Source: Bacteroidota bacterium (lineage in GTDB: Bacteria > Bacteroidota > Rhodothermia > Rhodothermales > UBA10348). From it: DNA of 64,000 nucleotides. Position 1 is the stretch's first letter; each line of letters starts with the position of its first letter. A model generated the notes under the pieces. The model had not been told where the DNA came from. It did not search any database and saw only the letters and a list, made by a program, of their open reading frames with translations. Positions 1 to 64,000 of the stretch are shown in pieces. The translations under genes and the position numbers were made by a program. Location of the stretch: the NCBI GenBank assembly GCA_022571255.1, contig JACZYD010000001.1, forward strand, positions 3,892 to 67,891, read 5' to 3'.

Positions 1-459
1 GTATTTGTGGGCATGATCGATGAACTGTTTCAGTTCTTGTACCTGTACAAGGGCATGGGCTACTATGATATGAACGATGTAGTCCTGAACTGCATCGGGT
101 CTGTCACCGGAATGTATCTTGTATCTGTTGTTCTGGGTGCGCCCGGATCCGGAATTGATCCCCTTCGATGGAAAATCCTTACCCGGCGAGTCCTCGGATC
201 ATGGGTCATTCTTTTTTCTCTCCTGGCATCGCTTTTTGCCACTGGCGTACTGGGCGTATTTGCAGATACCGGTCGACTCTCCTTTTATAAAAACCGAACG
301 GAAGAGCAGGGTCTTCCAGAGCGCCGGATCCGTACTACGCGAGTTGGGAATGACTGGTATCGCCTTCTTCCCCCGGAAGGAGTAAGTATTCTGTTTTTCC
401 TCCCGTTGCTCTTCTCTGGATTGGACCGGCAATCCAGATTGGAGAATAAAAATGATTGA
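1..459 (+). CDS. VanZ-like membrane protein, 5' end outside the window
   Basis: The open frame runs from the window edge. IDELFQFL...GYYDMNDVVLNCIGSVTG resembles the conserved VanZ C-terminal motif (E..Q ... D..N..G...G) and is followed by hydrophobic helices. The stop overlaps the start of the next gene by 8 nt. Confidence 0.45.
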   Translation, partial: VFVGMIDELFQFLYLYKGMGYYDMNDVVLNCIGSVTGMYLVSVVLGAPGSGIDPLRWKILTRRVLGSWVILFSLLASLFATGVLGVFADTGRLSFYKNRTEEQGLPERRIRTTRVGNDWYRLLPPEGVSILFFLPLLFSGLDRQSRLENKND

Positions 460-2998
460 CGGTAGCTCAAGTTCAACTTTCAACGTGACGACGGCCGATG
501 TGCTCGAACTTGCACCCAGACCGATCACATCTCGATATCAATTCCTTTTCTTTGCGGTAGTCGCCGCGTTTTTCGTTCTCGCCAAATCCTGGACGGCGTA
601 CCCGTTGGTTTTTCCTGAGTCCGGGAATGTTCAGTTACTGGGTGTGGACAGTTATTTTCATCTTCGCCATGCACAGTACTCGACCGAGCATTTTCCGGAA
701 AAGATGCTTTATGATGCAGGAGCTCGTTACCCGAATATCGGAAAACAGCAGGTCACGGGCCTGTTTAATCTTCTTATAGCTGCAACAGCTTTGATTGGAA
801 GTGGGTTCAGCCCGGCCCCCGGTGATGTCGCAAGGGCCGCGGCATGGGTGCCACTGTTGCTTTCACTCTTGTCTCTTTGGGTACTTTTTCGACTCGCTAT
901 TTTTCTTCGCGGGTTTACGGCGGGTGCATTCTCGATCCTGATTTACACATTGTATCCGGGTAGCTCGGCGACCCGCGGAATGCTTGGATTCGCCGACCAG
1001 CATGCAGCCGAGATGCTCTTCGCACTCGCCAGTGTTGCCGGTCTCACATATTGTCTGGAGCAGACACGGCGAAATCCAAACCTGTCATGGAAAAAGCCGG
1101 CCATGCTTCTTGCGCTCCCGTTCTCTGCATTCTTTTACGTCTGGCTGGGTACCCCGATGTATATCGCGATCATGGCAATATCTTTGTTCGCGCTTTTACT
1201 TCAGCAATTCCTCTTCACCGATGACACGCGCCGACTGGCGCTCGGATTGTTTCGATTCTTCGGTGCCGCGGCCATCTGGCAGTTTCTCGTAATCCTGTTC
1301 TGGCCCGATTTATTGATGGAATTGATAAAAGGAATGCGGTGGTGGAATCTCGGGGCCATGATTGCATTTGCCACCGTACCGGCTGCGTTTCTTCACGTTT
1401 CCCGACAATCCAGCGCTGTCGGAATAACACGCTGGTTCTTTGTTCTTATCTCCGTTATTACACTTTCGATTATTACATATGCATTTTTTGAGTATACGCC
1501 CCGCGGAAGGATGTTTTCCGGGTGGTTGCTTAGACCCAGAAACCAGAATATATCTGAGCAGCGGATTATTTCGCTTCTGGACTTCTGGATGTTGTTTGGG
1601 ACAGCAGGACTGATCGCTTCGATCAGTATTCCCGTAGCCCTGCTGAAAAAGCGGTCCTCGGGACCCGCGTCCTGGTCGATTCTTTCCGTTGTTTTCGGAG
1701 TGTCCATCACTTACATCTGGCTTCGAACGCACGACTTTGATTACGTGCCCCCGGTCTTCATCGCTTTGATGGGCGGTCTGGCCATTTCGTTTCTGATGGA
1801 CTTGAGCAAGCGGACGCTTGCTTCGTGGAAGTCCGCCACTTCCTCTGGACTACCCGCCGGGCTCTCCAGAGTCCCTGCGATAACGGTTGTCCTCGTCCTT
1901 TTATTGCCGATCTGGCCATTCAGGTTGACGGACTTGCCGTATCAGTCAATTAAGCAGATCAAAAATATACGACTCCAGTCAGATGCTTGGTTCAAGGCCA
2001 TGGCCTGGATGCATTCTCGGACGCCGATTCCGACTATTCTGCCTCTGACAGAAATCTCCGAACCCGTGCCAGACGTGCACCCGGCCGGATCATACGGAGT
2101 CCTTACCGCCTGGGACTACGGTAACTTTGTCGCCACTGTCGGCCATAGATTGCCCGTATCAAGTCGATTCCCATCGAAAAAGAGTGCAAAATGGCTTACC
2201 TCCGTTTCTGAAGCAGAAGGCGATACCTTGCTCTGCCGGGGATGTGTCTCGCCGGAAAACGTGAAATTTGTGGTTCTTGATGCCCGACTGGCGTCCAGAT
2301 TGTTCTTGGCGAAGGCCAGGGCAGCCGGACGAGACGTGAACATTGAGATCCTGGGGTTTTGGAATACAGAAGGAGATCCCGTTCCGCGCGTTTCGTTTGG
2401 AGAGATGTACGAGAATGCAATGTTAACACGACTTTTCGTCAAAGACGGCCATGACCTGGGTGGATACCGTCATATTTATGAGTCGTCTGAAATCGAGTTG
2501 ATCGCGCAGCGATATGTACCAGACCATACCCGATCCGGCTTCTGGTCGGTTCCCATCGAGTCGGAAGAGGACCTGGAGGCAGCTTTATTAATCACGCAGC
2601 GCCCGTTGACCGCCGTGGAAAATTTTTTCCTCTACAATGCCCGGATTGTGCCCGAACTGAAAATGTATGAAGTAGTCCGGGGTGCCCGTCTGATCGGAAT
2701 AGTGGCTCCCGGCGACTCCGTTTCAGCCTACTTACCGCTGAGATCGATGGTATCTCGTCGAGAGTTTTACTATTCGAACACCACTTTTGCGGACTCATCT
2801 GGACGATTTGAATTGCGACTTCCCTACAGCACCGACGAGTCCTCGCACCCCGGATCGACAACCATCTCTCTCGGAAATTATGAGATTCGAATTACGGGAA
2901 AAACCGGGTCGACGATACAGGAACTTTCGGTTACAGAAAATGCCGTGATTGAAGGACACAAACTGACATTCGAGCAGGTACCTCCAACGCTGAACTAA
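452..2998 (+). CDS. STT3/AglB/PglB-family oligosaccharyltransferase (GT-C fold)
   Basis: 848 aa: a polytopic N-terminal half with many hydrophobic helices plus a roughly 300-aa soluble C-terminal half. GVDSYFHLRH (nt 641-670) resembles the first-loop acidic motif (DPYYHLR-like). AWDYGNF (WDYG at nt 2111-2122, in frame) matches the WWDYG catalytic motif. FVVLDARLASRLFLAKARAAG and AMLTRLF...GYRHIYES resemble the DK-motif region and the C-terminal STT3 signature. Confidence 0.8.
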   Translation: MIDGSSSSTFNVTTADVLELAPRPITSRYQFLFFAVVAAFFVLAKSWTAYPLVFPESGNVQLLGVDSYFHLRHAQYSTEHFPEKMLYDAGARYPNIGKQQVTGLFNLLIAATALIGSGFSPAPGDVARAAAWVPLLLSLLSLWVLFRLAIFLRGFTAGAFSILIYTLYPGSSATRGMLGFADQHAAEMLFALASVAGLTYCLEQTRRNPNLSWKKPAMLLALPFSAFFYVWLGTPMYIAIMAISLFALLLQQFLFTDDTRRLALGLFRFFGAAAIWQFLVILFWPDLLMELIKGMRWWNLGAMIAFATVPAAFLHVSRQSSAVGITRWFFVLISVITLSIITYAFFEYTPRGRMFSGWLLRPRNQNISEQRIISLLDFWMLFGTAGLIASISIPVALLKKRSSGPASWSILSVVFGVSITYIWLRTHDFDYVPPVFIALMGGLAISFLMDLSKRTLASWKSATSSGLPAGLSRVPAITVVLVLLLPIWPFRLTDLPYQSIKQIKNIRLQSDAWFKAMAWMHSRTPIPTILPLTEISEPVPDVHPAGSYGVLTAWDYGNFVATVGHRLPVSSRFPSKKSAKWLTSVSEAEGDTLLCRGCVSPENVKFVVLDARLASRLFLAKARAAGRDVNIEILGFWNTEGDPVPRVSFGEMYENAMLTRLFVKDGHDLGGYRHIYESSEIELIAQRYVPDHTRSGFWSVPIESEEDLEAALLITQRPLTAVENFFLYNARIVPELKMYEVVRGARLIGIVAPGDSVSAYLPLRSMVSRREFYYSNTTFADSSGRFELRLPYSTDESSHPGSTTISLGNYEIRITGKTGSTIQELSVTENAVIEGHKLTFEQVPPTLN

Positions 2999-3165
2999 GG
3001 CTGTTATTCGTTGGATTATATCATTTATTTTCGTAATAAGTAACGTTCGATGTTTTCCGATCAATTAAACGCCGCACCAGTCTGGTGTACTGATACCGAT
3101 CTGCCCTTTCCTGGTCGAACCGTGAGGCGTTATTTTCTGATAACACTGAGTCTGAAGTAGTGTAG

Positions 3166-6100
3166 ATGATTTTTTCTCTTCCCGGGTCTTGGCAAGGTTT
3201 TACCGGTGGACCACTGGTTTCAGGCATACGATCGGTTCTGTCAGATGGCCGCGTCCGCCTGGCAAAGGTCACTGCGCTGACTATGGTCTGGGTGGCTGTT
3301 TCTGCCGTCACAGTTTCTACCGGAGGCAACGGGACCGGGTATCAGGTGCCTGATTTCGCGCGTCAAGACGCGACAGTTGTTCCGGCAACTCAGTTTTTGA
3401 CGTCAGACGGTATGCAGGAATCTTCCGGTGTCCTTACACGAGCCTCATTCCCTGCGGCGCGCTCGGATCTTGGCAACATACAGGACGATGCGATTAGGGA
3501 AGCGGTCGCTGGAATGCTGCCGTCATCGATCTGGAACAACAATGATTTCGATATCGTCGTTATTCCCGTTGTCCACCCGGACGGGTCATGGGCGATCACG
3601 GTGATTGTTACAAATAACGGCAGCATTGTATGGGCATTTGCCGACGTTAATTTCTTCTTCGCCGCATTGATCATAGGTTCCATCACAGGTACGGACAATT
3701 TCGGTCAGGTAATTAATCCTTTCTGGTGTTACGTATTCGGCTGTTTCATTGAGAATTTTGCTCCTGCTCAGAGTTTTTCTGTCGTCGTGTCCGGCGATGG
3801 AGCCGCTCCGGGACAAAATGCGTGCACGTATGAATCGAATAAAAATGACGGCGGTGGCCCGGTATTGGATTCTGCCGGAGATTGCTCCTTCTCAGGGCCC
3901 CTGCCGGGGAGTTTTGCGGCCCAGCATACAGTGGAACCGCAATTTTCGGGCACGTCAGATGTGCACGAGTCCTATTTCTACAGTTTCGAGAATACGACGT
4001 CCGGTCCATTAAACATCACGCATTGGGTAGACATAACCCACTCACAATCGCTCAGCGGGCTGGATGTCATGGGTCCGGGAACGACTGGTTGTGATTTTAC
4101 GTCGGGCGAGACACAATCAGGTTTCTTGTGTACAGCCCTGGTCCAGCCAAACACCGGGTTCGAAGACAATGCTTACGATTACTGGTACACAGCCAACGGG
4201 CAGGGCAATACGCACGCCGAAGCCTGGTATCAAGAGGGGAATAACTCGCCGGTCAACTATTACTCTTATGACCGCTTTTACGAGGAAAGGGCAGATTTTC
4301 AACTCAGTAAATCGTCCCAGGGTGGAATACCTTTTGAGGGACAACCGTATTCGTACACGCTTCACCTTAGCCAGACCGGTCCGTCGACGGCTCGAAATGT
4401 AATCGTGAATGACGATCTGCCCGAAGGATACACGTATACGGGATTTACAGGAAGTGGTACGATTGAGCTGACCGGCAACCAAATCGTATGGACAGTGCCC
4501 GATATCCCCTTTAATCGAACTCTCGAGGTCGAATATTCAGGGTCCTACAACGAGATCTATCCATGTTCCGTTTCGACGCGAATCAACTCGGCTATCGTCA
4601 TCTACACGAATGGATTGGATATCAATGCGAGTGACAACTCCGCCTTTGTGGAAACAGTACTGTGCCCCTATTCAGCGTCAGGATCTTTATGCGACGATCT
4701 TAACCAGAACAATCAATGTGATTTTGACGAGCCCAACGTCCCGGGGCCCACGCAATTATATGTTGACCACAACGGGGACACGTTTTTCAATGCAAGCTTT
4801 GATCAGGAAGTCGTTACGGACATAAACGGATTTTTTACAATCCCTAATCTGGGACCAGGGTTGTTCTCCCTGTTCTTGGGCAATAACCAGGGAATTCAGC
4901 TGACATCCCCGCCGTTCCTAATCTCATTTGCGTCATCTGATGTTTCGGGGTTGAAAATTCCCGTCACTGTTCCGCCACCCCCCGTCAATCAGGGATCGAT
5001 CCACGTTCAGAAGTTTCTTGATATCAACGGTGACGGCGTAAAAGACCCTGACGAACCCGGGTTTAACGGCGTAGCCATCACGTTGAATGGACCGGGCGGA
5101 CCGTTCGTACTGGTTACTCAAGACATGAACATGGACGGCGATCCTGCGATCGATCCGATCACGGAACGTGGCTGGGTCTGGTTTGAAAACCTGGAGCCCG
5201 GAGACTATACGTTGTCCGAGGCCGTGCCTGCAAACATGGCACAAACGACGCCCCCGGGCAATTCGATTGCCATCAATCTGGGTCCGGACCAGCGCTCGGA
5301 AGGACACGAATTTGGCAATCAGTGGTTCGACGCAGATCTCGGTGATGCGCCGGATTCCTTCGACCCGGAACGCCCCGCCTTTCCTGGAGGTTATCCTACA
5401 TTACTGGCGAATAACGGGGCCATTCATTTGATCGATGACGGCGTTCGGCTGGGTATAAATTTAGACGCAGAACCAGACGGACAACCGACCATACCGGCCG
5501 ACGGCGATGATAATTCCGGACAGGATGACGAGGACGGAGTCTTTTTCGGGGACGGATTTGCCCTGTTCTCATTACCTCTTGGCAGTGATCCCGGTGACCT
5601 GACGGGTGTCCCGGGTACATTACCAGGAACTTCGGTCGAAATACGGGTTCAGCCGTCGACCGATGGGCGCCTGGATGCCTGGATCGATTTTAACGGCGAT
5701 GGAGACTGGGAAGATGTCGGAGAACGTATCGCTGATGGGCTGCCGGTCTCTCCACCGTTTACGATCTTCCCGGTTGCCGTTCCTGAAGAAACCAGAATCG
5801 GATTCACCTATGCTCGATTCCGCTTCAGTAGAGTCGGGGTCGAGAGTTTTGATGGTCTTGCGCCCGATGGCGAGGTCGAGGACTATCTCCTCGTCTTTGT
5901 AAGGCACTTCATACTCGACTCTGCCGGAGATACGGGTGATGCCGTGCCTGGCGACGGGATGTGCGACGACGGCGCGGGAAGCTGTACGTTGAGAGCGTTT
6001 ATCGAGGAGACGAATGCCAGCGGTGAGCCCACGGCGTTGCTTCCGGGAACCGGTAAACGTGGAGCCGTTCTGCTGCAGCCCCAGTCTCCGTATCCTGCTA

Positions 6101-7050
6101 TTACATCATCCATTGTTATCGCGGGAGATGGTGAACTTGAAATCGACGGAAGTCAGGCCGGTGCGAGTGCAAATGGATTCACTATTCTTGGGTCCGGAGT
6201 ATCGATTCTGGAGCTCGATATTCATGGTTTCAGTAGTAGCGGAATCCGTATCGAAGGCAATGACCATTTGATGGCCAGAAACGACATCCACGACAATGGT
6301 GGAGACGGAATCAATATCGCGTCCGGTGATGGTACATCACTGACCGAAAACCGGATCTACAATAACGGCCGCCTGGGAATCGATCTCGGCGACGACGGCG
6401 TTACTGCCAACGATATCGGTGATGCGGATCTGGGAGCGAACATGCTTCAGAACCGACCCGAACTCACGCTGGCGACGGCGGAAACAGGGACCATTGAGGG
6501 TCTTTATTCGAGCTTTCCGGATCAAACGTACGTGATTGAATTCTTCTCCTCTCCAGTCTGTGATGCTTCAGGCAGCGGAGAAGGTGAGGTTTTTCTGGGA
6601 TCAGCGGAGGTTACAACAGATGGTACGGGAACCGTAAACTTCAGCATCGTCGTTCCAATTGAAATTGCGATTGGTGAATCGATTACGGCCACAGCGACCG
6701 GCGAACAGAGGGATACGTCGGAGTTCTCGGCGTGTCTGACTGCCATCAGCACGTCCATTGAACGGAATCCCGACGCTGAAATTCCGCAGGACTTTACGCT
6801 GGGTCAGAACTACCCGAATCCGTTCAATCCGGTGACGACGATCTCGTTCGGCCTCTCTCGCGCCGAATTTGTAACGATCGAAGTCTTCAATCTGCTGGGA
6901 AAACGTGTTGAAGTGCTTGTTACCGAGTGGAAAGAGCCCGGTGAGTATACGGTTCCATTCGATGGGGGTGCGCTTCCGAGTGGTATTTATCTGTACAGGA
7001 TGACTGCCGGCTCGTTCACTTCCTCGAAACAACTCACATTGCTTAAATAA
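3166..7050 (+). CDS. Large secreted multidomain protein with a T9SS C-terminal sorting domain (DUF11-like repeat, SdrD/Cna-B-like fold, GEVED domain, parallel beta-helix repeats)
   Basis: 1294 aa with a hydrophobic N-terminal signal-like segment (LTMVWVAVSAVTVSTG). YTLHLSQTGPSTARNVIVNDDLPEGYTYTG is DUF11-like. IHVQKFLDINGDGVKDPDEPGFNGVAITL is SD-repeat B-like. DLGDAPDSF...DDEDGV...AWIDFNGDGDWED...ARFRFS...DGEVEDY is a GEVED domain. IHDNGGDGINIASGDGTSLTENRIYNNGRLGIDL are beta-helix repeats. The C-terminus QNYPNPFNPVTTISF...GIYLYRM...KQLTLLK is a Por/T9SS CTD. The exact start codon is uncertain. Confidence 0.85.
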   Translation: MIFSLPGSWQGFTGGPLVSGIRSVLSDGRVRLAKVTALTMVWVAVSAVTVSTGGNGTGYQVPDFARQDATVVPATQFLTSDGMQESSGVLTRASFPAARSDLGNIQDDAIREAVAGMLPSSIWNNNDFDIVVIPVVHPDGSWAITVIVTNNGSIVWAFADVNFFFAALIIGSITGTDNFGQVINPFWCYVFGCFIENFAPAQSFSVVVSGDGAAPGQNACTYESNKNDGGGPVLDSAGDCSFSGPLPGSFAAQHTVEPQFSGTSDVHESYFYSFENTTSGPLNITHWVDITHSQSLSGLDVMGPGTTGCDFTSGETQSGFLCTALVQPNTGFEDNAYDYWYTANGQGNTHAEAWYQEGNNSPVNYYSYDRFYEERADFQLSKSSQGGIPFEGQPYSYTLHLSQTGPSTARNVIVNDDLPEGYTYTGFTGSGTIELTGNQIVWTVPDIPFNRTLEVEYSGSYNEIYPCSVSTRINSAIVIYTNGLDINASDNSAFVETVLCPYSASGSLCDDLNQNNQCDFDEPNVPGPTQLYVDHNGDTFFNASFDQEVVTDINGFFTIPNLGPGLFSLFLGNNQGIQLTSPPFLISFASSDVSGLKIPVTVPPPPVNQGSIHVQKFLDINGDGVKDPDEPGFNGVAITLNGPGGPFVLVTQDMNMDGDPAIDPITERGWVWFENLEPGDYTLSEAVPANMAQTTPPGNSIAINLGPDQRSEGHEFGNQWFDADLGDAPDSFDPERPAFPGGYPTLLANNGAIHLIDDGVRLGINLDAEPDGQPTIPADGDDNSGQDDEDGVFFGDGFALFSLPLGSDPGDLTGVPGTLPGTSVEIRVQPSTDGRLDAWIDFNGDGDWEDVGERIADGLPVSPPFTIFPVAVPEETRIGFTYARFRFSRVGVESFDGLAPDGEVEDYLLVFVRHFILDSAGDTGDAVPGDGMCDDGAGSCTLRAFIEETNASGEPTALLPGTGKRGAVLLQPQSPYPAITSSIVIAGDGELEIDGSQAGASANGFTILGSGVSILELDIHGFSSSGIRIEGNDHLMARNDIHDNGGDGINIASGDGTSLTENRIYNNGRLGIDLGDDGVTANDIGDADLGANMLQNRPELTLATAETGTIEGLYSSFPDQTYVIEFFSSPVCDASGSGEGEVFLGSAEVTTDGTGTVNFSIVVPIEIAIGESITATATGEQRDTSEFSACLTAISTSIERNPDAEIPQDFTLGQNYPNPFNPVTTISFGLSRAEFVTIEVFNLLGKRVEVLVTEWKEPGEYTVPFDGGALPSGIYLYRMTAGSFTSSKQLTLLK

Positions 7051-7084
7051 AAAATATCGGGTAAGGAGTGTTATCCATCGAAAG

Positions 7085-7120
7085 AGGGAGAGCGGCCGCT
7101 CCGGTCGGTTCTCCCTTTTT
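7085..7120 (+). terminator. Rho-independent terminator after the T9SS cargo gene
   Basis: AGGGAGA (7085-7091) pairs with TCTCCCT (7110-7116) around a GC-rich loop that contains GCGGCCGC. A T5 run follows immediately (7116-7120), about 35 nt after the stop codon. Confidence 0.6.
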
Positions 7121-7191
7121 CATGTCCAGGGCCGGTATCGGATCCCTCCACGAAAACACGCAATCACGCGCATGATTAGAAGCAGCTGAGG

Positions 7192-7596
7192 ATGCGTGAC
7201 CTTCTTCGGACGGATGTCCACGAAGATTTTCAGGATGGGCGTGTGGACACACTTTTGGAATATTTATCGGCTACAGTTGCCGAATTCGACATCGCGGGTA
7301 AAAAATCATCCCTCGATGTGCCGCAGGAATCATCAGTCGTTAAGTATCTTAATTCGTACCCAAATCCATTCCGTAATTCAACTACGATAGAATTCGGTCT
7401 GAATCAATCTGCAGAAGTCGAGTTGGTCGTGTATGACGTTCTCGGTCGTGAGGTGGAACAACTGGTAAAAGCTCCACTTTCAGACGGGCACTATAGATTC
7501 AGCTTTTATCCCCATAATCTGGCGCCGGGTCTATATTTTTCGCAACTGCGTACAGGGCAGCTCACTAAGACAGGGAAAATGATCTATACGAAATGA
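7192..7596 (+). CDS. Orphan T9SS C-terminal sorting domain ORF (possible gene remnant)
   Basis: 134 aa. The C-terminal 85 aa (NSYPNPFRNSTTIEFGL...VVYDVLGREV...GLYFSQL...KMIYTK) are a T9SS CTD. The N-terminal roughly 50 aa have no signal peptide. An in-frame TAG at 7177-7179 prevents any longer N-terminus. Confidence 0.5.
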   Translation: MRDLLRTDVHEDFQDGRVDTLLEYLSATVAEFDIAGKKSSLDVPQESSVVKYLNSYPNPFRNSTTIEFGLNQSAEVELVVYDVLGREVEQLVKAPLSDGHYRFSFYPHNLAPGLYFSQLRTGQLTKTGKMIYTK

Positions 7597-7687
7597 AACG
7601 GCAGGGCATTCTCTATTCAGGTAGGCGCAGATAGCCTGTTCATACGACCACCCGATTTGCTGCTCATTCGACCACCCGCTCGACACA

Positions 7688-8983
7688 TCACGCGTAGCGC
7701 GCCCATTTGATGAGATCCTTGATGCTGGCTTTTTTTCCGTACATCAGAATACCCACGCGGTAGATCCTCGCGCTTACCCAGATCGCACCGATAAAACAGG
7801 CCACGAGCAGGCTGAATGACAATAAAACCTGCCAGAGCGGCACGTCTGTCACCGCGTATCGTACGACCATCGAGATGGGAGACGTAAACGGAATCATCGA
7901 CAATACGATCGAGAGCGTCGAGTTGGGTGCTTCGACCGTGGACTGCAGAAAAACAATCGCCATGATGATGGGAAGCATGACAGGGAGCATGAGACTCTGC
8001 GCATCCTGCTGTTGTTCGACGGACGATCCGATCGCCGAAAAAATACTGGCGTAAAGCAGATATCCCAGCAGGAAATACAGCACGAACCAGACGAAAATGA
8101 AAGGATCTATGACGGGCATGGAAATATTGGCTGCAGCGAGTAATTCATTCTGCGAAGCCGCCGCGGGCAAATTCAGATTTGCCGGATCCAGGAAGAGGGA
8201 TATGATTGCACCGGAAAAAATCGTCCCGACCATGATCAGAATGGCCCAGAAAGTCATCTGTACCAATCCCATGGCGCCGATCCCCAGAACCTTGCCCATG
8301 AGCAAATCGAACGGTCTTACGGAAGAGATAATGATCTCGACAACCCGGTTCATTTTTTCCTGTATGACACCCTGCATGACGACGGAGCCGTAAGTGAGCA
8401 TCGTGATATAAATCATGAAACCCATGATATAACCAAGCACGGCGAATGCTTCGGTGCCGCCCGACGCCTCGCCGGTTTCGGAAAGTTTTCTCATATCCAC
8501 TCTCACGCTTGCGTTCAGAATATCAAACACCTCCTGAGGGACGTTTTGCTCTTCCAGACGACGTTTTTCAACGGCCTGACGCGTGATAGAACGGATTTTT
8601 CGTGCAAACACAGTTACGCCACCGCCATCCCGCGAAAAATAAGTTGCTTTTCCACCGCCCGAAACGATGTTCGCATCAAGCAGCAGATAGCCGCTGTATA
8701 TACCCCGAATCACGGCTGCCCGGATAGAATCCTCAGGAGCATTGGGCTGGATAAACGTGATCTGACCATCATCATCGTGATAGTCCGCAAATAACAGCTC
8801 TGAGCGATCGATCACGGCGACGGTCTTCTCGCTACTGGTCAGCGATTTTACGGAAACAATTCCTACTATTACGAAAAAACCAATCAATGCGATGGGTCCG
8901 ATGAGCGTAGTAAGTACAAACCACTTCGTTTTTACGCGTTTCAGGAACTCGGTTTTGGCGACGATGAAGATTTTTTGTGTCAT
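7688..8983 (-). CDS. ABC-2 type transporter permease (NatB-like)
   Basis: 431 aa: an N-terminal TM helix, a large extracytoplasmic loop, then five or more C-terminal TM helices. It lies immediately downstream of an ABC ATPase, the typical NatAB arrangement. Confidence 0.75.
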   Translation of the reverse strand: MTQKIFIVAKTEFLKRVKTKWFVLTTLIGPIALIGFFVIVGIVSVKSLTSSEKTVAVIDRSELLFADYHDDDGQITFIQPNAPEDSIRAAVIRGIYSGYLLLDANIVSGGGKATYFSRDGGGVTVFARKIRSITRQAVEKRRLEEQNVPQEVFDILNASVRVDMRKLSETGEASGGTEAFAVLGYIMGFMIYITMLTYGSVVMQGVIQEKMNRVVEIIISSVRPFDLLMGKVLGIGAMGLVQMTFWAILIMVGTIFSGAIISLFLDPANLNLPAAASQNELLAAANISMPVIDPFIFVWFVLYFLLGYLLYASIFSAIGSSVEQQQDAQSLMLPVMLPIIMAIVFLQSTVEAPNSTLSIVLSMIPFTSPISMVVRYAVTDVPLWQVLLSFSLLVACFIGAIWVSARIYRVGILMYGKKASIKDLIKWARYA

Positions 8984-9023
8984 TTCAGAACAGGGGTTCA
9001 GGATAGATCTTCGGAGGGGGTTT

Positions 9024-9971
9024 TTACACTGGAACGGTATGTCCGGCTTCTTGGATCTTTTTTTCCTGCTCGGTCACTGCGGTCACAAAAATTTCCCGCA
9101 TCGACGGCTCGACAAGTTCAAAACGCGTTATATCATTTGCCGAACGGAGCGCTTCATCGAGGACTTCGCGGGGTTTTGTGTTGTGAAGAAGTCGCACCTC
9201 AGCGCGGTTTTTACTTCGCACATTGATTCGAATCAACTGTCTGGCTTCCATCGTATCAAGAAACGTATCTGATCCCTCGAAATCGATCACCACAGTATTC
9301 TTACCTGCTTTTCGTTTAATATCACGCAGGGCGCCTCTGACCAGAATCTCGCCTTGAGAAATCAGACAGATATCATCACACAGCTGTTCGACCTGCTCCA
9401 TCCTGTGAGACGCAAAAAGAATGGTGCAGCCTCCTTCTTTCAGCTCCATGATTACGTCCTGAAGCAGTTCTGCGTTGATCGGATCGAGTCCGCCGAAGGG
9501 TTCATCGAGAACGAGCAAATCGGGTTCGTGTAAAACGGCTGTAATGAACTGGATTTTCTGCTGCATGCCCTTCGACAACTCATTCGTTTTGCGACTGTAC
9601 CAATCTTCGGCCCCGAATCTCTCCAGCCATCGCCGGACTCGTTTGTTGGCTTCTTTTTTGGGAAGCCCTTTCAATTCCGCGAAATACACAAGCTGGTCGC
9701 CGACCTTCATTTTTTTGTACAATCCGCGTTCTTCGGGCAGATAACCCATGCGCTCCTGACTCCACGGTCCGACTTTTTTATCCCCGAAACGAATCTCACC
9801 TGAGTCCGGAACGGTGATGTAGGTGATCATTCGAATAGTGGTGGTTTTGCCCGCTCCGTTGGGTCCGAGCAAACCAAGAATCCGGCCGGGTTCCGCCGAA
9901 AAAGAAGCTTTGTCTACCGCCAGGACCTTATCAAATTGTTTCGTTACTTCATCGACAGTCAGAACGGGCAT
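9024..9971 (-). CDS. ABC transporter ATP-binding protein (NatA-like)
   Basis: Walker A GPNGAGKTT, ABC signature LSKGMQQK, Walker B LLVLDEPFGGLD and H-loop FASHRM. Confidence 0.9.
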   Translation of the reverse strand: MPVLTVDEVTKQFDKVLAVDKASFSAEPGRILGLLGPNGAGKTTTIRMITYITVPDSGEIRFGDKKVGPWSQERMGYLPEERGLYKKMKVGDQLVYFAELKGLPKKEANKRVRRWLERFGAEDWYSRKTNELSKGMQQKIQFITAVLHEPDLLVLDEPFGGLDPINAELLQDVIMELKEGGCTILFASHRMEQVEQLCDDICLISQGEILVRGALRDIKRKAGKNTVVIDFEGSDTFLDTMEARQLIRINVRSKNRAEVRLLHNTKPREVLDEALRSANDITRFELVEPSMREIFVTAVTEQEKKIQEAGHTVPV

Positions 9972-9999
9972 TCGCGTAGCTGATTATGGAGTTGATTCT

Positions 10000-10272
10000 T
10001 TACAGAAGAGAAAGCGTGGAACTGGGGATGGGTATCAGATACTGGGGTTCAAACAGATCCGTATGTACGCCAAAATAACCCGTACCCCGAAAATCCACAA
10101 CCACAAAACCACCCAGGAGATGGGTGATTTCACCAATGCCGTAATATGTTGGCATCGGGCCATAATAAACCAGCTGGCCCAGAATCATAAGTCGATTATC
10201 CCGGGCACGCCGGTGAAAGGCCGGTACGCAGGGCAGCAGTTCCAGACGATATGAGGATGTTGTATTTTCCAC
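10000..10272 (-). CDS. Hypothetical small protein upstream of the ABC operon (doubtful)
   Basis: This is only an open frame with a GTG start in the same orientation as the ABC genes. No recognisable motif. It may be non-coding. Confidence 0.2.
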   Translation of the reverse strand: MENTTSSYRLELLPCVPAFHRRARDNRLMILGQLVYYGPMPTYYGIGEITHLLGGFVVVDFRGTGYFGVHTDLFEPQYLIPIPSSTLSLL

Positions 10273-10467
10273 GCCAAGTGAATAAAATTGTGCCTTTAAC
10301 GTCTTTTAAGATGGGGAGGTTCTGAATGAAAATTATATGTTTTGCAGGAAAATAGCTTGTTTCCAGCCGTCGAACCGCGTATTATTCGCTATCCCTATCT
10401 TTGGCGTGCTGGTGTCATTTTCTCCCAAGCAGCCGCATCGTTCCCATACAGAGCAACTCTAAGCGGC

Positions 10468-10770
10468 ATGAAGTACGAACTGAAGATCGTCGACCGACAG
10501 GTCGGTCGCAATGGTGACCTTTTCGCGGTATCGATCGGTGAAATGAAGACCATCGAGGAGCGATATCCGTATCTGCGCATCCTCGTTTCTATTGTTGAAC
10601 AGGCACATCCCGAATGGAATCAGGCTCCCACGAAAGACAGCCAGATTGCATTGTTGGTATTTCATATGAGCCGGGGCTCACTCGACAAAGATGAAGTGGC
10701 TGAAATCGTTCGTCTTCGCGACGAAGAACGCGGGTATACGCCACCTCCTGAGCTGAAGAACGAGCAATAG
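10468..10770 (+). CDS. Hypothetical protein
   Basis: ATG at 10468 (MKYELKIVDRQVGRNGDLF...). The composition is plausible for a soluble protein of about 100 aa. No family recognised. The longer ORF starting at 10342 is probably an over-extension. Confidence 0.4.
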   Translation: MKYELKIVDRQVGRNGDLFAVSIGEMKTIEERYPYLRILVSIVEQAHPEWNQAPTKDSQIALLVFHMSRGSLDKDEVAEIVRLRDEERGYTPPPELKNEQ

Positions 10771-10772
10771 TT

Positions 10773-11312
10773 TTATACGATCCGATCCGGATTTGCCCGC
10801 AAAAAACTGTCCCAACTCTGGTGGGGTTTGCGTTTTCCTGATTCTCCGCGGTGGATGTGGCATATGCCGACAGCCAGTGCGTCGGAGGCATCGAGTCCGA
10901 TTTCTGTTTCCTTTGATATGGCCAGGATAGAGCGGATCATGTAACGCACCTGCTCTTTGGTGGCATTTCCATTACCGGTTACTGCTTTTTTGACTTCTTT
11001 TGGTGTGTATTCAGTGACAGGGACCTGAAGATTCAACGATGCCAGCATGGCGGCGGCCTGCGCGCGACCCAGTTTCAGCATCGATTGGGCATTGTTTCCA
11101 TATATGGGCATCTCTATGGCGCACACATCTGGAAGGTGTTTCTTGATCAGGATGTGCAATTCCTCATAAATCGTTCGAAGGCGGTTCTGGTGGGACAATT
11201 TCCCGTCGAGGCGAATCGTGCCCTGAGCGAGCAGTCGCTCACCATGTTCGTCCGACTCAATCATTCCAAAACCTGTAACGAGCGATCCGGGATCGATTCC
11301 GAGAATGATCAT
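10773..11312 (-). CDS. ruvC: Crossover junction endodeoxyribonuclease RuvC
   Basis: MIILGIDPGSLVTGFGMIE N-terminus, typical RuvC length, and adjacency to yebC as in many bacteria. Confidence 0.9.
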   Translation of the reverse strand: MIILGIDPGSLVTGFGMIESDEHGERLLAQGTIRLDGKLSHQNRLRTIYEELHILIKKHLPDVCAIEMPIYGNNAQSMLKLGRAQAAAMLASLNLQVPVTEYTPKEVKKAVTGNGNATKEQVRYMIRSILAISKETEIGLDASDALAVGICHIHRGESGKRKPHQSWDSFLRANPDRIV

Positions 11313-11313
11313 A

Positions 11314-12060
11314 TCACGACAGTTCGGCCATCAAGGCGTCATCAAATTCGAGATTGGTGTAGACTGCCTGTACGTCCGGATGATCTTCCAGTTTTTCAAT
11401 CAACTGCGTGATTTTTCTGGCCGCATCGATGTCCAGACTGTTGGTGCTCAGTGGTACACGTTGAAGCGAGGCCTCTTCGACACTGATTCCGGCTTTTTCA
11501 AGGGCGGACTGCACGGATCCGAATGCTTCGACCTCGCACGTCACGATAAATTGATCTCCCGAAAGTTCAAGGTCCTCCGCTCCTGCATCCGCCACGACTT
11601 CGAACAGACGGGATTCGTCAACTCCTGCGGCCGGCACATCAAAAACTCCTTTTCGGCTGAACAGATACGCCACCGATCCGTTCTGGCCCAAACTGCCGCC
11701 GGCTTTTGACATGATGGATCGCACATCGGCAACCGTACGGTATGTGTTGTCGGTCAGCGCTTCCACAAATACTGCGATTCCGCTCGAAGCGTAACCCTCA
11801 TAGGAGATTTCGACATAGTCAGCACCCTCGATCTCTCCGGTGCCGCGTTTTATCGCCCTTTCAATATTATCCTTGGGCATGTTTTCTGACTTCGCCTTCT
11901 CGATGGCGACCGCCAGATGTGGATTCATGCCCTGGTCCCCTCCACCATCTTTGGCGGCGACCATGATATCACGCGCGATGCGAGCCCATATTTTAGATTT
12001 TCTGGCGTCTTTTGCGCCCTTTTTACGCTTTATCGTGGACCATTTACTGTGTCCTGACAT
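11314..12060 (-). CDS. yebC: YebC/PmpR family DNA-binding transcriptional regulator
   Basis: MSGHSKWSTIKRKKGAKDARKSKIW... is the canonical YebC N-terminus. 248 aa. Confidence 0.9.
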   Translation of the reverse strand: MSGHSKWSTIKRKKGAKDARKSKIWARIARDIMVAAKDGGGDQGMNPHLAVAIEKAKSENMPKDNIERAIKRGTGEIEGADYVEISYEGYASSGIAVFVEALTDNTYRTVADVRSIMSKAGGSLGQNGSVAYLFSRKGVFDVPAAGVDESRLFEVVADAGAEDLELSGDQFIVTCEVEAFGSVQSALEKAGISVEEASLQRVPLSTNSLDIDAARKITQLIEKLEDHPDVQAVYTNLEFDDALMAELS

Positions 12061-12215
12061 ATCGGAACGAACTTCTGAAAGTGGGTCGATGGAAGGCGGG
12101 AATATACAAAGGGCGCAGTTTCTCGCGATTCAAATCTATTCCATGAACCGCTTCCCTCAATTCACGTAACACCGGGCTATATTACAGGTTTCCTGATTTT
12201 TGTCCGACCTTACTT

Positions 12216-13622
12216 ATGAGCCTGATATCAGATATCCCAGTTCTGGATGATCTCGATGCTCCGCGAGCCTCGACGGTGCGCGCGACAGGAGAGATTCAGG
12301 TTTATCTCGAAACCTACGGGTGCCAGATGAATGTGTCTGACTCTGAGATTGTGGCTTCTATCCTCAAAGAAAACGGGTATGGACTGACGGGGAGGCTTGA
12401 AGACGCCGATGTCATTCTTATAAACACATGTGCCATCCGGGAAAATGCCGAGCAGAAGGTGCGCCGGCGGCTGGCTGAAGTTCGTGCACACAAACGTCAC
12501 AACCGCCCGGATTTAAAAATCGGCGTACTCGGCTGCATGGCCGAACGTCTCCGGGAAAACCTTCTCGAGCAGGAAAAACTTGTGGATCTTGTGGTAGGGC
12601 CGGATGCGTACCGCGACCTTCCGCGTTTGCTGGGCGAAACGGCCGATACCGGACAGGCGGTTGTCAACGTGCAGCTCTCACGCGAAGAAACCTATGACGA
12701 CATTACGCCGATCCGCTACGATTCCAATGGAATTTCTGCGTTTGTTTCGATCATGCGCGGCTGCGACAATATGTGTTCATTCTGTGTGGTTCCATTCACG
12801 CGGGGCCGCGAGAGGAGTCGGTCGATCACGAGCATTCTTGACGAATGTACCTCGCTTGTGGACGAGGGATACCGCGAAGTAACCGTCTTGGGTCAGAACG
12901 TAAATTCGTATCGATTCCGGCAAAACGGTACAGCGGTGGATTTTCCAGAGCTCATACACCGGATCAGCCTGGTCTCCGATGATCTTCGCGTTCGGTATTC
13001 GACCAGCCATCCGAAAGACTGTTCGGACGATCTGTTGAATGTGCACCGCGAACGAGCAAATGTATGCAACTATATTCACCTGCCCGTTCAACACGGCAAT
13101 ACGGATATGCTCAAGCGAATGCGCAGAACGTATTCGCGAGACGAATATCTGGGACTGGTGGAGAGGGCGCGCAAAATCGTCCCGGGGATTGCGCTGTCGA
13201 CCGATATCATCGCCGGATTTTGTGCCGAGACGGAAGAAGAACACCAGGATACGCTTTCTCTGATGCGCGAGGTGAGATACGATCAGGCCTATATGTTCAT
13301 GTATTCCGAGCGCCCGGACACTTACGCGGCTCGAAAATTCAAGGACGATGTACCTGAGGTGGTCAAGAAGCGGCGTCTGAGTGAGATTATTGCCCTTCAG
13401 AGTCAAATCTCACTGCAGAACAACAAAAAGGAAATTGGCCGGGAGCATACGGTGCTGGTAGAAGGACCGAGTCGCCGAAGCAATGATCAACTCTCAGGGC
13501 GTACGGATACGAACAAAATGGTGGTATTTGACCGCCGTGCGCTTAAAAAGGGAGATTACGTGCGAGTCCGGGTTCACGACTGCACATCGGCTACGCTTCG
13601 CGCGGAGGTCGTTGATGGATAG
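12216..13622 (+). CDS. miaB: tRNA-2-methylthio-N6-dimethylallyladenosine synthase MiaB
   Basis: [15 protein letters not shown] (UPF0004 domain), the radical [14 protein letters not shown] motif, and a C-terminal TRAM domain. Confidence 0.9.
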
Positions 13623-15024
13623 AACATCGATGCAGGAGCGTTTTGGAATTATCGGGACATCGCCGGGGATCCGGCACGTGCTGGATCGTGTCCGGCAGGT
13701 AGCACCCACGGATATTACGGTCCTGATCGAGGGCGAAAGTGGTGTTGGCAAAGAATTGGTCGCCAAGGCGGTACACGAACTCAGCTCCCGTCGGCACAAT
13801 CCTATGTTGACGATAAACTGCGCTGCCATTCCGGAGGGTCTGCTTGAGTCAGAACTTTTCGGGAATGAAAAAGGCGCATACACCGGCGCGGTGGAGAGAC
13901 GGCGCGGGTATTTTGAGGAGTCGAACGGGTCCAGCATATTCCTGGACGAAATTGGTGAAATGCCGCTGTCCGCGCAGGTTCGGTTGTTGCGCGTACTCGA
14001 AACAGGAGAATATTCGAGGGTTGGCTCGTCGACGGTCTTGTACAGTGATGTTCGTGTCATTGCCGCCACGAACAGAAATTTAGGCCAGGATGTAGCCTCA
14101 GGTCGTTTTCGGGAAGACCTCTATTACCGGTTGAGCACGGTGATCGTGACCGTACCCCCTCTTCGTGATCGAAAGGAAGACATTCTGCCGATTTTCGAGA
14201 GCTTTCGGCACAAGTTCACGCAGCGCTACAACAGACCGATGCGCACGCTTGACGCCTCAGCGCAGTCGCTGCTTCTGCGGTATCGTTGGCCGGGAAATGC
14301 ACGGGAATTGCGCAACCTGGCCGAACAGACGGCTGTCCTTTTACGGTCTGAGACGATAACGGCGGATGATATCAGGCCGTTTCTGCGTGGCGTTTCGGGG
14401 AGCGGGTCCGAAGCCGGATTGTTGCCGGTGCGAACAACCGGACAGGTGTCGAAAGACCCTGAATCCCGCGAACGCGGATTGATTTATGGCGCACTCCTCG
14501 AACTCAAGAAAGATGTAGCCGAACTCAAAGACAGTGTGGGTCAGCTGATTGCACGGCCTCCGCCGGAGTGGAGCGCTCCGCACAGTGCACAACACACCTC
14601 GCTTCGCCCGTCCCAGCTCGGGCCACATCTGGAATCCGGTTCTGATGAAAGTGCGTCACCGTCCTCGTTTATGCTGGATGATGAAGACTCTTTCATCGAG
14701 GATGTTGCTTACGAGATTGAGCAGGGTAACGGGGAGAATGGCGAGGATCTAAGTGTTGCGGCGGCTGGATCGGCGGCTTCTGGACAGGCTTCTGGATCGG
14801 CGGCTTCTGGACAGGCTGCGAGTGGATCCGGCGCGGGTTTGTCTTCCTCCGAAGTGGAAATCCCGTCCCTGGAAGATTCGGAGAGACGTCTTATCGAAGA
14901 AGCGCTCAAACGATATAACGGAAACCGTCGACAGACTGCGGAAGTCCTCGGGATCAGCGAGCGAACCTTGTACCGCAAGATCAAGGAATATGAAAAGTCG
15001 GATGCCGCCGAAGAAGAATCGTGA
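13615..15024 (+). CDS. Sigma-54-dependent transcriptional activator (bEBP) lacking an N-terminal sensory/receiver domain
   Basis: The AAA+ domain starts almost at the N-terminus ([12 protein letters not shown] Walker A). The GAFTGA-loop variant is [19 protein letters not shown] is present, and the C-terminal Fis-type HTH is [22 protein letters not shown] prefer the ATG at 13615 (8-nt overlap with the miaB stop) to the ORF-track start at 13483. Confidence 0.85.
14766..14819. repeat. 2 x 27-bp in-frame tandem duplication inside the bEBP linker
   Basis: TGGATCGGCGGCTTCTGGACAGGCT is repeated head to tail with a 27-bp period. It encodes GSAASGQAS / GSAASGQAA between the AAA+ domain and the HTH. 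Confidence 0.85.
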
Positions 15025-15551
15025 TTCTGCGAAAACATACGACCCTTCGGATTGCGTACATATCTGCGCTGTTTCTGATAATCAACGTGCAATTTTCCGC
15101 CTGTGGGTACTACAGTTTTTCAGGTGTTTCGATACCGTCACACTTGGGAACGATCGCTATTCCTCTGGTGCAGGACAACAGCATCAGTACGGTCGAAATG
15201 CTGGATGCACAAATGACCGAGCTGCTCATTAACCGCTTTGTGAGACAGACGAGGCTTTCTCTTGATCCTCGCCCGGAAAATGGAGACGCTCTGCTTGAAG
15301 TGACCATCAACCGATATCAGAACCTGCCCACGTCCGTTACCGGGCAGGAGCAGGCCAGCCGTAACCGGGTAACCATTACCGCGACGGCCCGCTACAGCGA
15401 TCAGGTTGAAGATAAATCTCTTCTGGATCGATCTTTTTCTGCCTTTGAAGAGTACGATCCGCTTGCCCCTGAGCAAGAGCAGATTGCTGCTCTCGCGGTC
15501 TTGAGTAAATTAGTCGACGACATTTTCACAGCGGCCACGTCGAACTGGTAA
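15021..15551 (+). CDS. LptE-like lipoprotein (LPS assembly)
   Basis: Signal peptide with the lipobox FSAC followed by GYYSF. The size (176 aa) and the position after miaB and the bEBP fit the synteny I recall from Bacteroidota. The GTG start overlaps the bEBP stop (GTGA). Confidence 0.5.
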   Translation: MILRKHTTLRIAYISALFLIINVQFSACGYYSFSGVSIPSHLGTIAIPLVQDNSISTVEMLDAQMTELLINRFVRQTRLSLDPRPENGDALLEVTINRYQNLPTSVTGQEQASRNRVTITATARYSDQVEDKSLLDRSFSAFEEYDPLAPEQEQIAALAVLSKLVDDIFTAATSNW

Positions 15552-15630
15552 CTTTGACGTATTTTGACAGCCTTCGTCCCGCGATCGTGTTCCGGAATGC
15601 GGGTCGTTGCACACCATTGATCTCCTGAAG

Positions 15631-16389
15631 ATGTCAACTCCTGATCTTCGTTCTGCTGCTTCGCTACTCGAAAAAGGCGATTATGACGGGGCAAGAATTA
15701 CCCTGGAAAGGCTGGTAGACCATGATCAAGCCTACGTGGCGGCGCACGTGCTGCTGGCCAAAATTGCTGAAAGCCAGGCCCGATTCAAGGACGCGATCCT
15801 GCACTGGGAGCATGCGTATTCGATCAATCCGATGAGTACGGAAGTATCCGTCAGTTATGAGAGCGCGGTTTTACGCACTCTTCTGCCCAACCCTGCCTCG
15901 GCTCCGATCCGTGAAATGAATCTGGTACCGCCTCTTGAGGAAATCAATGAGAGCGAGCATGATCCGGACGTAATGAAGTCCGAAGGCTCTGCTCCTGACT
16001 CATCTGTTCCGAAAGAGATCGAGTCCGAAAAGATCGTACTTGGCGATTCCACACCGAATCCGTCAGATTCTGCGGTCACAAAGTCTGTTGTCCGCCCCGA
16101 AAAACAGCTTTGGGTAGAGCGAATCGAAGACTTGGACCGTCTTATCGACGAACTGGATTCGGCGCACATCATCCCTGATCCTGATATCGAAACCATCTCG
16201 GATGCCGAGCTGAGAAACGATATTGATGATGTGGTATCCGAAACGCTGGCCCGAATTTATGCCTCGCAGAATTATTTTTCGGAAGCCGGCGACGTCTACG
16301 AGAAACTGGCAGTACAACATCCGACTCGCAAAGATGAGTTTGCAGAAAAGGCGGCAGACATGTTTACGAGAGCGATTGCTCGAAATTAG
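15631..16389 (+). CDS. TPR-like repeat protein, function unknown
   Basis: The N-terminal and C-terminal helical segments resemble TPR repeats (GDYDGARITLERLV..., NYFSEAGDVYEKLA...). The middle is acidic and low-complexity. The start could be the TTG at 15607 or the ATG at 15631. Confidence 0.5.
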   Translation: MSTPDLRSAASLLEKGDYDGARITLERLVDHDQAYVAAHVLLAKIAESQARFKDAILHWEHAYSINPMSTEVSVSYESAVLRTLLPNPASAPIREMNLVPPLEEINESEHDPDVMKSEGSAPDSSVPKEIESEKIVLGDSTPNPSDSAVTKSVVRPEKQLWVERIEDLDRLIDELDSAHIIPDPDIETISDAELRNDIDDVVSETLARIYASQNYFSEAGDVYEKLAVQHPTRKDEFAEKAADMFTRAIARN

Positions 16390-16444
16390 GCTTGCGCTCT
16401 GTCTTGCCTCCTGATTCCAGGAATCTGAAATTCAGTGGAATCCT

Positions 16445-17647
16445 ATGAATCATCCGTTTTCGATACTTTTCAAGTCTACAGAGCGGCGGATGCTCGGCCT
16501 CATGACCGGAACGTCGCTGGACGGAATCGATATCGCAGACGTACACATTTCGGGTTCGGGCGATGAACTGACCTGGAGTTTGAAGGGGTATCGCTCGGTA
16601 CCGTATCGCGATGGTGTCAAAGAAATTTTACTGCGGAACAGCCAGGCCGAGTCCGCTTCCCTCGTCGAACTGACACTGCTTGGTGATCTGCTGGCACAGG
16701 AATATGAGGAAGCCATATTATTCGCCGTAGCCGGCTGGCACGTTTCTCTCAGCGACTTTGACGCGGTCGGCGTTCACGGGCAGACGATGTATCATCATCC
16801 GGACGAGGTCCGTCTCGCCGGTCGCTTGGTATCGGGATCGTTTCAAGCCGGAGATCCGTCCGTATTGGCCGCACGGCTCGGCCTTCCTGTCATCGGTGAT
16901 TTTCGTGTGGCGGATATGGCCCTTGGAGGTCAGGGTGCGCCCTTGGTGCCATATTTTGATTACGTGACATTTCGGCACGCGACAGAACACCGGATGCTTA
17001 TCAACTTGGGCGGCATTGCAAACGCAACGATATTGCCGGCCAACGCTGATGTCGATGAAGTGTATGCTTTTGATACCGGTCCGGGTAATATGATTCTGGA
17101 TGCCCTGGCGGTGAAATACCTCGACGCTCCTTTCGACGAGGGCGGTGAAATGGCTCTGCGGGGTACACCGGACGCCACATTGCTCGCCGAACTTTTGAAA
17201 CATCCGTTTTTTGATCGGAAACCACCTCGCTCGACGGGGCGAGAGCTGTTCTCGGCCCGGTACGTGAACGAATTAATCGCGCGTTGCGACGCTCTGGGAG
17301 TCTCTACCGAGGACCTGTTTGCTTCTGTGGCTGCGTTCACTGCCGATTCGATTCTGTGCGCCTGGGAACGATTCGTGAAATCGGATTTATCGTTAAGTCG
17401 GATCCTGATCTCCGGTGGTGGCGTCCATAACCGTGCCGTGATGGATCGGCTGGAAAAAGGTTTCCATCCTGTTCCCGTTCAAACCACCGATGAATACGAC
17501 GTTGATCCGGATGCGAAAGAGGCTATTTGTTTCGCGGTCCTTGCGCATGAAACGTTGAATGGCGTACCTACAAATATACCGGGAGCGACCGGGGCTTCGC
17601 GGCCCACGGTGCTCGGAAAAATATGCTTTCCGGGGCCTGTGCAATGA
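16445..17647 (+). CDS. anmK: Anhydro-N-acetylmuramic acid kinase
   Basis: LGLMTGTSLDGIDIA N-terminal motif, 400 aa, and NIGGIANAT-like LINLGGIANATIL. Confidence 0.9.
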   Translation: MNHPFSILFKSTERRMLGLMTGTSLDGIDIADVHISGSGDELTWSLKGYRSVPYRDGVKEILLRNSQAESASLVELTLLGDLLAQEYEEAILFAVAGWHVSLSDFDAVGVHGQTMYHHPDEVRLAGRLVSGSFQAGDPSVLAARLGLPVIGDFRVADMALGGQGAPLVPYFDYVTFRHATEHRMLINLGGIANATILPANADVDEVYAFDTGPGNMILDALAVKYLDAPFDEGGEMALRGTPDATLLAELLKHPFFDRKPPRSTGRELFSARYVNELIARCDALGVSTEDLFASVAAFTADSILCAWERFVKSDLSLSRILISGGGVHNRAVMDRLEKGFHPVPVQTTDEYDVDPDAKEAICFAVLAHETLNGVPTNIPGATGASRPTVLGKICFPGPVQ

Positions 17648-17677
17648 TGTTTCAGTGGGTCGACGGCCTTAACGGCC

Positions 17678-17725
17678 CCGCCGCCGCAGCGGGCCATAAC
17701 ACCGCCGCCGCAGCGGACCATAACA
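17678..17725. repeat. 2 x 24-bp tandem repeat just after the anmK stop
   Basis: CCGCCGCCGCAGCGGGCCATAACA is followed by CCGCCGCCGCAGCGGACCATAACA (1 mismatch). A degenerate partial copy lies upstream (from about 17661). Confidence 0.85.
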
Positions 17726-17746
17726 CAGATTTTCAGGCAAACACGA

Positions 17747-18820
17747 ATGAGTGAAAAATTTACTCCTGTTTCCACGGTCGGCGAATTCGGTCTGATCGAT
17801 CGATTGATGGCGCGGGTAAAGGGCGACGACGAGCCGTCCGAACTGGTCGTGTGCGGCTCTGGAGATGATGCGGCCGTGTACCGGGCTACCGAAGGACGAT
17901 TGCAGGTAATCACAACGGATGCGCTGATCGAAGGCGTGCATTTCGACCGCCGGTTTACACCCATGTCATATCTGGGAATCAAAGTCATCGCAGCCAGCGT
18001 GAGCGATATCGCGGCCATGAACGCCCGTCCGCGCGTGGCGACGATCGCGCTCGGAATTCCGCGAAATGTATCTCTCGAGATGCTTGAGAGTCTGTACGAC
18101 GGTATAGCTCTCGCATGCAAAACCTACGGCGTTCAACTTGTCGGAGGAGACACCACTTCGTCGCGCGCGCTTTCGATGTCGGTGACTATCATCGGAGAAG
18201 CGGCTGCTGAAGACCTTGTTTTCCGGCGCGGTGCGAATGTGGGCGACCTGTTGTGTGTGACCGGCGACCTGGGGGCTTCCTACGCCGGCCTTCAAATACT
18301 CGCAGAACAGCGAAAAGCGTTGGAGGAGCTTGGCGAGGAATATGAGCCGGATCTGGAGCCCCACCGATACGTGATCGATCGCCACTTGAAGCCGGAAGCG
18401 CGGCTGGATTTCGTAGACATTCTTGAGGAATTGCGTGTCAGACCGAGTGCAATGATTGATATATCGGATGGCCTGGCATCGGAATTGAACCATATCTGTA
18501 CACAAAGCGGAGTCGGGGCGACAGTGCAGGTTTCCAATCTGCCGTTTGATCCGGTCACGAGGGCCGTCGCAGATCAGTTCATGCAGGATGTAGATATGTA
18601 TGCATTTTTTGGCGGCGAAGATTATGAGCTTCTTTTCGCGGCGCATCCTGATGATGCGCAGAAAGTTGCTCACGCGGGTCACTGCGTCATAATAGGTCGT
18701 GTCGAAGAGAAGAGCGTCGGCGTTCGTGCTTTAAGCGCCGATGGTCAGATCATTCCGCTTGATGGTAGCGGGGGTGGGGGGTTCGACCATTTCGGAGGAG
18801 ATGGCGCACCGGATCCGTGA
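17747..18820 (+). CDS. thiL: Thiamine-monophosphate kinase
   Basis: EFGLIDRL...GDDAAV N-terminal motif and AIR-synthase-like fold motifs (GGDTT, DISDGL). The last roughly 7 codons are encoded by the first unit of the 23-bp repeat array. Confidence 0.9.
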   Translation: MSEKFTPVSTVGEFGLIDRLMARVKGDDEPSELVVCGSGDDAAVYRATEGRLQVITTDALIEGVHFDRRFTPMSYLGIKVIAASVSDIAAMNARPRVATIALGIPRNVSLEMLESLYDGIALACKTYGVQLVGGDTTSSRALSMSVTIIGEAAAEDLVFRRGANVGDLLCVTGDLGASYAGLQILAEQRKALEELGEEYEPDLEPHRYVIDRHLKPEARLDFVDILEELRVRPSAMIDISDGLASELNHICTQSGVGATVQVSNLPFDPVTRAVADQFMQDVDMYAFFGGEDYELLFAAHPDDAQKVAHAGHCVIIGRVEEKSVGVRALSADGQIIPLDGSGGGGFDHFGGDGAPDP

Positions 18821-19006
18821 CCGATGGCGCGGGACGTTTATGACCGGTGGCGCACCGGCTCTGTGACCGATGGCGCGGGACGTTTATGACCGATGGCGCG
18901 GGACGTTTATGACCGGTGGCGCACCGGATCCGTTGCCGGTGACGTACCGGATCCGTGACCGATGGCGCGGGACGTTTATGACCACTGGCGCACTGGATCC
19001 GTGAAC
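18800..19006. repeat. Tandem array of nine 23-bp units in two alternating sequence variants
   Basis: Units read directly from the sequence. Variant A is GRTGGCGCACCGGATCCGTGACC. Variant B is GATGGCGCGGGACGTTTATGACC. The order is A B A B B A A B A. The units are contiguous with no spacers. The array starts inside the last codons of thiL. Confidence 0.9.
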
Positions 19007-19158
19007 TTTCGATCCGGTCCTTTAAAATTCCTCGTTTCTTTGCGATCCTGAGCGCTCTCATGCCGTTCGAAGCACGCTGAATCCGAATAATCTCCGTATT
19101 TTTTGTGCTCGTTCAGTTCACGTCCCGACAGCAATTCAAGCAACATCTACCCGAATAA

Positions 19159-20661
<1,503 letters not shown>

Positions 20662-20703
20662 GCGAGCGCGCCTTCGCGATCAACCATTAACGGTCAGCAT
20701 GAT

Positions 20704-21117
20704 ATGAGCAATCTCATCGTAGAAATAGTTTCTCCGGCTGGAAAAGTATTCACCGGTGAAGCGACGGGCATTCAAGCGCCGGGTGTCAGTGGTTCGTTCG
20801 AGGTACTTCGGAACCATGCTCCGATGATCGCTGCGTTCGAGGTTGGCACATTGCGGGTCACGATTCCCTCGGGAGAGAGTATCAAGTTCGCCACATCCGG
20901 CGGATTTCTGGAGGTGTTGAACAATACGGTTTCCGTGCTTGCCGAGAGTGCCGAACTGCTGTCTGAAATCGATCTGGATCGCGCCCGGAAATCGGAAGAG
21001 AGAGCGAAGACTATACTCGCCCAAGCGGGCGAAACGCTGGAACGCGAAAGTGCTGTGGCTGCACTTGAACGCGCCAGAAACCGCGTACGGGCTGCTATGG
21101 GCCATGTCGGATCCTGA
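20704..21117 (+). CDS. atpC: F0F1 ATP synthase subunit epsilon
   Basis: 137 aa immediately after atpD. The N-terminal beta-sandwich / C-terminal helical pattern is typical of epsilon. Confidence 0.85.
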   Translation: MSNLIVEIVSPAGKVFTGEATGIQAPGVSGSFEVLRNHAPMIAAFEVGTLRVTIPSGESIKFATSGGFLEVLNNTVSVLAESAELLSEIDLDRARKSEERAKTILAQAGETLERESAVAALERARNRVRAAMGHVGS

Positions 21118-22285
21118 AAGAATATCTGATCTCGCTACGCCCTGTTTTCTGGTCGACCGTGTGCGGTTGAGCCGAAACCTGGAGGCCATGCAGCAGAAAG
21201 CCGACCAAAACAGCGTCAGGCTTCGACCGCATACAAAAACACACAAATCGGTTTCGCTTGCGCGCGAACAGCTGGATCTTGGCGCAAGGGGCATTACGGT
21301 GGCAAAAGTCGGCGAGGCCGAGGTCTACTCAGAGGCCGGGTTTGACGATATTCGCATCGCATACATCCTCGTCGGTGACGATAAATTTGCGCATGTTGCG
21401 AAGCTCCACGAGAAATCGCGGATCTCTTTTTGCGTGGACACGCTGGAGGGAGCCCGCGCTGCGTCCGGCTATTTCGCAGACCGGGATCTTACCGCCGAAG
21501 TCCTTATAGAAATAGACTGCGGATACGGAAGATGTGGTGTTCCGTGGGACCGGGAAGACAGTATCCTGTTTGTGCGCGCAGTGTCTGAAATGCCAGGACT
21601 CTCGATTTGCGGAATCCTGACCCATGCAGGCGATGCGTACAATGGCCCATCGAGCGCAGAGCAGACACAGGAAGAAGCCCTGCGTGATGCATCAGAGAGG
21701 GAGCGTGACCGGATGATTTCGTTTGCCGGGAAACTGGCCGCGGCGGGTATCATCCACGCCGATTCCGGATTCGAAATCAGCATTGGCTCCACGCCGTCGA
21801 TGCGCTATTTCGAGAACGCGTGGAACGACGGATTTTCGATCACGGAAATTCGCCCGGGCAATTACGTCTTTAACGACTGCATTCAGCTTGGTTTGAAGGT
21901 AGCGGACTGGTCTGAATGTGCGTTGACCGTGCTGACGACAGTCATCAGCAAGCGCCGCGATCCCAATGGCACCGAACGCCTGTTTCTGGATGCCGGGAAA
22001 AAGGTATTTACCTCAGACATCGCCCCGGGGATGGAAGGGTATGGAGCCATTCTATATAATTCTCGGACGATGGAACCGCTCCCGCACGCCGTTATTTCGA
22101 GTCTCTCTGAGGAGCACGGTTGGGTCAGGGTACCCGGTGGATCGACGCTCAGCGTAGGTGATCGCATTCGGGTCATTCCGAACCACGCCTGTGTTGCGCT
22201 CAACACCCAGCACGTATTCTTCGTCGTAGAAGGTGACGAAATTGTGGATACATGGCACGTGGATGCCCGGGGCAGGGTGGCTTAG
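21104..22285 (+). CDS. PLP-dependent D-serine dehydratase-like / D-threonine aldolase family protein (alanine racemase N-terminal fold)
   Basis: TPCFLVDRVRLSRNLEAMQ...VRLRPHTKTHKS (PLP lysine context) ...ITVAKVGEAE, with a C-terminal D-serine-dehydratase-like domain. I prefer the ATG at 21104 to the 20939 ORF-track start. Confidence 0.75.
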   Translation: MSDPERISDLATPCFLVDRVRLSRNLEAMQQKADQNSVRLRPHTKTHKSVSLAREQLDLGARGITVAKVGEAEVYSEAGFDDIRIAYILVGDDKFAHVAKLHEKSRISFCVDTLEGARAASGYFADRDLTAEVLIEIDCGYGRCGVPWDREDSILFVRAVSEMPGLSICGILTHAGDAYNGPSSAEQTQEEALRDASERERDRMISFAGKLAAAGIIHADSGFEISIGSTPSMRYFENAWNDGFSITEIRPGNYVFNDCIQLGLKVADWSECALTVLTTVISKRRDPNGTERLFLDAGKKVFTSDIAPGMEGYGAILYNSRTMEPLPHAVISSLSEEHGWVRVPGGSTLSVGDRIRVIPNHACVALNTQHVFFVVEGDEIVDTWHVDARGRVA

Positions 22286-22924
22286 AGCCCTTCGAGAGCC
22301 CTCGAAGAACGAGCCTGTTCTGCGAGCCTCCTCGGCCCCCTGTACGACCATAAAGGATTCGACATAAAAAACTTCGCAGGCCCGGCTGCCGGTGTCGTCC
22401 CGAGACATCGAACTGGTCCACGTCCATCCGTCAGAAGCACGCACGCGAACAAGGAAACCACTCAGGTGAACGACCTGGCCTTTGAATACGTTCTCAAGTT
22501 CGTTCGCCAGCGTTTCGTTGGCCGGGATAATATGCATGTTTGCCGTATGCTTTATGATTTCCCTCTTCGGCATAGGCAGTTCGCTCGTTTTCCAGTGCAT
22601 CCAGCGCGCGCGCTGCGAGATGGTAAAGTGATGCAGGAAAACTTCATCCGACATATCGCCCCACCCCAGCGCAAAATCGAGCGGAGACAGTTCAGATTCC
22701 CGTCCGGAGGAATAGCTGCGAGTCGAAAGTACGCGGGCCGTAATATCGAATTCAGCCAGCGTGGTGAGTTCGTATCCGTTCAGCTCAATAGTGGTTTTTT
22801 CGGCCAAGTTGGTTTGCGATGGTTCGTCCGGGGCTACCGCGCCCGGACCATAGGTCACCGCCTTTTCCGGATAGAACAGATAGAGTCCTGCCAGAAGGCT
22901 GAGTATGAATACACCACTTTTCAA
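22052..22924 (-). CDS. Membrane-anchored hypothetical protein with a C-terminal tail antisense to the neighbouring gene
   Basis: N-terminal TM anchor (MKSGVFILSLLAGLYLF). The conserved-looking core is LDFALGWGDMSD...ANMHIIPA...LSGFLVRVRASDGWTWTSSMSRDDTGSRACEVFYVES. The frame then continues about 85 aa further and overlaps the 3' end of the convergent gene. Confidence 0.55.
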   Translation of the reverse strand: MKSGVFILSLLAGLYLFYPEKAVTYGPGAVAPDEPSQTNLAEKTTIELNGYELTTLAEFDITARVLSTRSYSSGRESELSPLDFALGWGDMSDEVFLHHFTISQRARWMHWKTSELPMPKREIIKHTANMHIIPANETLANELENVFKGQVVHLSGFLVRVRASDGWTWTSSMSRDDTGSRACEVFYVESFMVVQGAEEARRTGSFFEGSRRALSHPAPGIHVPCIHNFVTFYDEEYVLGVERNTGVVRNDPNAITYAERRSTGYPDPTVLLRETRNNGVRERFHRPRII

Positions 22925-23386
22925 TCAGAAACACCGAGTACCTGATTCTGAATTTCAGTTTGCTCAGTGTTTCGGCTGAAACAGTCGAATCATAAAAGCC
23001 GGGAATCAAAAACCAGCCTTTTTCATCTCAAGACCGTGCGTTCGGACACGGATTTCGATCAGGACCCGTCAGCGCGGCGGGCATCGAGCCCGGAATCTAT
23101 TTTCTGAGAGACGAAGGGACGGGATTCACGACGAGTCTGGTCATCGCGAGATAAGAAAACTGAAACGAGATAATAAAGCGTTACACGATCGCCGTTATTG
23201 CACTTTTTTAGGTGGGTTTTATCACACAAGCGATCCTTGTTCGAATTTGTTGGCAGGGAGCCTGCCGCGTTCAACGGAGAATGATGAAATCATGATTGCC
23301 ATCCTCGGCACGTGTGTCGCTACTAATTTCGTTGGTCTTGTGCCCATCTGACTATGTCTTGGTTTCGGTTATCCGGCCAGGAAAAA

Positions 23387-23851
23387 CTATTGACGCTGAT
23401 CAACGTTTGTTTTACCCTTCACATTCTCGTAGAGCTTAATCCAGCTTTCGAGACTGTGTGAGGCCACGTATTCGCCGATCAATTCGAGGGGGAGATTTTC
23501 GAGTTTCTTAAAACGAACACACGATTTTCCTACGTCGTATCGTTTTCCTGTGGCTTTGTATTTTACTTTAAATGTTTCTGTCGCAACGGGATCTGAATAA
23601 ATGCAGTGCAGATAGACTGCCATATGATTCTTCTGCGAGGCGAGCGCTGCATATATCAGCGGTTGACCGTTGTAGGTGTCGGGATATACCTCAAGAGGGA
23701 CCTCGTACGATATCATGCCCCAGTTCATTTTTTCATGGAAACCCTTATCCAGATTTGCCAGAATTGTTTGACGGACGACGGAAAGCGCCTGAGACCGCTC
23801 ATCGGGCAATTCGGCGAGATACTCTTCTACGGTTGTTGCTTCTGATCGCAT
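23387..23851 (-). CDS. DUF1801 (YdhG-like) domain protein
   Basis: TVEEYLAELPDERSQALSVVRQTI...KMNWGMISYE...HMAVYLHCIY pattern. I prefer the ATG at 23851 to the ORF-track start at 23977. Confidence 0.7.
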   Translation of the reverse strand: MRSEATTVEEYLAELPDERSQALSVVRQTILANLDKGFHEKMNWGMISYEVPLEVYPDTYNGQPLIYAALASQKNHMAVYLHCIYSDPVATETFKVKYKATGKRYDVGKSCVRFKKLENLPLELIGEYVASHSLESWIKLYENVKGKTNVDQRQ

Positions 23852-24059
23852 ATTCGGGTTGTTTTTGATGCAGGATTGATATCTGGACCAGCTCGAGTAC
23901 GGATGTTTGAAACCGCAGTTTCCCGGATTGCGTACAGCCGTTGCGAGCAAGCCATATCGCCGGGTCGGAATTGCCAACCCGGGCCAGTTTACACGTTCTG
24001 AAAACGACCTGTGGAGGCACGCGACAGGACCAGTACCACGTCACCCTGCCCAGATCGAA

Positions 24060-25826
24060 ATGATACAGATGTACCGATTGTACGCTGCGATACTGACCAT
24101 TGTAATTGTTTGTGCCGGTTGTGCCTCGGCGCAGAATGATTCTGCATCTGCGAAGAATGCCGCATTACATGGGATCTTCGCCACCTATTATCAATCCTGG
24201 CTGATGCTGAACCCGGTTGAAGCCACGGGGCTCGGCATTCATGATTACGATCATCTCTTGCCCGTAGACATCTCCGAATCGCACCGGGCAGCGGTCAGAA
24301 TGCTGTCGGCCTCAACGCTTGATGATCTCGCCGCCTTCGAGCGTAAAGGGCTGAGCAAAGCGGACCATCTCAACTACGATATTCTGAAGTGGACGCTGCT
24401 GACCACGCTGCGCCTGCTCGAACACGATGATCATCTGATGCCGGTCAATCAGATGTTTTCGATGCCCGTCGAATTCGCCCAACTCGGCTCGGGCGACGGC
24501 GTCCATCCATTTGAGACCTCGCGCGATTATCAGAATTTCATCGGTCGGATGCGCGGGTTTGCGCTCTGGGTGGATACGGCCATCGCGAACATGCGGCGGG
24601 GCGTTGAAAACGGGATTGTGCTTCCGGCCGTTATCGTCAGACGGGTCCTTCCGCAGCTCCGGTCAATTGCAGAAACGCACACAGAAGAAAGCATTTTTGC
24701 GCGGCCACTACAAAATCTTGATGCAGATGAATCTGATGATCAGGACCTTGAGCGTCAATATCTGGCTGAAATACGGGAGACCGTGTTACCCGCCTACGCA
24801 CGGCTCCTGGATTACATGGAGAACGAATACCTGTCTGCGGCGCGTTCGACCGATGGGCTGGGAGACATTCCCGGCGGAGCGGACATGTACCGGGAATTGA
24901 TCCGGTACTGGACGACCACGGACATGAGCGCTGAGGATATTCATAACCTTGGTCTTGCAGAAGTGTCCAGAATCCGAGCGGGAATGAATGCGATCAAGAA
25001 GGAGACCGGATTCGATGGTTCGCTGGAAGATTTTGTCAGGCAGTTTTATCAGGACGATCGAATGACGCCTTTTCACAGCGTGGATGGCATTCTGCAGGCA
25101 TACGCCGCACTCGAAAATAAAATGGATCCGTACCTGGACCGGCTGTTCAGGCTGCGACCCATTACGCCTTTTGAAGTGCGGCAGATCGACGGATTTCGTG
25201 CCGCATCATCGAGTGCGCATTACCAGCGTGGCGCTCCGGACGGTTCGCGTCCCGGTATTTTCTACGTTCCGATATTCGATCCCGAGCAGTTCAGCGTGAT
25301 GGGAATGGAATCGTTGTTTGCACATGAAGCGATTCCGGGTCACCATTATCAGATCTCTTTGCAGCAGGAATCAAGCGACCTTCCGGATTTCCGGAATGCG
25401 ATATATTTTGCGGCCTACACGGAAGGGTGGGCGCTTTATACCGAAAGTCTGGGATCGGAGCTCGGGTTGTACAACGAGGCCTATTCGGACATTGCCAGGC
25501 TGAATTCGGAGTTGTTTCGCGCTGTGAGACTGGTCGTCGACACGGGTTTACATGCCAAAGGCTGGTCGCGGGAAGAGGCGATTGAATATATGGTTCGCTC
25601 TCTGCCCGGTTGGAATCGTCGTGGTGCCGCCAACCAGATCGAACGTTATATGGTGATGCCAGCGCAGGCCCTGTCGTACAAACTGGGCGAACTGGCTATC
25701 CGGCAATTGCGCGATGATTTGAAAATAAAACGGGGAGATGCATTTGATATTCGCGACTTTCACGACCAGATTCTGCTGGGAGGATCGATGCCGCTCTCGA
25801 TTCTGAACCGCGCGATGTTGGAGTAA
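24060..25826 (+). CDS. DUF885 family lipoprotein (metallopeptidase-like HExxH-related motif)
   Basis: Signal peptide with the lipobox VCAGC after the ATG at 24060. HEAIPGHHYQ motif and a length typical of DUF885. Confidence 0.8.
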   Translation: MIQMYRLYAAILTIVIVCAGCASAQNDSASAKNAALHGIFATYYQSWLMLNPVEATGLGIHDYDHLLPVDISESHRAAVRMLSASTLDDLAAFERKGLSKADHLNYDILKWTLLTTLRLLEHDDHLMPVNQMFSMPVEFAQLGSGDGVHPFETSRDYQNFIGRMRGFALWVDTAIANMRRGVENGIVLPAVIVRRVLPQLRSIAETHTEESIFARPLQNLDADESDDQDLERQYLAEIRETVLPAYARLLDYMENEYLSAARSTDGLGDIPGGADMYRELIRYWTTTDMSAEDIHNLGLAEVSRIRAGMNAIKKETGFDGSLEDFVRQFYQDDRMTPFHSVDGILQAYAALENKMDPYLDRLFRLRPITPFEVRQIDGFRAASSSAHYQRGAPDGSRPGIFYVPIFDPEQFSVMGMESLFAHEAIPGHHYQISLQQESSDLPDFRNAIYFAAYTEGWALYTESLGSELGLYNEAYSDIARLNSELFRAVRLVVDTGLHAKGWSREEAIEYMVRSLPGWNRRGAANQIERYMVMPAQALSYKLGELAIRQLRDDLKIKRGDAFDIRDFHDQILLGGSMPLSILNRAMLE

Positions 25827-25871
25827 TCGAGGCTGGGGTAGGCGATGCTGGAGTAATCGAGGCTGGAATAA
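25812..25871. repeat. 2 x 30-bp tandem duplication spanning the DUF885 stop codon
   Basis: GCGATGTTGGAGTAATCGAGGCTGGGGTAG is followed by GCGATGCTGGAGTAATCGAGGCTGGAATAA. The first copy contains the last codons and the TAA of the gene. Confidence 0.85.
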
Positions 25872-25875
25872 AGCC

Positions 25876-26541
25876 TTAAAAACCGGTTTTTCCGTTAGCG
25901 GCGGCTTCCGGTTCTGAAGAACGAAGCTGAGGCAGCAATTTGCCCGTGCGGGCCATATACTCTTTGTAGTCTTCGCCAAAACGTTCGAGCAATTCGGCTT
26001 CTTCCTGGGGTATCACCAGGCGGTAAATTCCCGCCCAGGTAATCAGGGTAAACAGGATGATAAACGCATTTTCAGCGCCGACTCCAGCGCCCATGAACAG
26101 CATCATTCCGTTTGTGTACAGCGGATGCCTGACCCAACGATACGGACCGTGCTGAATGAGTTTCTGTCCGTGCCGTGTATAGATGGTTTCACTGACATTG
26201 TCGCCAAGGCTGCTCATGATCCAGTATCCCATCGGGACGGCAAGAATAACCATCGCAGTGCCCACGCCATGCACCCAGACCGGCAGGTCCAAGTGAGCCC
26301 ATGCCATCCATTCCGGGTGGATCATGTATGCAAAAACGCCCATAAACAGCGGAATAGCAGTTAACAGCCTCGCTAGGATCATGACGATATTTTCATCCGT
26401 GCGATGGATTTCCCGATCGTGCAGCCTGGCTTTGCGCGCTCTGTTACGGTACAGTTTCGAGATCGAAAACGTAATAAACAACGACCCGACGAGTACCCAC
26501 CGGAATTCAAGGCTCAATATTTCCGATATGCCGTCAATCAT
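25876..26541 (-). CDS. Isoprenylcysteine carboxyl methyltransferase (ICMT/PEMT) family membrane methyltransferase
   Basis: Multi-TM protein with the RHPLYTNGMMLFMG motif typical of ICMT-family enzymes. Confidence 0.75.
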   Translation of the reverse strand: MIDGISEILSLEFRWVLVGSLFITFSISKLYRNRARKARLHDREIHRTDENIVMILARLLTAIPLFMGVFAYMIHPEWMAWAHLDLPVWVHGVGTAMVILAVPMGYWIMSSLGDNVSETIYTRHGQKLIQHGPYRWVRHPLYTNGMMLFMGAGVGAENAFIILFTLITWAGIYRLVIPQEEAELLERFGEDYKEYMARTGKLLPQLRSSEPEAAANGKTGF

Positions 26542-26738
26542 TGGACACGGTTTGAAACCGTTGTGACAAGTTCAGTGGGGGTGATTCAGTGGGCCGCAAC
26601 CAGCAATTAAGTACTGCTACGCCTGTATTCCTTAAAAGATGACTCGAACGGGGGGAAAAGAGTGTTGGTGTCATTTAAAACTGTTGGTGTAGTCTGGAAG
26701 CCCGTTCATATCACTTTGTCCTCCAAAACAGTCGTTCG

Positions 26739-27812
26739 TTACATCCGCGCGCACTCGATGGCTTCGAGGGTTTTTGACTCGTCAGTCTGGATGACAAAAT
26801 CACCCCACGTTCCGGACGGGGCCTGCTCAAATGTTTCAATGTCGTCGACCGCCCGCATCAGGATGATCATGGCCGCAGTGCCCGGGCGGTAATATTGTAA
26901 ATGCTCTGGAGTACCGGTGCCCCGCGCGACATGAAACGAACCCACCATGTGCAGGACAAGCGCTTCTGGATTTGCCAGCAGGTATTCACTTATGCGGTAC
27001 GCCATCGATGCATCCCACAAAACCTGGCTGTGCAGCTGGTTGCCCATGTTACCGTGAGCGCCGGCGGGAGGTGCTTGTTTTTCTTCGTCGGTGGCGTTCG
27101 CGGCAGATGGAGTCTCAATCGGTTTGCCGCATTTCATTTGTTCCATTTCCATCACTCCTGTAATAATCTGTATCCATTGATCGCGATACGCCTTGGACGG
27201 CTGACTGTAGGGAAGAGGCGGCAGGAAACTCCGGGCTTCGGATCCCAAGTCGTCCAGGGATTCACGTCCCAGACGGGTTACGCGGTTCGTGTAGCGTCGC
27301 GGAGCATTGGCGGCGATTACAGCAAGACCGTTCTCTTTCGCAAATTCGACGATCGGGCGGTAATCTGTTTTGTACCGGGGCCAAGGCCGACTGTCGGCGA
27401 GGAACGCTTTCTCCGTAATCAGACCCGCCAGGTATTCATCAACGATTCGCTGCGTATCGTTCTGGAAAAATTCGAGCGATACGGCGACTTTTCGTGTGCT
27501 GTTCGCGCTGGTGTCCGACGAAATCTCATAGGCTTTTTTGAGGAGTTCGAACTCCATCATGTGGCCCGTTGGATCGTCGTGTGTCTCACCTACAAATACA
27601 ACCTGACTGCGGCTCATCGCCATGGCGATGTCTTCCATGGTTGCGGGTTCGCCGCGACCCGTGTAAATCCGGTATTCCCCGGGCACATACAGCGAATCGC
27701 CGAGGTCCGGCGACGAATCCTGTGCGCGCGATGATCCGGTAACGGCGACGAAGAATAAGAAAACAGCCGTGAGAGGGACCAATACGGTGCCTGGAAAAAG
27801 GTGGGTTTTCAT
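26739..27812 (-). CDS. ChaN-family (haem-binding uptake, Tiki superfamily) periplasmic protein
   Basis: Signal peptide, then VVFVGETHDDPTGHMMEFELL and later GSFHV, typical of the ChaN/PF04187 family. Confidence 0.7.
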   Translation of the reverse strand: MKTHLFPGTVLVPLTAVFLFFVAVTGSSRAQDSSPDLGDSLYVPGEYRIYTGRGEPATMEDIAMAMSRSQVVFVGETHDDPTGHMMEFELLKKAYEISSDTSANSTRKVAVSLEFFQNDTQRIVDEYLAGLITEKAFLADSRPWPRYKTDYRPIVEFAKENGLAVIAANAPRRYTNRVTRLGRESLDDLGSEARSFLPPLPYSQPSKAYRDQWIQIITGVMEMEQMKCGKPIETPSAANATDEEKQAPPAGAHGNMGNQLHSQVLWDASMAYRISEYLLANPEALVLHMVGSFHVARGTGTPEHLQYYRPGTAAMIILMRAVDDIETFEQAPSGTWGDFVIQTDESKTLEAIECARM

Positions 27813-27918
27813 CCGATTTCAGAGTGCAGACTTCTGGATGGTACTTACGCTACGACGTTGTGAATATACGAAAAGGACCATTTTCCGGGAGGAAGGTCGT
27901 ATCCTTTTCAGGCCGATT

Positions 27919-28959
27919 TCAGCCTTGGTCACTTTTCTCAAAAAGATCATTTGCGCGGGGCGGGACGATGCGCCCGAAATGTTTGTACGCGCGCGCCGAT
28001 GCAATACGGCCTCGAGGAGTGCGTTCTATGAATCCTTCCTGAATCAGATAGGGTTCGTAAACTTCTTCGATAGTGTCTGCTTCTTCACCAACCGACACGG
28101 CGAGATTGGTCAGACCCGTCGGGCCGCCGCCAAATTTTTCAATCAGTGTCAGAAGGATTCTTGCGTCCATGTCGTCGAGGCCTTCCTGGTCGACACTCAG
28201 GGCATTCAGCGCATGATCAGCGAGGGGGCGCGTAATGCGTCCGTCACCTTCGACTTCTGCGAAATCTCGTGTGCGTCGAAGCAGTCGGTTCGCAATGCGG
28301 GGGGTTCCACGGCTTCGGCGGGCGATTTCGACCGCACCGTCGTCCGTGATATCTACGCCAAGAATCCCCGCGCTTCGCCGGACAATGTGTGTCAGCAGTT
28401 CACTGGTATAATAATCGTACCTGAAATCTATCCCGAACCGGGCTCGAAGCGGTGAGGTCAGGAGGCCTTTCCGGGTTGTTGCTCCGATCAACGTGAAGGG
28501 AGGGAGAGCGATTTTCACGCTTCGGGCGCTCGGACCCGAATCGATCAGGATATCGATCTGATAGTCCTCCATGGCCGCATACAGATATTCCTCAACCACT
28601 GAGGAGAGGCGATGGATCTCGTCGATGAAAAGCACATCACCTTCGTTGAGGTTCGTAAGGATTCCCGCGATGCTGGCAGGTTTATCGAGCACCGGCCCGG
28701 ACGTGGATTTCATGCTGGCACCCATTTCGCCGGCGATAATATAGGCGAGCGTCGTTTTACCGAGACCGGGAGGACCAGTAAGCAGGACATGATCCAGACA
28801 CTCTCCACGGTGCTGCGCCGCGGTCATGAATATGACCAGGTTATCTTTGATGTTTTGCTGTCCGATGAAGTCTTCGAGCCTCTTCGGGCGAAGGGCACGC
28901 TCGACGTCTGCATCGTCAGAGAGCGGCTCCGGATTGACTTGACCGGGGTGTTCCGGCAT
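27919..28959 (-). CDS. ruvB: Holliday junction branch migration DNA helicase RuvB
   Basis: [12 protein letters not shown]..., Walker [10 protein letters not shown], Walker [10 protein letters not shown] and [13 protein letters not shown]. Confidence 0.95.
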
Positions 28960-29084
28960 GGGATCTGCATAGATTGAAGGAATCGAATAACATACTGATT
29001 TTCGACGACCTTAATCTATGCTGTGAAGCGATTCTGAGTGATATTCGTTTGACAACCAATGGTTTGCACAATAGAATAGGCATC

Positions 29085-29672
29085 ATGTTTGTGGTGGATA
29101 ACATTCTTATTTCCGACGACCTGCTGGAGGCATCTTTCGAGTGCAATCCGGGTGCCTGTCTGGGTGCCTGCTGCGTGCAGGGGGACTCCGGTGCACCACT
29201 GGAACCGGCAGAAAAAAAGCAGGTGGAAGCGGTGCTTTCCGTCGTTCGCGAAAAACTGCGACCCGAAGCGCTGGACGTGATCAGGTCGCGAGGAGTATGG
29301 GAGAAGACGTCCACCGGTGAATTTGCCACAACTTGTGTCGGGACGTCGGAATGTGTTTTTGTACGTTACGACGGCCCTGTGGCCAGATGTTCTATCCAAG
29401 AGGCCTATAACGCCGGGAAGACCACTTTCGAAAAGCCGATCTCCTGTCATTTGTATCCGATTCGCGTCACTGATCTTGGAGATTTTGACGCCCTGAACTA
29501 CGAAAAAATTGAGATTTGTAAGCCTGGAGTAACATCAGGCGTAAAGCATAACACATTTCTGTCCGATTACTCAGAAAAACCACTTGTTCGTAAATACGGA
29601 TCAGACTGGTACGCTCGTTTCAGGGAAGCCTGTAACAAACGTCGCCTCGTCTTCCTGGAAACAAGGCCATAA
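29085..29672 (+). CDS. DUF3109 family Cys-rich protein
   Basis: LISDDLLEASFECNPGACLGACCVQGDSGAPLEPAE matches the N-terminal signature I associate with DUF3109. I prefer the ATG at 29085 to the ORF-track start at 28974. Confidence 0.65.
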   Translation: MFVVDNILISDDLLEASFECNPGACLGACCVQGDSGAPLEPAEKKQVEAVLSVVREKLRPEALDVIRSRGVWEKTSTGEFATTCVGTSECVFVRYDGPVARCSIQEAYNAGKTTFEKPISCHLYPIRVTDLGDFDALNYEKIEICKPGVTSGVKHNTFLSDYSEKPLVRKYGSDWYARFREACNKRRLVFLETRP

Positions 29673-29681
29673 CCGCTAAGC

Positions 29682-31160
29682 ATGTTACACCTTTCACAAC
29701 GGCAATCGCTGCAGCAAAAGCTGTCACCGCAACAGATTCAGTACATCAAACTGTTGCAGTTGCCGGCCCTTGCCCTCGAGCAGCGCATCAAGGCTGAAAT
29801 GGAAATCAATCCGATGCTGGAAGAAGGCCTGGATGAACTCGACGAAAAGTTGACGGCGGAGACCGCGGACGACACCCGGGAAGAGACGAAAGAGGGTGAA
29901 GAGAAGGATTCGAAAGAAGAAGAATACAATTGGAGCGAGCTGCTGGATAACGGCGACGATTTATATGGATACAAGGCTCGTGTGGATCGCAGCGCCGAGG
30001 AAGATCGCCAGGAATATGTACAGCCGGCATTGGACTCTGTGCTTGAGTCCATCCGCAAACAACTTGCCTTTCTGGAGCTGACTGACAACGAGGAACTGGT
30101 CGCGGATCAGATTATTGGCTCGATCGATGACGACGGTTATTTGCGTCGACCGCTGGAGTCCATAATCGACGACTTGGCCTTTAATCACGGTGTGTTGCTG
30201 AGCGAATCAGACATCGAAAGTGTGTTATACCGTGTTCAACGGCTTGATCCCGTGGGCGTGGCATCGCGTGATCTGCAGGAATGTCTGCTCGTACAGCTCG
30301 ATATGCTTTCTGCGGAAACCGCTGGGCGCGATACGGCAGTCGAAATGCTCCACCGCGCTTACAAGGAGTTCACGATGAAGCATTATGAGGCAATCATGCG
30401 TCGGCTGCACATCGACGGGGAGCAGCTGAAGGAGGTGTATGAACTCATTCAGCGCCTCGATCCGAAGCCGGGAGAGGGGGCATTTTCGGCATCATCGAAT
30501 TACGTCACGCCGGATTTTACGGTGCGGAATGACGACGATGGCTTCATCATCTATCTGAATAGCGCCAATGCACCCGAGCTTCGTGTATCGAAATCGTACC
30601 GGGAGATGCTCGAGAAAATCGTGGCGGAGAAAGACAAGGCAAAATCATCGTATGAGGCGGAAACCAAACAATTCCTGAAGTCCAAGTTTGAATCTGCCAG
30701 GTGGTTCATCCATTCCATTCAGCAGCGCCAGCAGACCATGACGCTCGTAATGCACGAAATCGTTCATCAGCAGGAAGACTTTTTCAAACTGGGAGAAGGA
30801 CACCTGAAGCCGATGATCCTCAAGGATATTGCAGAAGTGATCCGTATGGACATCTCGACGATCAGTCGAGTGGTTAACGGTAAATACGTACAGACGGATT
30901 TTGGGGTCTACGAGTTGAAGTATTTCTTCTCGGAAGGTCTCGCGACCGACGATGGTACGGAAGTGTCCAATAAAGAAGTCAAAGCCATCATCTATGGAAT
31001 CATCGTCGAAGAGGACAAGAAGAAGCCACTTTCCGATCAGAAAATTGCTACCATACTGTCGGACAGAGGATTTCATATCGCCCGGCGCACCGTGACAAAA
31101 TATCGCGAGCAAATGGGAACGCCGGTAGCGCGTCTGCGCAAGGAAATCGTCGTTTCCTGA
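29682..31160 (+). CDS. rpoN: RNA polymerase sigma-54 factor
   Basis: N-terminal glutamine/leucine-rich region I (LSQRQSLQQKLSPQQIQYIKLLQL), an acidic region II, the C-terminal HTH, and the RpoN box ARRTVTKYRE. Confidence 0.9.
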   Translation: MLHLSQRQSLQQKLSPQQIQYIKLLQLPALALEQRIKAEMEINPMLEEGLDELDEKLTAETADDTREETKEGEEKDSKEEEYNWSELLDNGDDLYGYKARVDRSAEEDRQEYVQPALDSVLESIRKQLAFLELTDNEELVADQIIGSIDDDGYLRRPLESIIDDLAFNHGVLLSESDIESVLYRVQRLDPVGVASRDLQECLLVQLDMLSAETAGRDTAVEMLHRAYKEFTMKHYEAIMRRLHIDGEQLKEVYELIQRLDPKPGEGAFSASSNYVTPDFTVRNDDDGFIIYLNSANAPELRVSKSYREMLEKIVAEKDKAKSSYEAETKQFLKSKFESARWFIHSIQQRQQTMTLVMHEIVHQQEDFFKLGEGHLKPMILKDIAEVIRMDISTISRVVNGKYVQTDFGVYELKYFFSEGLATDDGTEVSNKEVKAIIYGIIVEEDKKKPLSDQKIATILSDRGFHIARRTVTKYREQMGTPVARLRKEIVVS

Positions 31161-31528
31161 CACAAAAGCGCCCCATTGCTGTGAGACCGATGGCTCTGTA
31201 CACGTGCGGTCGACCTGAGTGTCCTCTGCAAAGTGCGCTTTTTTCCTTTTGCAGAAACGGGCAAGGAAGAATGATCGGTACTCAGGGGAAAAAATTCCCC
31301 CCGGCACTGAACAGACCCTGAGGACCGTTTTTCAGAAAACGGCAGAACAGGGAGAGAACCTTTTTTATTTACTTGATCCTTTTAAAAAACAATAGCTTAC
31401 GTGAGTAATGGTGTATGCCGTTATCGCTGTTTTCGTGCCTGTGGACGCTAAATATTCATTTTTATCAATCGCGTAATCAGAGGTTATGAGATGCAGTTCT
31501 GATGGGTCAAAGAAAAAAGGCCTGGTAT

Positions 31529-31555
31529 TTGCAACTGCCCTGACTCAGGTTGCAA
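31529..31555. promoter_or_regulatory. 7-bp perfect inverted repeat (TTGCAAC N13 GTTGCAA) upstream of a small ORF
   Basis: Read directly: TTGCAAC at 31529-31535 and GTTGCAA at 31549-31555, 45-70 nt upstream of the ATG at 31600. It could be an operator or an RNA hairpin. Confidence 0.3.
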
Positions 31556-31599
31556 CCAGTACGATCAAACCACTTTAACCTGGAAGGGTCCAGATCAAC

Positions 31600-31860
31600 A
31601 TGCAGACAATTTCATTAGTCCCGCGTCAAACCGCATTCTCCGTACTTTTTTCCCGTTATATCAACGGTGATATTACCGAGCGCGTCTGGAAAAGAATGAT
31701 GCGGACTTTCGACCACGAAGGAATAACAGCAACCGAACGCATGGCCTTCGCACGTTTTATGACCGAAGTCATTGATGACGAAAAAGATGGTCGTTTGAAC
31801 GTGCCTGCTCCGGAAGAAATGTCAGAGATATTGACGGACATGCGTAGCACAAGACATTGA
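31600..31860 (+). CDS. Hypothetical small protein (86 aa)
   Basis: This is the only plausible ORF in the 1.6 kb island. The composition is helical and charged (ERVWKRMMRTFDHEGITATERMAFARFMTEVIDDEKDG). No family recognised. Confidence 0.35.
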   Translation: MQTISLVPRQTAFSVLFSRYINGDITERVWKRMMRTFDHEGITATERMAFARFMTEVIDDEKDGRLNVPAPEEMSEILTDMRSTRH

Positions 31861-32145
31861 ACTCGCAGCCCTGAATCCGAGACTCTGAACAATCGAATTT
31901 CAATAATCGAATCTGTACGTCTGAAGATGTAAAGCTACCTCCCATAAGCTTCTGTGACCCGAATTCGGTGGGGGTTCCGGTCACGATCTTCGACCTGGCG
32001 CTGGATGTGGTACCACACGTCCAGCGTTCTTTTTTGTTTGCTTCCCATCAATCATTCCTTGAGAGCATTCCTGTCTGAACAGTGACGCTGAAACCCGATC
32101 ATCATACATTGTACGCAATGCATCGGTCATACATTCGCGATCGCA

Positions 32146-32170
32146 GGGTGTGCAGCGACGCTTCACACCC
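32146..32170. promoter_or_regulatory. 25-bp near-perfect dyad (possible activator/UAS site)
   Basis: GGGTGTGCAGCGACGCTTCACACCC: 11 of 12 arm positions are self-complementary around a central A. Its centre lies about 78 bp upstream of the GG of the sigma-54-type -24 element. Confidence 0.35.
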
Positions 32171-32233
32171 TTGAAATATGGAAGACAGACGGCTTCGAAA
32201 CTGTGGTTCCTGAGGTTTCAGAGCACCGCAAGA

Positions 32234-32249
32234 TGGCACATGGTATGCT
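32234..32249 (+). promoter_or_regulatory. Candidate sigma-54 (-24/-12) promoter
   Basis: TGGCACatggtATGCTt. The GG (32235-32236) and GC (32247-32248) have the canonical spacing of TGGCAC-N5-TTGC. The only mismatch is A for T at -15. It lies in non-coding DNA downstream of rpoN. Confidence 0.45.
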
Positions 32250-32767
32250 TTTGGCGACTGTGTCTGCATATACATAGCTTCTGGACTCATCCAGCTGCCA
32301 TTTCATCCTGAAAATTCTCTTTAAAAGGGGTTCCCGGACCCGTAAAACCGGTAATCCGGTTTCTGTTATCGATAAATAGCCGGGGCGAAACAGAATATTC
32401 GCATACTCTCTTAGAAGGAAGAGAAAAGGGCAATAGGGTGTGAAGTGTGGTTGCACAGGCTCGGCGGGAGTAGAAGCCCCTTTTTCGACCCCATAGACAT
32501 ATTGGTGCGCAAGTACTTAGATATACTTTGTCCATGCAGCCGGAAATATTTTCATTTTTTTGATTATTTCGTTGTAAAACGGAAGCGGTAAACCCGTCAC
32601 CCAAAAAATTGTCGTCCTGCACTGACCAGCAGTACATTCTGTTTTTTATTACACGATTGAACAATGGACGGAGATATTCGAGCTCGAAACTTATTGCACT
32701 TCAGCAAGGAGAAGGCCGAGGATCTTGTAAGACAAATCCTGCCAAGAAACTGATAAATCCAGTACTG

Positions 32768-33799
32768 ATGTCATCTGAGTCATTACCTGAGTCTGTCGAG
32801 ATCTGCGAAGTCGGTCCGCGAGACGGTTTTCAGTTCGAATCGGAACCGATTCCTACCGAGCTTAAACTCGAGGTTATCCGCGGACTGGTGGCTGCCGGTG
32901 TGTCGCGAATCCAAGTGACCTCGTTTGTGCATCCGGGCAAGGTACCGCAGATGTCCGATGCCGAAGAAGTGGTAGACGCACTTCTGGCGGACGCACGGCC
33001 GATAGATGTACCACCGACGGACGCACTGCCGACGGACGCACTGCCGGCGGAAGCACTTCTGGTGGACAAACTGCCGGCGAAAGCACTTCTGGTGGACAAA
33101 CTGCCGGCGAAAGCTGATCTGGCAGCTTCGACAATTTTCACGGGGTTGTGCTTGAATATGCGCGGCATTCAGCGTGCGGCTGATTCCGGCCTTCGCTGCG
33201 TCGACATCTCGATTGCGACCAACGAACGGCACGGCGAAGACAATGCAGGTATGACGATAGAGGCGGGCGTTGAGCAGGCCGAAAAAATGATCAGCGAAGC
33301 CACTCGATTGGGGCTGCGGACGCAGCTGGGACTTCAAACAGTATTTGGTTATAAAAATCCTGGAGATACACCGCTGGATCTGGTGATCGCACTCTGTAAA
33401 CGATTCGCCGAGATGCCGATCGAATCACTCTCCCTGGCCGACTCAACCGGTCTCGCGAACCCTGAAATGATGAAAGAGAGACTGGGAGCGATACGGGGGG
33501 TTACAGGTGATGTACCGATTGTTCTTCATCTGCATGATACTCGAGGGTTGGGTCTCGTGAACCTGATGGCAGCTCTTGAAACGGGAGTAAACCGATTTGA
33601 TACGTCGTTGGGCGGGCTCGGCGGATGCCCGTTCATCCCGGGCGCAACCGGCAATATTGCAACCGAGGAGGTGGTATATCTCTGCGATGGGCTGGGTATC
33701 GAGACAGGAATTGACGTGGCTGCCGTGGCCCGTCAGAGTCGCCGAATGGCTGAGTTTCTGGGACGGTCGTTGTCGGGAAAACTGTACAGATTATTGTAA
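32768..33799 (+). CDS. Hydroxymethylglutaryl-CoA lyase-like (HMGL family) protein
   Basis: EICEVGPRDGFQFE...QVTSFVHPGKVPQM..., HLHDTRGLGLVN and GGLGGCPF motifs of the HMGL/DRE-TIM family. I prefer the ATG at 32768 to the ORF-track start at 32609. Confidence 0.85.
   Translation: MSSESLPESVEICEVGPRDGFQFESEPIPTELKLEVIRGLVAAGVSRIQVTSFVHPGKVPQMSDAEEVVDALLADARPIDVPPTDALPTDALPAEALLVDKLPAKALLVDKLPAKADLAASTIFTGLCLNMRGIQRAADSGLRCVDISIATNERHGEDNAGMTIEAGVEQAEKMISEATRLGLRTQLGLQTVFGYKNPGDTPLDLVIALCKRFAEMPIESLSLADSTGLANPEMMKERLGAIRGVTGDVPIVLHLHDTRGLGLVNLMAALETGVNRFDTSLGGLGGCPFIPGATGNIATEEVVYLCDGLGIETGIDVAAVARQSRRMAEFLGRSLSGKLYRLL
33014..33121. repeat. In-frame tandem repeats (2 x 15 bp, then 2.6 x 30 bp) inside the HMGL-like gene
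   Basis: CCGACGGACGCACTG occurs twice (33014-33043). CCGGCGRAAGCACTTCTGGTGGACAAACTG occurs twice (33044-33103), followed by a partial third copy. Together they encode PTDAL PTDAL PAEALLVDKL PAKALLVDKL PAKADL. Confidence 0.9.
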
Positions 33800-33838
33800 A
33801 GAGACCGCGGGCAACAATCTGGGAAGTGTTAACTGGTG

Positions 33839-36730
33839 CTAACTGTCTACCTGCTCTTCCGTATACGCCTCGATCGGAGGGCAGGCACAGATCAGATTCC
33901 GATCGCCGATAGCATCATTGATCCGTCTGCAGGCCGGCCAGAATTTGAACTCGCGAGTCCATGGTGCGGGGTAAGCCGCTTTTTCACGGTCATATTTTGC
34001 GTCCCAGTCCGATTTCATTAACATTTGTGCCGTGTGCGGAGCGTTGGCCAGCACGCTTTCGCTTGCTTCAACCTGTCCCAGTTCGACTTCTCGAATCTCC
34101 GCCCGAATCGAAATCATCGCATCGCAGAAGCGGTCGAGTTCGGATTTCGCTTCGCTCTCTGTGGGTTCAATCATCATGGTTCCCAGGACCGGAAATGACA
34201 TCGTTGGAGCGTGGAATCCGTAGTCCATAAGACGTTTGGCTACATCAACTTCAGTCAGCGACGTATGCTGTCTCAGGTGGCGCAGATCCAGTATGAATTC
34301 GTGGGCAACCCGGCCGTTGGCACCGGTGTATAAAATGTCATAATGCTCCGAGAGGCGGGACGCCATATAGTTGGCATTCAGGATCGCAACCTCTGTAGAA
34401 CGTCTCAGACCCGGCTCTCCCAACATCGCGATGTAGGCCCATGAAATCGGCAGCACGCTGGGGCTGCCGTACGGCGCAGCGGCCACCGGTCCGATCGCAT
34501 TCGGGCTCTCGGTGACCGGGATTACCGGATGACCGGGAAGGAATTTTGCGAGGTGCGCGGCCACACAGATGGGTCCGACGCCGGGGCCGCCTCCACCGTG
34601 AGGAATCGCGAATGTCTTATGCAGATTCAGGTGGCATACATCTGCTCCCATGTCGCCCGGGCGGCAAAGGCCTGCCTGTGCATTCATGTTTGCACCATCC
34701 ATGTAAACCTGCCCGCCGTAGTTGTGGATGATCTCGCAGATCTTACGGATACCTTTTTCAAACACGCCGTGTGTCGAAGGATACGTCACCATGAAAGCAG
34801 CGAGGTCGTCGGCATGTTCTCGCGCCTTCGTCTGCAGGTCGTCCACATCGATGTTTCCGTTTTCATCACACGCAACCACGACCACTTTCATTCCCGCCAT
34901 GACCGCGCTGGCCGGATTCGTGCCGTGCGCGGAGGATGGAATCAAACAGATGTTACGCTTTGCTTCACCGACGCTCTTATGGTAGGCGCGAATCACAAGT
35001 AGTCCTGTGAATTCACCCGAGGCGCCGCTGTTGGGTTGTAACGACGTGGCTGCGAAACCCGTGATTTCTGCAAGCCAATTCCCGAGTTCACCCATTAATT
35101 CGAGGTATCCCTCGACCTGGTCAAGGGGAACAAAAGGATGGACCTGGTTGAATTCCGGCCGGGTAATCGGAAACAATTCGGCAGCGGCGTTCAATTTCAT
35201 GGTGCACGATCCGAGGGGAATCATGCTTGTGGTGAGTGACAGGTCCCTGGAGGCCAGGTGAAACATATACCGGGTTAATTCCACCTCGGAATGATAACGA
35301 TTGAAAACCGGGTGTTCCATGAAAGAAGACGTACGCACGAATGCACCATGGTAGCCGATTTCTTCGGCAGCGATCGCCCCGTCGGCATCAACCGAATTGC
35401 CCGTTACCGTTTCAAAGAGGTTCACCAGCGCGTGGAATTCTTTTTCAGCAATCGCCTCATCAAGGGAAATACCTACCGCGCCGTTCTCAAAATAACGAAG
35501 GTTGATTTTGCGCGAGAGTGCCTCAGAACGAATCTGTGTCTGCTGTTGCTGCGAAGTCGTCAGGTGTAACGTGTCGAAGAACGCCCCACTCTGAATCGGT
35601 AAACCGAGATCACGCATCACACTTGCGAGGGCCCGGGTGAAGCCATGAATACGTCCGGCAATCGCACGAACTCCGTCCGGTCCGTGATACACAGCGTACA
35701 TGGACGCCATCACGGCGAGTAGAACCTGTGACGTACAGATGTTCGACGTTGCTTTATCGCGACGGATATGCTGTTCTCTTGTTTGAAGGGCCATTCGCAT
35801 GGCCCGTCTGCCGTCGGCGTCTTCCGAAACACCTATAATCCGACCCGGAGTCTGTCTTTTATATTTTTCTTTCGTCGCAAAATATGCCGCGTGGGGCCCG
35901 CCGTAACCTATTGGAACACCGAAACGTTGTGTGGATCCGACCGTCACGTCTGCGCCAAATTCACCCGGAGGCCGAAGCAATGCGAGGCTCATAATGTCTG
36001 CAGCGACGACGACAAAAGCGCCCGTGGCGTGCGCCTCGTCGCACAGGGGTGCAAAGTCATGGATGATTCCGTCCGTGGCCGGGTACTGCACGAGGGCGCC
36101 AAAAACGGTATCGTCGAACGAAAACGACGTGTGATCAAGGACCTCGACGCGGATTCCCACTGGTTCCGCGCGGGTGCGGACCACTTCGATCGTTTGAGGA
36201 TGGCATGTGTCTGAAATCAGAAAACGGTTTCGGGTTTTGCCTTTTGCCACGCGGTAAAGCATCATCATGGCCTCGGCAGCGGCCGTGGCCTCGTCCAGTA
36301 GAGAGGCGTTGGCGATTTCCATTCCGGTCAGATCGATGACCATGGTCTGGAAGTTCAGCAACGCTTCGAGCCGACCCTGCGAAATTTCTGCCTGATACGG
36401 TGTGTACTGGGTATACCAGGATGGATTCTCCAGAATGCCGCGCTGTATGACCGGCGGAGTCACCGTCGCATGGTAACCCATCCCGATGAAAGAGCGAAAA
36501 ACGTGATTTCGGGAGGCGATTTCCCCGGCGCGCGCAAGCAGCTCAGACTCGGTAAACGGGTCGCGCAGTTGCAGACGGCCGTCCATCCGGATGGCGTCCG
36601 GCACGGTTTCTGAAATCAACTGGTCCAGCGACTGCAAACCGAGGTGCTGGAGCATCTCTGCAATTTCCTGCTCAGACGGACCGACGTGGCGGTCCCGAAA
36701 CACATCTGTGGATGACAGGCTTTTTACCAT
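33839..36730 (-). CDS. gcvP: Glycine dehydrogenase (decarboxylating), single-chain P protein
   Basis: 963 aa with N-terminal [12 protein letters not shown]..., and the PLP site [16 protein letters not shown]. Confidence 0.95.
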
Positions 36731-36835
36731 AAAGCGTCGCGGGCATAACTTTGCTCAGAATGAAATCGGGACATGAACGCCCGGAGAGCAAAAAGGTACT
36801 CCGAGTTCTTTCAATTTTGATAGAAGACAGTCCGT

Positions 36836-37597
36836 TCAGCCGTCTTCTTCGGCAATGATCAACAGTGCCGCCTGAGCGGCTGCCTGTTCGGCCTTTTTCT
36901 TGTTTTTGGCCGTTCCCTCTCCCAATGGGCGATTCTGCACAACGACCTCTACGGTAAAGGTTCGATTGTGACTCGGTCCTTCCTCATTCGTAACCCGGTA
37001 ACAGGGCTGTGGCCACTTTCGCGACTGAGCAAGTTCCAGAAGCAAACTTTTGTAATTGTCTTTTTGCCTGGAGAGCTGCAGGAGATCTACATCCTTCAAG
37101 ACAGTCCGCTCCACAAAACGAATTGCTTCCCGAAAGCCGATATCGAGATAAATTGCTCCTATGACTGCTTCGAAAGCATCGGAAAGAATACTTCGACTGC
37201 TGCGACCGTCCGACGATTCCATGATTTCACTCATCAGGATCAAATCTCCCAGGCCCAGTTCCAGGGCATCCCGTGCCAGAGATTGACCATTGACAAGTTT
37301 CGCCCGCAGTCGTGTCAGAAACCCTTCATCCTGATTCGGAAAGTGCCTGAAAAGATGATCGGCTACAACCAGGCCCAGAACCGCATCGCCCAGGAATTCC
37401 AGCCGTTCATTTGAAAGTGTGTGCGGCTCGGCGACTCCCCGGAGCAACGACCGATGCGTGAGGGCACGTTCGTAAAGAACGAGATTGTTTACCTGAATTT
37501 GAAGTAACGATTCTACCGCGCCTCGGTCAATTTGCGACGATGTGCCGGGAGAAACGGGGGATTTTTCTCGGACAAAGAGTCGACGAAGGAAAGACAT
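36836..37597 (-). CDS. rnc: Ribonuclease III
   Basis: RNase III signature ERLEFLGDAVLG and a C-terminal dsRBD (KKKAEQAAAQAAL). Confidence 0.9.
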   Translation of the reverse strand: MSFLRRLFVREKSPVSPGTSSQIDRGAVESLLQIQVNNLVLYERALTHRSLLRGVAEPHTLSNERLEFLGDAVLGLVVADHLFRHFPNQDEGFLTRLRAKLVNGQSLARDALELGLGDLILMSEIMESSDGRSSRSILSDAFEAVIGAIYLDIGFREAIRFVERTVLKDVDLLQLSRQKDNYKSLLLELAQSRKWPQPCYRVTNEEGPSHNRTFTVEVVVQNRPLGEGTAKNKKKAEQAAAQAALLIIAEEDG

Positions 37598-37683
37598 GCT
37601 CCGGGCGGGTCTGATTCAGATTAAGGGTTTAAGATAAGTAAAGTCGCAGTTGTTCAAGGTAAGGCGTGCCGCCGCAGGCGCCT

Positions 37684-38616
37684 TCAGCGCAGTACATCAT
37701 AGATATTAGCGGCAATCTGTGCGATGAGTCTGGACGACTCTTCGCGATTTTCCAGCCCTTCCGTCATGATTACCATCGTGAATGATTCGCCCCGGGGCGG
37801 ATACACGATTGCGGCGTCGTGATGAATCCGGGTAATGCTGCCTGTTTTATGGGCCACTCGAACGCCATCCGGCAGGCCAGACGCGATCATCGAGTTGAAC
37901 TGCTGATCGAGCAGCATATTGACCATCTCGGCATCCGCCTCCTCCGAGACGGCCGTTCCGGTTCTCAGCGCTTCCATCAATGTGGCCAGATCCCGGGAAG
38001 TCATTTGATTACTCAAACCCTGCTCAAAGGCCAGAATATCTTCAACGCCGCGTAATGTTGTGGAACGTATCGTTCCGAGTCGCTCGCTCGTAGCCTGCAC
38101 GGAGTCGGCCGACACAAAATCGATGAGAATATTCGTCGCCAGATTGGAAGACACTGTAATCATCCGGTAAGCCAACTCCCGGAGCGACATATCACCGCCC
38201 AGTCGCTTGTAGATCGCATCGTCGCTGTCATCTTCGATGGCGTATAACGAACCATCTACGATCGATTTGAATTCGTTTCTTACCAGAAGCGAATCATCAA
38301 GGGAAAATCGTCCAAGCGAAGCCTGTCTGAACAGTTCAATCAGCACCGGCACCTTCATCGTGCTTGCCGCGTGAAAAAGGCGCGATCCGTTTCCGTGCAG
38401 AACGAGATCATTGGAAGGATCAATTACGGAGACGGCTACCTCTACATCGCCGTAGAGTTCGAAAACGGCATCCAGCCGTTCGGCCAGCTGCTCGGCCAGT
38501 TCGTCGCCTGAAGCCCGGTCGGGCTCAGAATCCGCACACCCTGATGTGAAAACGATATTTACGGCCAGGAACATGGTTATCGAGATTGAGGATAGACAGC
38601 GGTTTCGGACAGGCAT
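37684..38616 (-). CDS. Class A beta-lactamase-like serine hydrolase lipoprotein
   Basis: Signal peptide with the lipobox TSGC after the ATG at 38616. SxxK motif ASTMK and the KTG motif (HKTGS). It starts 4 nt after the GH3 stop. Confidence 0.7.
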   Translation of the reverse strand: MPVRNRCLSSISITMFLAVNIVFTSGCADSEPDRASGDELAEQLAERLDAVFELYGDVEVAVSVIDPSNDLVLHGNGSRLFHAASTMKVPVLIELFRQASLGRFSLDDSLLVRNEFKSIVDGSLYAIEDDSDDAIYKRLGGDMSLRELAYRMITVSSNLATNILIDFVSADSVQATSERLGTIRSTTLRGVEDILAFEQGLSNQMTSRDLATLMEALRTGTAVSEEADAEMVNMLLDQQFNSMIASGLPDGVRVAHKTGSITRIHHDAAIVYPPRGESFTMVIMTEGLENREESSRLIAQIAANIYDVLR

Positions 38617-38620
38617 GATA

Positions 38621-40342
38621 TTAAACGGTCTGGTCCGCAATGGCTGAAAGTCTGGCGACGAGCGCCCGAAGCGAAGGGACCGTGTCACTGTAGAGGCAGA
38701 AAGAGAGAGCCGCGCGATCTTCGCTGATTTCCTCAACCGGAGAGCCGGTGAATACGAGAACAGAGCCGTGTAAAGCGAGAACCGAGTCAATCAACGCAGT
38801 CTGTTCCGGTGTAACACCAAATTTTTGCCAGGCGGCAGGCTTAGCCGTGACAAGCACGACGATGCCGGTGGACTGCCTGGCTCGCGCGAGGATTTCCGCA
38901 GAAAACTCGGGACCGTCGAACATGTCTGGAAATGCGTTGATGAAAGATAGATCTGCGAAACTTTCTGAAAATATAACCTCCACGGATTCCATGGCAGGGT
39001 CAGAATAAACGGGTCTTGGGCAAACATGTACAACGCATAAACCGTTGCGACTTATTCGAGCGTTTGAAACCGATCCGGAACGTATGTGGCATGCGCGAGA
39101 AGCGATGTCGTCGGCAAAAATCTGATTGGAAACGCGTTCTTCTGCGCCCACACGCACAACGCTGCCCGGGTCAGAAAATATCTCAGGTCCGAAACGATCA
39201 AGGAGTCCCGTCTTCAAGGCCCATACGCGTTCAAAAGCCTGATATACAAGGTGTTCGGCGAGGCGACCCGCCCGAACTTCTTCTTCAATCTGCAGGATCA
39301 ACGCAGGTGGATCGGCCACGTCGAGAAGAATATTGACGCCTGCGCGGATCATCTCGGCGGCCCTCGAACCATCAACGTCCTGTCCGGCGGCCCTCGAACC
39401 ATCAACGTCCTGTCCGGCAGCCCTCGAACCATCAACGTCCTGTCCGGCGGCCGCCATGAGCAGGCTGTCCGAAATTATTGCGCCTCTGAATGCCATCCGG
39501 TTACGCAGCAGATCGGTAAGAATTGCGTGGGAAGCTGTGGCGATCTCGCCTGTTGGATCGACAGCCGGATACGCCACATGCGCGGTCATGATAAGGTCCA
39601 CACCCTCAGAGATCGCATCAATAAACGGAGGGAATTCGGTTTGCTCAAGGTCGAGTATGGACTTATCGAGCACAGGAACTTCAGCGTGAGAATCCGTATC
39701 GGTATCTCCGTGGCCAGGGAAATGTTTGGCCGTTGTAAGAAGACCGATGTCCTGACATCCACGAATGTAGGCGCGAACGCGGCCGCCCACCGTAGACGGA
39801 TCCTTTCCAAAGGCCCGCGTGGAAATAATCGGATTGTTCGGATTGGAATGAACGTCCGCGACGGGCGCGAACGATATCTGTATCCCTGCGGAAAGAGCTT
39901 CTCGTGCGATGATTCGTGCGGCTGCTTGTATATTTTCCCGGACCATGATCTCAGCCGCGTGCGTGTTGTTGCCCACTTCCGTTGTTTCAGCCGCGTGCGT
40001 CTCATCGCCTGCACCCTTCGTTTCAGTGAGGCCGAAACGAGGGGCATCAAACGCCATCGCATGCGGGAAAACGGTCGCTCCGCGGAGTTGCTGCCCAGTG
40101 CCTCGCTCGATATCTGCAGCGATCAATAATGGATAGTCCGACACAGCTTGCAATCGGGCGAGCATCGCGGGTGTCGTCGCAAGAGATCCGTTAAAAAGAA
40201 CCAGCCCTCCGATGGGATACTCTGAGAGTAAACTCTGGACGTCCCGTTCCTGGTCTTCCGCAGCAATATCAGGGTGCAGATTCGAACCCAGGCGCGCAAA
40301 GATCAACTGGGAAATCATGCTTCGAAGATCGGTCGGCTTCAC
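38621..40342 (-). CDS. Glycoside hydrolase family 3 protein (NagZ-like beta-N-acetylhexosaminidase N-domain plus a C-terminal domain)
   Basis: GH3 motifs: AADIERG, SFAPVADV, KHFPGHGDTDTDSH and ISDSLLM. The GTG start is at 40342. It contains two in-frame duplications. Confidence 0.85.
   Translation of the reverse strand: MKPTDLRSMISQLIFARLGSNLHPDIAAEDQERDVQSLLSEYPIGGLVLFNGSLATTPAMLARLQAVSDYPLLIAADIERGTGQQLRGATVFPHAMAFDAPRFGLTETKGAGDETHAAETTEVGNNTHAAEIMVRENIQAAARIIAREALSAGIQISFAPVADVHSNPNNPIISTRAFGKDPSTVGGRVRAYIRGCQDIGLLTTAKHFPGHGDTDTDSHAEVPVLDKSILDLEQTEFPPFIDAISEGVDLIMTAHVAYPAVDPTGEIATASHAILTDLLRNRMAFRGAIISDSLLMAAAGQDVDGSRAAGQDVDGSRAAGQDVDGSRAAEMIRAGVNILLDVADPPALILQIEEEVRAGRLAEHLVYQAFERVWALKTGLLDRFGPEIFSDPGSVVRVGAEERVSNQIFADDIASRACHIRSGSVSNARISRNGLCVVHVCPRPVYSDPAMESVEVIFSESFADLSFINAFPDMFDGPEFSAEILARARQSTGIVVLVTAKPAAWQKFGVTPEQTALIDSVLALHGSVLVFTGSPVEEISEDRAALSFCLYSDTVPSLRALVARLSAIADQTV
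39361..39450. repeat. 3 x 30-bp near-perfect in-frame tandem repeat inside the GH3 gene
   Basis: CCCTCGAACCATCAACGTCCTGTCCGGCGG occurs three times with a single mismatch (39419). It encodes AAGQDVDGSR x3 on the minus strand. Confidence 0.95.
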
Positions 40343-40378
40343 GTATTCTGATACAATTTCACGTATTCTGATACAATC
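40339..40378. repeat. 2 x 20-bp tandem duplication at the nadD stop / GH3 start junction
   Basis: TCACGTATTCTGATACAAT occurs twice with a 20-bp period. On the coding strand one copy supplies the nadD TGA (40359-40361) and the other supplies the GH3 GTG start (40340-40342). Confidence 0.9.
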
Positions 40379-41012
40379 GTTTTTCGATGATATACGCGTG
40401 GACAGTTTGCGAGACCAGATCGCTTACACTTCGTCCGTCTACGATCCTTGATCGAATCTCCGAGCTGGAAATCTCAATTTTATCCATTTTCAGCCACTGG
40501 GCATCAAACTCGGCCTCGGCCCCGGCATCTGAAGCGGCCCCGGCCCCGGCCCCGGCGGCTGAACCACCTTCTTTTATTCCTGAAACTTTGTCCTTCTTCG
40601 GAACGCTGCGCGGATACACGATCAACCGGGCCAGTTCCGAAATCTTTTCCGGTTGTTTCCACAAACCAAAGGACAAATACGAATCTGCACCGAGGATGAG
40701 AAACAGCCGTGCGCGTGGATAAGTGCGATTGAGCTCTTCGAGCGTGTCCACGGTGAAAGAAACTCCTCCCCGGTCCAGCTCCAACACCGATAGTTCGAAA
40801 CACCGATCTTCGGCGACACAGAGTTCTGTCATATCGCGGCGCCAGGTCGCAGACGCCCCGGCTTGTTCTGTTTTATGGGGCGATTGAGACGCAGGAATCC
40901 ACAGAACCCGTGACAACCCGAACTGCAGAATTGCAGAACGGGCAACGCAGATATGACCCAGATGAGGGGGGTCGAACGTTCCCCCGAATACTCCAATTCG
41001 CTCGGTGGTCAC
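40359..41012 (-). CDS. nadD: Nicotinate-nucleotide adenylyltransferase
   Basis: GVFGGTFDPPHLGH motif and the C-terminal ISSSEIR motif. A Gly/Ala-rich insertion (GGSAAGAGAGAASDAGAEAE) is encoded by GGCCCC-type hexamer repeats around 40511-40560. Confidence 0.9.
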   Translation of the reverse strand: MTTERIGVFGGTFDPPHLGHICVARSAILQFGLSRVLWIPASQSPHKTEQAGASATWRRDMTELCVAEDRCFELSVLELDRGGVSFTVDTLEELNRTYPRARLFLILGADSYLSFGLWKQPEKISELARLIVYPRSVPKKDKVSGIKEGGSAAGAGAGAASDAGAEAEFDAQWLKMDKIEISSSEIRSRIVDGRSVSDLVSQTVHAYIIEKRLYQNT

Positions 41013-41815
41013 GACGATTCACTGTCCAAGCCCAGTTCTTTAACGACCTCCCGGTAGATGAACAATGCTTCATCGAGAACCGGACTGTCTGGAAAGATCT
41101 GGATCAGCCGGGTATAACTTTCAACCGCCTTTTCCAGGCGGATTTCCTGGGAGGCCCGAATGCTCTGTCGGGCATAAGCCAGGTACATACGCATAGCTCC
41201 CAAAAGTGCATCGTCGGCATATTCTGAATCATAATACTGGTCGAAGACGGTTTCATACGACAACGCAGAAGCCTTGAACATCTCTCGCCGTTCGTACTGT
41301 TGAGCAACTTGAAATTGTTTGTGGGCCAACTTTTCTCTCAGTTCGAGAATGCGTTTTTGAGCTTGCGGCGCCAGAATGTTGTCCGGGTTCCGGCGGATAA
41401 AAAGTTGAAATTGAGTGATCGCATCCACGGTTGGATTTTGATCCAGATCGAACTCCGGTGATCGATCGAGATACGTTTCAGCCAGCTCAAATTCAGCTTC
41501 GGGTATGCGCTCATCATTTCTGTAGATCTGGATGAAACGTCCGTATTCATTTGCGGCAAGAAGATATTGCCGATCACCACCGTAAGCTCGAGCAAGAAAA
41601 AGTTGCGATTCGGCAGCCCATTCATGCGTTCGACCGAAATCAAAAACACCCTGGAAATACTCTGCTGCCGTCCGAAACCGCTCGTCTTCATACGCCTTCA
41701 TGCCTTTCGTAAAGGCTTCCTCGGGAGAATCGTACCGCACGCGCGAAGTGCCAGAACACGCACTGATCAGAATAACTCCGATGAGAAAAAATGATTTCAG
41801 GATCCTTAAGGACAT
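41009..41815 (-). CDS. bamD: Outer membrane protein assembly factor BamD (TPR lipoprotein)
   Basis: Lipobox ISAC after the ATG at 41815, and TPR-like repeats with the typical BamD pattern (AEFELAETYL, AQKRILELREKLA). 4-nt overlap with the nadD start. Confidence 0.75.
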   Translation of the reverse strand: MSLRILKSFFLIGVILISACSGTSRVRYDSPEEAFTKGMKAYEDERFRTAAEYFQGVFDFGRTHEWAAESQLFLARAYGGDRQYLLAANEYGRFIQIYRNDERIPEAEFELAETYLDRSPEFDLDQNPTVDAITQFQLFIRRNPDNILAPQAQKRILELREKLAHKQFQVAQQYERREMFKASALSYETVFDQYYDSEYADDALLGAMRMYLAYARQSIRASQEIRLEKAVESYTRLIQIFPDSPVLDEALFIYREVVKELGLDSESS

Positions 41816-41891
41816 GAATGATCTGGTTTGAACGGACGATGGCGCGCTGAAACGAAGCCCCTGAGTGGCTGTTCCACTCGTCAATTGATGG

Positions 41892-43343
41892 TTACCGCAA
41901 CAATTGCAGCTCTCCGTCTCTGTACCGATAGTAGAACATGGAGCGATTTATGTTGCCACCCTCGAATCCGATGCGTAATGCAATGCCCTCAAATATCGGC
42001 GTTCCAGGCAAGACATCGACCAGTGGATCCTGCCCGGCAAAATCCAGGGTTTGAAGGAGGAATGTGGTCACGTCATACCCCGTATAAACCAGTCGGCCCG
42101 GTGTATTATTGTGTGCCGTCTTGTACATCTGTTCAAAGGCGATCACCCGCTCACTTTCCGGGTCCAGATTAAAATCATTGGAATACGTAGTCTGGTACCG
42201 CGATGCATCACTCAGCATGGGAATGTCGTGGTACGAGGCGTTTCCGAGGATGCGGATATCGGCTCGAAGGCGATTCATACTCGAAAAAACAGCTCCGATG
42301 GCTGGCTCAGGAGGGATTTCCGTGATCGGTATATACAAAGCGTCCATATATAGTAACGTGTCGGCCGTAATGATTTCAGAAAGCCGGACCCACTCATTGG
42401 CGCTTTTGAGGACCGAGACAAAATTGATTTCGGCGCCGAGTCTTGACGCCTCTTCGATGAATGAGTCGGTCAGGCGCTCGCCGACGTGTTCCGGGTCTTC
42501 ACTCGCAAGAACGCCGAGAGAGCGTAATCGAAGCCCGTTTACAGCGAAACGAGCCATCAAGCTACCGCGCATCCGAATCGAAGGATTGGCCTGAAATGCG
42601 TAGCGTCTGCCATCCGTAACACGCTCGTCGGTCGCTAAAGGCGCAATAAAAACGATCTCGTTTTCATCGGCAGCCTGCGCAGCCGCGATAGCCTGTTCGC
42701 TGAAAAGAGTACCCACGATAAACTCGACGCCCTCCGCAGCCAATTCATATACGGCATTTGCGGCTGTCGACGGGCGACTCCCGGTGTCGCGGAATATCAT
42801 CCGTATTCTGTGTTCCTCGCTCGTCCGGTTGTATTCCGCGACCGCAAGCTTGATGCCATTGAACATCGCCTGAGTCTGGGACACTTCCTGCTGATCAAGG
42901 GAGAGGATAATGCCTATGCTAAGGATGTCTTTGCCACTGCGATGGAGAATGGTACCTGCCATCGTAAGAAGGCTTTTTGCCTCGTCCAGATAACTACTGC
43001 TCGAATACGCGTCCAGAAATCGCGACAGCTCTCTGGATGTTGCCTGGTAGTCTCTCAGCCTGTAGGCAGCTTTGGCAGCCATCAGCGTGGAGGCTGTGGT
43101 TTTCGTGTGAAGCGGTGACATTTCTGCAGCCTCAAGAAATGCGGCGCGTGCTTCGTCATAATGCGCTTTTCTGAAAGCTGAAACGCCCGCGTCAAACAGA
43201 GAATCTGCCGAAGCGTTGGCTTGAAGGTCGGTGTTCTGAGCGCGCGCGAGGCGTGCGCCAGACACACCCGATATATTTACAACGACCAGTATCGCAACTA
43301 CTTGCAGTTTTATCTTCAATAAGAAGTGCACAATTATTCCCAT
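41892..43343 (-). CDS. TPR plus type-I periplasmic binding protein fold protein (LivK/LpoA-like)
   Basis: N-terminal signal/anchor and a TPR-like region ([22 protein letters not shown]). This is followed by a Peripla_BP_6-like region (IGIILSLDQ...[10 protein letters not shown]...[11 protein letters not shown]). Confidence 0.65.
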
Positions 43344-44902
43344 TCAATTGTGGCGGGAGGTTTTGAGCCGATGTCGTAAACGATACGATTTATTCCACGC
43401 ACTTCGTTGACGATCCGGGCCGAGACATGGGCAAGAAACTCATGAGGCAAGCGCGCCCAGTCCGCTGTCATTCCGTCGACACTCGTAACTGCGCGCAACG
43501 CGCAGACATTTTCGTAGGTTCTCTCATCTCCCATCACACCTACGGTACGGACAGGCAGCAATACTGCAAACGCCTGCCAGACTTCATGGTATAAGTCCTG
43601 CTCTCGAAGTTCATCGATGAAAATGGCATCGGCTTCACGCAGGATATCCAGATCCTCTTTATGAATCTCGCCGATGATGCGAATACCCAGCCCGGGACCC
43701 GGAAAAGGGTGACGATTCAATATTGCCGATGGTATTTCGAGCAAGCGGCCGATTTCTCGAACCTCGTCTTTAAAGAGTTCTCGAAATGGTTCCAGAACCT
43801 CCAGCTTCATGTCTTTCGGGAGTCCGCCGACATTGTGATGGGATTTGATGGTGACCGAGGGCCCTTTGAAAGAAACGCTTTCGATAACGTCGGGATAGAG
43901 TGTGCCCTGGGCAAGGAATTTCGGTCGATGCCCGAGCTCAAGAACCAGATCATCCGTTGCCTGGTCAAATACTTCAACAAACGTATTGCCGATGATTTTT
44001 CGTTTTTCTTCCGGATCGACGACACCACTCAGACGCTCCAGAAAAAGATCGCAGGCGTCCACCGCTTTGAGTCGGATGTGGAAGTGATCCCGAAAGGTCT
44101 TTTGAACCTGCTCCCATTCTCCCTTTCTGAGCAATCCGTTGTTTACGAACACACAGGAAAGCTGATCGCCAATTGCCTTGTGAAGCAATACGGCAGCCAC
44201 CGACGAATCGACTCCACCCGAGAGGCCCAATACTACATGTGCATCGCCGACGGTTTTTCTGATTTCGTCAATTTTTTCATCAATGAAAGAAGCCGCAGAC
44301 CAGTCTCCCGAGCAGCCACAGATCCGGTGCGTAAAATTCTCCAGTATCAACCTTCCGTCGTCCGTATGAACTACTTCCGGGTGAAACTGAACACCGTAGT
44401 GTGACAGATTTTTTGACCGGACCGCCGCGACGGGAGCGTTTTCGCTATGCCCGATGATTTCATAGTCCGGAGGAAGTTCAGTAACCCGGTCTCCGTGGCT
44501 CATCCAGACGGTCGATGAATCCTGTATGCCTGCGAACAGGTCTTCTGTTCGATCGACGATCAGCCGAGCGCGGCCAAATTCCCGGTGGTCCGCGCGGGCG
44601 ACAACACCACCCTCATTGAGACACATGGCCATCATACCATAACAAATCCCCAGCACGGGCATTTTTGTCCCATCTGCTCTTTTTAATGTCAGGATCTCCG
44701 GATCGAGGCGAGGTGCGTGCTCATCGTAGACGGAGCTGGGACCTCCCGAAAGAATGATCCCTGACGGGTTCATTGCCATTAATTTCGGCAAATCAATAGT
44801 ACACGGAACGATTTCAGAAAACACTCCCACCTCGCGGACCCGCCGGGCAATGAGCTGGGTATATTGTGATCCGAAATCGAGTATGACGATTTTCTGGAGC
44901 AT
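43334..44902 (-). CDS. guaA: Glutamine-hydrolysing GMP synthase
   Basis: GATase domain ([18 protein letters not shown]), the ATP-PPase motif [11 protein letters not shown], and the C-terminal ATIEWE. Confidence 0.95.
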
Positions 44903-44946
44903 GAAAAAGTGTTGGATGCAGGGTTTGTGTTGAACCGACCGGCAGG

Positions 44947-45333
44947 TCAGGTGGCAACAATCTTTGCGTATGCCTCTGCGTCCAGCAGTTCCTCAACCTG
45001 CGCCGGATCCGATAACTGGATCAAAATTATCCAACCTTCTCCATACGGGTCGGTGTTGACCAGTTCCGGGTTATCGTCAAGGACTTCGTTGAACTCATCC
45101 ACATGCCCTGACAGGGGCATGAACAGCTCAGAGACCGTTTTTACAGCCTCAATCGTTCCAAAGGGGTCGTCTTTGGCAACATCTTCGTCCAGCGCATCGA
45201 TTTCCAGGTATACGATGTCTCCCAGTTCGGACTGGGCGAAGTGTGTGATGCCAACTTTACAGGTTGATCCGTCATCCGAAACACGAATCCACTCATGATC
45301 GGTTGTATATCGGAGGTCTTTGGGGATTGACAT
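44947..45333 (-). CDS. gcvH: Glycine cleavage system protein H
   Basis: YTTDHEWI... and the lipoyl-lysine context [10 protein letters not shown]. 128 aa. Confidence 0.9.
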
Positions 45334-45344
45334 AGAGGACTTAC

Positions 45345-46694
45345 TCAGAGGTTTGGCGGCTTAAGGACGAACGTTTCCAGGAAACGCGTATCGAAATCTC
45401 CCTTCTGAAAAGCATCGGACGAAAGCAGCTGCTGGTGAAATGGAATGGTGGTGTGAACGCCTTCAATCACGAATTCGTCTAGAGCCCGGAGCATTTTACG
45501 AATGGCCAGATCACGTGTGCGAGCGCGAACAATAAGTTTTGCAATCATCGAGTCGTAATAGGGCGGAATCTGGTAGCCGGCGTACGCGTGCGTATCGACT
45601 CGAACACCGTGGCCTCCCGAAGGGTGAAACGTCTGTATCAGTCCCGGACTCGGTGAAAAATTGTTGAATGGATTTTCCGCGTTGATCCTGCATTCAATGG
45701 CATGCCCGAGAAGTGGAATATCACGTTTGCGAACTTTTTCCCCCATCGCCACACGGATCTGATATTCTACGAGATCACAATCGGTAACCTCTTCCGTGAC
45801 CGGATGTTCTACTTGGATTCGGGTGTTCATCTCCATGAAATAGTAGTTTCCCTGGTCATCGAGCAGGAATTCTACCGTCCCGGCTCCTTCATAATTGACC
45901 GAACTTGCTCCGAGTATGGCCGATTCTCCCATACGAGCCCGCAAATTTGCGTCGACAACCGGAGAAGGGGACTCTTCGACCAGCTTTTGATGTCGCCGTT
46001 GAATGGAACACTCACGCTCGCCAAAATGAATACAAGATCCTGTTCCATCACCGAGTACCTGGATTTCAATGTGGCGTGGTCCGGATACGAATTTCTCGAT
46101 ATACACGCCTTCGTTGCCGAATGCGCTTCCGGCTTCGGCAGAGGCTGTCTTGAATTGTCGTTCGAACTCATCGCTACCTGTGGCCAGACGCATACCACGG
46201 CCGCCACCACCCGCACTCGCTTTGATCATTACGGGGAAGCCCATCTCTTCGGCCACTTTCAGTCCCTCTTCAGGCGTTGCGACCTCTCCGTCAGATCCTG
46301 GCACGACAGGTACGCCGGCCGCGAGCATGGTTTTTTTGGCGAAACTTTTGTTGCCCATCAGGCGGATGTTCTCTGGGGAAGCGCCGATAAACTTGATCTT
46401 GTGATCCGCACATATTTCGCTGAATGCAGCATTTTCCGACAGAAATCCGTACCCGGGGTGAATGGCATCGGCGCCCGTGACTTCGGCGGCGGCGATAATT
46501 CGATCGGGCCGCAGGTAGGAATCCCGACTTTCCGGCGGACCGATGCACACGGCTTCATCCGAAAATCGGACGTGCAGTGAATCCCGGTCAGCGGTCGAGA
46601 ATACGGCCACTGTTTTCAACCCCATCTCGTGACAGGTACGCATGATGCGAAGGGCGATTTCGCCTCGATTGGCGATTAAAACTTTCTTGATCAC
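45345..46694 (-). CDS. accC: Acetyl-CoA carboxylase biotin carboxylase subunit
   Basis: [14 protein letters not shown]..., ATP-grasp motifs, [14 protein letters not shown], 449 aa. Confidence 0.95.
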
Positions 46695-46733
46695 GGGTGG
46701 AGTAAGCTGGGTTCGCGGCTGTCGGGATGCCGG

Positions 46734-47186
<453 letters not shown>

Positions 47187-47218
47187 CAGCGACTCCTGTG
47201 TGGGTGAGTTGGGTTGAA

Positions 47219-47785
47219 TTACGCGTTGACACGCGTAATGTAATCACCTTTTTCGGTGTTGACTCGAATAACATCTCCTTCATTGACAAAAAGAGGGACA
47301 TTTACGACGACCCCGCTTTCGAGGGTGGCGGGTTTGGTGGCACCCTGAGCTGTGTCGCCTTTAAGTCCAGGTTCGGTGGTTACGACCGTCAGTTCTACGC
47401 TGTTGGGTATTTCAGTGGTCAGTGGTTGCTCCGTCTCGCTGTGAAAAATGATATCAATCGTGCCGCCTTCTTTGATGTATTCTCTTCCCTTTACTGAATC
47501 CACGGGCAGGGAAATCTGGTCATATGTGTCTGAATTCATAAAGTGCAGACCAAGATCGTCCTCGTACAGGAATTGATATTTTCGTTTTTCAACGCGCACT
47601 TCCTGCACTTTTTCCCCCGCCCGAAACGTATTGTCCACAATTTTGCCCGTTCGTACATGGCGTAATTTTGTACGTACGAACGCACCCCCTTTTCCAGGTT
47701 TTACGTGCTGGAACTCGATGATCGACCATATATCTCCGTTCCATTTCATACTGAAGCCGTTGCGAAAATTACTCGTATCTGCCAT
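47219..47785 (-). CDS. efp: Elongation factor P
   Basis: FRNGFSMKWNGDIWSIIEFQHVKPGKGGAFVRTKL is canonical EF-P. Confidence 0.95.
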   Translation of the reverse strand: MADTSNFRNGFSMKWNGDIWSIIEFQHVKPGKGGAFVRTKLRHVRTGKIVDNTFRAGEKVQEVRVEKRKYQFLYEDDLGLHFMNSDTYDQISLPVDSVKGREYIKEGGTIDIIFHSETEQPLTTEIPNSVELTVVTTEPGLKGDTAQGATKPATLESGVVVNVPLFVNEGDVIRVNTEKGDYITRVNA

Positions 47786-47882
47786 GTAGTTCTAAGTGGG
47801 ATTTTTCTGGAATCAAAAATATACCTTGCGTGCCGTCAGCGTGTCAATTTGACTCGTACGAATATCCTGCAAGAAACAAGAT

Positions 47883-49661
47883 CTACTTTTTGCGGAATTT
47901 GGCTGTGATAGCTTCGATTTCAACATCCGATAAAACAGAAACAGTCTCTGAAACGGCCTGTTTCGGAGTATCCGCATCTTTATTGCCCACCGATCCTGCT
48001 TGTCCCGTTCGTCCGTTTTCCGATATTTTTGAGGGCGAGCTGGATCGTTCAGCGTCACCTGTCAACGGCGGGGCACCTTTTCCGGATATCGTTCCGGCGC
48101 GTTTTTTCACCCGAACGGAGCCCGCCCTGTCCCGAAGGCGGGAATCGATCTCATCCATCCAACTGCTGTCGCTCGGCGGTCGCTTTTTACGAAGTGTTTC
48201 ACCGTGCACTGTGCCCGGCGACGACAGGCTTGTTCGGGTCTGTTTTTCCTCGTAACGGGATGGCGTTTTGCCCGGGTGTATCGGGTGGGTCTCGAAGGCC
48301 ATTCGTTTAATGTTGATGAGATCCATAGGCGATATATTGTCGCTCGTAATGGATCCGCCCATGGTCCCGGGACCGAGTGTCATCGCAGGGAAAAGCCGCG
48401 TGGTATAGCCGACCGAGCCTAAGGCGCAGACCGAATTCACCACGATACGCATCGCCGGTTTTTCGAGTCCGAACGCCTCGATAACCCGATCGCTGGAAGC
48501 GTGAATTCCAAGGGTATGACCAATTCCACCGTAGGCAAGGATGTCCTTGCACCGCTCGCATCCCGCCTCCCATCCGTCCGTGTCGTAGAGCGTCAGAATG
48601 GGTGAAAGTGTTTCCATCGATAAGGGTTCTGCTTTTCCCACAACGTCGACTTCGGCGACGAGTGCGTGCGTTTCCGGGGGAACCGAGAAGCCGGCTTTTT
48701 CAGCAATGTACGAAGGGCTTTTCCCGACCTGATCGATATTGAGTGCTCCGCCGATTACTACGTAGACGCTTAAAAGGTCTTTTTGAACGTCATCAAGGAT
48801 ATATGCACCGGCACGACGAAGTTGGTCGATCAGCTTTTTCTTGATCGGTGTATCAGCCACGATACTGCGCTCGGTGGAGCACAGTGTACCATGGTCGAAA
48901 TATGCACCGTATACGATGTCTTTTGCCGCCTTTTCAAGGTCAGCCGATCGGTCCACGTACACCGGTACGTTTCCGGGACCCACTCCATATGCCGGTTTTC
49001 CTTTCGAATAGGCCGAGCGAACCATGGCCGCTCCGCCGGTGGCGAGGATCACATCGGTGTGGGGGTCTTCGAGCAGCGCATTGGTGCCGTCCAGTGAGAT
49101 TTCGGTCATACATCCGAATAATCCTTCAGGAGCCCCGGCTTCATAAGCGGCCCCGGCGACGACGTCTAACGCCTCTTTGATGCAGGACACCGCTCTCGGA
49201 TGCGGGCTGATTACGATCGCGCACCTCGCCTTGGCAGCGATTATCGCTTTATACATTGCCGTTGACGTCGGATTGGTTGACGGCACGAGCGCAGCCACCA
49301 CACCCATCGGAGACGCGATTTCCCAGACGGTATCCGACTCGGTTTTACGAATCACTCCACAGGTTTTCATTCCCTTGATTCTCTCGCCGAGCGTTCGAGT
49401 TGCAAAAAGATTTTTCAGTGTTTTGCTCTCGACGCGTCCGAATCCTGTCTCCTTGCAGGCAGCTTCAGCGAGCGACTCGGCCCGAGCGATGCCTGCCTTG
49501 ATCATCGCCGAAACAATTCGGTCAACAGATACTTGATCAAATGTATGATAGGCATCCTGCGCGACGGCGGCTTCGGCGACAAGTGTTCGCGCCTGTTGAA
49601 TTGAGCGGAGGTCAGAATCCATTACAGCATTACGGAGAAGTGGGAAGAGAATATGCACCAT
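47883..49661 (-). CDS. CoA-acylating aldehyde dehydrogenase (EutE/SucD/AdhE-N family) with a roughly 120-aa C-terminal low-complexity extension
   Basis: ATGGAAMVRSAYSKGKPAYGVGPGN, catalytic Cys context GTLCSTERS, and IGHTLGIHA. The core ends near TPSRYEE, which I compare from memory with VPSYEE at the C-terminus of Clostridium kluyveri SucD. A basic S/G/R/K-rich tail follows and ends in SDVEIEAITAKFRKK. Confidence 0.8.
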   Translation of the reverse strand: MVHILFPLLRNAVMDSDLRSIQQARTLVAEAAVAQDAYHTFDQVSVDRIVSAMIKAGIARAESLAEAACKETGFGRVESKTLKNLFATRTLGERIKGMKTCGVIRKTESDTVWEIASPMGVVAALVPSTNPTSTAMYKAIIAAKARCAIVISPHPRAVSCIKEALDVVAGAAYEAGAPEGLFGCMTEISLDGTNALLEDPHTDVILATGGAAMVRSAYSKGKPAYGVGPGNVPVYVDRSADLEKAAKDIVYGAYFDHGTLCSTERSIVADTPIKKKLIDQLRRAGAYILDDVQKDLLSVYVVIGGALNIDQVGKSPSYIAEKAGFSVPPETHALVAEVDVVGKAEPLSMETLSPILTLYDTDGWEAGCERCKDILAYGGIGHTLGIHASSDRVIEAFGLEKPAMRIVVNSVCALGSVGYTTRLFPAMTLGPGTMGGSITSDNISPMDLINIKRMAFETHPIHPGKTPSRYEEKQTRTSLSSPGTVHGETLRKKRPPSDSSWMDEIDSRLRDRAGSVRVKKRAGTISGKGAPPLTGDAERSSSPSKISENGRTGQAGSVGNKDADTPKQAVSETVSVLSDVEIEAITAKFRKK

Positions 49662-49879
49662 CGCGATCTTCGGCGCAACTGTGATATCAGTTTTTAAATC
49701 TCAGATTGATATGGAATCGGTCTCATGTCGGGTTCCTTTTTTCGCCGAAAACAGTGCAAACAGGCCATATCCTGATTTTAAGAAGGAATCAACTTCATAA
49801 TCGATACGGTATGCATAATCGGCACGGCATTTGAGTATAAAAAGATATCTCAAGCAGGAAGCATCCCCTCTCATAGAAT

Positions 49880-51304
49880 ATGGCTCTTCTGGAAAACACG
49901 AAATCAGATTACATGCCCTTTCTCTCCTCCGGAATCGAAACCATAGATTCTGCGTGGGGCGGATTGTTTTGCGGCGGTGCTTATCTCTTTTACGGAGAGG
50001 CCGCGGCGGGTCGCCATCTGCTCACCCTTCTGTTTGCCAGAGCGGGTGATGAATTCGACGAACAGACGATTTTCATTTCCTCTGATCGATATTCCGAATT
50101 GAAGATTCAATCCGGCTCACTCGGGTTTGATCTGGAGGCCGTACTGGCCTCCGGAAATCTGCACCTCGTCCGGATCCCTCCCCGTATGAAGTTGAGAGAA
50201 ATAGGAGACGACGGGGTTGCACAGGCCCTGCACAGTCTTACGAATCCGTTCAAATCGTACCGGCCCAAACGCATCATCATCAACGACTTTATGCCTTTTG
50301 TGGCGTTTCGTTCGTTCGAGAGATTCAGGATGGAATTCGTTCGATTCCTTGAAAGAACCGATGCCCTCGGATCCACATTGGTTCTGGGGATGTCCGAGCC
50401 CGCTAACGAACATTCCAGACGGGTCATCGAGTTCATGATCTCTCATCTGACAGGTGCGGTGCATATCGAGAGAGATGCCGAGGATCCAGGCTCAACAAAA
50501 CGTAAGCTTACACTCATTCCAACGTCTGGTCACATCAAGCGCTACTCGTTTGAACACTGGGACCTGGAAGACGTCGTAGCTGATACTCCACCCCATTTCA
50601 GGCCCTCAACCATGCAAAGCGTTCGACCCGGGGATACTCGTTCTCATAACTTGTCGACCCTGCAGACAAAGAAAACACTGGAATCAGAAGCCGCTGAAAG
50701 TTTCAGACCGGGCTATTCGCATACGCCATTGGTCGCCCCTCTGCAGGCTTCGGAAGAGGAAGTCGACGGTGAAGAGGTGGCGGTGGTTGCCGGGAAATCT
50801 ACCGCGAGCGACAGTGCGGCCGGCAAGAACGCAGAGGCAGACGATGCCGTCGCCATCGATCCGTTGGAACTCCCGGTCGGAAGTGGGTTGGATGTCGATA
50901 TTACAGACAGATCCTCATTCCTCAAGAGATTGGAGCGGGCAGTAGCATCCTCGTCCGAAGTCGGTGACAATTTCGTGATACTGGCTCTTCGCATGGAGCA
51001 ATCGGGCGATCCAAAGGACCGGGCGATTGGATTTGAGTTTCTGCTCGACGTTGTACACGATATTCTGCGACCACACGACGACATGCTCGTCGATATGGAT
51101 GGCGAACAACTGATCGTGTTTCTCGCACATACAAGAGAAGACGAATCGGATCAATTCTTTACTATGCTCAGGGATCATCTGATACGGGAAGCACCGCAAC
51201 GAGGCACCGATCTCCTTACCAGGATTTCCGCGATGGTCTCTGAAAACGGACGCCCGTTTTCTTCCGTGGTAGAATTCGTCACATTCGCTTTTATTCGAAA
51301 ATAG
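49880..51304 (+). CDS. KaiC/RecA-like domain protein with a degenerate P-loop, fused to a degenerate GGDEF-like C-terminal domain
   Basis: The N-terminus SGIETIDSAWGGLFCGGAYLFYGEAAAGRHLLTLLF follows the KaiC-like ATPase pattern (G.pgLD..LgGG...G...l..G.pGtGKT), but GKT is replaced by GRH. The C-terminus FVILALRME...FLLDVVHDILRPHDDMLVDMDGEQLIVFLAH follows the GGDEF-domain pattern, with DGEQL in place of GGDEF. Confidence 0.6.
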   Translation: MALLENTKSDYMPFLSSGIETIDSAWGGLFCGGAYLFYGEAAAGRHLLTLLFARAGDEFDEQTIFISSDRYSELKIQSGSLGFDLEAVLASGNLHLVRIPPRMKLREIGDDGVAQALHSLTNPFKSYRPKRIIINDFMPFVAFRSFERFRMEFVRFLERTDALGSTLVLGMSEPANEHSRRVIEFMISHLTGAVHIERDAEDPGSTKRKLTLIPTSGHIKRYSFEHWDLEDVVADTPPHFRPSTMQSVRPGDTRSHNLSTLQTKKTLESEAAESFRPGYSHTPLVAPLQASEEEVDGEEVAVVAGKSTASDSAAGKNAEADDAVAIDPLELPVGSGLDVDITDRSSFLKRLERAVASSSEVGDNFVILALRMEQSGDPKDRAIGFEFLLDVVHDILRPHDDMLVDMDGEQLIVFLAHTREDESDQFFTMLRDHLIREAPQRGTDLLTRISAMVSENGRPFSSVVEFVTFAFIRK

Positions 51305-51350
51305 TGCTGGTGAACGCCCTCTGAACGTGCCGGGCAGAATTTATTGTGGG

Positions 51351-52121
51351 TCACGGAGAATCTTGTCCCAGAAATCGGACAATGTCCGAGGTACCAAGCG
51401 GGCCGTGGCGATACAGGAAAGGCTCTCCGTATTCGGCCCCGATTCGATAACCGAAAGCACGAGCCCTGGCTTCTATCCACTTTACAAAGCCCGGATTCGA
51501 AACGAACGTTTCAGGCTCGTCATGTCCTTTCTCGTATGTCGGGTCAAATACCTGTGAATGGTATGCCAGGACAGCGTTCATTCTCTGCTCCCAGACGAAC
51601 GATACGTCTACAACAACGGTTGGCTCGAACGGGATTGACTGCATGTAGTGCAGTATATGCGCCGGACGCCACGCTCTTTCCGAGCGCGATGTGTCAGCTG
51701 GTCCGGTCGATACTATGATTTTGCGCAATCCCGAATAAAATGCAGCTTCAGAGATCAACGTGGAGGCTGCGCCATGATCCGGGTGGCGGCACTCGGCGGC
51801 CGGGATCAGCAGGATATCGGGACGGTGACGTCGCAGGACTTCAATGATCAGATTCCTGTTCCCGAGCGAGTTTTCGATGTGGCCATCACTCAATCCAAGG
51901 TTTTCCCGGAACGCAACCCCCATGATTTCTGTGGCTGCAGCAGATTCTTTCGATCGTAATTCCCGGGATCCCCTGGAGCCCAGCTCTCCCTCTGTGAGAT
52001 CAACAATTCCCACCCGGTAACCGTGCTGAACCAGCGAGCATACAGTCCCACCGGCGAATATCTCCACATCGTCCGGGTGCGCTCCAAAAGCGATCACGTT
52101 GGTTCTGGCGGGTTCAGACAC
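51351..52121 (-). CDS. bshB1: Bacillithiol biosynthesis deacetylase BshB1 (PIG-L/LmbE family)
   Basis: AFGAHPDDVEIFAGGT, IVDLTEGELGSRG and RHPDHGAAS motifs. bshC lies nearby. Confidence 0.75.
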   Translation of the reverse strand: MSEPARTNVIAFGAHPDDVEIFAGGTVCSLVQHGYRVGIVDLTEGELGSRGSRELRSKESAAATEIMGVAFRENLGLSDGHIENSLGNRNLIIEVLRRHRPDILLIPAAECRHPDHGAASTLISEAAFYSGLRKIIVSTGPADTSRSERAWRPAHILHYMQSIPFEPTVVVDVSFVWEQRMNAVLAYHSQVFDPTYEKGHDEPETFVSNPGFVKWIEARARAFGYRIGAEYGEPFLYRHGPLGTSDIVRFLGQDSP

Positions 52122-52159
52122 GTTCAGAGCGGTTCAGCCATGTGATGGATTTCGGCTCG

Positions 52160-54865
52160 TCATCGAACGACAAGGTTTACAATTCGACCAGGCACGTAAA
52201 TTTCTCGAACGATTTCTTTCTCGGAAAGATGCCGGATTACGCTCAGATCGGCTTTCGCGATGGCCAGCACCGTGGCCTTGTCTGCGTCAGCCGGAATATG
52301 GATGTTTGCCCTGACTTTGCCGTTGACCTGTACCGCGATCTTGATCTCGTCAGACTTGAGAATTTCGGAATCGGCAACGGGCCAGTTTTCGTATGCCAGA
52401 CTGTCTGAATGCCCGATGCGACTCCAGAGTTCTTCGGCCATGTGTGGTGCAAGAGGTGCGAGAAGAAGAATAAACGGCTCGGCGATGCTTCGCGGGATCG
52501 AATCTTCGTGGACAAGGAGCGCCGTGAACTCTATGAGCGCAGCAATGGCCGTATTGAAACTCATTCGCTCCATGTCGTTCGTCACGCGATCGATCGTGCG
52601 ATGTAGCGCTGCGGTCAACTCCTTGGATGCCTCCCGATCGCTTACGAGCAGGGCATCGTCGAACTCTCCGATGAAGTTGCGCCAGACGCGCCTCAGAAAA
52701 CGATTTACCCCCACAATATCCCTGGTATTCCACGGCTTGGACGCATCAAGCGGACCCAGATACATTTCGTATAAACGCAGCGTATCACAACCGTATCGTT
52801 CGTTTATTTCGTCAGGGCTGACCGCGTTCTTCAGGCTTTTGCCCATCTTACCGTATTCCTGTTCGACTGAATTTCCGTTGTGGAAAAACAGACGTCCGGG
52901 TTGGTCCTGGACTTCTGTGGCTGGCTTGCCATGCTGATCTACGACTTCCGTGGCCTCAACAGCGATTCCACGGGCGTCACGATAGGCGAATGCCTGTATG
53001 TATCCCTGATTGAACAGTTTTCCAAACGGTTCCTTTGTGGACACATGCCCCAGGTCGAAGAGTACTTTGTGCCAGAACCGTGCATACAGCAGATGCAGAA
53101 CGGCATGTTCGACGCCGCCGATGTACAAGTCTACGCCGTTGCCGGACATCCAGTACTTTTCGAGTTCAGGGTCAACAAACCGCTCGTCGTTGTGGTTGTC
53201 GATAAACCGGAGATAATACCAGCACGACCCTGCCCATTGCGGCATCGTGTTCAATTCCCGCTCGTACGTCACTCCATCGATTTCGACGGTCCGCCAACTC
53301 TCCGGTGCGCGGCTCAGGGGAGGACGAGGAGGGGCGTCGGGATCCTCCGTGGTCTCCGGTCTGAAATCTTCCATGGGCGGAAGAGTAACGGGCAGGTCTT
53401 TTTCCGGGACGGTCCGGACAGATCCATCGGCGCCGTGGACCACAGGAAACGGCTCGCCCCAGTATCTCTGGCGACTGAATAGCCAATCCCGGAGGCGGTA
53501 TGTCACCGTACCTTCGCCTAACTTGTTTTCTTCAAGCCATTCGATCATTCTGGATTTCGCTTCTTGTATTCTCAAACCGTCCAGAAAACCAGAGTTGATG
53601 GCCGGTCCATCACCGGCATAGGCTGTGCCGTCAAAAGAATCCGGGGGCCTGACCGTTCTGATGATCTGAAGATCGAATGCTTCCGCGAACTCCCAGTCGC
53701 GCTCGTCCTGCCCGGGCACAGCCATGATTGCACCGGTGCCGTAACCCATGAGCACGTAGTCCGCGATCCAGACCGGAATATCTTCCCGCGTTGCAGGATT
53801 CGTTACAAATCCACCGGTGAATACGCCGGTTTTTATCCGTACATCCGCGGTGCGCTCACGCTCAGAACGGGCTGCGATTTTCAGCCGGTAATCGGCAACA
53901 GAATCTTCCCGCTCCGACGCAGTCAATTTATCTACAAGCGGATGTTCAGGGGCCAGAACCATGTATGTGGCTCCGAAGAGCGTGTCCGGGCGTGTGGTGA
54001 AGACGCGCACCACTTCGTCGTGATCGACAACCTGGAAATCGACGTGTGCTCCTTCGCTGCGGCCGACCCAGTTTCGCTGCATGATTTTGACTGATTCGGG
54101 CCAGTCTACGTCTTCCAGATCCTTTACCAATCGATTTGCATACGCAGTAATTCGAAGCATCCACTGCCTTAAGCCGCGCTTGTAAACCGGGAAATTGCCC
54201 CGTTCACTCCTTCCTTCGTTGGTTACTTCTTCGTTGGCCAGAACCGTGCCCAGAGCAGGGCACCAGTTCACCGGTACTTCTGCGATGTACGCCAGACGAT
54301 ACGTGGCCAGAACATGCTCCTTTTCCTCCTCTGATCCGGCATTAAACAGCTCATCGGTGGCCTCCAGATGTTTGATCAACTCCGAAATCGGCCTCGCCCG
54401 ATTCGTCTCTTCATCATAATAACTGTGATAGAGCTGCACAAAGATCCACTGGGTCCACTTGTAATAACTCTCGTCGGTGGTCGCCAGTGAACGATCCCAG
54501 TCATAACTCAGTCCGATGGCCTTGAGTTGGCGCAACATATTGGCAATATTGCGTTCTGTGGTGATACGCGGGTGTACTCCATGCTCCACGGCAAATTGCT
54601 CTGCCGGAAGGCCGAAAGCATCAAAACCCATGGGATGAAGTACGTTGAAACCCTTCATGCGTTTGTATCTGGCTACGATATCGGTAGCGATGTAACCAAG
54701 GGGGTGTCCCACATGAAGCCCGATGCCACTTGGATATGGAAACATATCCAGCACGAAATATTTGGGTCGGGACAGGTCGAGTTCTACAGGCGTTCGAAAG
54801 GTGCTGTTGCTGAACCAGTATTGCTGCCACCGGGCTTCGATTTCCTTGAACGGATACTCAGACAT
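52160..54865 (-). CDS. leuS: Leucine--tRNA ligase
   Basis: HVGHPLGY (HIGH), KMGKSLKN (KMSKS), 901 aa, with a CP1 editing domain. Confidence 0.95.
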   Translation of the reverse strand: MSEYPFKEIEARWQQYWFSNSTFRTPVELDLSRPKYFVLDMFPYPSGIGLHVGHPLGYIATDIVARYKRMKGFNVLHPMGFDAFGLPAEQFAVEHGVHPRITTERNIANMLRQLKAIGLSYDWDRSLATTDESYYKWTQWIFVQLYHSYYDEETNRARPISELIKHLEATDELFNAGSEEEKEHVLATYRLAYIAEVPVNWCPALGTVLANEEVTNEGRSERGNFPVYKRGLRQWMLRITAYANRLVKDLEDVDWPESVKIMQRNWVGRSEGAHVDFQVVDHDEVVRVFTTRPDTLFGATYMVLAPEHPLVDKLTASEREDSVADYRLKIAARSERERTADVRIKTGVFTGGFVTNPATREDIPVWIADYVLMGYGTGAIMAVPGQDERDWEFAEAFDLQIIRTVRPPDSFDGTAYAGDGPAINSGFLDGLRIQEAKSRMIEWLEENKLGEGTVTYRLRDWLFSRQRYWGEPFPVVHGADGSVRTVPEKDLPVTLPPMEDFRPETTEDPDAPPRPPLSRAPESWRTVEIDGVTYERELNTMPQWAGSCWYYLRFIDNHNDERFVDPELEKYWMSGNGVDLYIGGVEHAVLHLLYARFWHKVLFDLGHVSTKEPFGKLFNQGYIQAFAYRDARGIAVEATEVVDQHGKPATEVQDQPGRLFFHNGNSVEQEYGKMGKSLKNAVSPDEINERYGCDTLRLYEMYLGPLDASKPWNTRDIVGVNRFLRRVWRNFIGEFDDALLVSDREASKELTAALHRTIDRVTNDMERMSFNTAIAALIEFTALLVHEDSIPRSIAEPFILLLAPLAPHMAEELWSRIGHSDSLAYENWPVADSEILKSDEIKIAVQVNGKVRANIHIPADADKATVLAIAKADLSVIRHLSEKEIVREIYVPGRIVNLVVR

Positions 54866-54874
54866 ACCAATGTA

Positions 54875-56503
54875 TCAGAGTAATATGACTTGATGTTCGG
54901 TGGTATCAAGCTGGATTTCATGGAGAAGCCTTGTCACAAAATCCAGTCCGTACTTGTTGGCGAAATAGAGAGGCGATATCGTTCTCTCCTGCATATTTCC
55001 TCTGGGAAACAGGTTTGTTTTTACCCTTCTCATCTGTTCGTGCGTCTCATCGTGTCGTCTTTTTTCTGCCTTGATTACACGATTTCGAAGTTTATCCCAG
55101 TCTTTCAGCAATGTCGTACGGGTCGCCTCGGCAACTTTTACGAGCGATTGATCCACAGATTCGATCGCGGGCGAAACCGTGTTTACCGCATCATGGATGT
55201 GCTGGGAGGCGCGGCTGAAAATAGCATCTGCATCGATGTCCATGGACTCAACCGCATTCGAACGGAACATCTGATCGAGAGAACCCTCAAAATCAGAAAT
55301 GGACGATTCAAGTTTATTCAGCGCCCTCTGAATTTTTGGTTCCAGCACCGTGATACTTGCCCTCGGGTATACGATGGGCATCGGGACTCCGGCCCATTCA
55401 TACAGAGAGCGATACTGTGCGAAGTACGCGATTTCGGAAGGGCCCGCGATATACGCAGCAGTCGGAAGAATCAGATCCTGCATGATGGGCCTGAGGACTA
55501 CATTCGGACTGAACAATTCAGGAGCTGAATCCAGAAGTAAAAGCAGTTCGTCGAGCGTGTAGGACTTCGATCCGCACGTAAAACCATCATTGGATTCGTC
55601 TGGCCGAACAGCATGTCGTCCTTCATGCGTATGCAGAAATATGGATGTCGGACGCGATTGAACCTGAACGTGATAATTTTCCTCCAGTTTTCGGCTGGCG
55701 CCGGAAAGTAGACGCGCGGACTTTTCGTACTCTTTAAGTTCTTTCCGGAAAAGAGGTTTTGCAAGCTCCTTGAGTTCGGGGTCGTCACCATTGACAAACA
55801 CGATTCCCGTACCTTTGAAAAGTTGTGACAAAAGACGCGCAAATGCACTCAAAAATGTCTCCCCCTCGCGGTAAGCAGAGCGCACAAGATCCATCAATTC
55901 GTCGTGGAATTCAGAGGGCGTAAGTAAGGCGGCAAATTCATCAATACGCTCGGTGATCGAACTATCGAACATGACTCGGCCAACAGCCTGCGGGACGGTC
56001 TTCTGGCTCTGCGTCGCCCCCGAATACGTGACAGATTCCACCTCGTTTCGGTTCAACACGTAGGCAGAGGCAACTTCTGCCAGATCGTGATCCTCGCCCT
56101 CCAACCAGAACACGGGTACGACCGGTCTTCCCGTGTCTTTTTCCAGGCGTATGGTCAGTTGGATCGCTGTAATCGTTTTCAGAAGGGTATACAGCGGACC
56201 GCCAAAGAGCCCGAGTTGTTGACCCGTAACGACGGCTACTGCGTCGGGCTCCCTCAACTTTTCAATATTCTTTCGCGTGGCCTCGTCGGCATCATACAGA
56301 TCGGCCTGTTTTATCAGGGCTGCAACCAATTTGTCGCGATGTTTGAACTGATCGGCTACCTGCCGCGCAACCTGACCACGTTGGCGTGGATCCCGAAAAT
56401 CTCCTGGAAAATAGACGGCCAGTGTATCAAATTCCCCTGCGTATGCCTTAAAGAGTCTGGAAAATGATTTAAACTCCGAATATGGGAGGCGTGGTGGGGG
56501 CAT
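54875..56503 (-). CDS. bshC: Bacillithiol biosynthesis cysteine-adding enzyme BshC
   Basis: VVTGQQLGLFGGPLYTLLK...VPVFWLEGEDHDLAEV, FSPNVVLRPIMQDLILPTAAYIAGPSEIAYF and the C-terminal HQVILL closely parallel my recollection of Bacillus subtilis BshC (YllA). Confidence 0.9.
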   Translation of the reverse strand: MPPPRLPYSEFKSFSRLFKAYAGEFDTLAVYFPGDFRDPRQRGQVARQVADQFKHRDKLVAALIKQADLYDADEATRKNIEKLREPDAVAVVTGQQLGLFGGPLYTLLKTITAIQLTIRLEKDTGRPVVPVFWLEGEDHDLAEVASAYVLNRNEVESVTYSGATQSQKTVPQAVGRVMFDSSITERIDEFAALLTPSEFHDELMDLVRSAYREGETFLSAFARLLSQLFKGTGIVFVNGDDPELKELAKPLFRKELKEYEKSARLLSGASRKLEENYHVQVQSRPTSIFLHTHEGRHAVRPDESNDGFTCGSKSYTLDELLLLLDSAPELFSPNVVLRPIMQDLILPTAAYIAGPSEIAYFAQYRSLYEWAGVPMPIVYPRASITVLEPKIQRALNKLESSISDFEGSLDQMFRSNAVESMDIDADAIFSRASQHIHDAVNTVSPAIESVDQSLVKVAEATRTTLLKDWDKLRNRVIKAEKRRHDETHEQMRRVKTNLFPRGNMQERTISPLYFANKYGLDFVTRLLHEIQLDTTEHQVILL

Positions 56504-56590
56504 TCGAAGATTTACCTGTTGCGTATTGGGCTGGGAAAATGAGGGTATCGGATCAAAAAACGGCCTGTCAGATCAAGCCAGACTATGCTC

Positions 56591-57184
56591 TCAATTTTGC
56601 CGTCCTTTCAGCTTGTTGATTTCATCGCGGAGTTGCGCCGCTTTCTCATAATCCTCTTTGGTAATTGCCGCTTTCAACAATTCCTCTTTTTTCTCCAGGT
56701 CAGACTTCGGCTCTGCTTTCGTCGGCCGCTCCGCTTCTGATTCAGACGCCTCAACAGCACTGTTTTCGTCGTCATCTTCGGTCGGAATCCCTGCCTCCTC
56801 GAGGACCGAAACTGCAACAAAAATCGGTGAACCTACGCGAACTCCTATGGCTACGGCATCGCTCGGACGGGCATCGAGCTGGCCGCTTTCGCCTCCGATT
56901 TCATAGCGGATTTTAGCAAAAAATGTACCTTCGCGCAGTTCATCAATAACCACATCCTTGACGTCTGCGTCGACAGCGTCAAATAAATTGCGAATCAGGT
57001 CATGCGTCATCGGGCGGGGTGGCTGAATTTTTTCCAACTCCAGTGCAATAGCCTGTGCTTCAAAAGCTCCAATGATAATTGGAAGTCGTCTGTTTCCATC
57101 TATCTCTCCGAGTACGAGCGCGTAAGCACCGCCACTTGATGGGCTGGTGGAGAGTCCGATTATATCAACTTGTATAAATTCCAT
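56591..57184 (-). CDS. Bifunctional nuclease (BFN/DUF151) domain protein with a C-terminal UVR motif
   Basis: GGAYALVLGEIDGNRRLPIIIGAFEAQAIALELE...RPMTHDL (BFN domain), and the C-terminal EDYEKAAQLRDEINKL (UvrB/C motif). Confidence 0.8.
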   Translation of the reverse strand: MEFIQVDIIGLSTSPSSGGAYALVLGEIDGNRRLPIIIGAFEAQAIALELEKIQPPRPMTHDLIRNLFDAVDADVKDVVIDELREGTFFAKIRYEIGGESGQLDARPSDAVAIGVRVGSPIFVAVSVLEEAGIPTEDDDENSAVEASESEAERPTKAEPKSDLEKKEELLKAAITKEDYEKAAQLRDEINKLKGRQN

Positions 57185-57237
57185 CGAGAGGAGTTGCTTC
57201 TTCTTTCAAGATGTAGCGCACCAGAATTTGCGGCCAG

Positions 57238-58317
57238 TCACAATTGGCTGCGAAGAGAATCCAACGCGCGGAAAAACGCCTTGTTCTCGTCGTCGGTCCC
57301 GGTCGTGACCCGGAGATATCCTGTCAGTTCCGGGTAACCCGACATGTTGCGAACCAGGACACCTTGCTTCGCAAACTGCGACGCCAGTACGTCGGCAGGA
57401 ACGGACATCCGGAAAAGTACAAAATTTGCCTGCGAAGGTACCACTTCTACATCCGGCATCACGTCCAGCGCCTGCGTTATTTCGTGTATACCGGTTTTCA
57501 TTCGCCTGACCCTTTCTTCGACGATTTCAGGTCTTTTCAGGAGTTCCAGTGCAACGTGTTCGGCAAAAACGTCGACCATGAATGGAAGTCTTGCCTTCAG
57601 GAATTCCTGCATGACAGCAGGCGCACCCATCATATATCCAAGGCGCACCCCCGCCAACCCGAAGGCTTTGGAGAGAGTACGAATAATGATCAGGTTCGGG
57701 TACGAACGCAGTAATTCAAAAGCGCTCTTCTCCAAGTTGAATTCGTGGTACGCCTCGTCTACAACAACAAAACCAGCGGATTCTTCGCACAGCCGTTCGA
57801 TCACATCGAATGACATGGACAGACCTGTGGGATTATTCGGGGATGTCACGACCGTAACACTGACGCCCGGGCGTTTGCTCTCCTTAAGAATGGCATCGCC
57901 GTCGAAGGAGAGGTCACTGAGCGGAGCAATACCGTGAACGGTCGCCCCGTACAGACGCGCGACGGACTCATAAAGGGCAAACATGGGCCTTGGCATGACC
58001 ACATCTGATCCGGATGACATCAGGCACAGGCCCAGCGTATGTGTCAATTCGTTCGATCCATTTCCCACCAGAATTCCTTCAGCCGGGTGGCCGAGTGACT
58101 CGGACAACTTTTTGACCAGGCGGTGGGGTTGTGCAGGCGGATATCGATTGAAGGGAATTTTCGCGAACGATTCAAGAATATCCTTTTTCAAATCGGGCGG
58201 GATGTCAAAGGGGCATTCGTTCTGATTGAGTTTGTGCTCCACCTCGACGGCTCCCGCAACGATATAGGGTTTTTCATTGCGGACTTCCGGCCGGATGAGT
58301 TCGATCAGGCTGCGCAT
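57238..58317 (-). CDS. hisC: Histidinol-phosphate aminotransferase
   Basis: Class II aminotransferase pattern: YP...L, SPNNPTG, VVDEAY and TLSKAFGLAGVRLGY (PLP lysine). Confidence 0.85.
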   Translation of the reverse strand: MRSLIELIRPEVRNEKPYIVAGAVEVEHKLNQNECPFDIPPDLKKDILESFAKIPFNRYPPAQPHRLVKKLSESLGHPAEGILVGNGSNELTHTLGLCLMSSGSDVVMPRPMFALYESVARLYGATVHGIAPLSDLSFDGDAILKESKRPGVSVTVVTSPNNPTGLSMSFDVIERLCEESAGFVVVDEAYHEFNLEKSAFELLRSYPNLIIIRTLSKAFGLAGVRLGYMMGAPAVMQEFLKARLPFMVDVFAEHVALELLKRPEIVEERVRRMKTGIHEITQALDVMPDVEVVPSQANFVLFRMSVPADVLASQFAKQGVLVRNMSGYPELTGYLRVTTGTDDENKAFFRALDSLRSQL

Positions 58318-58322
58318 ATCTA

Positions 58323-59249
58323 CTATGGTGCAAATTGCAAAAGAATGAATACGAGCTTCTCCAGATCTGACCGAACACGTTTTCCGACCTCAAGAACTTC
58401 ACTGTGATCCAGCCCCTCATGAGATATCCCCGCTGCATAATTCGTTACAGTGGACAGTCCGGCTACCGACATTCCCAGTCGGCAGGCCTCTAAAACCTCC
58501 GGCACGGTACTCATCCCTACCACGTCGGCACCGAGCCTCTTAAAAGCTCGAATTTCAGCGGGTGTTTCGTAGCTGGGACCCCTCGTCCAGAAATACGTAC
58601 CCTCGCTCGTATCGATTCCGGCCTCACGGGCTGTCTCAGATGCTTTCGCCATCCAATTCGTATCGTAATAAAACGCGCGCTCGCGAATTCGCGAACGGGT
58701 TTCGTTTCCTGGTTCTGTGAATTCGATCTGCGACCCGCGTCGCTTGTTATCCCGAGGATGCCCCTCCTGCGGCTTGTTATCCGGCCGTTTCGCCTCGGCC
58801 GATCCTCTCCGGACGTCCGGTCGACGGCCCCATGTCCAGTCGATGTGATCCGTGATCCACATCAGAGATCCCGGCTTGAGTCCGGCGCTGATACCGCCGG
58901 CAGCGTTGGTAACAATCAAATTTCTCGCACCAATCGCATGCACAAGACGCACTGGGAAAACAACATCATCGGGCGCATAACCCTCGTACATATGCACCCT
59001 CCCCTGAACCACGACCACGTCTACGCCTGCGAGATCTCCGACGACCAGTCGACCTTCGTGTCCCGGGACCGTGGATAAAGGGTAATTCGGAATAGAGGAC
59101 GTGCGGAGTACGACAGGGTTCTTCACGGCGTCGGCCAGCGCTCCGAGGCCCGAACCAAGAATGAGCGCAACCTCCGGGGCCTTCAGAACACGCTTGTTCA
59201 CATACTCGATTGCTTGTTTCAGTTTCTCAGAATAAACGGACGGCTCCAT
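58323..59249 (-). CDS. Purine nucleoside phosphorylase (PNP/PunA family) with a charged insertion
   Basis: ALILGSGLG, GRLVVGDL...VQGRVHMYEGY, TNAAGG and GMSTVPEV motifs. A roughly 30-aa basic insertion (RRPDVRRGSAEAKRPDNKPQEGHPRDNKRRGS) follows the DHID motif. Confidence 0.85.
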   Translation of the reverse strand: MEPSVYSEKLKQAIEYVNKRVLKAPEVALILGSGLGALADAVKNPVVLRTSSIPNYPLSTVPGHEGRLVVGDLAGVDVVVVQGRVHMYEGYAPDDVVFPVRLVHAIGARNLIVTNAAGGISAGLKPGSLMWITDHIDWTWGRRPDVRRGSAEAKRPDNKPQEGHPRDNKRRGSQIEFTEPGNETRSRIRERAFYYDTNWMAKASETAREAGIDTSEGTYFWTRGPSYETPAEIRAFKRLGADVVGMSTVPEVLEACRLGMSVAGLSTVTNYAAGISHEGLDHSEVLEVGKRVRSDLEKLVFILLQFAP

Positions 59250-61929
59250 GATCTTGAGGGTATAACATTTTTATCACGACCATGGTCATGTCGTCGCTTC
59301 GTCCTGCACCCTCGATGAAGTGGTGGACATCTTCTGTAAGTGCCCGCAGAATGGCACCCGATCCGCGTGCGCCGACACGGCCCACTTTATCTACAAGTCG
59401 CTTATCTCCATACAATTCTCGCCCTGAATTCATGGCCTCAGAAAATCCATCGGTATAAAAGACGAGTGTATCACCGGCGCTCAGTGGAATAGAGATTTCT
59501 TCTATCGTTTCATCGAATATGTTGCCATCCGTGAATCCTATCGCCATGCCGGTCGGCTGGAGCGGTTCTGCATCCTGGGAATCGTGTCGTTTGAAAATCA
59601 CGGGATTGTGTCCTGCCCGGGAGAAAATGAATGTGTTGGATTCCATGTCGACCACTCCATAAATCAGCGTGATGAATGTTCCGGCCGGCGCATTGCGCCG
59701 GAAGACGTCATTGGTTCGCCGCATGACTTCGGCGGGAGATTCGACAGAAGTGCTCAATGTCTGAATGACTCCTTTAACCAGCGTCATGTAAAACGAAGCT
59801 TCAATGCCCTTTCCGCTCACATCGCCGACAACGACCGCGAGCCGATTCCGGTCGATTTTGATAAAATCAAAATAGTCTCCACCAACTTCTGTGGCTGGAA
59901 GACACATTCCTGCAATATCAAGGCCGTCGACGCTTGGCATCCGGCGAGGGAGGAACCTGCTCTGAACCTGGTGGGCGATTTCGAGTTCGCGCTTGATTCG
60001 TTCCTGACTGGCCAGTTCCGTGATGTACTCTGGAAGGAATTGATCGATGTCGCCACCAGAGCGACGGCTCAGGATTCCAACAATTCCGACTACAAAAAAA
60101 GTGGATAAGATCAACGTCGCCAGCATGCCGTCAAGCCAGGCCGGTGAACCGGCGATCAAGAATCCTTCGCTCAGCGACCAGAATATTCCGGCGACGACGT
60201 AACCGAGAAATGCAGTGAAGAAGTCGAAGCGCATCATGCTCAGGCCAAGGATACAGGCAGCCGACACAGACACGCCCACGGATACCCACCCTACACTGAG
60301 GCCGAAGGGAGCGATCTGGAGAATACCGCCGAAGACACTGATCAAGACAACGGCGAACCACCAGTGATTGGCCACCCGATACGCGAAAGCTCCGATCCCC
60401 ACAAGCAGAATCATCATCAGCAGGAATCCGAAGCCCGTTTTTCCGACAATTGCAGAGAGGACAGGCCGCATGGAGGAATCAATAAACAGATCTTGTGGAA
60501 CATCGATGTTAAGAGACGGACTTACAACCAGTGCGAGGACACCCAGGCCGAGGAGAACACCCGCCAGAGATATTCCTCGAACAATTGCCCAGCCGACGTC
60601 CGTATTTCTGACATCACCCTTGCGAATCAGGATCAATGACAGCCATTTTTCAGGCCAGATCTCCCGGGTTACCGATTCGGATACGGCGGAAATCATGAAA
60701 ACGAAAAGAGACGACGCTCCGGCAATGACTGAAAAAATCAGCAGTATGAATCCCATTTGTACCCAGAGCGGCGAACTGCTTGTACCGATCGAAGCGACGC
60801 TGAGTACCGCCAGCAGTCCCAAAAATATTCCGATCATTACAGCGTCCACAATCGCTGTTTTTACATCAATCAAACGGGCTGTTATTCGCTTGAAAAAGAC
60901 GATGAGAAGAATCACGGAAAGGATCAGGTAGATCCCCACCATCACGGCGTTGAGCACCGAGGATGTGATGTCGTTGGACTCCCGATCGGGATTGAATACT
61001 ATATCGAGTTGGTTGAGATTGCCGAGCGTCGAGACAGTAATGTCTACACGTAAAATCTGACCGAACACCGGATCTGCAGAGATGAGACGCAGCGCCGCCA
61101 GTCGCGCAGCGCTTCCGGCAACTACATGAAGCGAATCGATCCTCCAATCGAGCGCCATGGCCATGTTTTCCGGTGCGTAGAACCGGGCGAGGGAATACAC
61201 GGCCTGTGAATCGAGTTCCACAACGCGATCATTTTCCAGGTCCCGTAACATGGCTGCGGAGTAAACACTGTCGAATGGCGACCGATTCCGGCCATTTCGT
61301 ACACCTGTGAAACTGAGGTTTGCCCGCAGCGAGGAGTCTGAAACGGAGCGAAGCCGGTTTCTGACGGCAATTTCTGTAGAATCGGCTCCAGACAGCGCTG
61401 CGGCTAACGCATCCCTGTTAATCGATCTGATACCTTGTCCAACAAGAGGCAGGGCAGCTTTATTTTCAGAAAGGTTGTTGTCAAATGACCAGATTATGCC
61501 ATCCAGGGTCATTTTTAATTCAAAAATGGTCGTCGCACCGGTTAAAATGGACATAATCCCTGCCGCGGGGTCCTCAAAGGAGTATTTCACCGACCAGTAG
61601 TAGCCGGGAAGCACGTCTCCCTCGTCCGATTTAAGTACCTCGATCGTGCGCGTGCGACCCAGGTCTTCCTGCATTGCCCGCAGAAGGAGGGTATTACGCT
61701 GAATTTTTGCACCAACCGTAAAATTATCTGGTACGTACCCCTGTGTCGCCAGGAAAATATTCGATCGATTGATGATCTCGTCTTCATCCAGGTCGTAACG
61801 AGCTGTGGAATCCGGGTGGCTCCCGGGCAAGACATAAATAAATGCCCAGACGCCTAGGATTGCCGCAATGAACAACAGCACATCTACGGCGCCTCCGTGG
61901 GTCGTTATGTTTTTTTCCCCGGGTGTCAA
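59227..61929 (-). CDS. Membrane-bound PP2C/SpoIIE-family serine phosphatase with a large N-terminal extracytoplasmic domain and about 10 TM helices
   Basis: The C-terminal PPM/SpoIIE domain has GGDYFDF, VVGDVSGKG, YTDGFSEA and GRSDDMTMVVIK. A long hydrophobic multi-TM block precedes it. Confidence 0.8.
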   Translation of the reverse strand: MTPGEKNITTHGGAVDVLLFIAAILGVWAFIYVLPGSHPDSTARYDLDEDEIINRSNIFLATQGYVPDNFTVGAKIQRNTLLLRAMQEDLGRTRTIEVLKSDEGDVLPGYYWSVKYSFEDPAAGIMSILTGATTIFELKMTLDGIIWSFDNNLSENKAALPLVGQGIRSINRDALAAALSGADSTEIAVRNRLRSVSDSSLRANLSFTGVRNGRNRSPFDSVYSAAMLRDLENDRVVELDSQAVYSLARFYAPENMAMALDWRIDSLHVVAGSAARLAALRLISADPVFGQILRVDITVSTLGNLNQLDIVFNPDRESNDITSSVLNAVMVGIYLILSVILLIVFFKRITARLIDVKTAIVDAVMIGIFLGLLAVLSVASIGTSSSPLWVQMGFILLIFSVIAGASSLFVFMISAVSESVTREIWPEKWLSLILIRKGDVRNTDVGWAIVRGISLAGVLLGLGVLALVVSPSLNIDVPQDLFIDSSMRPVLSAIVGKTGFGFLLMMILLVGIGAFAYRVANHWWFAVVLISVFGGILQIAPFGLSVGWVSVGVSVSAACILGLSMMRFDFFTAFLGYVVAGIFWSLSEGFLIAGSPAWLDGMLATLILSTFFVVGIVGILSRRSGGDIDQFLPEYITELASQERIKRELEIAHQVQSRFLPRRMPSVDGLDIAGMCLPATEVGGDYFDFIKIDRNRLAVVVGDVSGKGIEASFYMTLVKGVIQTLSTSVESPAEVMRRTNDVFRRNAPAGTFITLIYGVVDMESNTFIFSRAGHNPVIFKRHDSQDAEPLQPTGMAIGFTDGNIFDETIEEISIPLSAGDTLVFYTDGFSEAMNSGRELYGDKRLVDKVGRVGARGSGAILRALTEDVHHFIEGAGRSDDMTMVVIKMLYPQDHGAVRLF

Positions 61930-62597
61930 GCTTGTTTCTCTGTAACAAACTGTTCCATTCTTTCAAATGCGAGATGCATTTGATCATAACTGAATCCGCG
62001 ACGCAAAAGATAGTCAGAAAGTTTCTTCTTGCGTATGTGTGTGTCGCTGAAACGGGAAAGTCGCCTGAATATTTTTTCTGCTGCTTTGGCTGCGAGATCC
62101 TCAGGTGAGGTGTGTTCAAAGGCTCTGGAGATCTCGGCTTCAATTATTTGCGGTGATATTCCCTTCTGCCTCAGATCCTGCCGGATTCTCATCGGACCGT
62201 ATCCTCTGTTTCGAAGCCTGCCTTCAGCGAATTCACGTGCAAATTTGCAATCGTCGAGCATGCCCAACTCGATCAGCCGCTCGATGACGCGTTCGACCGT
62301 CTCCAGACTGTAATATTCTCTGGAAAGGCGTGTTTTTACTTCTTCTATGCTTCTTGGCCGGTATCCGATAAAATGAAACGCTTTGTCTCTGGCTTTCAGG
62401 AAGGAATCTTCTTCCATCAGCCGTTCTATCTGCTCCGACGTTATGTCTACACCTTTGCTCAGGCCTTCTGACAAAACCAGGTCCATGTGAAGGCCAAAAG
62501 CAAAAGAGCCATCAATCGCAACGTTTACCCGGTTACGGAATTTGCGTTGGGCGGAAATCTCGGTGATTATGCCTGGCTCTGGTTTGGAAAACGTCAT
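61926..62597 (-). CDS. recX: Recombination regulator RecX
   Basis: ITEISAQRKFRNRVNVAIDGSFAF..., three-helix repeat pattern (RPRSIEEVKTRL, GYGPMRIRQDLRQKGI, KKKLSDYLLRRGFSYD). 4-nt overlap with the phosphatase start. Confidence 0.8.
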   Translation of the reverse strand: MTFSKPEPGIITEISAQRKFRNRVNVAIDGSFAFGLHMDLVLSEGLSKGVDITSEQIERLMEEDSFLKARDKAFHFIGYRPRSIEEVKTRLSREYYSLETVERVIERLIELGMLDDCKFAREFAEGRLRNRGYGPMRIRQDLRQKGISPQIIEAEISRAFEHTSPEDLAAKAAEKIFRRLSRFSDTHIRKKKLSDYLLRRGFSYDQMHLAFERMEQFVTEKQA

Positions 62598-62792
62598 GAT
62601 AAATTATTCAGGGTCGGTTAACAGAGATGCGGACCGAATCCGAAAAACGTCCCGCTCAGCAACAGATTCCATGTTTTTCCTGTAAGGATACCGGATGGAG
62701 GTAAAAACTGTCCGGAAAGGAGGATATTTTCGGCATGATCCAGTCAATAGACACCCTGAACAGAGATTTAAAACCCTGCTTGGACGCCCCGA

Positions 62793-63725
62793 TTATACGG
62801 GCCAGATGGCTGTAGTGCCCAGTGACAAAAGTCCGAACGCCATCGCCCATTTCAGGTAGCTGCCGGCAAGTCTTATTTCTGAAGCAGGGCCTGACAACAA
62901 TATGAGTATTCGAACGAGCAATGCCATAACGGGCAATAACGTCAACAGGTAGAGTCCTGAAAATCCCCAGATCAAATATGGAAGGGGACTGAATGCGAGG
63001 ACTCCGGCGACCAGCAATCGAATGAGTGAAAGCGATCTCGGAATGCCAATTCGGACGGGCAGAGTGCGAACATCGTGGGTGCGATCTCCTTCAATATCCG
63101 AAATATCTTTTACTGCTTCACGGGCCAGAGTGAGGAGAAAGGCAAAACCGGAAGCGATAAGCACATTGGTGTTCAACAGGTTAGTCAGATCGGCTCCGCT
63201 GCTTCCGGTAGTGCTATGGATCAGGGCGCCATAACCGACCGAGGCTGCCACGAGAAATCCGATGACCACGTTTCCAAATACAGCCACGTTTTTGAGCATC
63301 CAGTTGTACATGAGCAAGAGCCACCACAATACAAATGCGAACAGCAAATGCAGTGGCGAGATGAACCACGCAATTCCGAATGCGGCCAGGGTAATGCCGC
63401 CTCCCAGAACTTTTGCGGTCAGGACAGAAAGATTTCCGGAGGGTATCGGTCGGTGCGCCCGGTTAACCTGATCAATCGAAATATCCAAGAGGTCGTTTAC
63501 AATATTGCCGGAGGCCGCAATCAATGCCGCAACGATTCCGGCCAGGGAGGCACGAAGTACCAGGTCATTTGAAATAAGAAACGCGCCATGAACAAGGAAA
63601 CTGCCGACAAGGCATCCACTGAAAACCAGGATCAGATTAATGGGCCTCATGATTCTGATCCAGCCCGGAAGATGCAGATTCGCATTCGGCAGGTTTTTGG
63701 AATCGAATTTCAATGGGCTGTGCAT
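62793..63725 (-). CDS. UbiA-family prenyltransferase
   Basis: Polytopic membrane protein with the NDLLDISIDQVNRAHRPIPSG (NDxxDxxxD) motif and a second Asp-rich motif, KDISDIEGD. I prefer the ATG at 63725. Confidence 0.8.
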   Translation of the reverse strand: MHSPLKFDSKNLPNANLHLPGWIRIMRPINLILVFSGCLVGSFLVHGAFLISNDLVLRASLAGIVAALIAASGNIVNDLLDISIDQVNRAHRPIPSGNLSVLTAKVLGGGITLAAFGIAWFISPLHLLFAFVLWWLLLMYNWMLKNVAVFGNVVIGFLVAASVGYGALIHSTTGSSGADLTNLLNTNVLIASGFAFLLTLAREAVKDISDIEGDRTHDVRTLPVRIGIPRSLSLIRLLVAGVLAFSPLPYLIWGFSGLYLLTLLPVMALLVRILILLSGPASEIRLAGSYLKWAMAFGLLSLGTTAIWPV

Positions 63726-63738
63726 CTGAGGAACTCCA

Positions 63739-64000
63739 TCAGTTGATCTGGCGGCCGACGGCATAACTTCCCAGCACTTTAACCGAAGCCGCTACTTCTT
63801 CCAGATGGCGGAGCGCATTTTTCACCGACTCGTCGTCGCGGGATCCCCCAAGATCCAGATAAAAGACGTATTTGCCGGGGCATCCAATCAGTGGTCGACT
63901 TTCAATTTTCAACAGATCAATGTCGCGCAAAGCAAAAACAGCGAGGCTTTTAAACAGCGAACCGGGTACGTTTTCCTTTTGTGCGTATACGATGGACGTC
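63739..64000 (-). CDS. pheA: Prephenate dehydratase, C-terminal ACT domain part (5' end outside the window)
   Basis: ENVPGSLFKSLAVFALRDIDLLKIESRP...YVFYLDL is the PheA ACT-domain signature. The frame is open to the window edge. Confidence 0.75.
   Translation of the reverse strand, partial: TSIVYAQKENVPGSLFKSLAVFALRDIDLLKIESRPLIGCPGKYVFYLDLGGSRDDESVKNALRHLEEVAASVKVLGSYAVGRQIN

Follow-up and report, generated by a model that had tools for sequence, protein, structure and literature searches.

An archaeal-type, AglB-like oligosaccharyltransferase gene in a Rhodothermales-like bacterium and the broad bacterial clade to which it belongs

A 64-kb stretch of DNA from a Rhodothermales-like bacterium (hereafter the window) carries a real archaeal-type, AglB-like oligosaccharyltransferase (OST) gene whose product is not a canonical oligosaccharyltransferase. 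The gene (nucleotides 452–2998, plus strand) encodes an 848-amino-acid GT-C glycosyltransferase that belongs to the STT3/AglB/PglB oligosaccharyltransferase superfamily (GT66), and it is part of a broad clade, named Group II here, that is bacterial wherever the organism is named. Its fold and homology, together with motif states, gene neighbourhoods and the structure of the clade, lead us to infer an active, single-subunit, AglB-derived GT-C enzyme that would move glycans from a lipid carrier onto surface proteins and whose specificity would be non-canonical, a reading that we regard as evenly poised between right and wrong.

A sequence-only reading of the same DNA had called the product an STT3/AglB/PglB-type OST, and its 848-amino-acid open reading frame and all of the motifs quoted from it were recovered in frame and in place (AWDYGNF, with W554–G557 at nucleotides 2111–2122). 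Thirteen transmembrane (TM) helices, a periplasmic AglB core domain and a peripheral beta domain are predicted for the protein, and its AlphaFold (AF2) model, also with 13 TM helices, has a pLDDT of 90.7 and a pTM of 0.89. With this model, the top Foldseek match was A. fulgidus AglB-L (AfAglB-L; E 4e-33, TM 0.75), followed by STT3 (about 1e-13) and then PglB (about 1e-10), with PglB structures at ranks 17 and 19 (E 5e-11 and 9e-11, TM about 0.47), which upholds the superfamily assignment. Consistent with this, phmmer aligned the protein with AfAglB-L (3WAJ) over its full length (E 7e-13). Only two Pfam families were matched, AglB_core-like (PF22627, residues 512–595, nucleotides 1985–2236, plus strand; E 2.7e-8, above gathering score) and AglB_L1, the long peripheral beta domain (PF18079, residues 744–836, nucleotides 2681–2959, plus strand; E 4.4e-14). 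The best NCBIfam model, TIGR04154, gave 273.3 bits with positions 7–831 of 831 covered, below its curated cutoff of 450 bits. The Pfam search gave no PF02516 (STT3) match at E<=1. On these domain and family matches, the AglB part of the original assignment stands and its PglB part does not.

The missing PF02516 match would be expected if the protein belonged to another GT-C family (ArnT, PMT, DUF2723) and had acquired WDYG by chance, or if an archaeal contaminant had been mis-assembled into a bacterial contig. However, both possibilities are scarcely credible. No ArnT, PMT or other GT-C family was matched in Pfam, and in Foldseek the E-values of ArnT (8e-6), Pmt4 (1e-4) and ALG12 (5e-6) trailed that of AfAglB by more than 25 orders of magnitude, so that OSTs, and not the ArnT/PMT/DUF2723 families against which the sequence-only reading had warned, are the best matches by both HMM and structure. 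ArnT, PMT and ALG3/9/12 share the GT-C membrane fold and the first-loop Asp with the window protein but are distant structure matches only (E 5e-6 to 1e-4) and are without the AglB periplasmic domains. Furthermore, WDYG aligns on WWDYG, the GC content of the gene is uniform with that of its flanks, bacterial genes overlap and surround it (T9SS cargo, RuvC, BshC), and the same synteny recurs in independent assemblies and among related Rhodothermales. On the strength of alignment, synteny, Foldseek and GC content we reject archaeal contamination, another GT-C family and a chance motif.

In canonical OSTs, metal binding and activation of the acceptor amide are the work of the metal-site residues and a glutamate of the EL5 loop. 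The window protein has counterparts of these residues in the EL1 motif DSYFHLR (D66–R72, nucleotides 647–667, plus strand), where D66 corresponds to AfAglB D47, the first DXD-like Asp and a metal ligand, in the second DXD motif GFADQHAAE (nucleotides 986–1012, plus strand), where D182 and H184 correspond to the metal ligands D161 and H163, and in the TIXE-like motif N-I-S-E (nucleotides 1547–1558, plus strand), where E369 corresponds to E360. The phmmer alignment placed GVD66 on GND47 and D182-Q-H184 on D161-H-H163; it shifts the EL5 loop by two residues, and MAFFT alignments put E369 on E360. Column statistics were compiled over 132 Group II sequences and 34 sequences of Group I, the AglBs of Methanosarcinales, Methanocellales and Methanotrichales (the archaeosortase A system-associated OST of TIGR04154), which are the nearest relatives outside the bacterial clade at 22–25% identity. 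All 132 Group II and all 34 Group I sequences have the first-loop Asp; the TIXE/SVSE Glu of EL5 occurs in 130/132 and 34/34, respectively, with V or I at column 367, and D182, H184 and E187 are invariant across Group II. In OSTs, the [VI]-x-E motif of EL5 activates the amide and pairs with the backbone of the acceptor peptide (PMC8342417). The C-terminal YRHIYES (residues 672–678, nucleotides 2465–2485, plus strand), with R673 kept in both groups, aligns with YRMIYES of AfAglB. Both the first-loop Asp and the YR..YES signature proposed from sequence are genuine; TRLF lies at residues 659–662. The 98–100% conservation of D66, D182, H184, E187 and E369 among 132 Group II sequences at roughly 25–35% identity argues for purifying selection on catalysis. 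A relic without catalytic activity, or a membrane protein with a solely structural or regulatory role, could account for degenerate substrate-pocket motifs and for a second paralogue in the same species that is truncated beside an IS element, but it is very improbable given that metal-site and catalytic residues are retained at this level in at least 132 clusters from seven phyla, that the reading frame is uninterrupted over its full length and its synteny conserved, and that the AF2 model is of high confidence.

The donor and acceptor pockets are remodelled. The Trp-Trp-Asp of the OST motif WWD[YFW]G forms the pocket for the +2 Ser/Thr. The window protein has AWDYG (nucleotides 2108–2122, plus strand), which phmmer places on WWDYG, retaining four of the five positions (W554, D555, Y556 and G557) with Ala in place of the first Trp; WDYG, proposed to be the catalytic signature, does align with that motif. 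The accompanying caution that the motif might not be conserved among homologs is partly borne out, with the first Trp present in 0/132 Group II sequences, the Asp in 82/132 (62%) and Glu at its place in 13/132. In known OSTs, WWDXG has been described as essential (PMC12229607). In THDFDY (nucleotides 1727–1744, plus strand), D428 occupies the position of AfAglB R426, the lipid-phosphate-site Arg, in a column that is D in 132/132 Group II versus R in 34/34 Group I sequences; three independent alignments agree on this pairing, which is anchored by the invariant Y431. We take R426 to be the equivalent of PglB R375, and D428, as placed by alignment, would represent a diagnostic charge reversal at the lipid-phosphate site. 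The region suggested to be DK-like (FVVLDARLASRLFLAKARAAG, F606–G626, nucleotides 2267–2329, plus strand) does align with the DK region but lacks its Lys and is not conserved: AfAglB K618 and M622 align with L617 and K621, both columns are variable in Group II, and neither the DK (DxxKxxxM) nor the MI (MxxIxxx[IVW]) pattern is present. AfAglB H81 is replaced by Q100 at a position that is not conserved, and the Gln571 equivalent is not conserved in Group II either, leaving both the peptide-pocket Gln and the DK Lys gone. Because both the donor-phosphate and the +2 Ser/Thr pockets are remodelled, the acceptor motif and lipid donor are probably not the canonical N-x-S/T and Dol-P/PP.

These features set the window protein apart from the known enzymes that it resembles. 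AfAglB-L (PDB 3WAJ, 3WAK, 5GMY, 7E9S) is alike end to end, with 13 TM helices, core and L1 domains, the D47/D161/H163 and E360 counterparts, W-D-Y-G and YR..YES, but shares only 18% identity and differs at the first Trp (Ala), R426 (D428), H81 (Q100), K618 (L617) and the lost Q571 equivalent. Group I keeps SWWDYGH, Q.RF.YY, NANPFQ and A.GKF, all of which are changed in Group II, and has a parallel association with C-terminally sorted surface proteins. PglB of Campylobacter and Desulfovibrio is likewise a bacterial single-subunit OST of the superfamily; however, it keeps WWD, the Arg (R375) and the MI motif, whereas the C-terminal domains of the window protein are specific to AglB and its lineage is an independent one.

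Word-indexed homology searches gave just 5–6 relatives of the window protein, and it was an exhaustive profile search that uncovered the family, in which Group II comprises at least 132 clusters when grouped at 50% identity. The 18 Group II members for which an organism is named are all bacteria and come from seven phyla (Rhodothermota, Bacteroidota, Verrucomicrobiota, Myxococcota, Pseudomonadota, Latescibacterota and Acidobacteriota), while the named archaea all fall in Group I. The two groups were separated in 40/40 NJ bootstrap replicates, with the window protein outside Group I, and Group II is sister to euryarchaeal AglBs. Only "a few bacterial homologues" nested among euryarchaeal AglBs were noted by Lombard in 2016 (PMC4973528), and our literature search found no characterisation or biochemical data for any Group II member. 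The sequence-only reading had judged a copy in such a genome to be out of the routine, but the gene is no isolated oddity. One Group II gene resides in a cultured host, Planctobacterium marinum K7.

The window begins inside a 288-amino-acid gene for a polytopic membrane protein with a weak VanZ-like match (3' part, nucleotides 7–459, plus strand), the stop of which overlaps the start of the AglB-like gene by 8 nt (ATGATTGA), so that the reported overlap with a VanZ-like gene is real. The VanZ match of this frame is below the Pfam gathering score, as is that of a full-length orthologue in locus L001 (3241–4107, PF04892, E 7.7e-5); the PF04892 match of the L005 orthologue is not marked in this way. 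The same gene pair occurs in L005, L006, L008 and a Saprospiraceae locus (L022), and an upstream carbohydrate-binding CBM9 protein is a conserved neighbour of the AglB-like gene in Rhodothermales. The huge secreted protein noticed just downstream is a T9SS-sorted surface protein of 1294 amino acids (nucleotides 3166–7050, plus strand) with DUF11/CLIPPER, SdrD_B, GEVED, beta-helix and Por_Secre_tail domains. Its orthologues adjoin the AglB-like gene in L001, L005, L007 and L009 and lie nearby in L014, and it is a candidate acceptor or functional partner of the enzyme. A search of the 167 nt that separate it from the AglB-like gene turned up no terminator-like hairpin. A sigma-70 promoter scan was uninformative, with 3 sites against 6.1 expected. 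Further downstream lies a 134-amino-acid protein with a T9SS C-terminal sorting domain (nucleotides 7192–7596, plus strand), assigned through Por_Secre_tail on an orthologue of the same cluster (c6). BshC, a PIG-L protein and T9SS markers confirm the FCB-like (T9SS/bacillithiol-type) context, and a scan of the 64-kb window found no glycosyltransferase, flippase or other glycan-assembly genes, in line with the earlier observation that none of pgl type were visible in its downstream part.

Alternatively, the enzyme might be a canonical N-oligosaccharyltransferase equivalent to AglB/PglB, glycosylating Asn in N-x-S/T with its motif differences reflecting neutral drift. The downstream giant has 10 N-x-S/T sequons versus 11.1±3.1 expected from its composition, and they were not conserved in orthologues at 33–39% identity (0/7 and 0/6). 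Adjacent PEP-CTERM proteins showed weak enrichment (best P=0.028, uncorrected). Some adjacent secreted proteins do bear several sequons (7 in 266 amino acids in L024; a conserved N-V-T common to L016 and L019), and the canonical explanation also draws on the retained W554-D555-Y556-G557, D66, D182/H184 and E369, on AfAglB-L as the closest structure and on the label "asparagine N-glycosylation enzyme membrane subunit Stt3" that JGI pipelines give to relatives. However, it is unlikely. The first Trp (0/132) and the equivalents of Gln571 and Lys618, residues that in AfAglB and PglB touch the +2 Ser/Thr or the peptide, are consistently missing from the clade; 38% of its members have another residue in place of the motif Asp, all 132 sequences carry Asp instead of the phosphate-site Arg, and the sequons of the giant are neither enriched nor conserved. 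Motif differences that are fixed clade-wide are not random drift. Being negative or marginal, sequon enrichment and conservation were not used as support. Given the corrections concerning PglB type, DK region, WWDYG and Arg, "N-oligosaccharyltransferase" was a reasonable lead and not a safe annotation.

In other phyla, Group II genes are found in loci for glycan assembly and export, which encode glycosyltransferases (GT4, GT2, GT10, GT15, GT28), sugar enzymes (GDP-mannose dehydratase, epimerase), exporters (MsbA/PglK-like ABC transporter, Wzm/Wzt, Wzx-like flippase) and Wzy_C; this setting among glycosyltransferase and ABC-flippase genes is like that of pglB. Several neighbouring frames in the high-GC loci L013, L049, L010 and L062 were discarded as spurious antisense ORFs. 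The Group II gene sits within a Wzm/Wzt ABC-transporter-type polysaccharide cluster in Planctobacterium and Alteromonadaceae and near a Wzy_C protein in a Zetaproteobacteria locus. Together with the lost peptide-pocket residues, the conserved CBM9 neighbour in Rhodothermales and the negative sequon analyses, these loci would suit an OST-derived transferase that moves a polyprenyl-linked polysaccharide to a non-protein acceptor (lipid, glycan or cell-wall polymer) in a role like that of WaaL, Wzy or ArnT. We consider this rather doubtful, since the EL5 [VI]-x-E motif is kept in 98% of sequences, the periplasmic AglB core and L1 domains are kept, and C-terminally sorted surface proteins recur directly beside the gene in two phyla (at least four Rhodothermales loci have T9SS-CTD giants, and three Verrucomicrobiota loci have PEP-CTERM proteins).

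We return to the reading of an active enzyme that would glycosylate surface proteins, which is favoured by the AglB-like fold and full-length homology, the conserved catalytic residues, the W554, D555 and G557 kept in the window protein, the glycan-assembly loci of other phyla and the sorted surface proteins encoded next to the gene in two phyla. In such a pathway, cytoplasmic glycosyltransferases would build the glycan on a polyprenyl-phosphate carrier, and a Wzx- or ABC-type exporter would move the pre-assembled glycan out; the bacterial host implies polyprenol rather than dolichol as carrier, as compared with AfAglB-L (PMC8342417). On the periplasmic face, the AglB-like enzyme would take the glycan from this carrier and pass it in one piece to secreted proteins of the cell surface, with Asn as the most plausible attachment site, and it may modify other targets than the known N-glycosylation enzymes do. 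The likely target in the window lineage would be the co-oriented downstream T9SS-sorted giant. The CBM9 protein encoded upstream and the VanZ-like membrane protein, which is translationally coupled to the enzyme, are probably accessory factors. The lack of glycan-assembly genes in the 64-kb window, D at the R426 site, the degenerate WWDYG and the sequon results count against this reading.

OST-type N-glycosylation in Bacteria has been treated as a speciality of the PglBs of Campylobacterota and some Desulfobacterota, from which the characterised bacterial enzymes come, as the sequence-only reading had stated (PMC12229607). The gene described here suggests that the OST superfamily has undergone another, much wider radiation in Bacteria. 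Tentatively, and with more doubt than confidence, we suggest that Group II represents a previously unrecognised protein-glycosylation system in many bacterial phyla, in which an OST lineage related to euryarchaeal AglBs, re-tooled through a change of acceptor motif and a reversal of charge at the lipid-phosphate site, would decorate T9SS cargo in Rhodothermales/Bacteroidota and PEP-CTERM proteins in Verrucomicrobiota. If this is true, OST-type protein glycosylation in Bacteria reaches far past Campylobacterota and Desulfobacterota. If active, Group II would show that the OST fold can take on new acceptor and donor specificity, connect glycosylation with the sorting of surface proteins through T9SS and PEP-CTERM, supply new single-subunit enzymes for glycoengineering, and shed light on past transfer of AglB between the archaeal and bacterial domains.

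The AglB-like gene occupies 452-2998 on the forward strand of the window (848 aa), and each peptide quoted in the sequence-only reading lies in frame at its assigned nucleotides: DSYFHLR (D66-R72, nt 647-667), the WDYG of AWDYGNF (W554-G557, nt 2111-2122), FVVLDARLASRLFLAKARAAG (residues 606-626), TRLF and YRHIYES. The genomic context described in that reading, namely a VanZ-like overlap, a large secreted protein downstream and no glycan-assembly genes in the downstream part of the window, was also borne out. The gene's first 8 nt, start codon included, coincide with the end of the upstream ORF (ATGATTGA), which encodes the C-terminal part of a 288-aa membrane protein; the window begins inside that gene, and the protein's VanZ match is weak here and stronger in the orthologue at L005, a Rhodothermales locus. 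On the other side, a 167-nt gap in which no terminator-like hairpin was found leads to a 1294-aa T9SS-sorted protein (the giant) with DUF11/CLIPPER, SdrD_B, GEVED, beta-helix and T9SS sorting domains. The remaining genes are housekeeping genes, BshC and a PIG-L protein, and no glycosyltransferase or flippase was found in the rest of the 64-kb window. GC content is uniform throughout the AglB-like gene region, and that the gene reflects misassignment or contamination is hardly credible.

Several other window genes were recorded. An ABC-2 type transporter pair (7688-9971, reverse strand), made up of a 431-aa permease and a 315-aa ATPase, follows closely after the two T9SS proteins in the opposite orientation, and is conserved in L001 and L002 of the same species but not in L005 or L006. 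MiaB-like radical-SAM and sigma-54 activator ORFs (12216-13622 and 13483-15024, forward strand) overlap by about 140 nt as listed, the true start of the activator probably being farther downstream. A sigma-54 gene (29682-31160), a KaiC-like ATPase (49880-51304) and a 900-aa SpoIIE-type phosphatase (59227-61929) are also present.

Pfam matched the window protein to AglB_core-like (residues 512-595) and AglB_L1 (744-836), with no match to PF02516 STT3 at E<=1, and the sole NCBIfam match was TIGR04154 (archaeosortase A system-associated oligosaccharyltransferase, OST), covering 7-831 of 831 but scoring 273 bits, below the cutoff of 450. A phmmer search of PDB sequences aligned residues 29-832 with A. 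fulgidus AglB-L (E 7e-13), pairing GVD66 with GND47, D182-Q-H184 with D161-H-H163, AWDYG with WWDYG and YRHIYES with YRMIYES. The AlphaFold2 model, built from a 40-sequence alignment (pLDDT 90.7, pTM 0.89), is confident and shows 13 TM helices with, C-terminal to them, one mixed alpha/beta and one beta-sandwich domain. When this model was compared with the PDB by Foldseek, four AfAglB-L entries ranked first (E 4e-33 to 1e-31, TM 0.72-0.75), followed by eukaryotic STT3 (1e-14 to 1e-11) and PglB (5e-11 to 9e-11), while ALG12, ArnT, ALG9 and Pmt4 did no better than 5e-6 to 1e-4, an order that rules out another GT-C family as the better match. Given that both the HMM and the fold matches are best to OSTs, the earlier assignment to the OST superfamily was right. 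The protein has the archaeal AglB-L architecture and is not a PglB.

Word-indexed searches returned five relatives, one of them in a Rhodothermales MAG; an exhaustive profile search gave 2808 matches, 388 of them at E<=1e-30. Motif tables and per-column counts for 168 full-length sequences separated TIGR04154-type AglB relatives (Group I, n=34) from a bacterial AglB-like clade (Group II, n=132, window protein counted in), a bipartition found in 40/40 neighbour-joining bootstrap replicates. Group I carries SWWDYGH, Q.RF.YY, NANPFQ and a DK-type A.GKF motif. The first Trp of WWDYG (AfAglB W550), part of the WWDXG motif called essential in known OSTs (PMC12229607), is Trp in 34/34 of Group I and in 0/132 of Group II, and the motif Asp (D552) is Asp in 32/34 by contrast with 82/132, a further 13/132 having Glu. 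The lipid-phosphate Arg (R426) is invariant in Group I (34/34) and replaced by Asp in all 132 Group II members. The Q571 column is Gln in 33/34 of Group I and Pro or other in Group II, while the DK Lys (K618), Lys in 22/34 of Group I, is replaced in Group II by Phe, Tyr, Leu or other. The H81 column, His in 15/34 of Group I, is Asp or Glu in 61/132 of Group II and Gln (Q100) in the window protein. Conversely, D66, D182, H184, E187, E369, Y431, W554, G557 and R673, conserved in Group I, are kept in 97-100% of Group II, and a dead relic appears very unlikely.

In AfAglB the phosphate site has H81 and R426 close by, and the peptide site D552, Q571 and K618 (Taguchi et al., PMC8342417). Since the Group II changes fall at these residues, both substrate pockets are, judging from the alignment, rebuilt with the catalytic centre retained. 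In window numbering, column 98 is Arg or Lys in 58% of Group II, column 100 (the H81 equivalent) is Asp or Glu in 46%, and column 370, next after the catalytic Glu, is His, Gln or Asn in 94%, where Group I has Ala or Val; these features suggest a re-wired donor site.

Across GTDB, with each species represented by one genome, 430 loci encoded relatives. The 18 named full-length sequences in Group II come without exception from bacteria, namely Rhodothermales, Saprospiraceae, Latescibacterota, Zetaproteobacteria, Planctobacterium marinum, Burkholderiales, seven Verrucomicrobiota, Myxococcota and Thermoanaerobaculia, while all named archaea (Methanosarcinales, Methanocellales, Methanotrichales, Methanoperedens) fall in Group I. 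A literature search turned up no paper describing or testing the Group II motif pattern; characterised bacterial N-OSTs are PglBs from Campylobacterota and Desulfobacterota (PMC12229607). Group I also holds a separate bacterial set with canonical motifs, from Dehalococcoidia (L056, L065, L069, L072, L078), Coxiellaceae (L040), other Gammaproteobacteria and Luteitalea (L085); its loci also include L058, L067 and L073, given as Proteobacteria, and L044. These uncharacterised proteins have SWWDYGH, keep the Arg and DK-type motifs, cluster with methanogen AglBs and look like a separate archaea-to-bacteria acquisition. The euryarchaeal AglB clade is reported to contain 'a few bacterial homologues', with at least two such transfers inferred (Lombard, PMC4973528).

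A block encoding a 439-aa protein, a multicopper oxidase, CBM9, the VanZ-like and AglB-like proteins and the T9SS giant recurs in the window species and its Rhodothermales relatives, and the VanZ-like/AglB-like pair is present also in a Saprospiraceae MAG. The 439-aa protein (no Pfam match) and three-domain multicopper oxidase (L005 121-3780, L008, L009) are conserved 5' of the CBM9/VanZ-like/AglB-like genes across several lineages of Rhodothermales; a paralogue and an IS element seem to take their place in the window species. This second Group II paralogue, 5' of the CBM9 gene (L001 292-1119 and 1158-2060; also L002, L003 and L004, all four contigs ending nearby), carries AWEYGNF and shares 40% identity with the window protein over the C-terminal half; its last 300 aa alone are present, truncated directly against an rve-type IS transposase. 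In other phyla, Group II neighbours include GT4, GT2, GT10, GT15, GT28, GDP-mannose 4,6-dehydratase, NAD-dependent epimerases and radical-SAM enzymes, together with an MsbA/PglK-like ABC transporter, Wzm/Wzt, a Wzx-like flippase and Wzy_C. These assembly and export neighbours fit a donor that is a lipid-linked glycan made in the cytoplasm and then exported. In three loci from Verrucomicrobiota (L018 12380-13042, L021 2282-3127, L024 2609-3409) the gene directly beside the Group II gene encodes a PEP-CTERM protein, a parallel to the T9SS-sorted giant of Rhodothermales and to the link of TIGR04154, the closest archaeal family, with archaeosortase.

Sequon tests gave weak or negative support for an Asn-x-Ser/Thr acceptor. 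Composition predicts 11.1+-3.1 sequons for the giant and 10 were counted, so there is no enrichment; 0/7 and 0/6 are conserved in orthologues of 33-39% identity, against 31-33% of all Asn. Among adjacent Verrucomicrobiota proteins the best enrichment was P=0.028, uncorrected, in the L024 PEP-CTERM protein (7 N-x-S/T in 266 aa, against shuffles). A small upstream signal-peptide protein common to L016 and L019 has a conserved N-V-T. The missing +2 pocket residues speak against a simple N-x-S/T rule and the R-to-D reversal at the lipid-phosphate site for a different donor-binding mode, and a fully canonical N-OST seems unlikely. Established here are the homology, fold and motif states of the window protein, together with the structure of its clade, its taxonomic spread and its gene neighbourhoods. 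The protein itself would be an active periplasm-facing glycan transferase whose conserved metal site and EL5 glutamate act on a glycan linked to polyprenyl phosphate. Since it keeps the [VI]-x-E EL5 motif and periplasmic AglB domains, and genes for sorted surface proteins are repeatedly found beside the Group II genes, the most likely acceptor is a protein, probably at Asn, a reading given middling confidence; a non-protein acceptor is a minority possibility.

The gene is unusual, and is properly assigned to a bacterial AglB-like clade that is uncharacterised and has putatively remodelled substrate pockets, rather than labelled a PglB-like N-OST with a DK motif. An intact Group II gene (AWDYGNL, L017 9908-12385) occurs in the cultured gammaproteobacterium Planctobacterium marinum K7, in a cluster with GDP-mannose dehydratase, a GT15-like mannosyltransferase, GT2, Wzm/Wzt, an epimerase, a NodZ-like protein and an AT3-SGNH acyltransferase, and this organism represents a practical cultured system for work on Group II.

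Follow-up and report, generated by a model that had tools for sequence, protein, structure and literature searches.

A high-quality predicted sigma-54 recognition sequence in a lineage-specific spacer between rpoN and an HMG-CoA lyase-family gene

We analyzed a stretch of 64,000 nucleotides of bacterial DNA, called the window below, which carries rpoN, the gene for sigma-54. On the same strand, rpoN is followed by a gene for an 86-amino-acid protein (p86), a structured RNA that ends in a terminator, a long non-coding block, and a gene of the hydroxymethylglutaryl-CoA lyase family (the HMGL-like or lyase gene). Beyond the HMGL-like gene lies gcvP, on the opposite strand and convergent with it. 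Among named organisms, the lyase has its closest relatives in the Rhodothermales. A sequence resembling a sigma-54 promoter had been flagged in the block; it is in non-coding DNA and oriented toward the next gene. The features of the locus are as follows, in coordinates of the window.

13483-15024, plus strand: enhancer-binding protein gene, the only one in the window (Sigma54_activat and HTH_8 domains)
29682-31160, plus strand: rpoN, sigma-54 (Pfam Sigma54_AID, Sigma54_CBD, and Sigma54_DBD)
31518-31533, plus strand: putative conserved sigma-54-type promoter AGGCCTGGTATTTGCA, 67 nt upstream of the 86-aa gene and common to relatives
31600-31860, plus strand: conserved 86-aa gene (p86), downstream of rpoN, without a family match
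31917-32040, plus strand: conserved structured RNA of ~124 nt, directly after the 86-aa gene, without an Rfam family
31997-32038, plus strand: strong intrinsic terminator (13-bp stem and T-run) closing the upstream unit
32040-32767, no strand assigned: lineage-specific non-coding block of 728 nt, from the upstream terminator to the HMGL start, containing dyad A, the flagged motif, and site B
32145-32171, no strand assigned: dyad A, AGGGTGTGCAGCG-A-CGCTTCACACCCT, with 12 of 13 arm positions paired; centre at 32158, ~-102 from the predicted start
32234-32249, plus strand: flagged sigma-54-type -24/-12 element TGGCACATGGTATGCT, read directly; predicted start at ~32260
32435-32461, no strand assigned: site B, an inverted degenerate copy of dyad A (22 of 27 positions matched), at ~+188 from the predicted start
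32768-33799, plus strand: HMGL-like gene (Pfam PF00682; homologues are named HMG-CoA lyase)

The original prediction described the flagged site as lying next to rpoN, which is loose, as the 86-aa gene and the strong terminator stand between the two. The terminator stem has a predicted energy of -22.9 kcal/mol (z = -4.9) and is conserved with compensatory changes, and the gap from terminator to lyase is 729 nt. The only gene that the flagged site could drive is the HMGL-like gene, whose ATG at 32768 is 520 nt downstream of the site. As had been noted, no plus-strand open reading frame of at least 60 amino acids precedes it, save for the HMGL frame itself, which can be extended in frame to a TTG at 32609, a start which the homologues do not use. 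Within the HMGL-like gene, an in-frame tandem repeat at 33000-33120 (plus strand) encodes PTDALPTDALPAEALLVDKLPAKALLVDKLPAK and makes the lyase 30 to 40 amino acids longer than its homologues; one 30-nt repeat unit (33051-33080) is missing from the lyase gene of another strain of the species, L037. The host has sigma-54 and at least one enhancer-binding protein gene. The one in the window, at 13483-15024, sits between miaB-like and lptE-like genes; its GAFTGA loop reads GAYTGA, and it is without an N-terminal sensor domain.

The flagged element consists of TGGCAC at 32234-32239, the spacer ATGGT at 32240-32244, ATGC at 32245-32248, and T at 32249. Nine of the ten core positions agree with the consensus TGGCAC-N5-TTGC, and GG and GC are 10 nt apart; the claim of an exact -24/-12 spacing with a single mismatch was right to the base, in coordinates and in letters. 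Counted by consensus, such sites are not enriched in the window, with 5 found versus 3.7 expected at one mismatch or fewer and 46 versus 54 expected at two or fewer. Ranking the site with a sigma-54 weight matrix had been proposed along with the original prediction, and when this was done on the 64-kb window, the site came first with both matrices used, at ~0.3 expected matches. The first matrix was a rough one based on frequencies of our own, with which ~128,000 positions on both strands were scored; the flagged site reached 14.9 bits, with 0.33 such matches expected per 64 kb. The second was built from 29 ChIP-supported intergenic Salmonella sigma-54 sites (PMC3844500, Table 3). On this matrix the site scored 16.2 bits, 5 bits ahead of the next match and inside the range of the training sites (16.1 to 23.1 bits), with 0.30 expected per 64 kb. 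The chance expectation of such a match is ~0.002 for one strand of the 728-nt block and ~20 for a 4-Mb genome. Because only ~9% of the window is non-coding, chance alone would place a match of this quality outside coding sequence in ~3% of such windows. The validated hycA, zraP, and fdhF promoters (PMC3844500) likewise have ATGC as their -12 element. Judged by these scores, the 16-mer is a high-quality predicted sigma-54 recognition sequence.

Upstream of the element, a 25-bp palindrome with 11 of 12 matching arm positions had been reported. This core (GGGTGTGCAGCG-A-CGCTTCACACCC, 32146-32170) was found exactly as described, and it can be extended to 12 of 13 paired positions over 32145-32171 (dyad A). 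Its centre at ~-102 falls within the ~80 to 150 bp upstream that is typical of activator sites, so the distance and symmetry that had been put forward for such a site hold as well. As a hairpin, dyad A folds at z = -4.3. The half-site AGGGTGTGMAG occurs in three exact copies in the 64 kb, all inside 317 nt and two of them in dyad A; with one-mismatch matches counted, there are 6 copies versus 1.2 expected, and none of 100 shuffles reached 6. Dyad A is non-random. Site B, which was not part of the original prediction, is composed of one perfect and one weak half-site, and in 300 simulations a match as good as the one between it and dyad A (22/27) arose once. At their centres A and B are unlike, with ~3 of 5 positions identical. 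Upstream of the flagged motif there is thus one dyad only, the second copy being downstream. It had also been proposed to look for the dyad at other sigma-54 promoters; in the 64-kb window there was none near other sigma-54-like sites, and the exact half-sites are confined to this spacer. No gene for an activator (enhancer-binding protein), transcription factor, recombinase, or transposase was found within ~12 kb on either side. Just 5' of dyad A, at 32102-32135 (plus strand), there is a perfect 9-nt direct repeat, TCATACATT, in two copies 25 nt apart.

Downstream of the element, the putative leader of ~507 to 510 nt folds no better than shuffled sequence (z = -0.7), which does not bear out the long structured leader that had been envisaged. 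A scan of the plus strand of the block found no sigma-70-like promoter; its consensus is that of Escherichia coli and may miss the housekeeping promoters of this phylum, which weakens any argument that the sigma-54 site is the only promoter candidate. With this E. coli-type scan and a search for the Bacteroidota-type TAnnTTTG motif, no informative candidate for a housekeeping promoter of the lyase gene was obtained, and alignment of the lyase upstream regions of the relatives revealed no common motif.

We investigated the distribution of the block in related bacteria, which were found via a protein index of lyase homologues; scans of genome and metagenome contigs gave only ~50 to 54% identical ones. 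Strain L037 of the same species has the same spacer, with a lyase identity of 97% and a nucleotide identity of 99.6% over 12 kb. A second strain of the species, L039 (lyase identity of 99%), matches the right-hand 371 nt of the spacer, and the contig of a third, L045, ends at 32058, just within the block. Five related Rhodothermales-like lineages (L038, L040, L041/L042, L043/L044, and L046) retain the order 86-aa gene, lyase, gcvP; lyase identity to the window is 73% for L038, 65% for L040, 65% for L041/L042, and 66% for L043/L044. In the five lineages the spacer from terminator to lyase is 80 to 216 nt, versus 729 nt in the window. The entire block 32040-32767 is missing from L038, L040, L041, L043, and L046, and no sigma-54-like site of at least 7 bits was found upstream of their lyase genes. 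Conservation in syntenic regions, by which the original prediction was to be judged, is therefore not seen: motif, dyad, and the whole block are lacking in five related lineages with the same gene order.

Derivation of the block from the ancestral spacer was considered and rejected. Local alignments of the block to the relatives' spacers were no better than those of shuffled sequences (p = 0.24 to 0.96), while the positive control, L038 versus L043, gave p = 0; the scattered MAFFT matches between the block and these spacers are therefore ascribed to chance. By these comparisons, the block has replaced a short ancestral spacer in this species-level lineage only, and the flagged site is young.

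Compared with L037, the block has 5 substitutions in 728 nt (0.69%), and there are 11 changes in ~2,480 synonymous sites (~0.44%). All 6 intergenic substitutions in the 12-kb comparison are in the spacer 31861-32767, five of them in the block, and none is in the ~950 nt of other intergenic DNA; rpoN has none either. Since the substitution rate of the block is at least equal to the synonymous rate, most of the block is unconstrained. Dyad A, the motif, and site B are untouched by any of the five changes, which with so few changes is expected by chance (probability ~0.6, our own estimate).

Other identities of the block were examined as well. A hidden gene or pseudogene was rejected, as the open reading frames of the block are noise-like and without Pfam matches and six of them, concatenated, had no homologue in 5.8 billion proteins. 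Rfam scans at the gathering threshold (whole window) and at permissive settings (31300-33000) gave no family, the best match being a sub-threshold ctRNA_pGA1 that is merely the terminator hairpin, and ARAGORN gave no tRNA or tmRNA. A decayed duplicate of the neighbouring conserved RNA was also rejected, because the covariance model of that RNA finds a single copy, after the 86-aa gene. A multi-copy element was rejected, since blastn (word size 7) returned no second copy from elsewhere in the window or from any fetched locus, and the plasmid and phage collections searched with the block gave no match.

The promoter sequence that the relatives share lies ~700 bases upstream of the flagged site. 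Around it, a 22-nt block, AAAAAGGCCTGGTATTTGCAAC, shows no change among the window, L038, and L040, although the flanks diverge; the 18-nt core of this block is likewise unchanged in L046. In the same place (2515-2530), the more distant L019 has a perfect TGGCACGCAAGTTGCT, scoring 20.1 bits, upstream of its own 86-aa homologue. The counterparts in L047 and L002 are GGGACTGGTATTTGCG and GGGCGCGGTATTTGTA, respectively, the latter with the -12 GC changed to GT. On the Salmonella matrix the version in the window reaches no more than 4.5 bits, and its assignment to sigma-54 therefore rests on the GG-N10-GC core, the invariance, and the canonical L019 version. On these grounds, the predicted promoter at 31518-31533 is of the sigma-54 type and kept by selection beside rpoN.

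The p86 protein is conserved across this order: homologues are found downstream of rpoN in L002, L019, L038, L040, L046, and L047, and truncated copies are found upstream of HMGL in L043 and L044, on contigs that do not reach rpoN. A word-index search gave only six homologues, and no relative was found in Pfam, NCBIfam, or PDB; the protein is predicted to have four helices, in a low-confidence model (pLDDT of 64). The RNA at 31917-32040 comprises an outer helix, a hairpin with an invariant CUACCUCC loop (CCUCC; anti-Shine-Dalgarno-like), a second hairpin, and the terminator, and nine of its pairs show compensatory changes. By its covariance model, each close relative and L002 have a single copy, after p86, and no further copies are detected. 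Promoter, p86, and RNA together look like a sigma-54-driven unit that is physically linked to the sigma-54 gene.

Two further sequences near rpoN were noticed. The spacer between rpoN and the 86-aa gene contains a palindrome, GGGGAAAAAATTCCCC (31284-31301, plus strand), ~235 nt upstream of the conserved promoter, which is conserved in L038 and partly in L040 and could be a hairpin at the 3' end of rpoN or a distal activator site. The second-best matrix match in the window, CGGCATGGGATCTGCA (28954-28971, plus strand), lies upstream of the DUF3109-rpoN genes and was considered as an autoregulatory promoter of rpoN; it was rejected as a conserved promoter because it shares bases with the ruvB start codon and L038 has GT in place of its GC.

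Our tentative reading, to which we give a chance a little below even, is that the flagged site is a young sigma-54 promoter from which the lyase gene is now transcribed. With a terminator upstream and the ancestral spacer undetectable in the block, transcription of the lyase gene has to begin inside the block, where the sigma-54 site would be the only strong promoter candidate found. Sigma-54 RNA polymerase would bind at 32234-32249 and start near 32260, and transcription would read through the unstructured leader of ~507 nt into the lyase gene. Activation would come from an enhancer-binding protein at dyad A (~-102) and perhaps also at site B (~+188). From the sequence we infer sigma-54 binding, a start at this place, binding of an activator to the dyads, and dependence of the lyase gene on this promoter. 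Canonical sigma-54 sites occur in this order, the L019 site being an example, and this was counted in favor, along with the score, location, and orientation of the site and the dyad at ~-102; counted against were the relatives' lyase genes, which have no sigma-54-like site, the mostly unconstrained block, the single upstream dyad, which was seen near no other sigma-54-like site of the window, and the lack of an activator gene within ~12 kb. A leader of ~507 nt is also unusually long for a sigma-54 promoter. A young promoter is nonetheless plausible, fairly ordinary, and of a known kind. In the literature we found no paper joining sigma-54 and Rhodothermus, and a 2025 cross-phylum regulon survey makes no mention of the lyase gene or its pathway.

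The site may instead be a fortuitous, unused match in a neutral insertion or replacement of 728 nt, with the lyase gene transcribed from an unrecognised, nearer housekeeping promoter or by read-through, and the A/B repeat left over from an inverted duplication or from the termini of a dead non-autonomous element. We regard this explanation as distinctly possible, though short of even, and a working young promoter as about as likely as a chance match. It agrees with the number of matches of this quality expected (~0.3 per 64 kb, roughly 20 per 4-Mb genome), with the lack of enrichment in consensus counting, with the 520 nt between site and gene, and with the fact that the block is missing in every relative lineage and has no sign of purifying selection. 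Site B repeats the half-site variant arrangement of the reverse complement of A, which points to duplication by descent rather than to independent binding sites, and the conserved sigma-54-type promoter of this genome is elsewhere, at 31518-31533. Chance accounts less well for a match that is 5 bits above all others in the window and falls within the 9% that is non-coding, for its occurrence together with a real dyad at the distance canonical for activators, and for the need for some promoter in the block, where no other was found.

The dyads also raise the question of a cassette. The inverted-repeat arms, 27 nt each with 22 of 27 positions matched, bound a segment of 317 bp (32145-32461), which could be a MITE-like promoter carrier or an invertible promoter switch flipped by a recombinase. 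Its size and geometry fit MITEs and invertible promoters, the repeats are significant (1 in 300 simulations), each repeat is itself a dyad, like recombinase sites, a promoter-like site is inside, and the block is an insertion relative to the relatives. We nevertheless consider it unlikely. There is no second copy in the 64-kb window or the fetched loci, and neither 5.8 billion predicted proteins, searched for spurious open reading frames of such copies, nor the plasmid and phage collections yielded a look-alike. No target-site duplication is evident at the borders, and the segment accounts for only 317 of the 728 extra bases. The differing central regions of A and B would be poor substrates for strand exchange, and no recombinase or transposase gene is within ~12 kb. 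Only one orientation is seen, L037 having the same one as the window throughout and L039, which covers the right repeat only, being collinear there. The full form of this idea, in which a portable or invertible sigma-54 promoter-plus-enhancer cassette, mobile or phase variable, has placed the lyase under sigma-54 in one Rhodothermales lineage, is more improbable still.

An independent sigma-54-dependent small RNA had been proposed as the other possible product, and it would run for ~105 nt, from 32260 to a weak hairpin at 32345-32362. The quality of the promoter sequence agrees with such an RNA, as does the 7-bp hairpin (AAACCGG-UAAU-CCGGUUU) followed by CUGUUAUCG, and the kind is known, as the validated Salmonella sites include those of glmY and glmZ (PMC3844500). 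This hairpin is the sole terminator-like candidate, however; its region folds at z = -0.8 versus shuffles and its tail is U-poor, and a scan of the plus strand from 32040 to 32900 revealed no convincing terminator between the predicted start and the lyase ATG. Since there is also no Rfam match and conservation is limited to near-identical strains, we give the small RNA only a slight chance. Least probable of all is that the repeats act in RNA transcribed from further upstream, as a 27-bp helix closing a structure of ~317 nt in which the sigma-54-like site would be mere internal sequence: the segment 32140-32465 does fold at z = -3.9 on the plus strand, slightly better than on the minus strand (z = -2.9), with 24 of 27 pairs, including two G-U, between A and B, but the repeat itself accounts for nearly all of this signal, the promoter scan gave nothing from the terminator to 32145, and the segment has no Rfam family, no conservation, and a neutral substitution rate.

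If the young promoter works, the locus would be a case of promoter turnover, in which a catabolic gene of the leucine and ketone-body pathway was brought under sigma-54 in one species. Spacer replacement would be the route, which would inform how sigma-54 regulons change without amounting to a new kind of system. If the match is fortuitous, the locus shows that neither first rank among intergenic matrix matches nor a well-placed palindrome guarantees that a site will pass a test of synteny. The putative unit of promoter, p86, and RNA beside rpoN is the more durable and more interesting by-product.

Among known systems, the Salmonella hycA (TGGCATGGAAAATGC), zraP (TGGCACGGAAGATGC), and fdhF (TGGCATAAAACATGC) promoters have the same TGGCA(C/T)-N5-ATGC core as the flagged site (PMC3844500). 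Those promoters stand a short distance from their genes and are shared by relatives, typically with an activator gene or several upstream sites, whereas the flagged site is 520 nt from its gene and lineage-specific, with one upstream dyad and one downstream copy. Activator sites are usually ~100 bp upstream of sigma-54 promoters, and so is dyad A. The small RNAs GlmY and GlmZ, with the activator GlrR, and the Vibrio Qrr RNAs, with the activator LuxO, likewise have a sigma-54 promoter and upstream activator sites before a non-coding transcript; they have clear terminators, conserved structures, and Rfam families, none of which was found at the flagged locus.

MITEs, Correia-type elements, and the invertible promoters of Bacteroidota are intergenic, measure 100 to 600 bp, have inverted repeats of 20 to 30 bp, and can carry promoters. 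Unlike MITEs and invertible promoters, the 317-bp segment is single-copy in the DNA searched, has imperfect repeats with unlike cores, is observed in one orientation, and is without a target duplication or a nearby recombinase gene.

HMG-CoA lyase itself is not known to be under sigma-54 control. Two systems of Bacillus subtilis, which belongs to another phylum, offer parallels to the flagged locus in arrangement and pathway. At rocG, the sigma-54 activator RocR acts from a downstream activating sequence, an arrangement that would accommodate site B. The bkd operon, for branched-chain amino-acid catabolism, depends on sigma-L and BkdR, and this control of bkd by sigma-54 makes a lyase of the leucine pathway a plausible target.

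Follow-up and report, generated by a model that had tools for sequence, protein, structure and literature searches.

The protein studied here, which is encoded within a 64-kb stretch of DNA (the window), joins a KaiC-like domain to a degenerate GGDEF-fold domain and, by analogy with BcsE and PelD, may be a cytoplasmic, non-catalytic adaptor or regulator of synthase-dependent polysaccharide secretion. We put this function forward tentatively; the balance of the observations favours a protein that scaffolds or regulates a polysaccharide synthase. An earlier note on this DNA had recognized both domains, considered both of them catalytically doubtful, and suggested a c-di-GMP or nucleotide receptor or a scaffold, and that interpretation is now in part supported. 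The open reading frame is present as it had been described and is complete (Table 1), and 18 metagenome contigs carry a protein identical to the one encoded in the window.

Table 1. Positions of the target gene, its parts and its neighbours in the window.
Feature	Position	Strand	Remarks
rpoN	29682-31160		present in window
Acylating aldehyde dehydrogenase gene	47883..49661	-	592 aa; divergent
Spacer, aldehyde dehydrogenase gene to target gene	49662..49879	.	218 bp
Sigma-54-type promoter motif CGGCACGGCATTTGA	49820..49834	+	~46 nt upstream of ATG
Motif elements	-24 GG 49821-49822; -12 TTTG 49830-49833	+	block conserved in window-clade alignment
Target gene, complete ORF	49880..51304	+	474 aa plus stop codon
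KaiC/RecA-like domain, predicted pseudo-ATPase	49913..50572	+	aa 12-231; profile, PDB, AF2, Foldseek
Degenerate P-loop GEAAAGRH (G39-E-A-A-A-G-R45-H46)	49994..50017	+	aa 39-46; family consensus G-x-A-x-x-G-R-[GSDH]
SSDR at position of KaiC's catalytic Glu-Glu	50078..50089	+	aa 67-70
Walker-B-like strand RIIINDF	50270..50290	+	aa 131-137; D136 in 114/124 representatives
Disordered, net-acidic linker	50573..50893	+	aa 232-338, 107 aa; pLDDT <50
Degenerate GGDEF-fold domain	50894..51301	+	aa 339-474, ~136 aa; profiles, AF2, Foldseek
End of beta-1, ALRME	50984..50998	+	aa 369-373
RPHD (R397-P-H-D400), RxxD motif	51068..51079	+	aa 397-400; at or within one residue of I-site register
MDGEQL, hairpin equivalent of GG(D/E)EF	51095..51112	+	aa 406-411; family consensus x-[DE]-x-E-R
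ENGRPF, family motif P-[ND]-G-x-P-F	51242..51259	+	aa 455-460; most conserved family motif

The assignment of the N-terminal domain to the KaiC-like proteins is borne out by profile, PDB and structure searches. Residues 16-210 match the Pfam KaiC profile PF06745 (E=6.1e-14, 52.4 bits vs a cut-off of 26.6 bits), the best PDB sequence match of the domain is KaiC (8zn5, 7e-15), and a Foldseek search with its AF2 model (pLDDT ~90) returned KaiC structures for all of the top 50 matches, with E ~1e-11. In fold and sequence profile, the domain thus matches KaiC and the single-domain KaiC-like proteins (ArlH/FlaH, RAD55/RadA-type; PF06745). It is distinct from KaiC proper, however: the score against the corresponding equivalog model (NF006799) was 38.9 bits vs a cut-off of 408, and whereas KaiC is a tandem, the target protein has no CI-CII pair and contains a single KaiC-like domain fused to a GGDEF-fold domain.

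The active site of this domain has been extensively altered. The P-loop of the window's protein reads exactly as had been noted before, and the family has GxxAxGR[GSDH] where the Walker A motif of KaiC is GxxGxGK[ST]. Among 124 family representatives, GxxxxGR is found at the P-loop in 113 and the Walker-A lysine in none, and the position after the P-loop arginine, that of the Mg-coordinating Ser/Thr, is variable (G in 39, S in 21, D in 17 and T in 11). The catalytic Glu-Glu of KaiC has become S-[PS]-[DR]-R in the family, and the K-x-R-G finger region has become I-P-x-x-G; in the window, the alignment places L-I-P-T-S-G-H where KaiC shows K-x-R-G-x-x-H. The Walker-A lysine, the catalytic glutamate pair and the Lys/Arg finger have therefore all been replaced family-wide, which agrees with the earlier doubt about nucleotide hydrolysis. 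The remodelled GxxxxGR loop has been kept under selection while the ATPase machinery was dismantled.

The two domains are connected by a linker that had been described as acidic and about 120 aa long; the acidic character stands (net charge -10, with the acidic stretch mostly in residues 286-338), but the linker is shorter than that in the window (Table 1), and its length across the family ranges from 31 to 361 aa. Judged from its sequence alone, the C-terminal domain appears only sub-threshold GGDEF-like. It scores 17-20 bits against GGDEF_2 (PF17853), below the cut-off of 24.5, and 14.4 bits against GGDEF (PF00990), below the cut-off of 23.8, and among 21 aligned C-domains of the family, sub-threshold matches were obtained to GGDEF_2 in all 21 (best 8e-5) and to GGDEF in 7, and matches to PelD_GGDEF in 3. 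GGDEF_2, the best Pfam match, is the domain of the PucR/CdaR regulators, and has itself no known function; unlike those regulators, the target protein has neither the PucR sensor domain nor the helix-turn-helix domain (PucR and HTH_30, the PucR-family domains other than GGDEF_2, were absent). When 693 kb of related DNA, a sample that is uninformative on whole genomes, were split into six-frame ORFs and searched by jackhmmer with the GGDEF domain of E. coli DgcC, no canonical GGDEF was found; the search also shows that the C-terminal domain lies beyond the reach of sequence comparison alone.

The structure models are clearer. The stand-alone AF2 model of the C-terminal domain has a pLDDT of 87.7 and a pTM of 0.82, and its Foldseek matches in the PDB are almost exclusively GGDEF domains (E 2e-5 to 1e-3, TMq 0.57-0.67), among them 3ezu (2.4e-5), 6khu, 5llx and PelD 4eu0 (4.7e-4, TMq 0.65). 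Foldseek, which had been suggested as a check on both halves of the protein, thus gives significant structural matches for each of them, and the GGDEF-like nature of the C-terminal half is upheld by model and fold comparison while the sequence profiles remain below threshold. The equivalent of the GG(D/E)EF motif is either M406-D-G-E-Q410 or D407-G-E-Q-L411, a one-residue uncertainty of register that reflects the difference between the HMMER alignment and the AF2 hairpin. At the position of the metal-binding Asp of true cyclases, 119 of the 124 representatives have an arginine (R371), and 110 have another one at position 410, where the clade of the window has Q instead; these two arginines, R371 and R410, occupy the places expected for the metal-binding carboxylates. 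With GG(D/E)EF gone and R371 in place of the metal Asp, the domain is predicted to be a dead cyclase, as had been suspected. The first P of the P-[ND]-G-x-P-F motif has likewise changed in the window clade, to E or K, so that this clade is altered at two otherwise near-invariant positions (R410Q and P455E in the window).

This architecture is not peculiar to the window. A profile search with the C-terminal domain retrieved 159 cluster representatives, in which the domain is located at the C-terminus every time, and both domains are present in 135 of 184 sequences, from independent metagenomes; such recurrence places the combination far beyond chance. The family comprises ~160 clusters, and all its taxonomically labelled members belong to Rhodothermales, so that, as far as members are labelled, it is restricted to this order. 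The alignments indicate that the degeneracy of both domains is family-wide and under selection. The earlier note did not recognize a described family of two pseudoenzymes. There is indeed no dedicated Pfam or NCBIfam model, the existing labels being limited to 'KaiC/GvpD/RAD55 family', 'FlaH' and 'RAD55 family ATPase', and literature searches on KaiC with GGDEF and exopolysaccharide, and on Rhodothermus with diguanylate cyclase, returned nothing on the family of the target; the architecture is not without precedent, however, since that of BcsE is comparable (PMC7439463).

The best indication of function comes from gene order. In ~30 of 39 informative loci, about three quarters of the informative lineages, the target gene is the leader of an operon. 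The next gene encodes a TPR protein in 29 loci, a GT2 gene follows wherever the contig continues, and the target-TPR-GT2 order holds in at least 5 loci whose upstream neighbourhood differs. The distance between the stop codon of the target gene and the start of the next gene has a median of 16 bp and lies between -25 and 103 bp; in several loci the two genes overlap by 4 bp. The operon encodes a putative TPR outer-membrane protein with a signal peptide and a long C-terminal domain, which matches PgaA weakly (1.6e-6), a membrane-embedded PgaC-like GT2 synthase, which has a cytoplasmic N-terminal extension of ~100 aa and matches PgaC_IcaA (TIGR03937) at 1.2e-57 as well as solved hyaluronan (4e-16) and cellulose (3e-11) synthases, and a small single-pass membrane protein with a cytoplasmic tail. 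The synthase has no PilZ domain, and the system, although Pga-like, has no PgaD. Of 42 related loci, 40, the window among them, have a sigma-54-type motif, YGGCAY-N4-TTTGW, whose position upstream of the gene is consistent; the background frequency of the strict form is 0.02 per 400 nt. The window on its own gives the motif no significance (2 matches vs 1.1 expected), and support for it comes from its conserved position across loci and not from window statistics. Scans of positions 49500-51500 for sigma-70 promoters and intrinsic terminators gave nothing above chance.

The copy in the window lacks this operon. Its surroundings are housekeeping genes, and tblastn searches of the whole 64 kb detected neither a TPR exporter nor a GT2 synthase nor a propeller lipoprotein; the link of the window's protein to polysaccharide is therefore by descent only. 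The polysaccharide cluster is also missing at the target locus in L001, L006, L012, L013, L023, L029, L037 and L039. In a comparison of the window with the related locus L001, the N-terminal domain shows 73% identity (dN 0.19), the C-terminal domain 61% (dN 0.28) and the linker 38% (dN 0.77); only this contrast between domains and linker was used, because dS is saturated between the two. A selection test on near-identical contigs was powerless (six with 0-1 differences and one with 7, of which 2 were synonymous and 5 non-synonymous). In the window clade, both domains thus remain constrained despite the loss of the polysaccharide neighbours, so that the protein would either serve a relocated synthase or have adopted a different partner.

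The gene context has also been read in other ways. The earlier note drew attention to the aldehyde dehydrogenase gene that is transcribed divergently from the target gene, and the 218-bp spacer that it gave is confirmed. That the target protein is a functional partner of this C-terminally extended enzyme is nonetheless hardly credible, even though the two genes adjoin in the window and are found close to each other in many loci: a survey of gene order among relatives shows conserved synteny only. Most related loci have one or two other genes between the two, namely a gene of ~215-235 aa and a propeller lipoprotein gene of ~625-690 aa; an extra gene of ~235 aa occupies the position of the window's spacer in sister lineages; several loci (L004, L030-L034 and L038) have the target gene with no aldehyde dehydrogenase nearby; and the dehydrogenase gene keeps company with efp-accBC instead, while the conserved partners on the strand of the target are the TPR and GT2 genes. 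This partnership was rejected on the basis of gene order. A role in defence is likewise unsupported, as a PADLOC scan with anti-phage defence models gave no match at E<=0.1. The target could alternatively be a core Rhodothermales gene with a housekeeping or unrelated role, next to which polysaccharide genes were inserted without functional coupling. In the window, L001, L012, L023 and L029, it lies in a conserved core block, with accC-accB-efp on one side and bshB1-leuS-bshC on the other; the distant member of L045 again adjoins PIG-L and leuS, that of L044 sits between pyrG and uvrA, and the gene is intact in lineages lacking the polysaccharide adjacency. At least 9 lineages are without the adjacency, basal and distant ones included (L029, L037, L039, L044 and L045), so that the family may predate the operon. 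We nevertheless consider such a role unlikely, since the target and TPR genes overlap or lie very close together, as expected of co-transcribed genes, the target-TPR-GT2 order survives changes of upstream context, and the sigma-54 motif implies regulated instead of constitutive expression. In addition, a rough NJ tree places the window clade, on a long branch, within a group of operon-linked members, in keeping with a secondary loss.

What the two pockets may still do is a related question. That the protein is still active, as an NTPase or autokinase whose P-loop unusually contains Arg, is very improbable: the strong conservation of three elements (GxxxxGR loop, hhhh[NDE]D strand and EPAN motif) would favour activity and shows that the pocket is under selection, but the Walker-A lysine is lacking throughout, the Ser/Thr position for Mg coordination is not fixed, and KaiC's glutamate pair and Lys/Arg finger are both substituted. 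A more serious candidate, if still on the unlikely side, is a c-di-GMP receptor in which the degenerate GGDEF domain binds the ligand through an RxxD I-site and passes the signal on as in PelD, BcsE and PssE. The RPHD of the window directly precedes the beta-hairpin, within one residue of the 'RxxD + 5 residues + GGDEF' register; among 41 GTDB Rhodothermales loci, 37 have R397 and every one has D400; the helix after the hairpin is lined by basic residues; the structural matches of the domain include PelD; and polysaccharide operons repeatedly encode I-site receptors of the degenerate-GGDEF type. The earlier note had called for a check of I-site conservation, and although the motif is there in the window, its conservation in the family is patchy: R397 is found in 58 of 124 representatives (G in 28, P in 11) and the full R397/D400/R429 triad in 33, the window itself having M429, whereas binding by PelD requires all of the equivalent R367, D370 and R402. 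Moreover, R371 and R410 at the former active site, as well as the P-[ND]-G-x-P-F loop, are far better conserved than the I-site, and the 693 kb of related DNA, a small and non-random sample, yielded no canonical GGDEF enzyme.

In our preferred reading of the target as an adaptor or regulator of polysaccharide secretion, the KaiC-like domain would oligomerise and dock, the disordered linker would act as a tether, and the degenerate GGDEF domain would be the part that touches the synthase complex and possibly senses a nucleotide; together, these parts would govern how a synthase-dependent machine for exopolysaccharide secretion is assembled or how active it is. In the window clade, the protein would serve a relocated synthase or another partner. 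The closest parallel is BcsE of E. coli and Salmonella (GIL/DUF2819, PF10995), a cytoplasmic regulator of cellulose secretion. In E. coli BcsE, a RecA/KaiC-like N-terminal domain without Walker A is followed by degenerate REC and GGDEF domains, and its gene leads an exopolysaccharide operon (PMC7439463). Like the target, BcsE thus combines a RecA/KaiC-like domain with a dead GGDEF domain; as in most informative loci of the target family, though not in the window, it is encoded by the leader gene of a synthase-dependent polysaccharide system, with a small membrane partner, BcsF, in the same operon (PMC7439463; PMC8461298). The two differ in several aspects: BcsE has a degenerate receiver domain between its modules where the target family has only a disordered linker and no receiver fold; the P-loop glycines and arginine are conserved in the target family, whereas Walker A is simply absent from BcsE; the I-site of the target family is conserved only patchily; its synthase is PgaC-like without PilZ, in a cluster that is Pga-like and not Bcs; and the target comes from another phylum, with no polysaccharide genes near the window's copy. 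PF10995 gave no match at E<=1 for the full protein or 21 C-domains, and the family alignment, when compared with E. coli BcsE by hhalign, gave a probability of 0.2%. Homology to BcsE was accordingly rejected, and we do not claim it, because profile-profile comparison found no similarity. PelD (Pseudomonas Pel) and PssE (Listeria Pss) are, similarly, non-catalytic degenerate-GGDEF regulatory subunits encoded within polysaccharide-synthesis operons (PMC8461298; PMC4125290). They share with the target an RxxD motif upstream of the degenerate motif, but PelD has four transmembrane helices and a GAF domain and PssE is a membrane protein, while the target is soluble and has a KaiC-like domain.

A bolder version of the proposed function, which we regard as quite improbable, is that a BcsE-like regulator arose independently in Rhodothermales as a KaiC/GGDEF-type fusion in which both dead pockets were rebuilt as sensors, giving a two-input switch of a sigma-54-controlled, PNAG-like machine that was rewired in the window clade. 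The GxxxxGR loop and the R371/R410 pair would then each bind a nucleotide or second messenger, and the switch of the window clade would have been redirected to another target after the loss of the operon.

In summary, the family now has a context-based prediction in place of the misleading labels 'RAD55 family ATPase' and 'archaellum ATPase FlaH', and the window's copy is an orphan of an operon-linked family. The family-wide Lys-to-Arg change of the P-loop and the arginine pair of the former active site provide concrete candidate ligand sites. Synthase-dependent systems (cellulose, Pel, PNAG, alginate and Pss) each have an accessory sensor of their own. If our view is correct, a Pga-like system headed by a KaiC-like/GGDEF-like double pseudoenzyme would have met this need independently, in a phylum in which biofilms have hardly been studied, and a second, apparently convergent, BcsE design would allow the role of the enigmatic RecA-like module to be approached by comparison.

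The target gene encodes a double pseudoenzyme, in which a KaiC fold is joined to a GGDEF fold, and is usually the first gene of an operon that also encodes a synthase-type GT2 and a TPR export protein. Residues 16-210 match the Pfam KaiC model PF06745 with E = 6e-14 and 52.4 bits, which exceeds the curated cut-off. Among solved structures the best sequence matches are KaiC proteins (8zn5, 7e-15), and in a Foldseek search with the AF2 model (pLDDT ~90 over residues 12-220) all 50 of the 50 matches listed were KaiC CI or CII (E ~1e-11). The catalytic apparatus of this N-terminal domain is, by its sequence, dismantled: the P-loop reads G39-E-A-A-A-G-R45-H46, and in the alignment to KaiC the catalytic Glu-Glu position is occupied by S-S-D-R and the K-x-R-G-x-x-H position by L-I-P-T-S-G-H. 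Residue conservation in both domains was counted over 124 two-domain cluster representatives. G39 occurs in 122 of these and G44 and R45 in 113 each, a Lys occurs at the R45 position in none of the 124, and the residue that follows R45 is variable (G in 39, S in 21, D in 17 and T in 11). Strong conservation extends to D136 of the hhhh[NED]D-F strand (114/124) and to an E-P-A-N motif, and the whole pattern is repeated in 42 genomic loci. The degeneracy is thus no recent decay. The family-wide conservation of remodelled motifs that lack the Lys argues that selection still acts on the pocket and that the domain is a stable pseudo-ATPase.

The C-terminal domain is recognized below threshold by sequence, and its assignment is borne out by the structural comparisons. 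It scores 17-20 bits against Pfam GGDEF_2 (PF17853, cut-off 24.5) and 14.4 bits against GGDEF (PF00990, cut-off 23.8). This sub-threshold signal is consistent among 21 members (GGDEF_2 in all 21, GGDEF in 7, PelD_GGDEF in 3), and the family profile likewise gives sub-threshold matches to solved GGDEF domains (5euh, 0.22; 5xgb, 0.76). The stand-alone AF2 model (pLDDT 87.7, pTM 0.82) has the order alpha-beta-alpha-beta-beta-alpha-alpha-beta-alpha, and nearly all Foldseek matches in the PDB down to E ~1e-2 were GGDEF domains, including 3ezu (2.4e-5), 6khu, 5llx, GcbC, DosC, SiaD, PleD and PelD (4eu0; 4.7e-4, TMq 0.65). The confident model and these matches together support the predicted GGDEF fold. 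The GG(D/E)EF hairpin reads M-D-G-E-Q-L in the window protein and x-[DE]-x-E-R in the family consensus; R410 is present in 110/124 representatives and is Q in the clade of the window protein (the window clade). R371 (119/124) is aligned to a metal-binding Asp of true cyclases, which, together with the family-wide replacement of the motif, rules out cyclase activity on the basis of sequence. Conservation in the domain is highest at F365, A369, R371, F385, R410, F427 and A451 and in the loop 455-460, P-[ND]-G-x-P-F (G457 in 122 and F460 in 124 of 124). The earlier note had read a KaiC-like part with the P-loop GEAAAGRH and a GGDEF-like part, and had doubted nucleotide hydrolysis and cyclase activity alike; its observation is confirmed, and it was largely right about the anatomy of the protein.

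For the c-di-GMP receptor that it had also considered, the putative I-site gives a divided picture. An RxxD motif, R397-P-H-D400, lies directly before the hairpin in the window protein, in a register that is canonical for an I-site with the AF2 hairpin and shifted by one residue when the HMMER alignment is followed, and a canonical I-site in this protein is therefore possible. Across the family the motif is patchy: R397 is found in 37/41 GTDB loci, yet in only 58/124 representatives, and the triad with the helix Arg R429 (M429 in the window) is complete in 33/124. A canonical I-site thus does not appear to define the family.

The linker between the two domains (aa 232-338) is predicted to be disordered (AF2 pLDDT <50) and has a net charge of -10, with an acidic stretch at aa 286-338. 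In the family it ranges from 31 to 361 aa (median 139), and its composition varies, being Pro/Gln/Ala-rich in most members. Short conserved islands stand out amid the variable disorder: PG[YF]SHxP[LI]V in the window clade (also written PG[YF]SHTPLV; in the window RPGYSHTPLVAP), [FI]IF[ET]PS in others, and GI[HR][YF]FD and G[YH][LF]VDS in distant members. In appearance these islands resemble docking motifs.

The family is vertically inherited within the Rhodothermales. A word-indexed sequence search returned 28 homologues. When the C-terminal domain was used as a profile in an exhaustive search, 159 cluster representatives out of 1.84 billion matched at E<=1e-3, and in all of them the domain lies at the end of the protein. 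Both domains are present in 135/184 collected sequences, the remainder being mostly short fragments. Scanning a single genome for each GTDB species yielded 42 loci, all from MAGs labelled Rhodothermales, Rhodothermia, Rhodothermaceae or unclassified Bacteroidota. Source databases name the proteins only "KaiC/GvpD/RAD55 family RecA-like ATPase", "archaellum biogenesis ATPase FlaH" or "RAD55 family ATPase", and no NCBIfam model matches the target at its cut-off. Six short proteins of 240-257 aa from distant clusters (P0157, P0159, P0162, P0164, P0167 and P0180) consist of linker and GGDEF-like domain without a KaiC-like domain and start at similar positions just ahead of a conserved GI[HR]YFDF motif; these proteins could reflect gene splitting within the family or mis-called starts. 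One member, P0002, has a 45-aa N-terminal extension from its called start that other members lack, probably owing to a mis-called GTG start.

Coordinates and gene order of features in the window and in related loci
Feature	Location	Strand	Remark
RpoN gene	window 29682-31160		
Acylating aldehyde dehydrogenase, EutE-like	window 47883..49661	-	592 aa; TIGR02518 (acetylating acetaldehyde dehydrogenase), 1e-157 over aa 15-457
Spacer, target to divergent aldehyde dehydrogenase	window 49662-49879		218 bp
Sigma-54-type -24/-12 motif CGGCACGGCATTTGA	window 49820-49834	+	~46 nt before ATG; common to window-clade upstream regions
Target	window 49880..51304	+	intact ORF, 474 aa
Linker island	window 50705-50740		aa 276-287
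bshB1	window 51351-52121	-	TIGR04001, 1.5e-81; convergent, 46 bp past target stop codon
leuS	window 52160-54865	-	between bacillithiol genes bshB1 and bshC
bshC	window 54875-56503	-	bacillithiol gene, beyond leuS
900-aa protein	window 59227-61929	-	C-terminal SpoIIE/PP2C phosphatase domain, aa 694-887; ~690 N-terminal residues without Pfam match
P0002 gene	L056 295-1854		
Dominant arrangement, 1: accC-accB-efp-aldehyde dehydrogenase		-	
2: gene of ~213-236 aa	L001 4251-4892, L054 3436-4143, L055 2102-2797, L003 5067-5708	+	just upstream of target, also in sister lineages of the window; no Pfam/NCBIfam match
3: lipoprotein, ~625-690 aa		-	Big_7 and PQQ/BamB-like propeller domains
4: target		+	
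5: signal-peptide protein, 1070-1290 aa			many TPRs; unannotated C-terminal domain, ~350 aa
6: membrane-embedded GT2, ~500 aa			
7: single-pass membrane protein, ~145 aa	L020 15338-15775	+	fourth operon gene; equivalents in ~24 loci

Neighbourhoods were compared by tblastn of reference neighbour proteins against all loci. The TPR gene directly follows the target in 29 loci and one more has only the GT2; four loci end too early to show the downstream neighbours; the target-TPR-GT2 order is kept in L030-L034 and L038 despite a different upstream neighbourhood. The distance from the target stop codon to the next gene start is -25 to 103 bp (median 16 bp, with several 4-bp overlaps), and such short gaps and overlaps indicate that the target is co-transcribed with the downstream genes. 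The TPR protein weakly matches PgaA (TIGR03939, 1.6e-6). The GT2 matches PgaC_IcaA (TIGR03937) at 1.2e-57 and 196 bits, under the cut-off of 422, and also hyaluronan synthase (4e-16) and BcsA (3e-11). The fourth gene product has a single transmembrane helix at its N-terminus and a tail rich in Gln and Pro, and matches no family, Pfam included; its place in the operon makes it a candidate for the system's membrane partner, comparable to BcsF or PgaD. In the ~213-236-aa upstream product a single transmembrane helix lies between a cytoplasmic N-terminal region and a periplasmic domain. Its gene occurs in sister lineages of the window but is absent from the window, where the spacer remains. The divergent aldehyde dehydrogenase, which the earlier note had followed as a lead, proved misleading, since the dominant arrangement interposes this gene and the propeller lipoprotein before the target. 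In most Rhodothermales loci the dehydrogenase gene keeps company with efp-accB-accC; its product has a Ser/Arg/Lys-rich, unmatched C-terminal tail of ~130 aa, and it is called truncated or split on the metagenome contigs L052 and L053, possibly through assembly errors.

Nine loci, including the window, lack the TPR and GT2 genes, and tblastn found no TPR exporter, GT2 or propeller protein across all 64 kb of the window. The wider surroundings of the target there are housekeeping genes (guaA, a BamD-like gene, accB/accC, efp, gcvP, rnc, rpoN, ruvB, recX), and 18 contigs from several metagenomes encode an identical target protein in the same context every time. The reduced context is common to all window-clade members (L001, P0002, P0003, P0004), in the order dehydrogenase, optional ~235-aa gene, target and convergent bshB1. 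Among distant members, L045 adjoins PIG-L and leuS and L044 lies between pyrG and uvrA; as the order recurs in L045, the target-bshB1-leuS adjacency is old. In a rough NJ tree the window clade forms a long branch that falls within the operon-linked members, and several operon-less lineages are basal. The simplest reading is that the window lineage secondarily lost the polysaccharide genes; the tree is too crude to decide if the family as a whole descends from an operon-linked ancestor. Between the window and L001 protein identity is 73% in the N-terminal domain (dN 0.19), 61% in the C-terminal domain (dN 0.28) and 38% in the linker (dN 0.77), dS being saturated. Both domains evolve three to four times slower than the linker, so the gene is no relic and the orphan copy remains constrained. 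The window-clade changes at otherwise near-invariant sites (R40E, R410Q, and V454-P455 to S-E or A-K) would fit a change of partner.

The sigma-54 -24/-12 consensus is TGGCAC-N5-TTGCW. A strict GGCAC-N5-TTG[CAT] lies upstream of the target in 19/42 loci, where the background rate is 0.02 per 400 nt, and YGGCAY-N4-TTTGW is found by weight matrix in 40/42 (L001-L042), operon-linked and orphan alike, at a consistent ~45-115 nt upstream of the start codon; the weight of the motif lies in this positional conservation, as it is not significant within the window alone. The spacing GG-N10-(T)G fits sigma-54, with the canonical -12 C replaced by A, T or G. This implies that expression of the target would be regulated and dependent on an enhancer-binding protein, and that the spacer carries the target's own predicted promoter and not a regulatory unit shared with the dehydrogenase.

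Among described proteins the nearest analogue is BcsE, which resembles the target in architecture and gene context. Its N-terminal region has a predicted, KaiC-modelled RecA-like fold in which Walker A is not conserved, its C-terminal part consists of degenerate REC and GGDEF domains in tandem, which bind c-di-GMP through an RxxD motif and BcsQ through a separate surface, and its gene leads bcsEFG (PMC7439463). The architecture is therefore less novel than the earlier note had held. Profile and sequence comparisons do not support membership of the BcsE family, and the resemblance is probably convergent. Degenerate GGDEF subunits recur in polysaccharide operons, as in PelD and PssE (PMC8461298, PMC4125290), and in E. 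coli c-di-GMP activates the synthesis of PNAG through PgaC-PgaD (PMC8461298). No PgaD is recognizable in the Rhodothermales cluster, which leaves room for a different accessory protein. The target fits among the accessory subunits with a degenerate GGDEF domain that serve synthase-dependent polysaccharide secretion, and its layout is BcsE-like. We infer that it regulates or scaffolds a synthase-dependent exopolysaccharide machine, as a subunit that is not itself catalytic.
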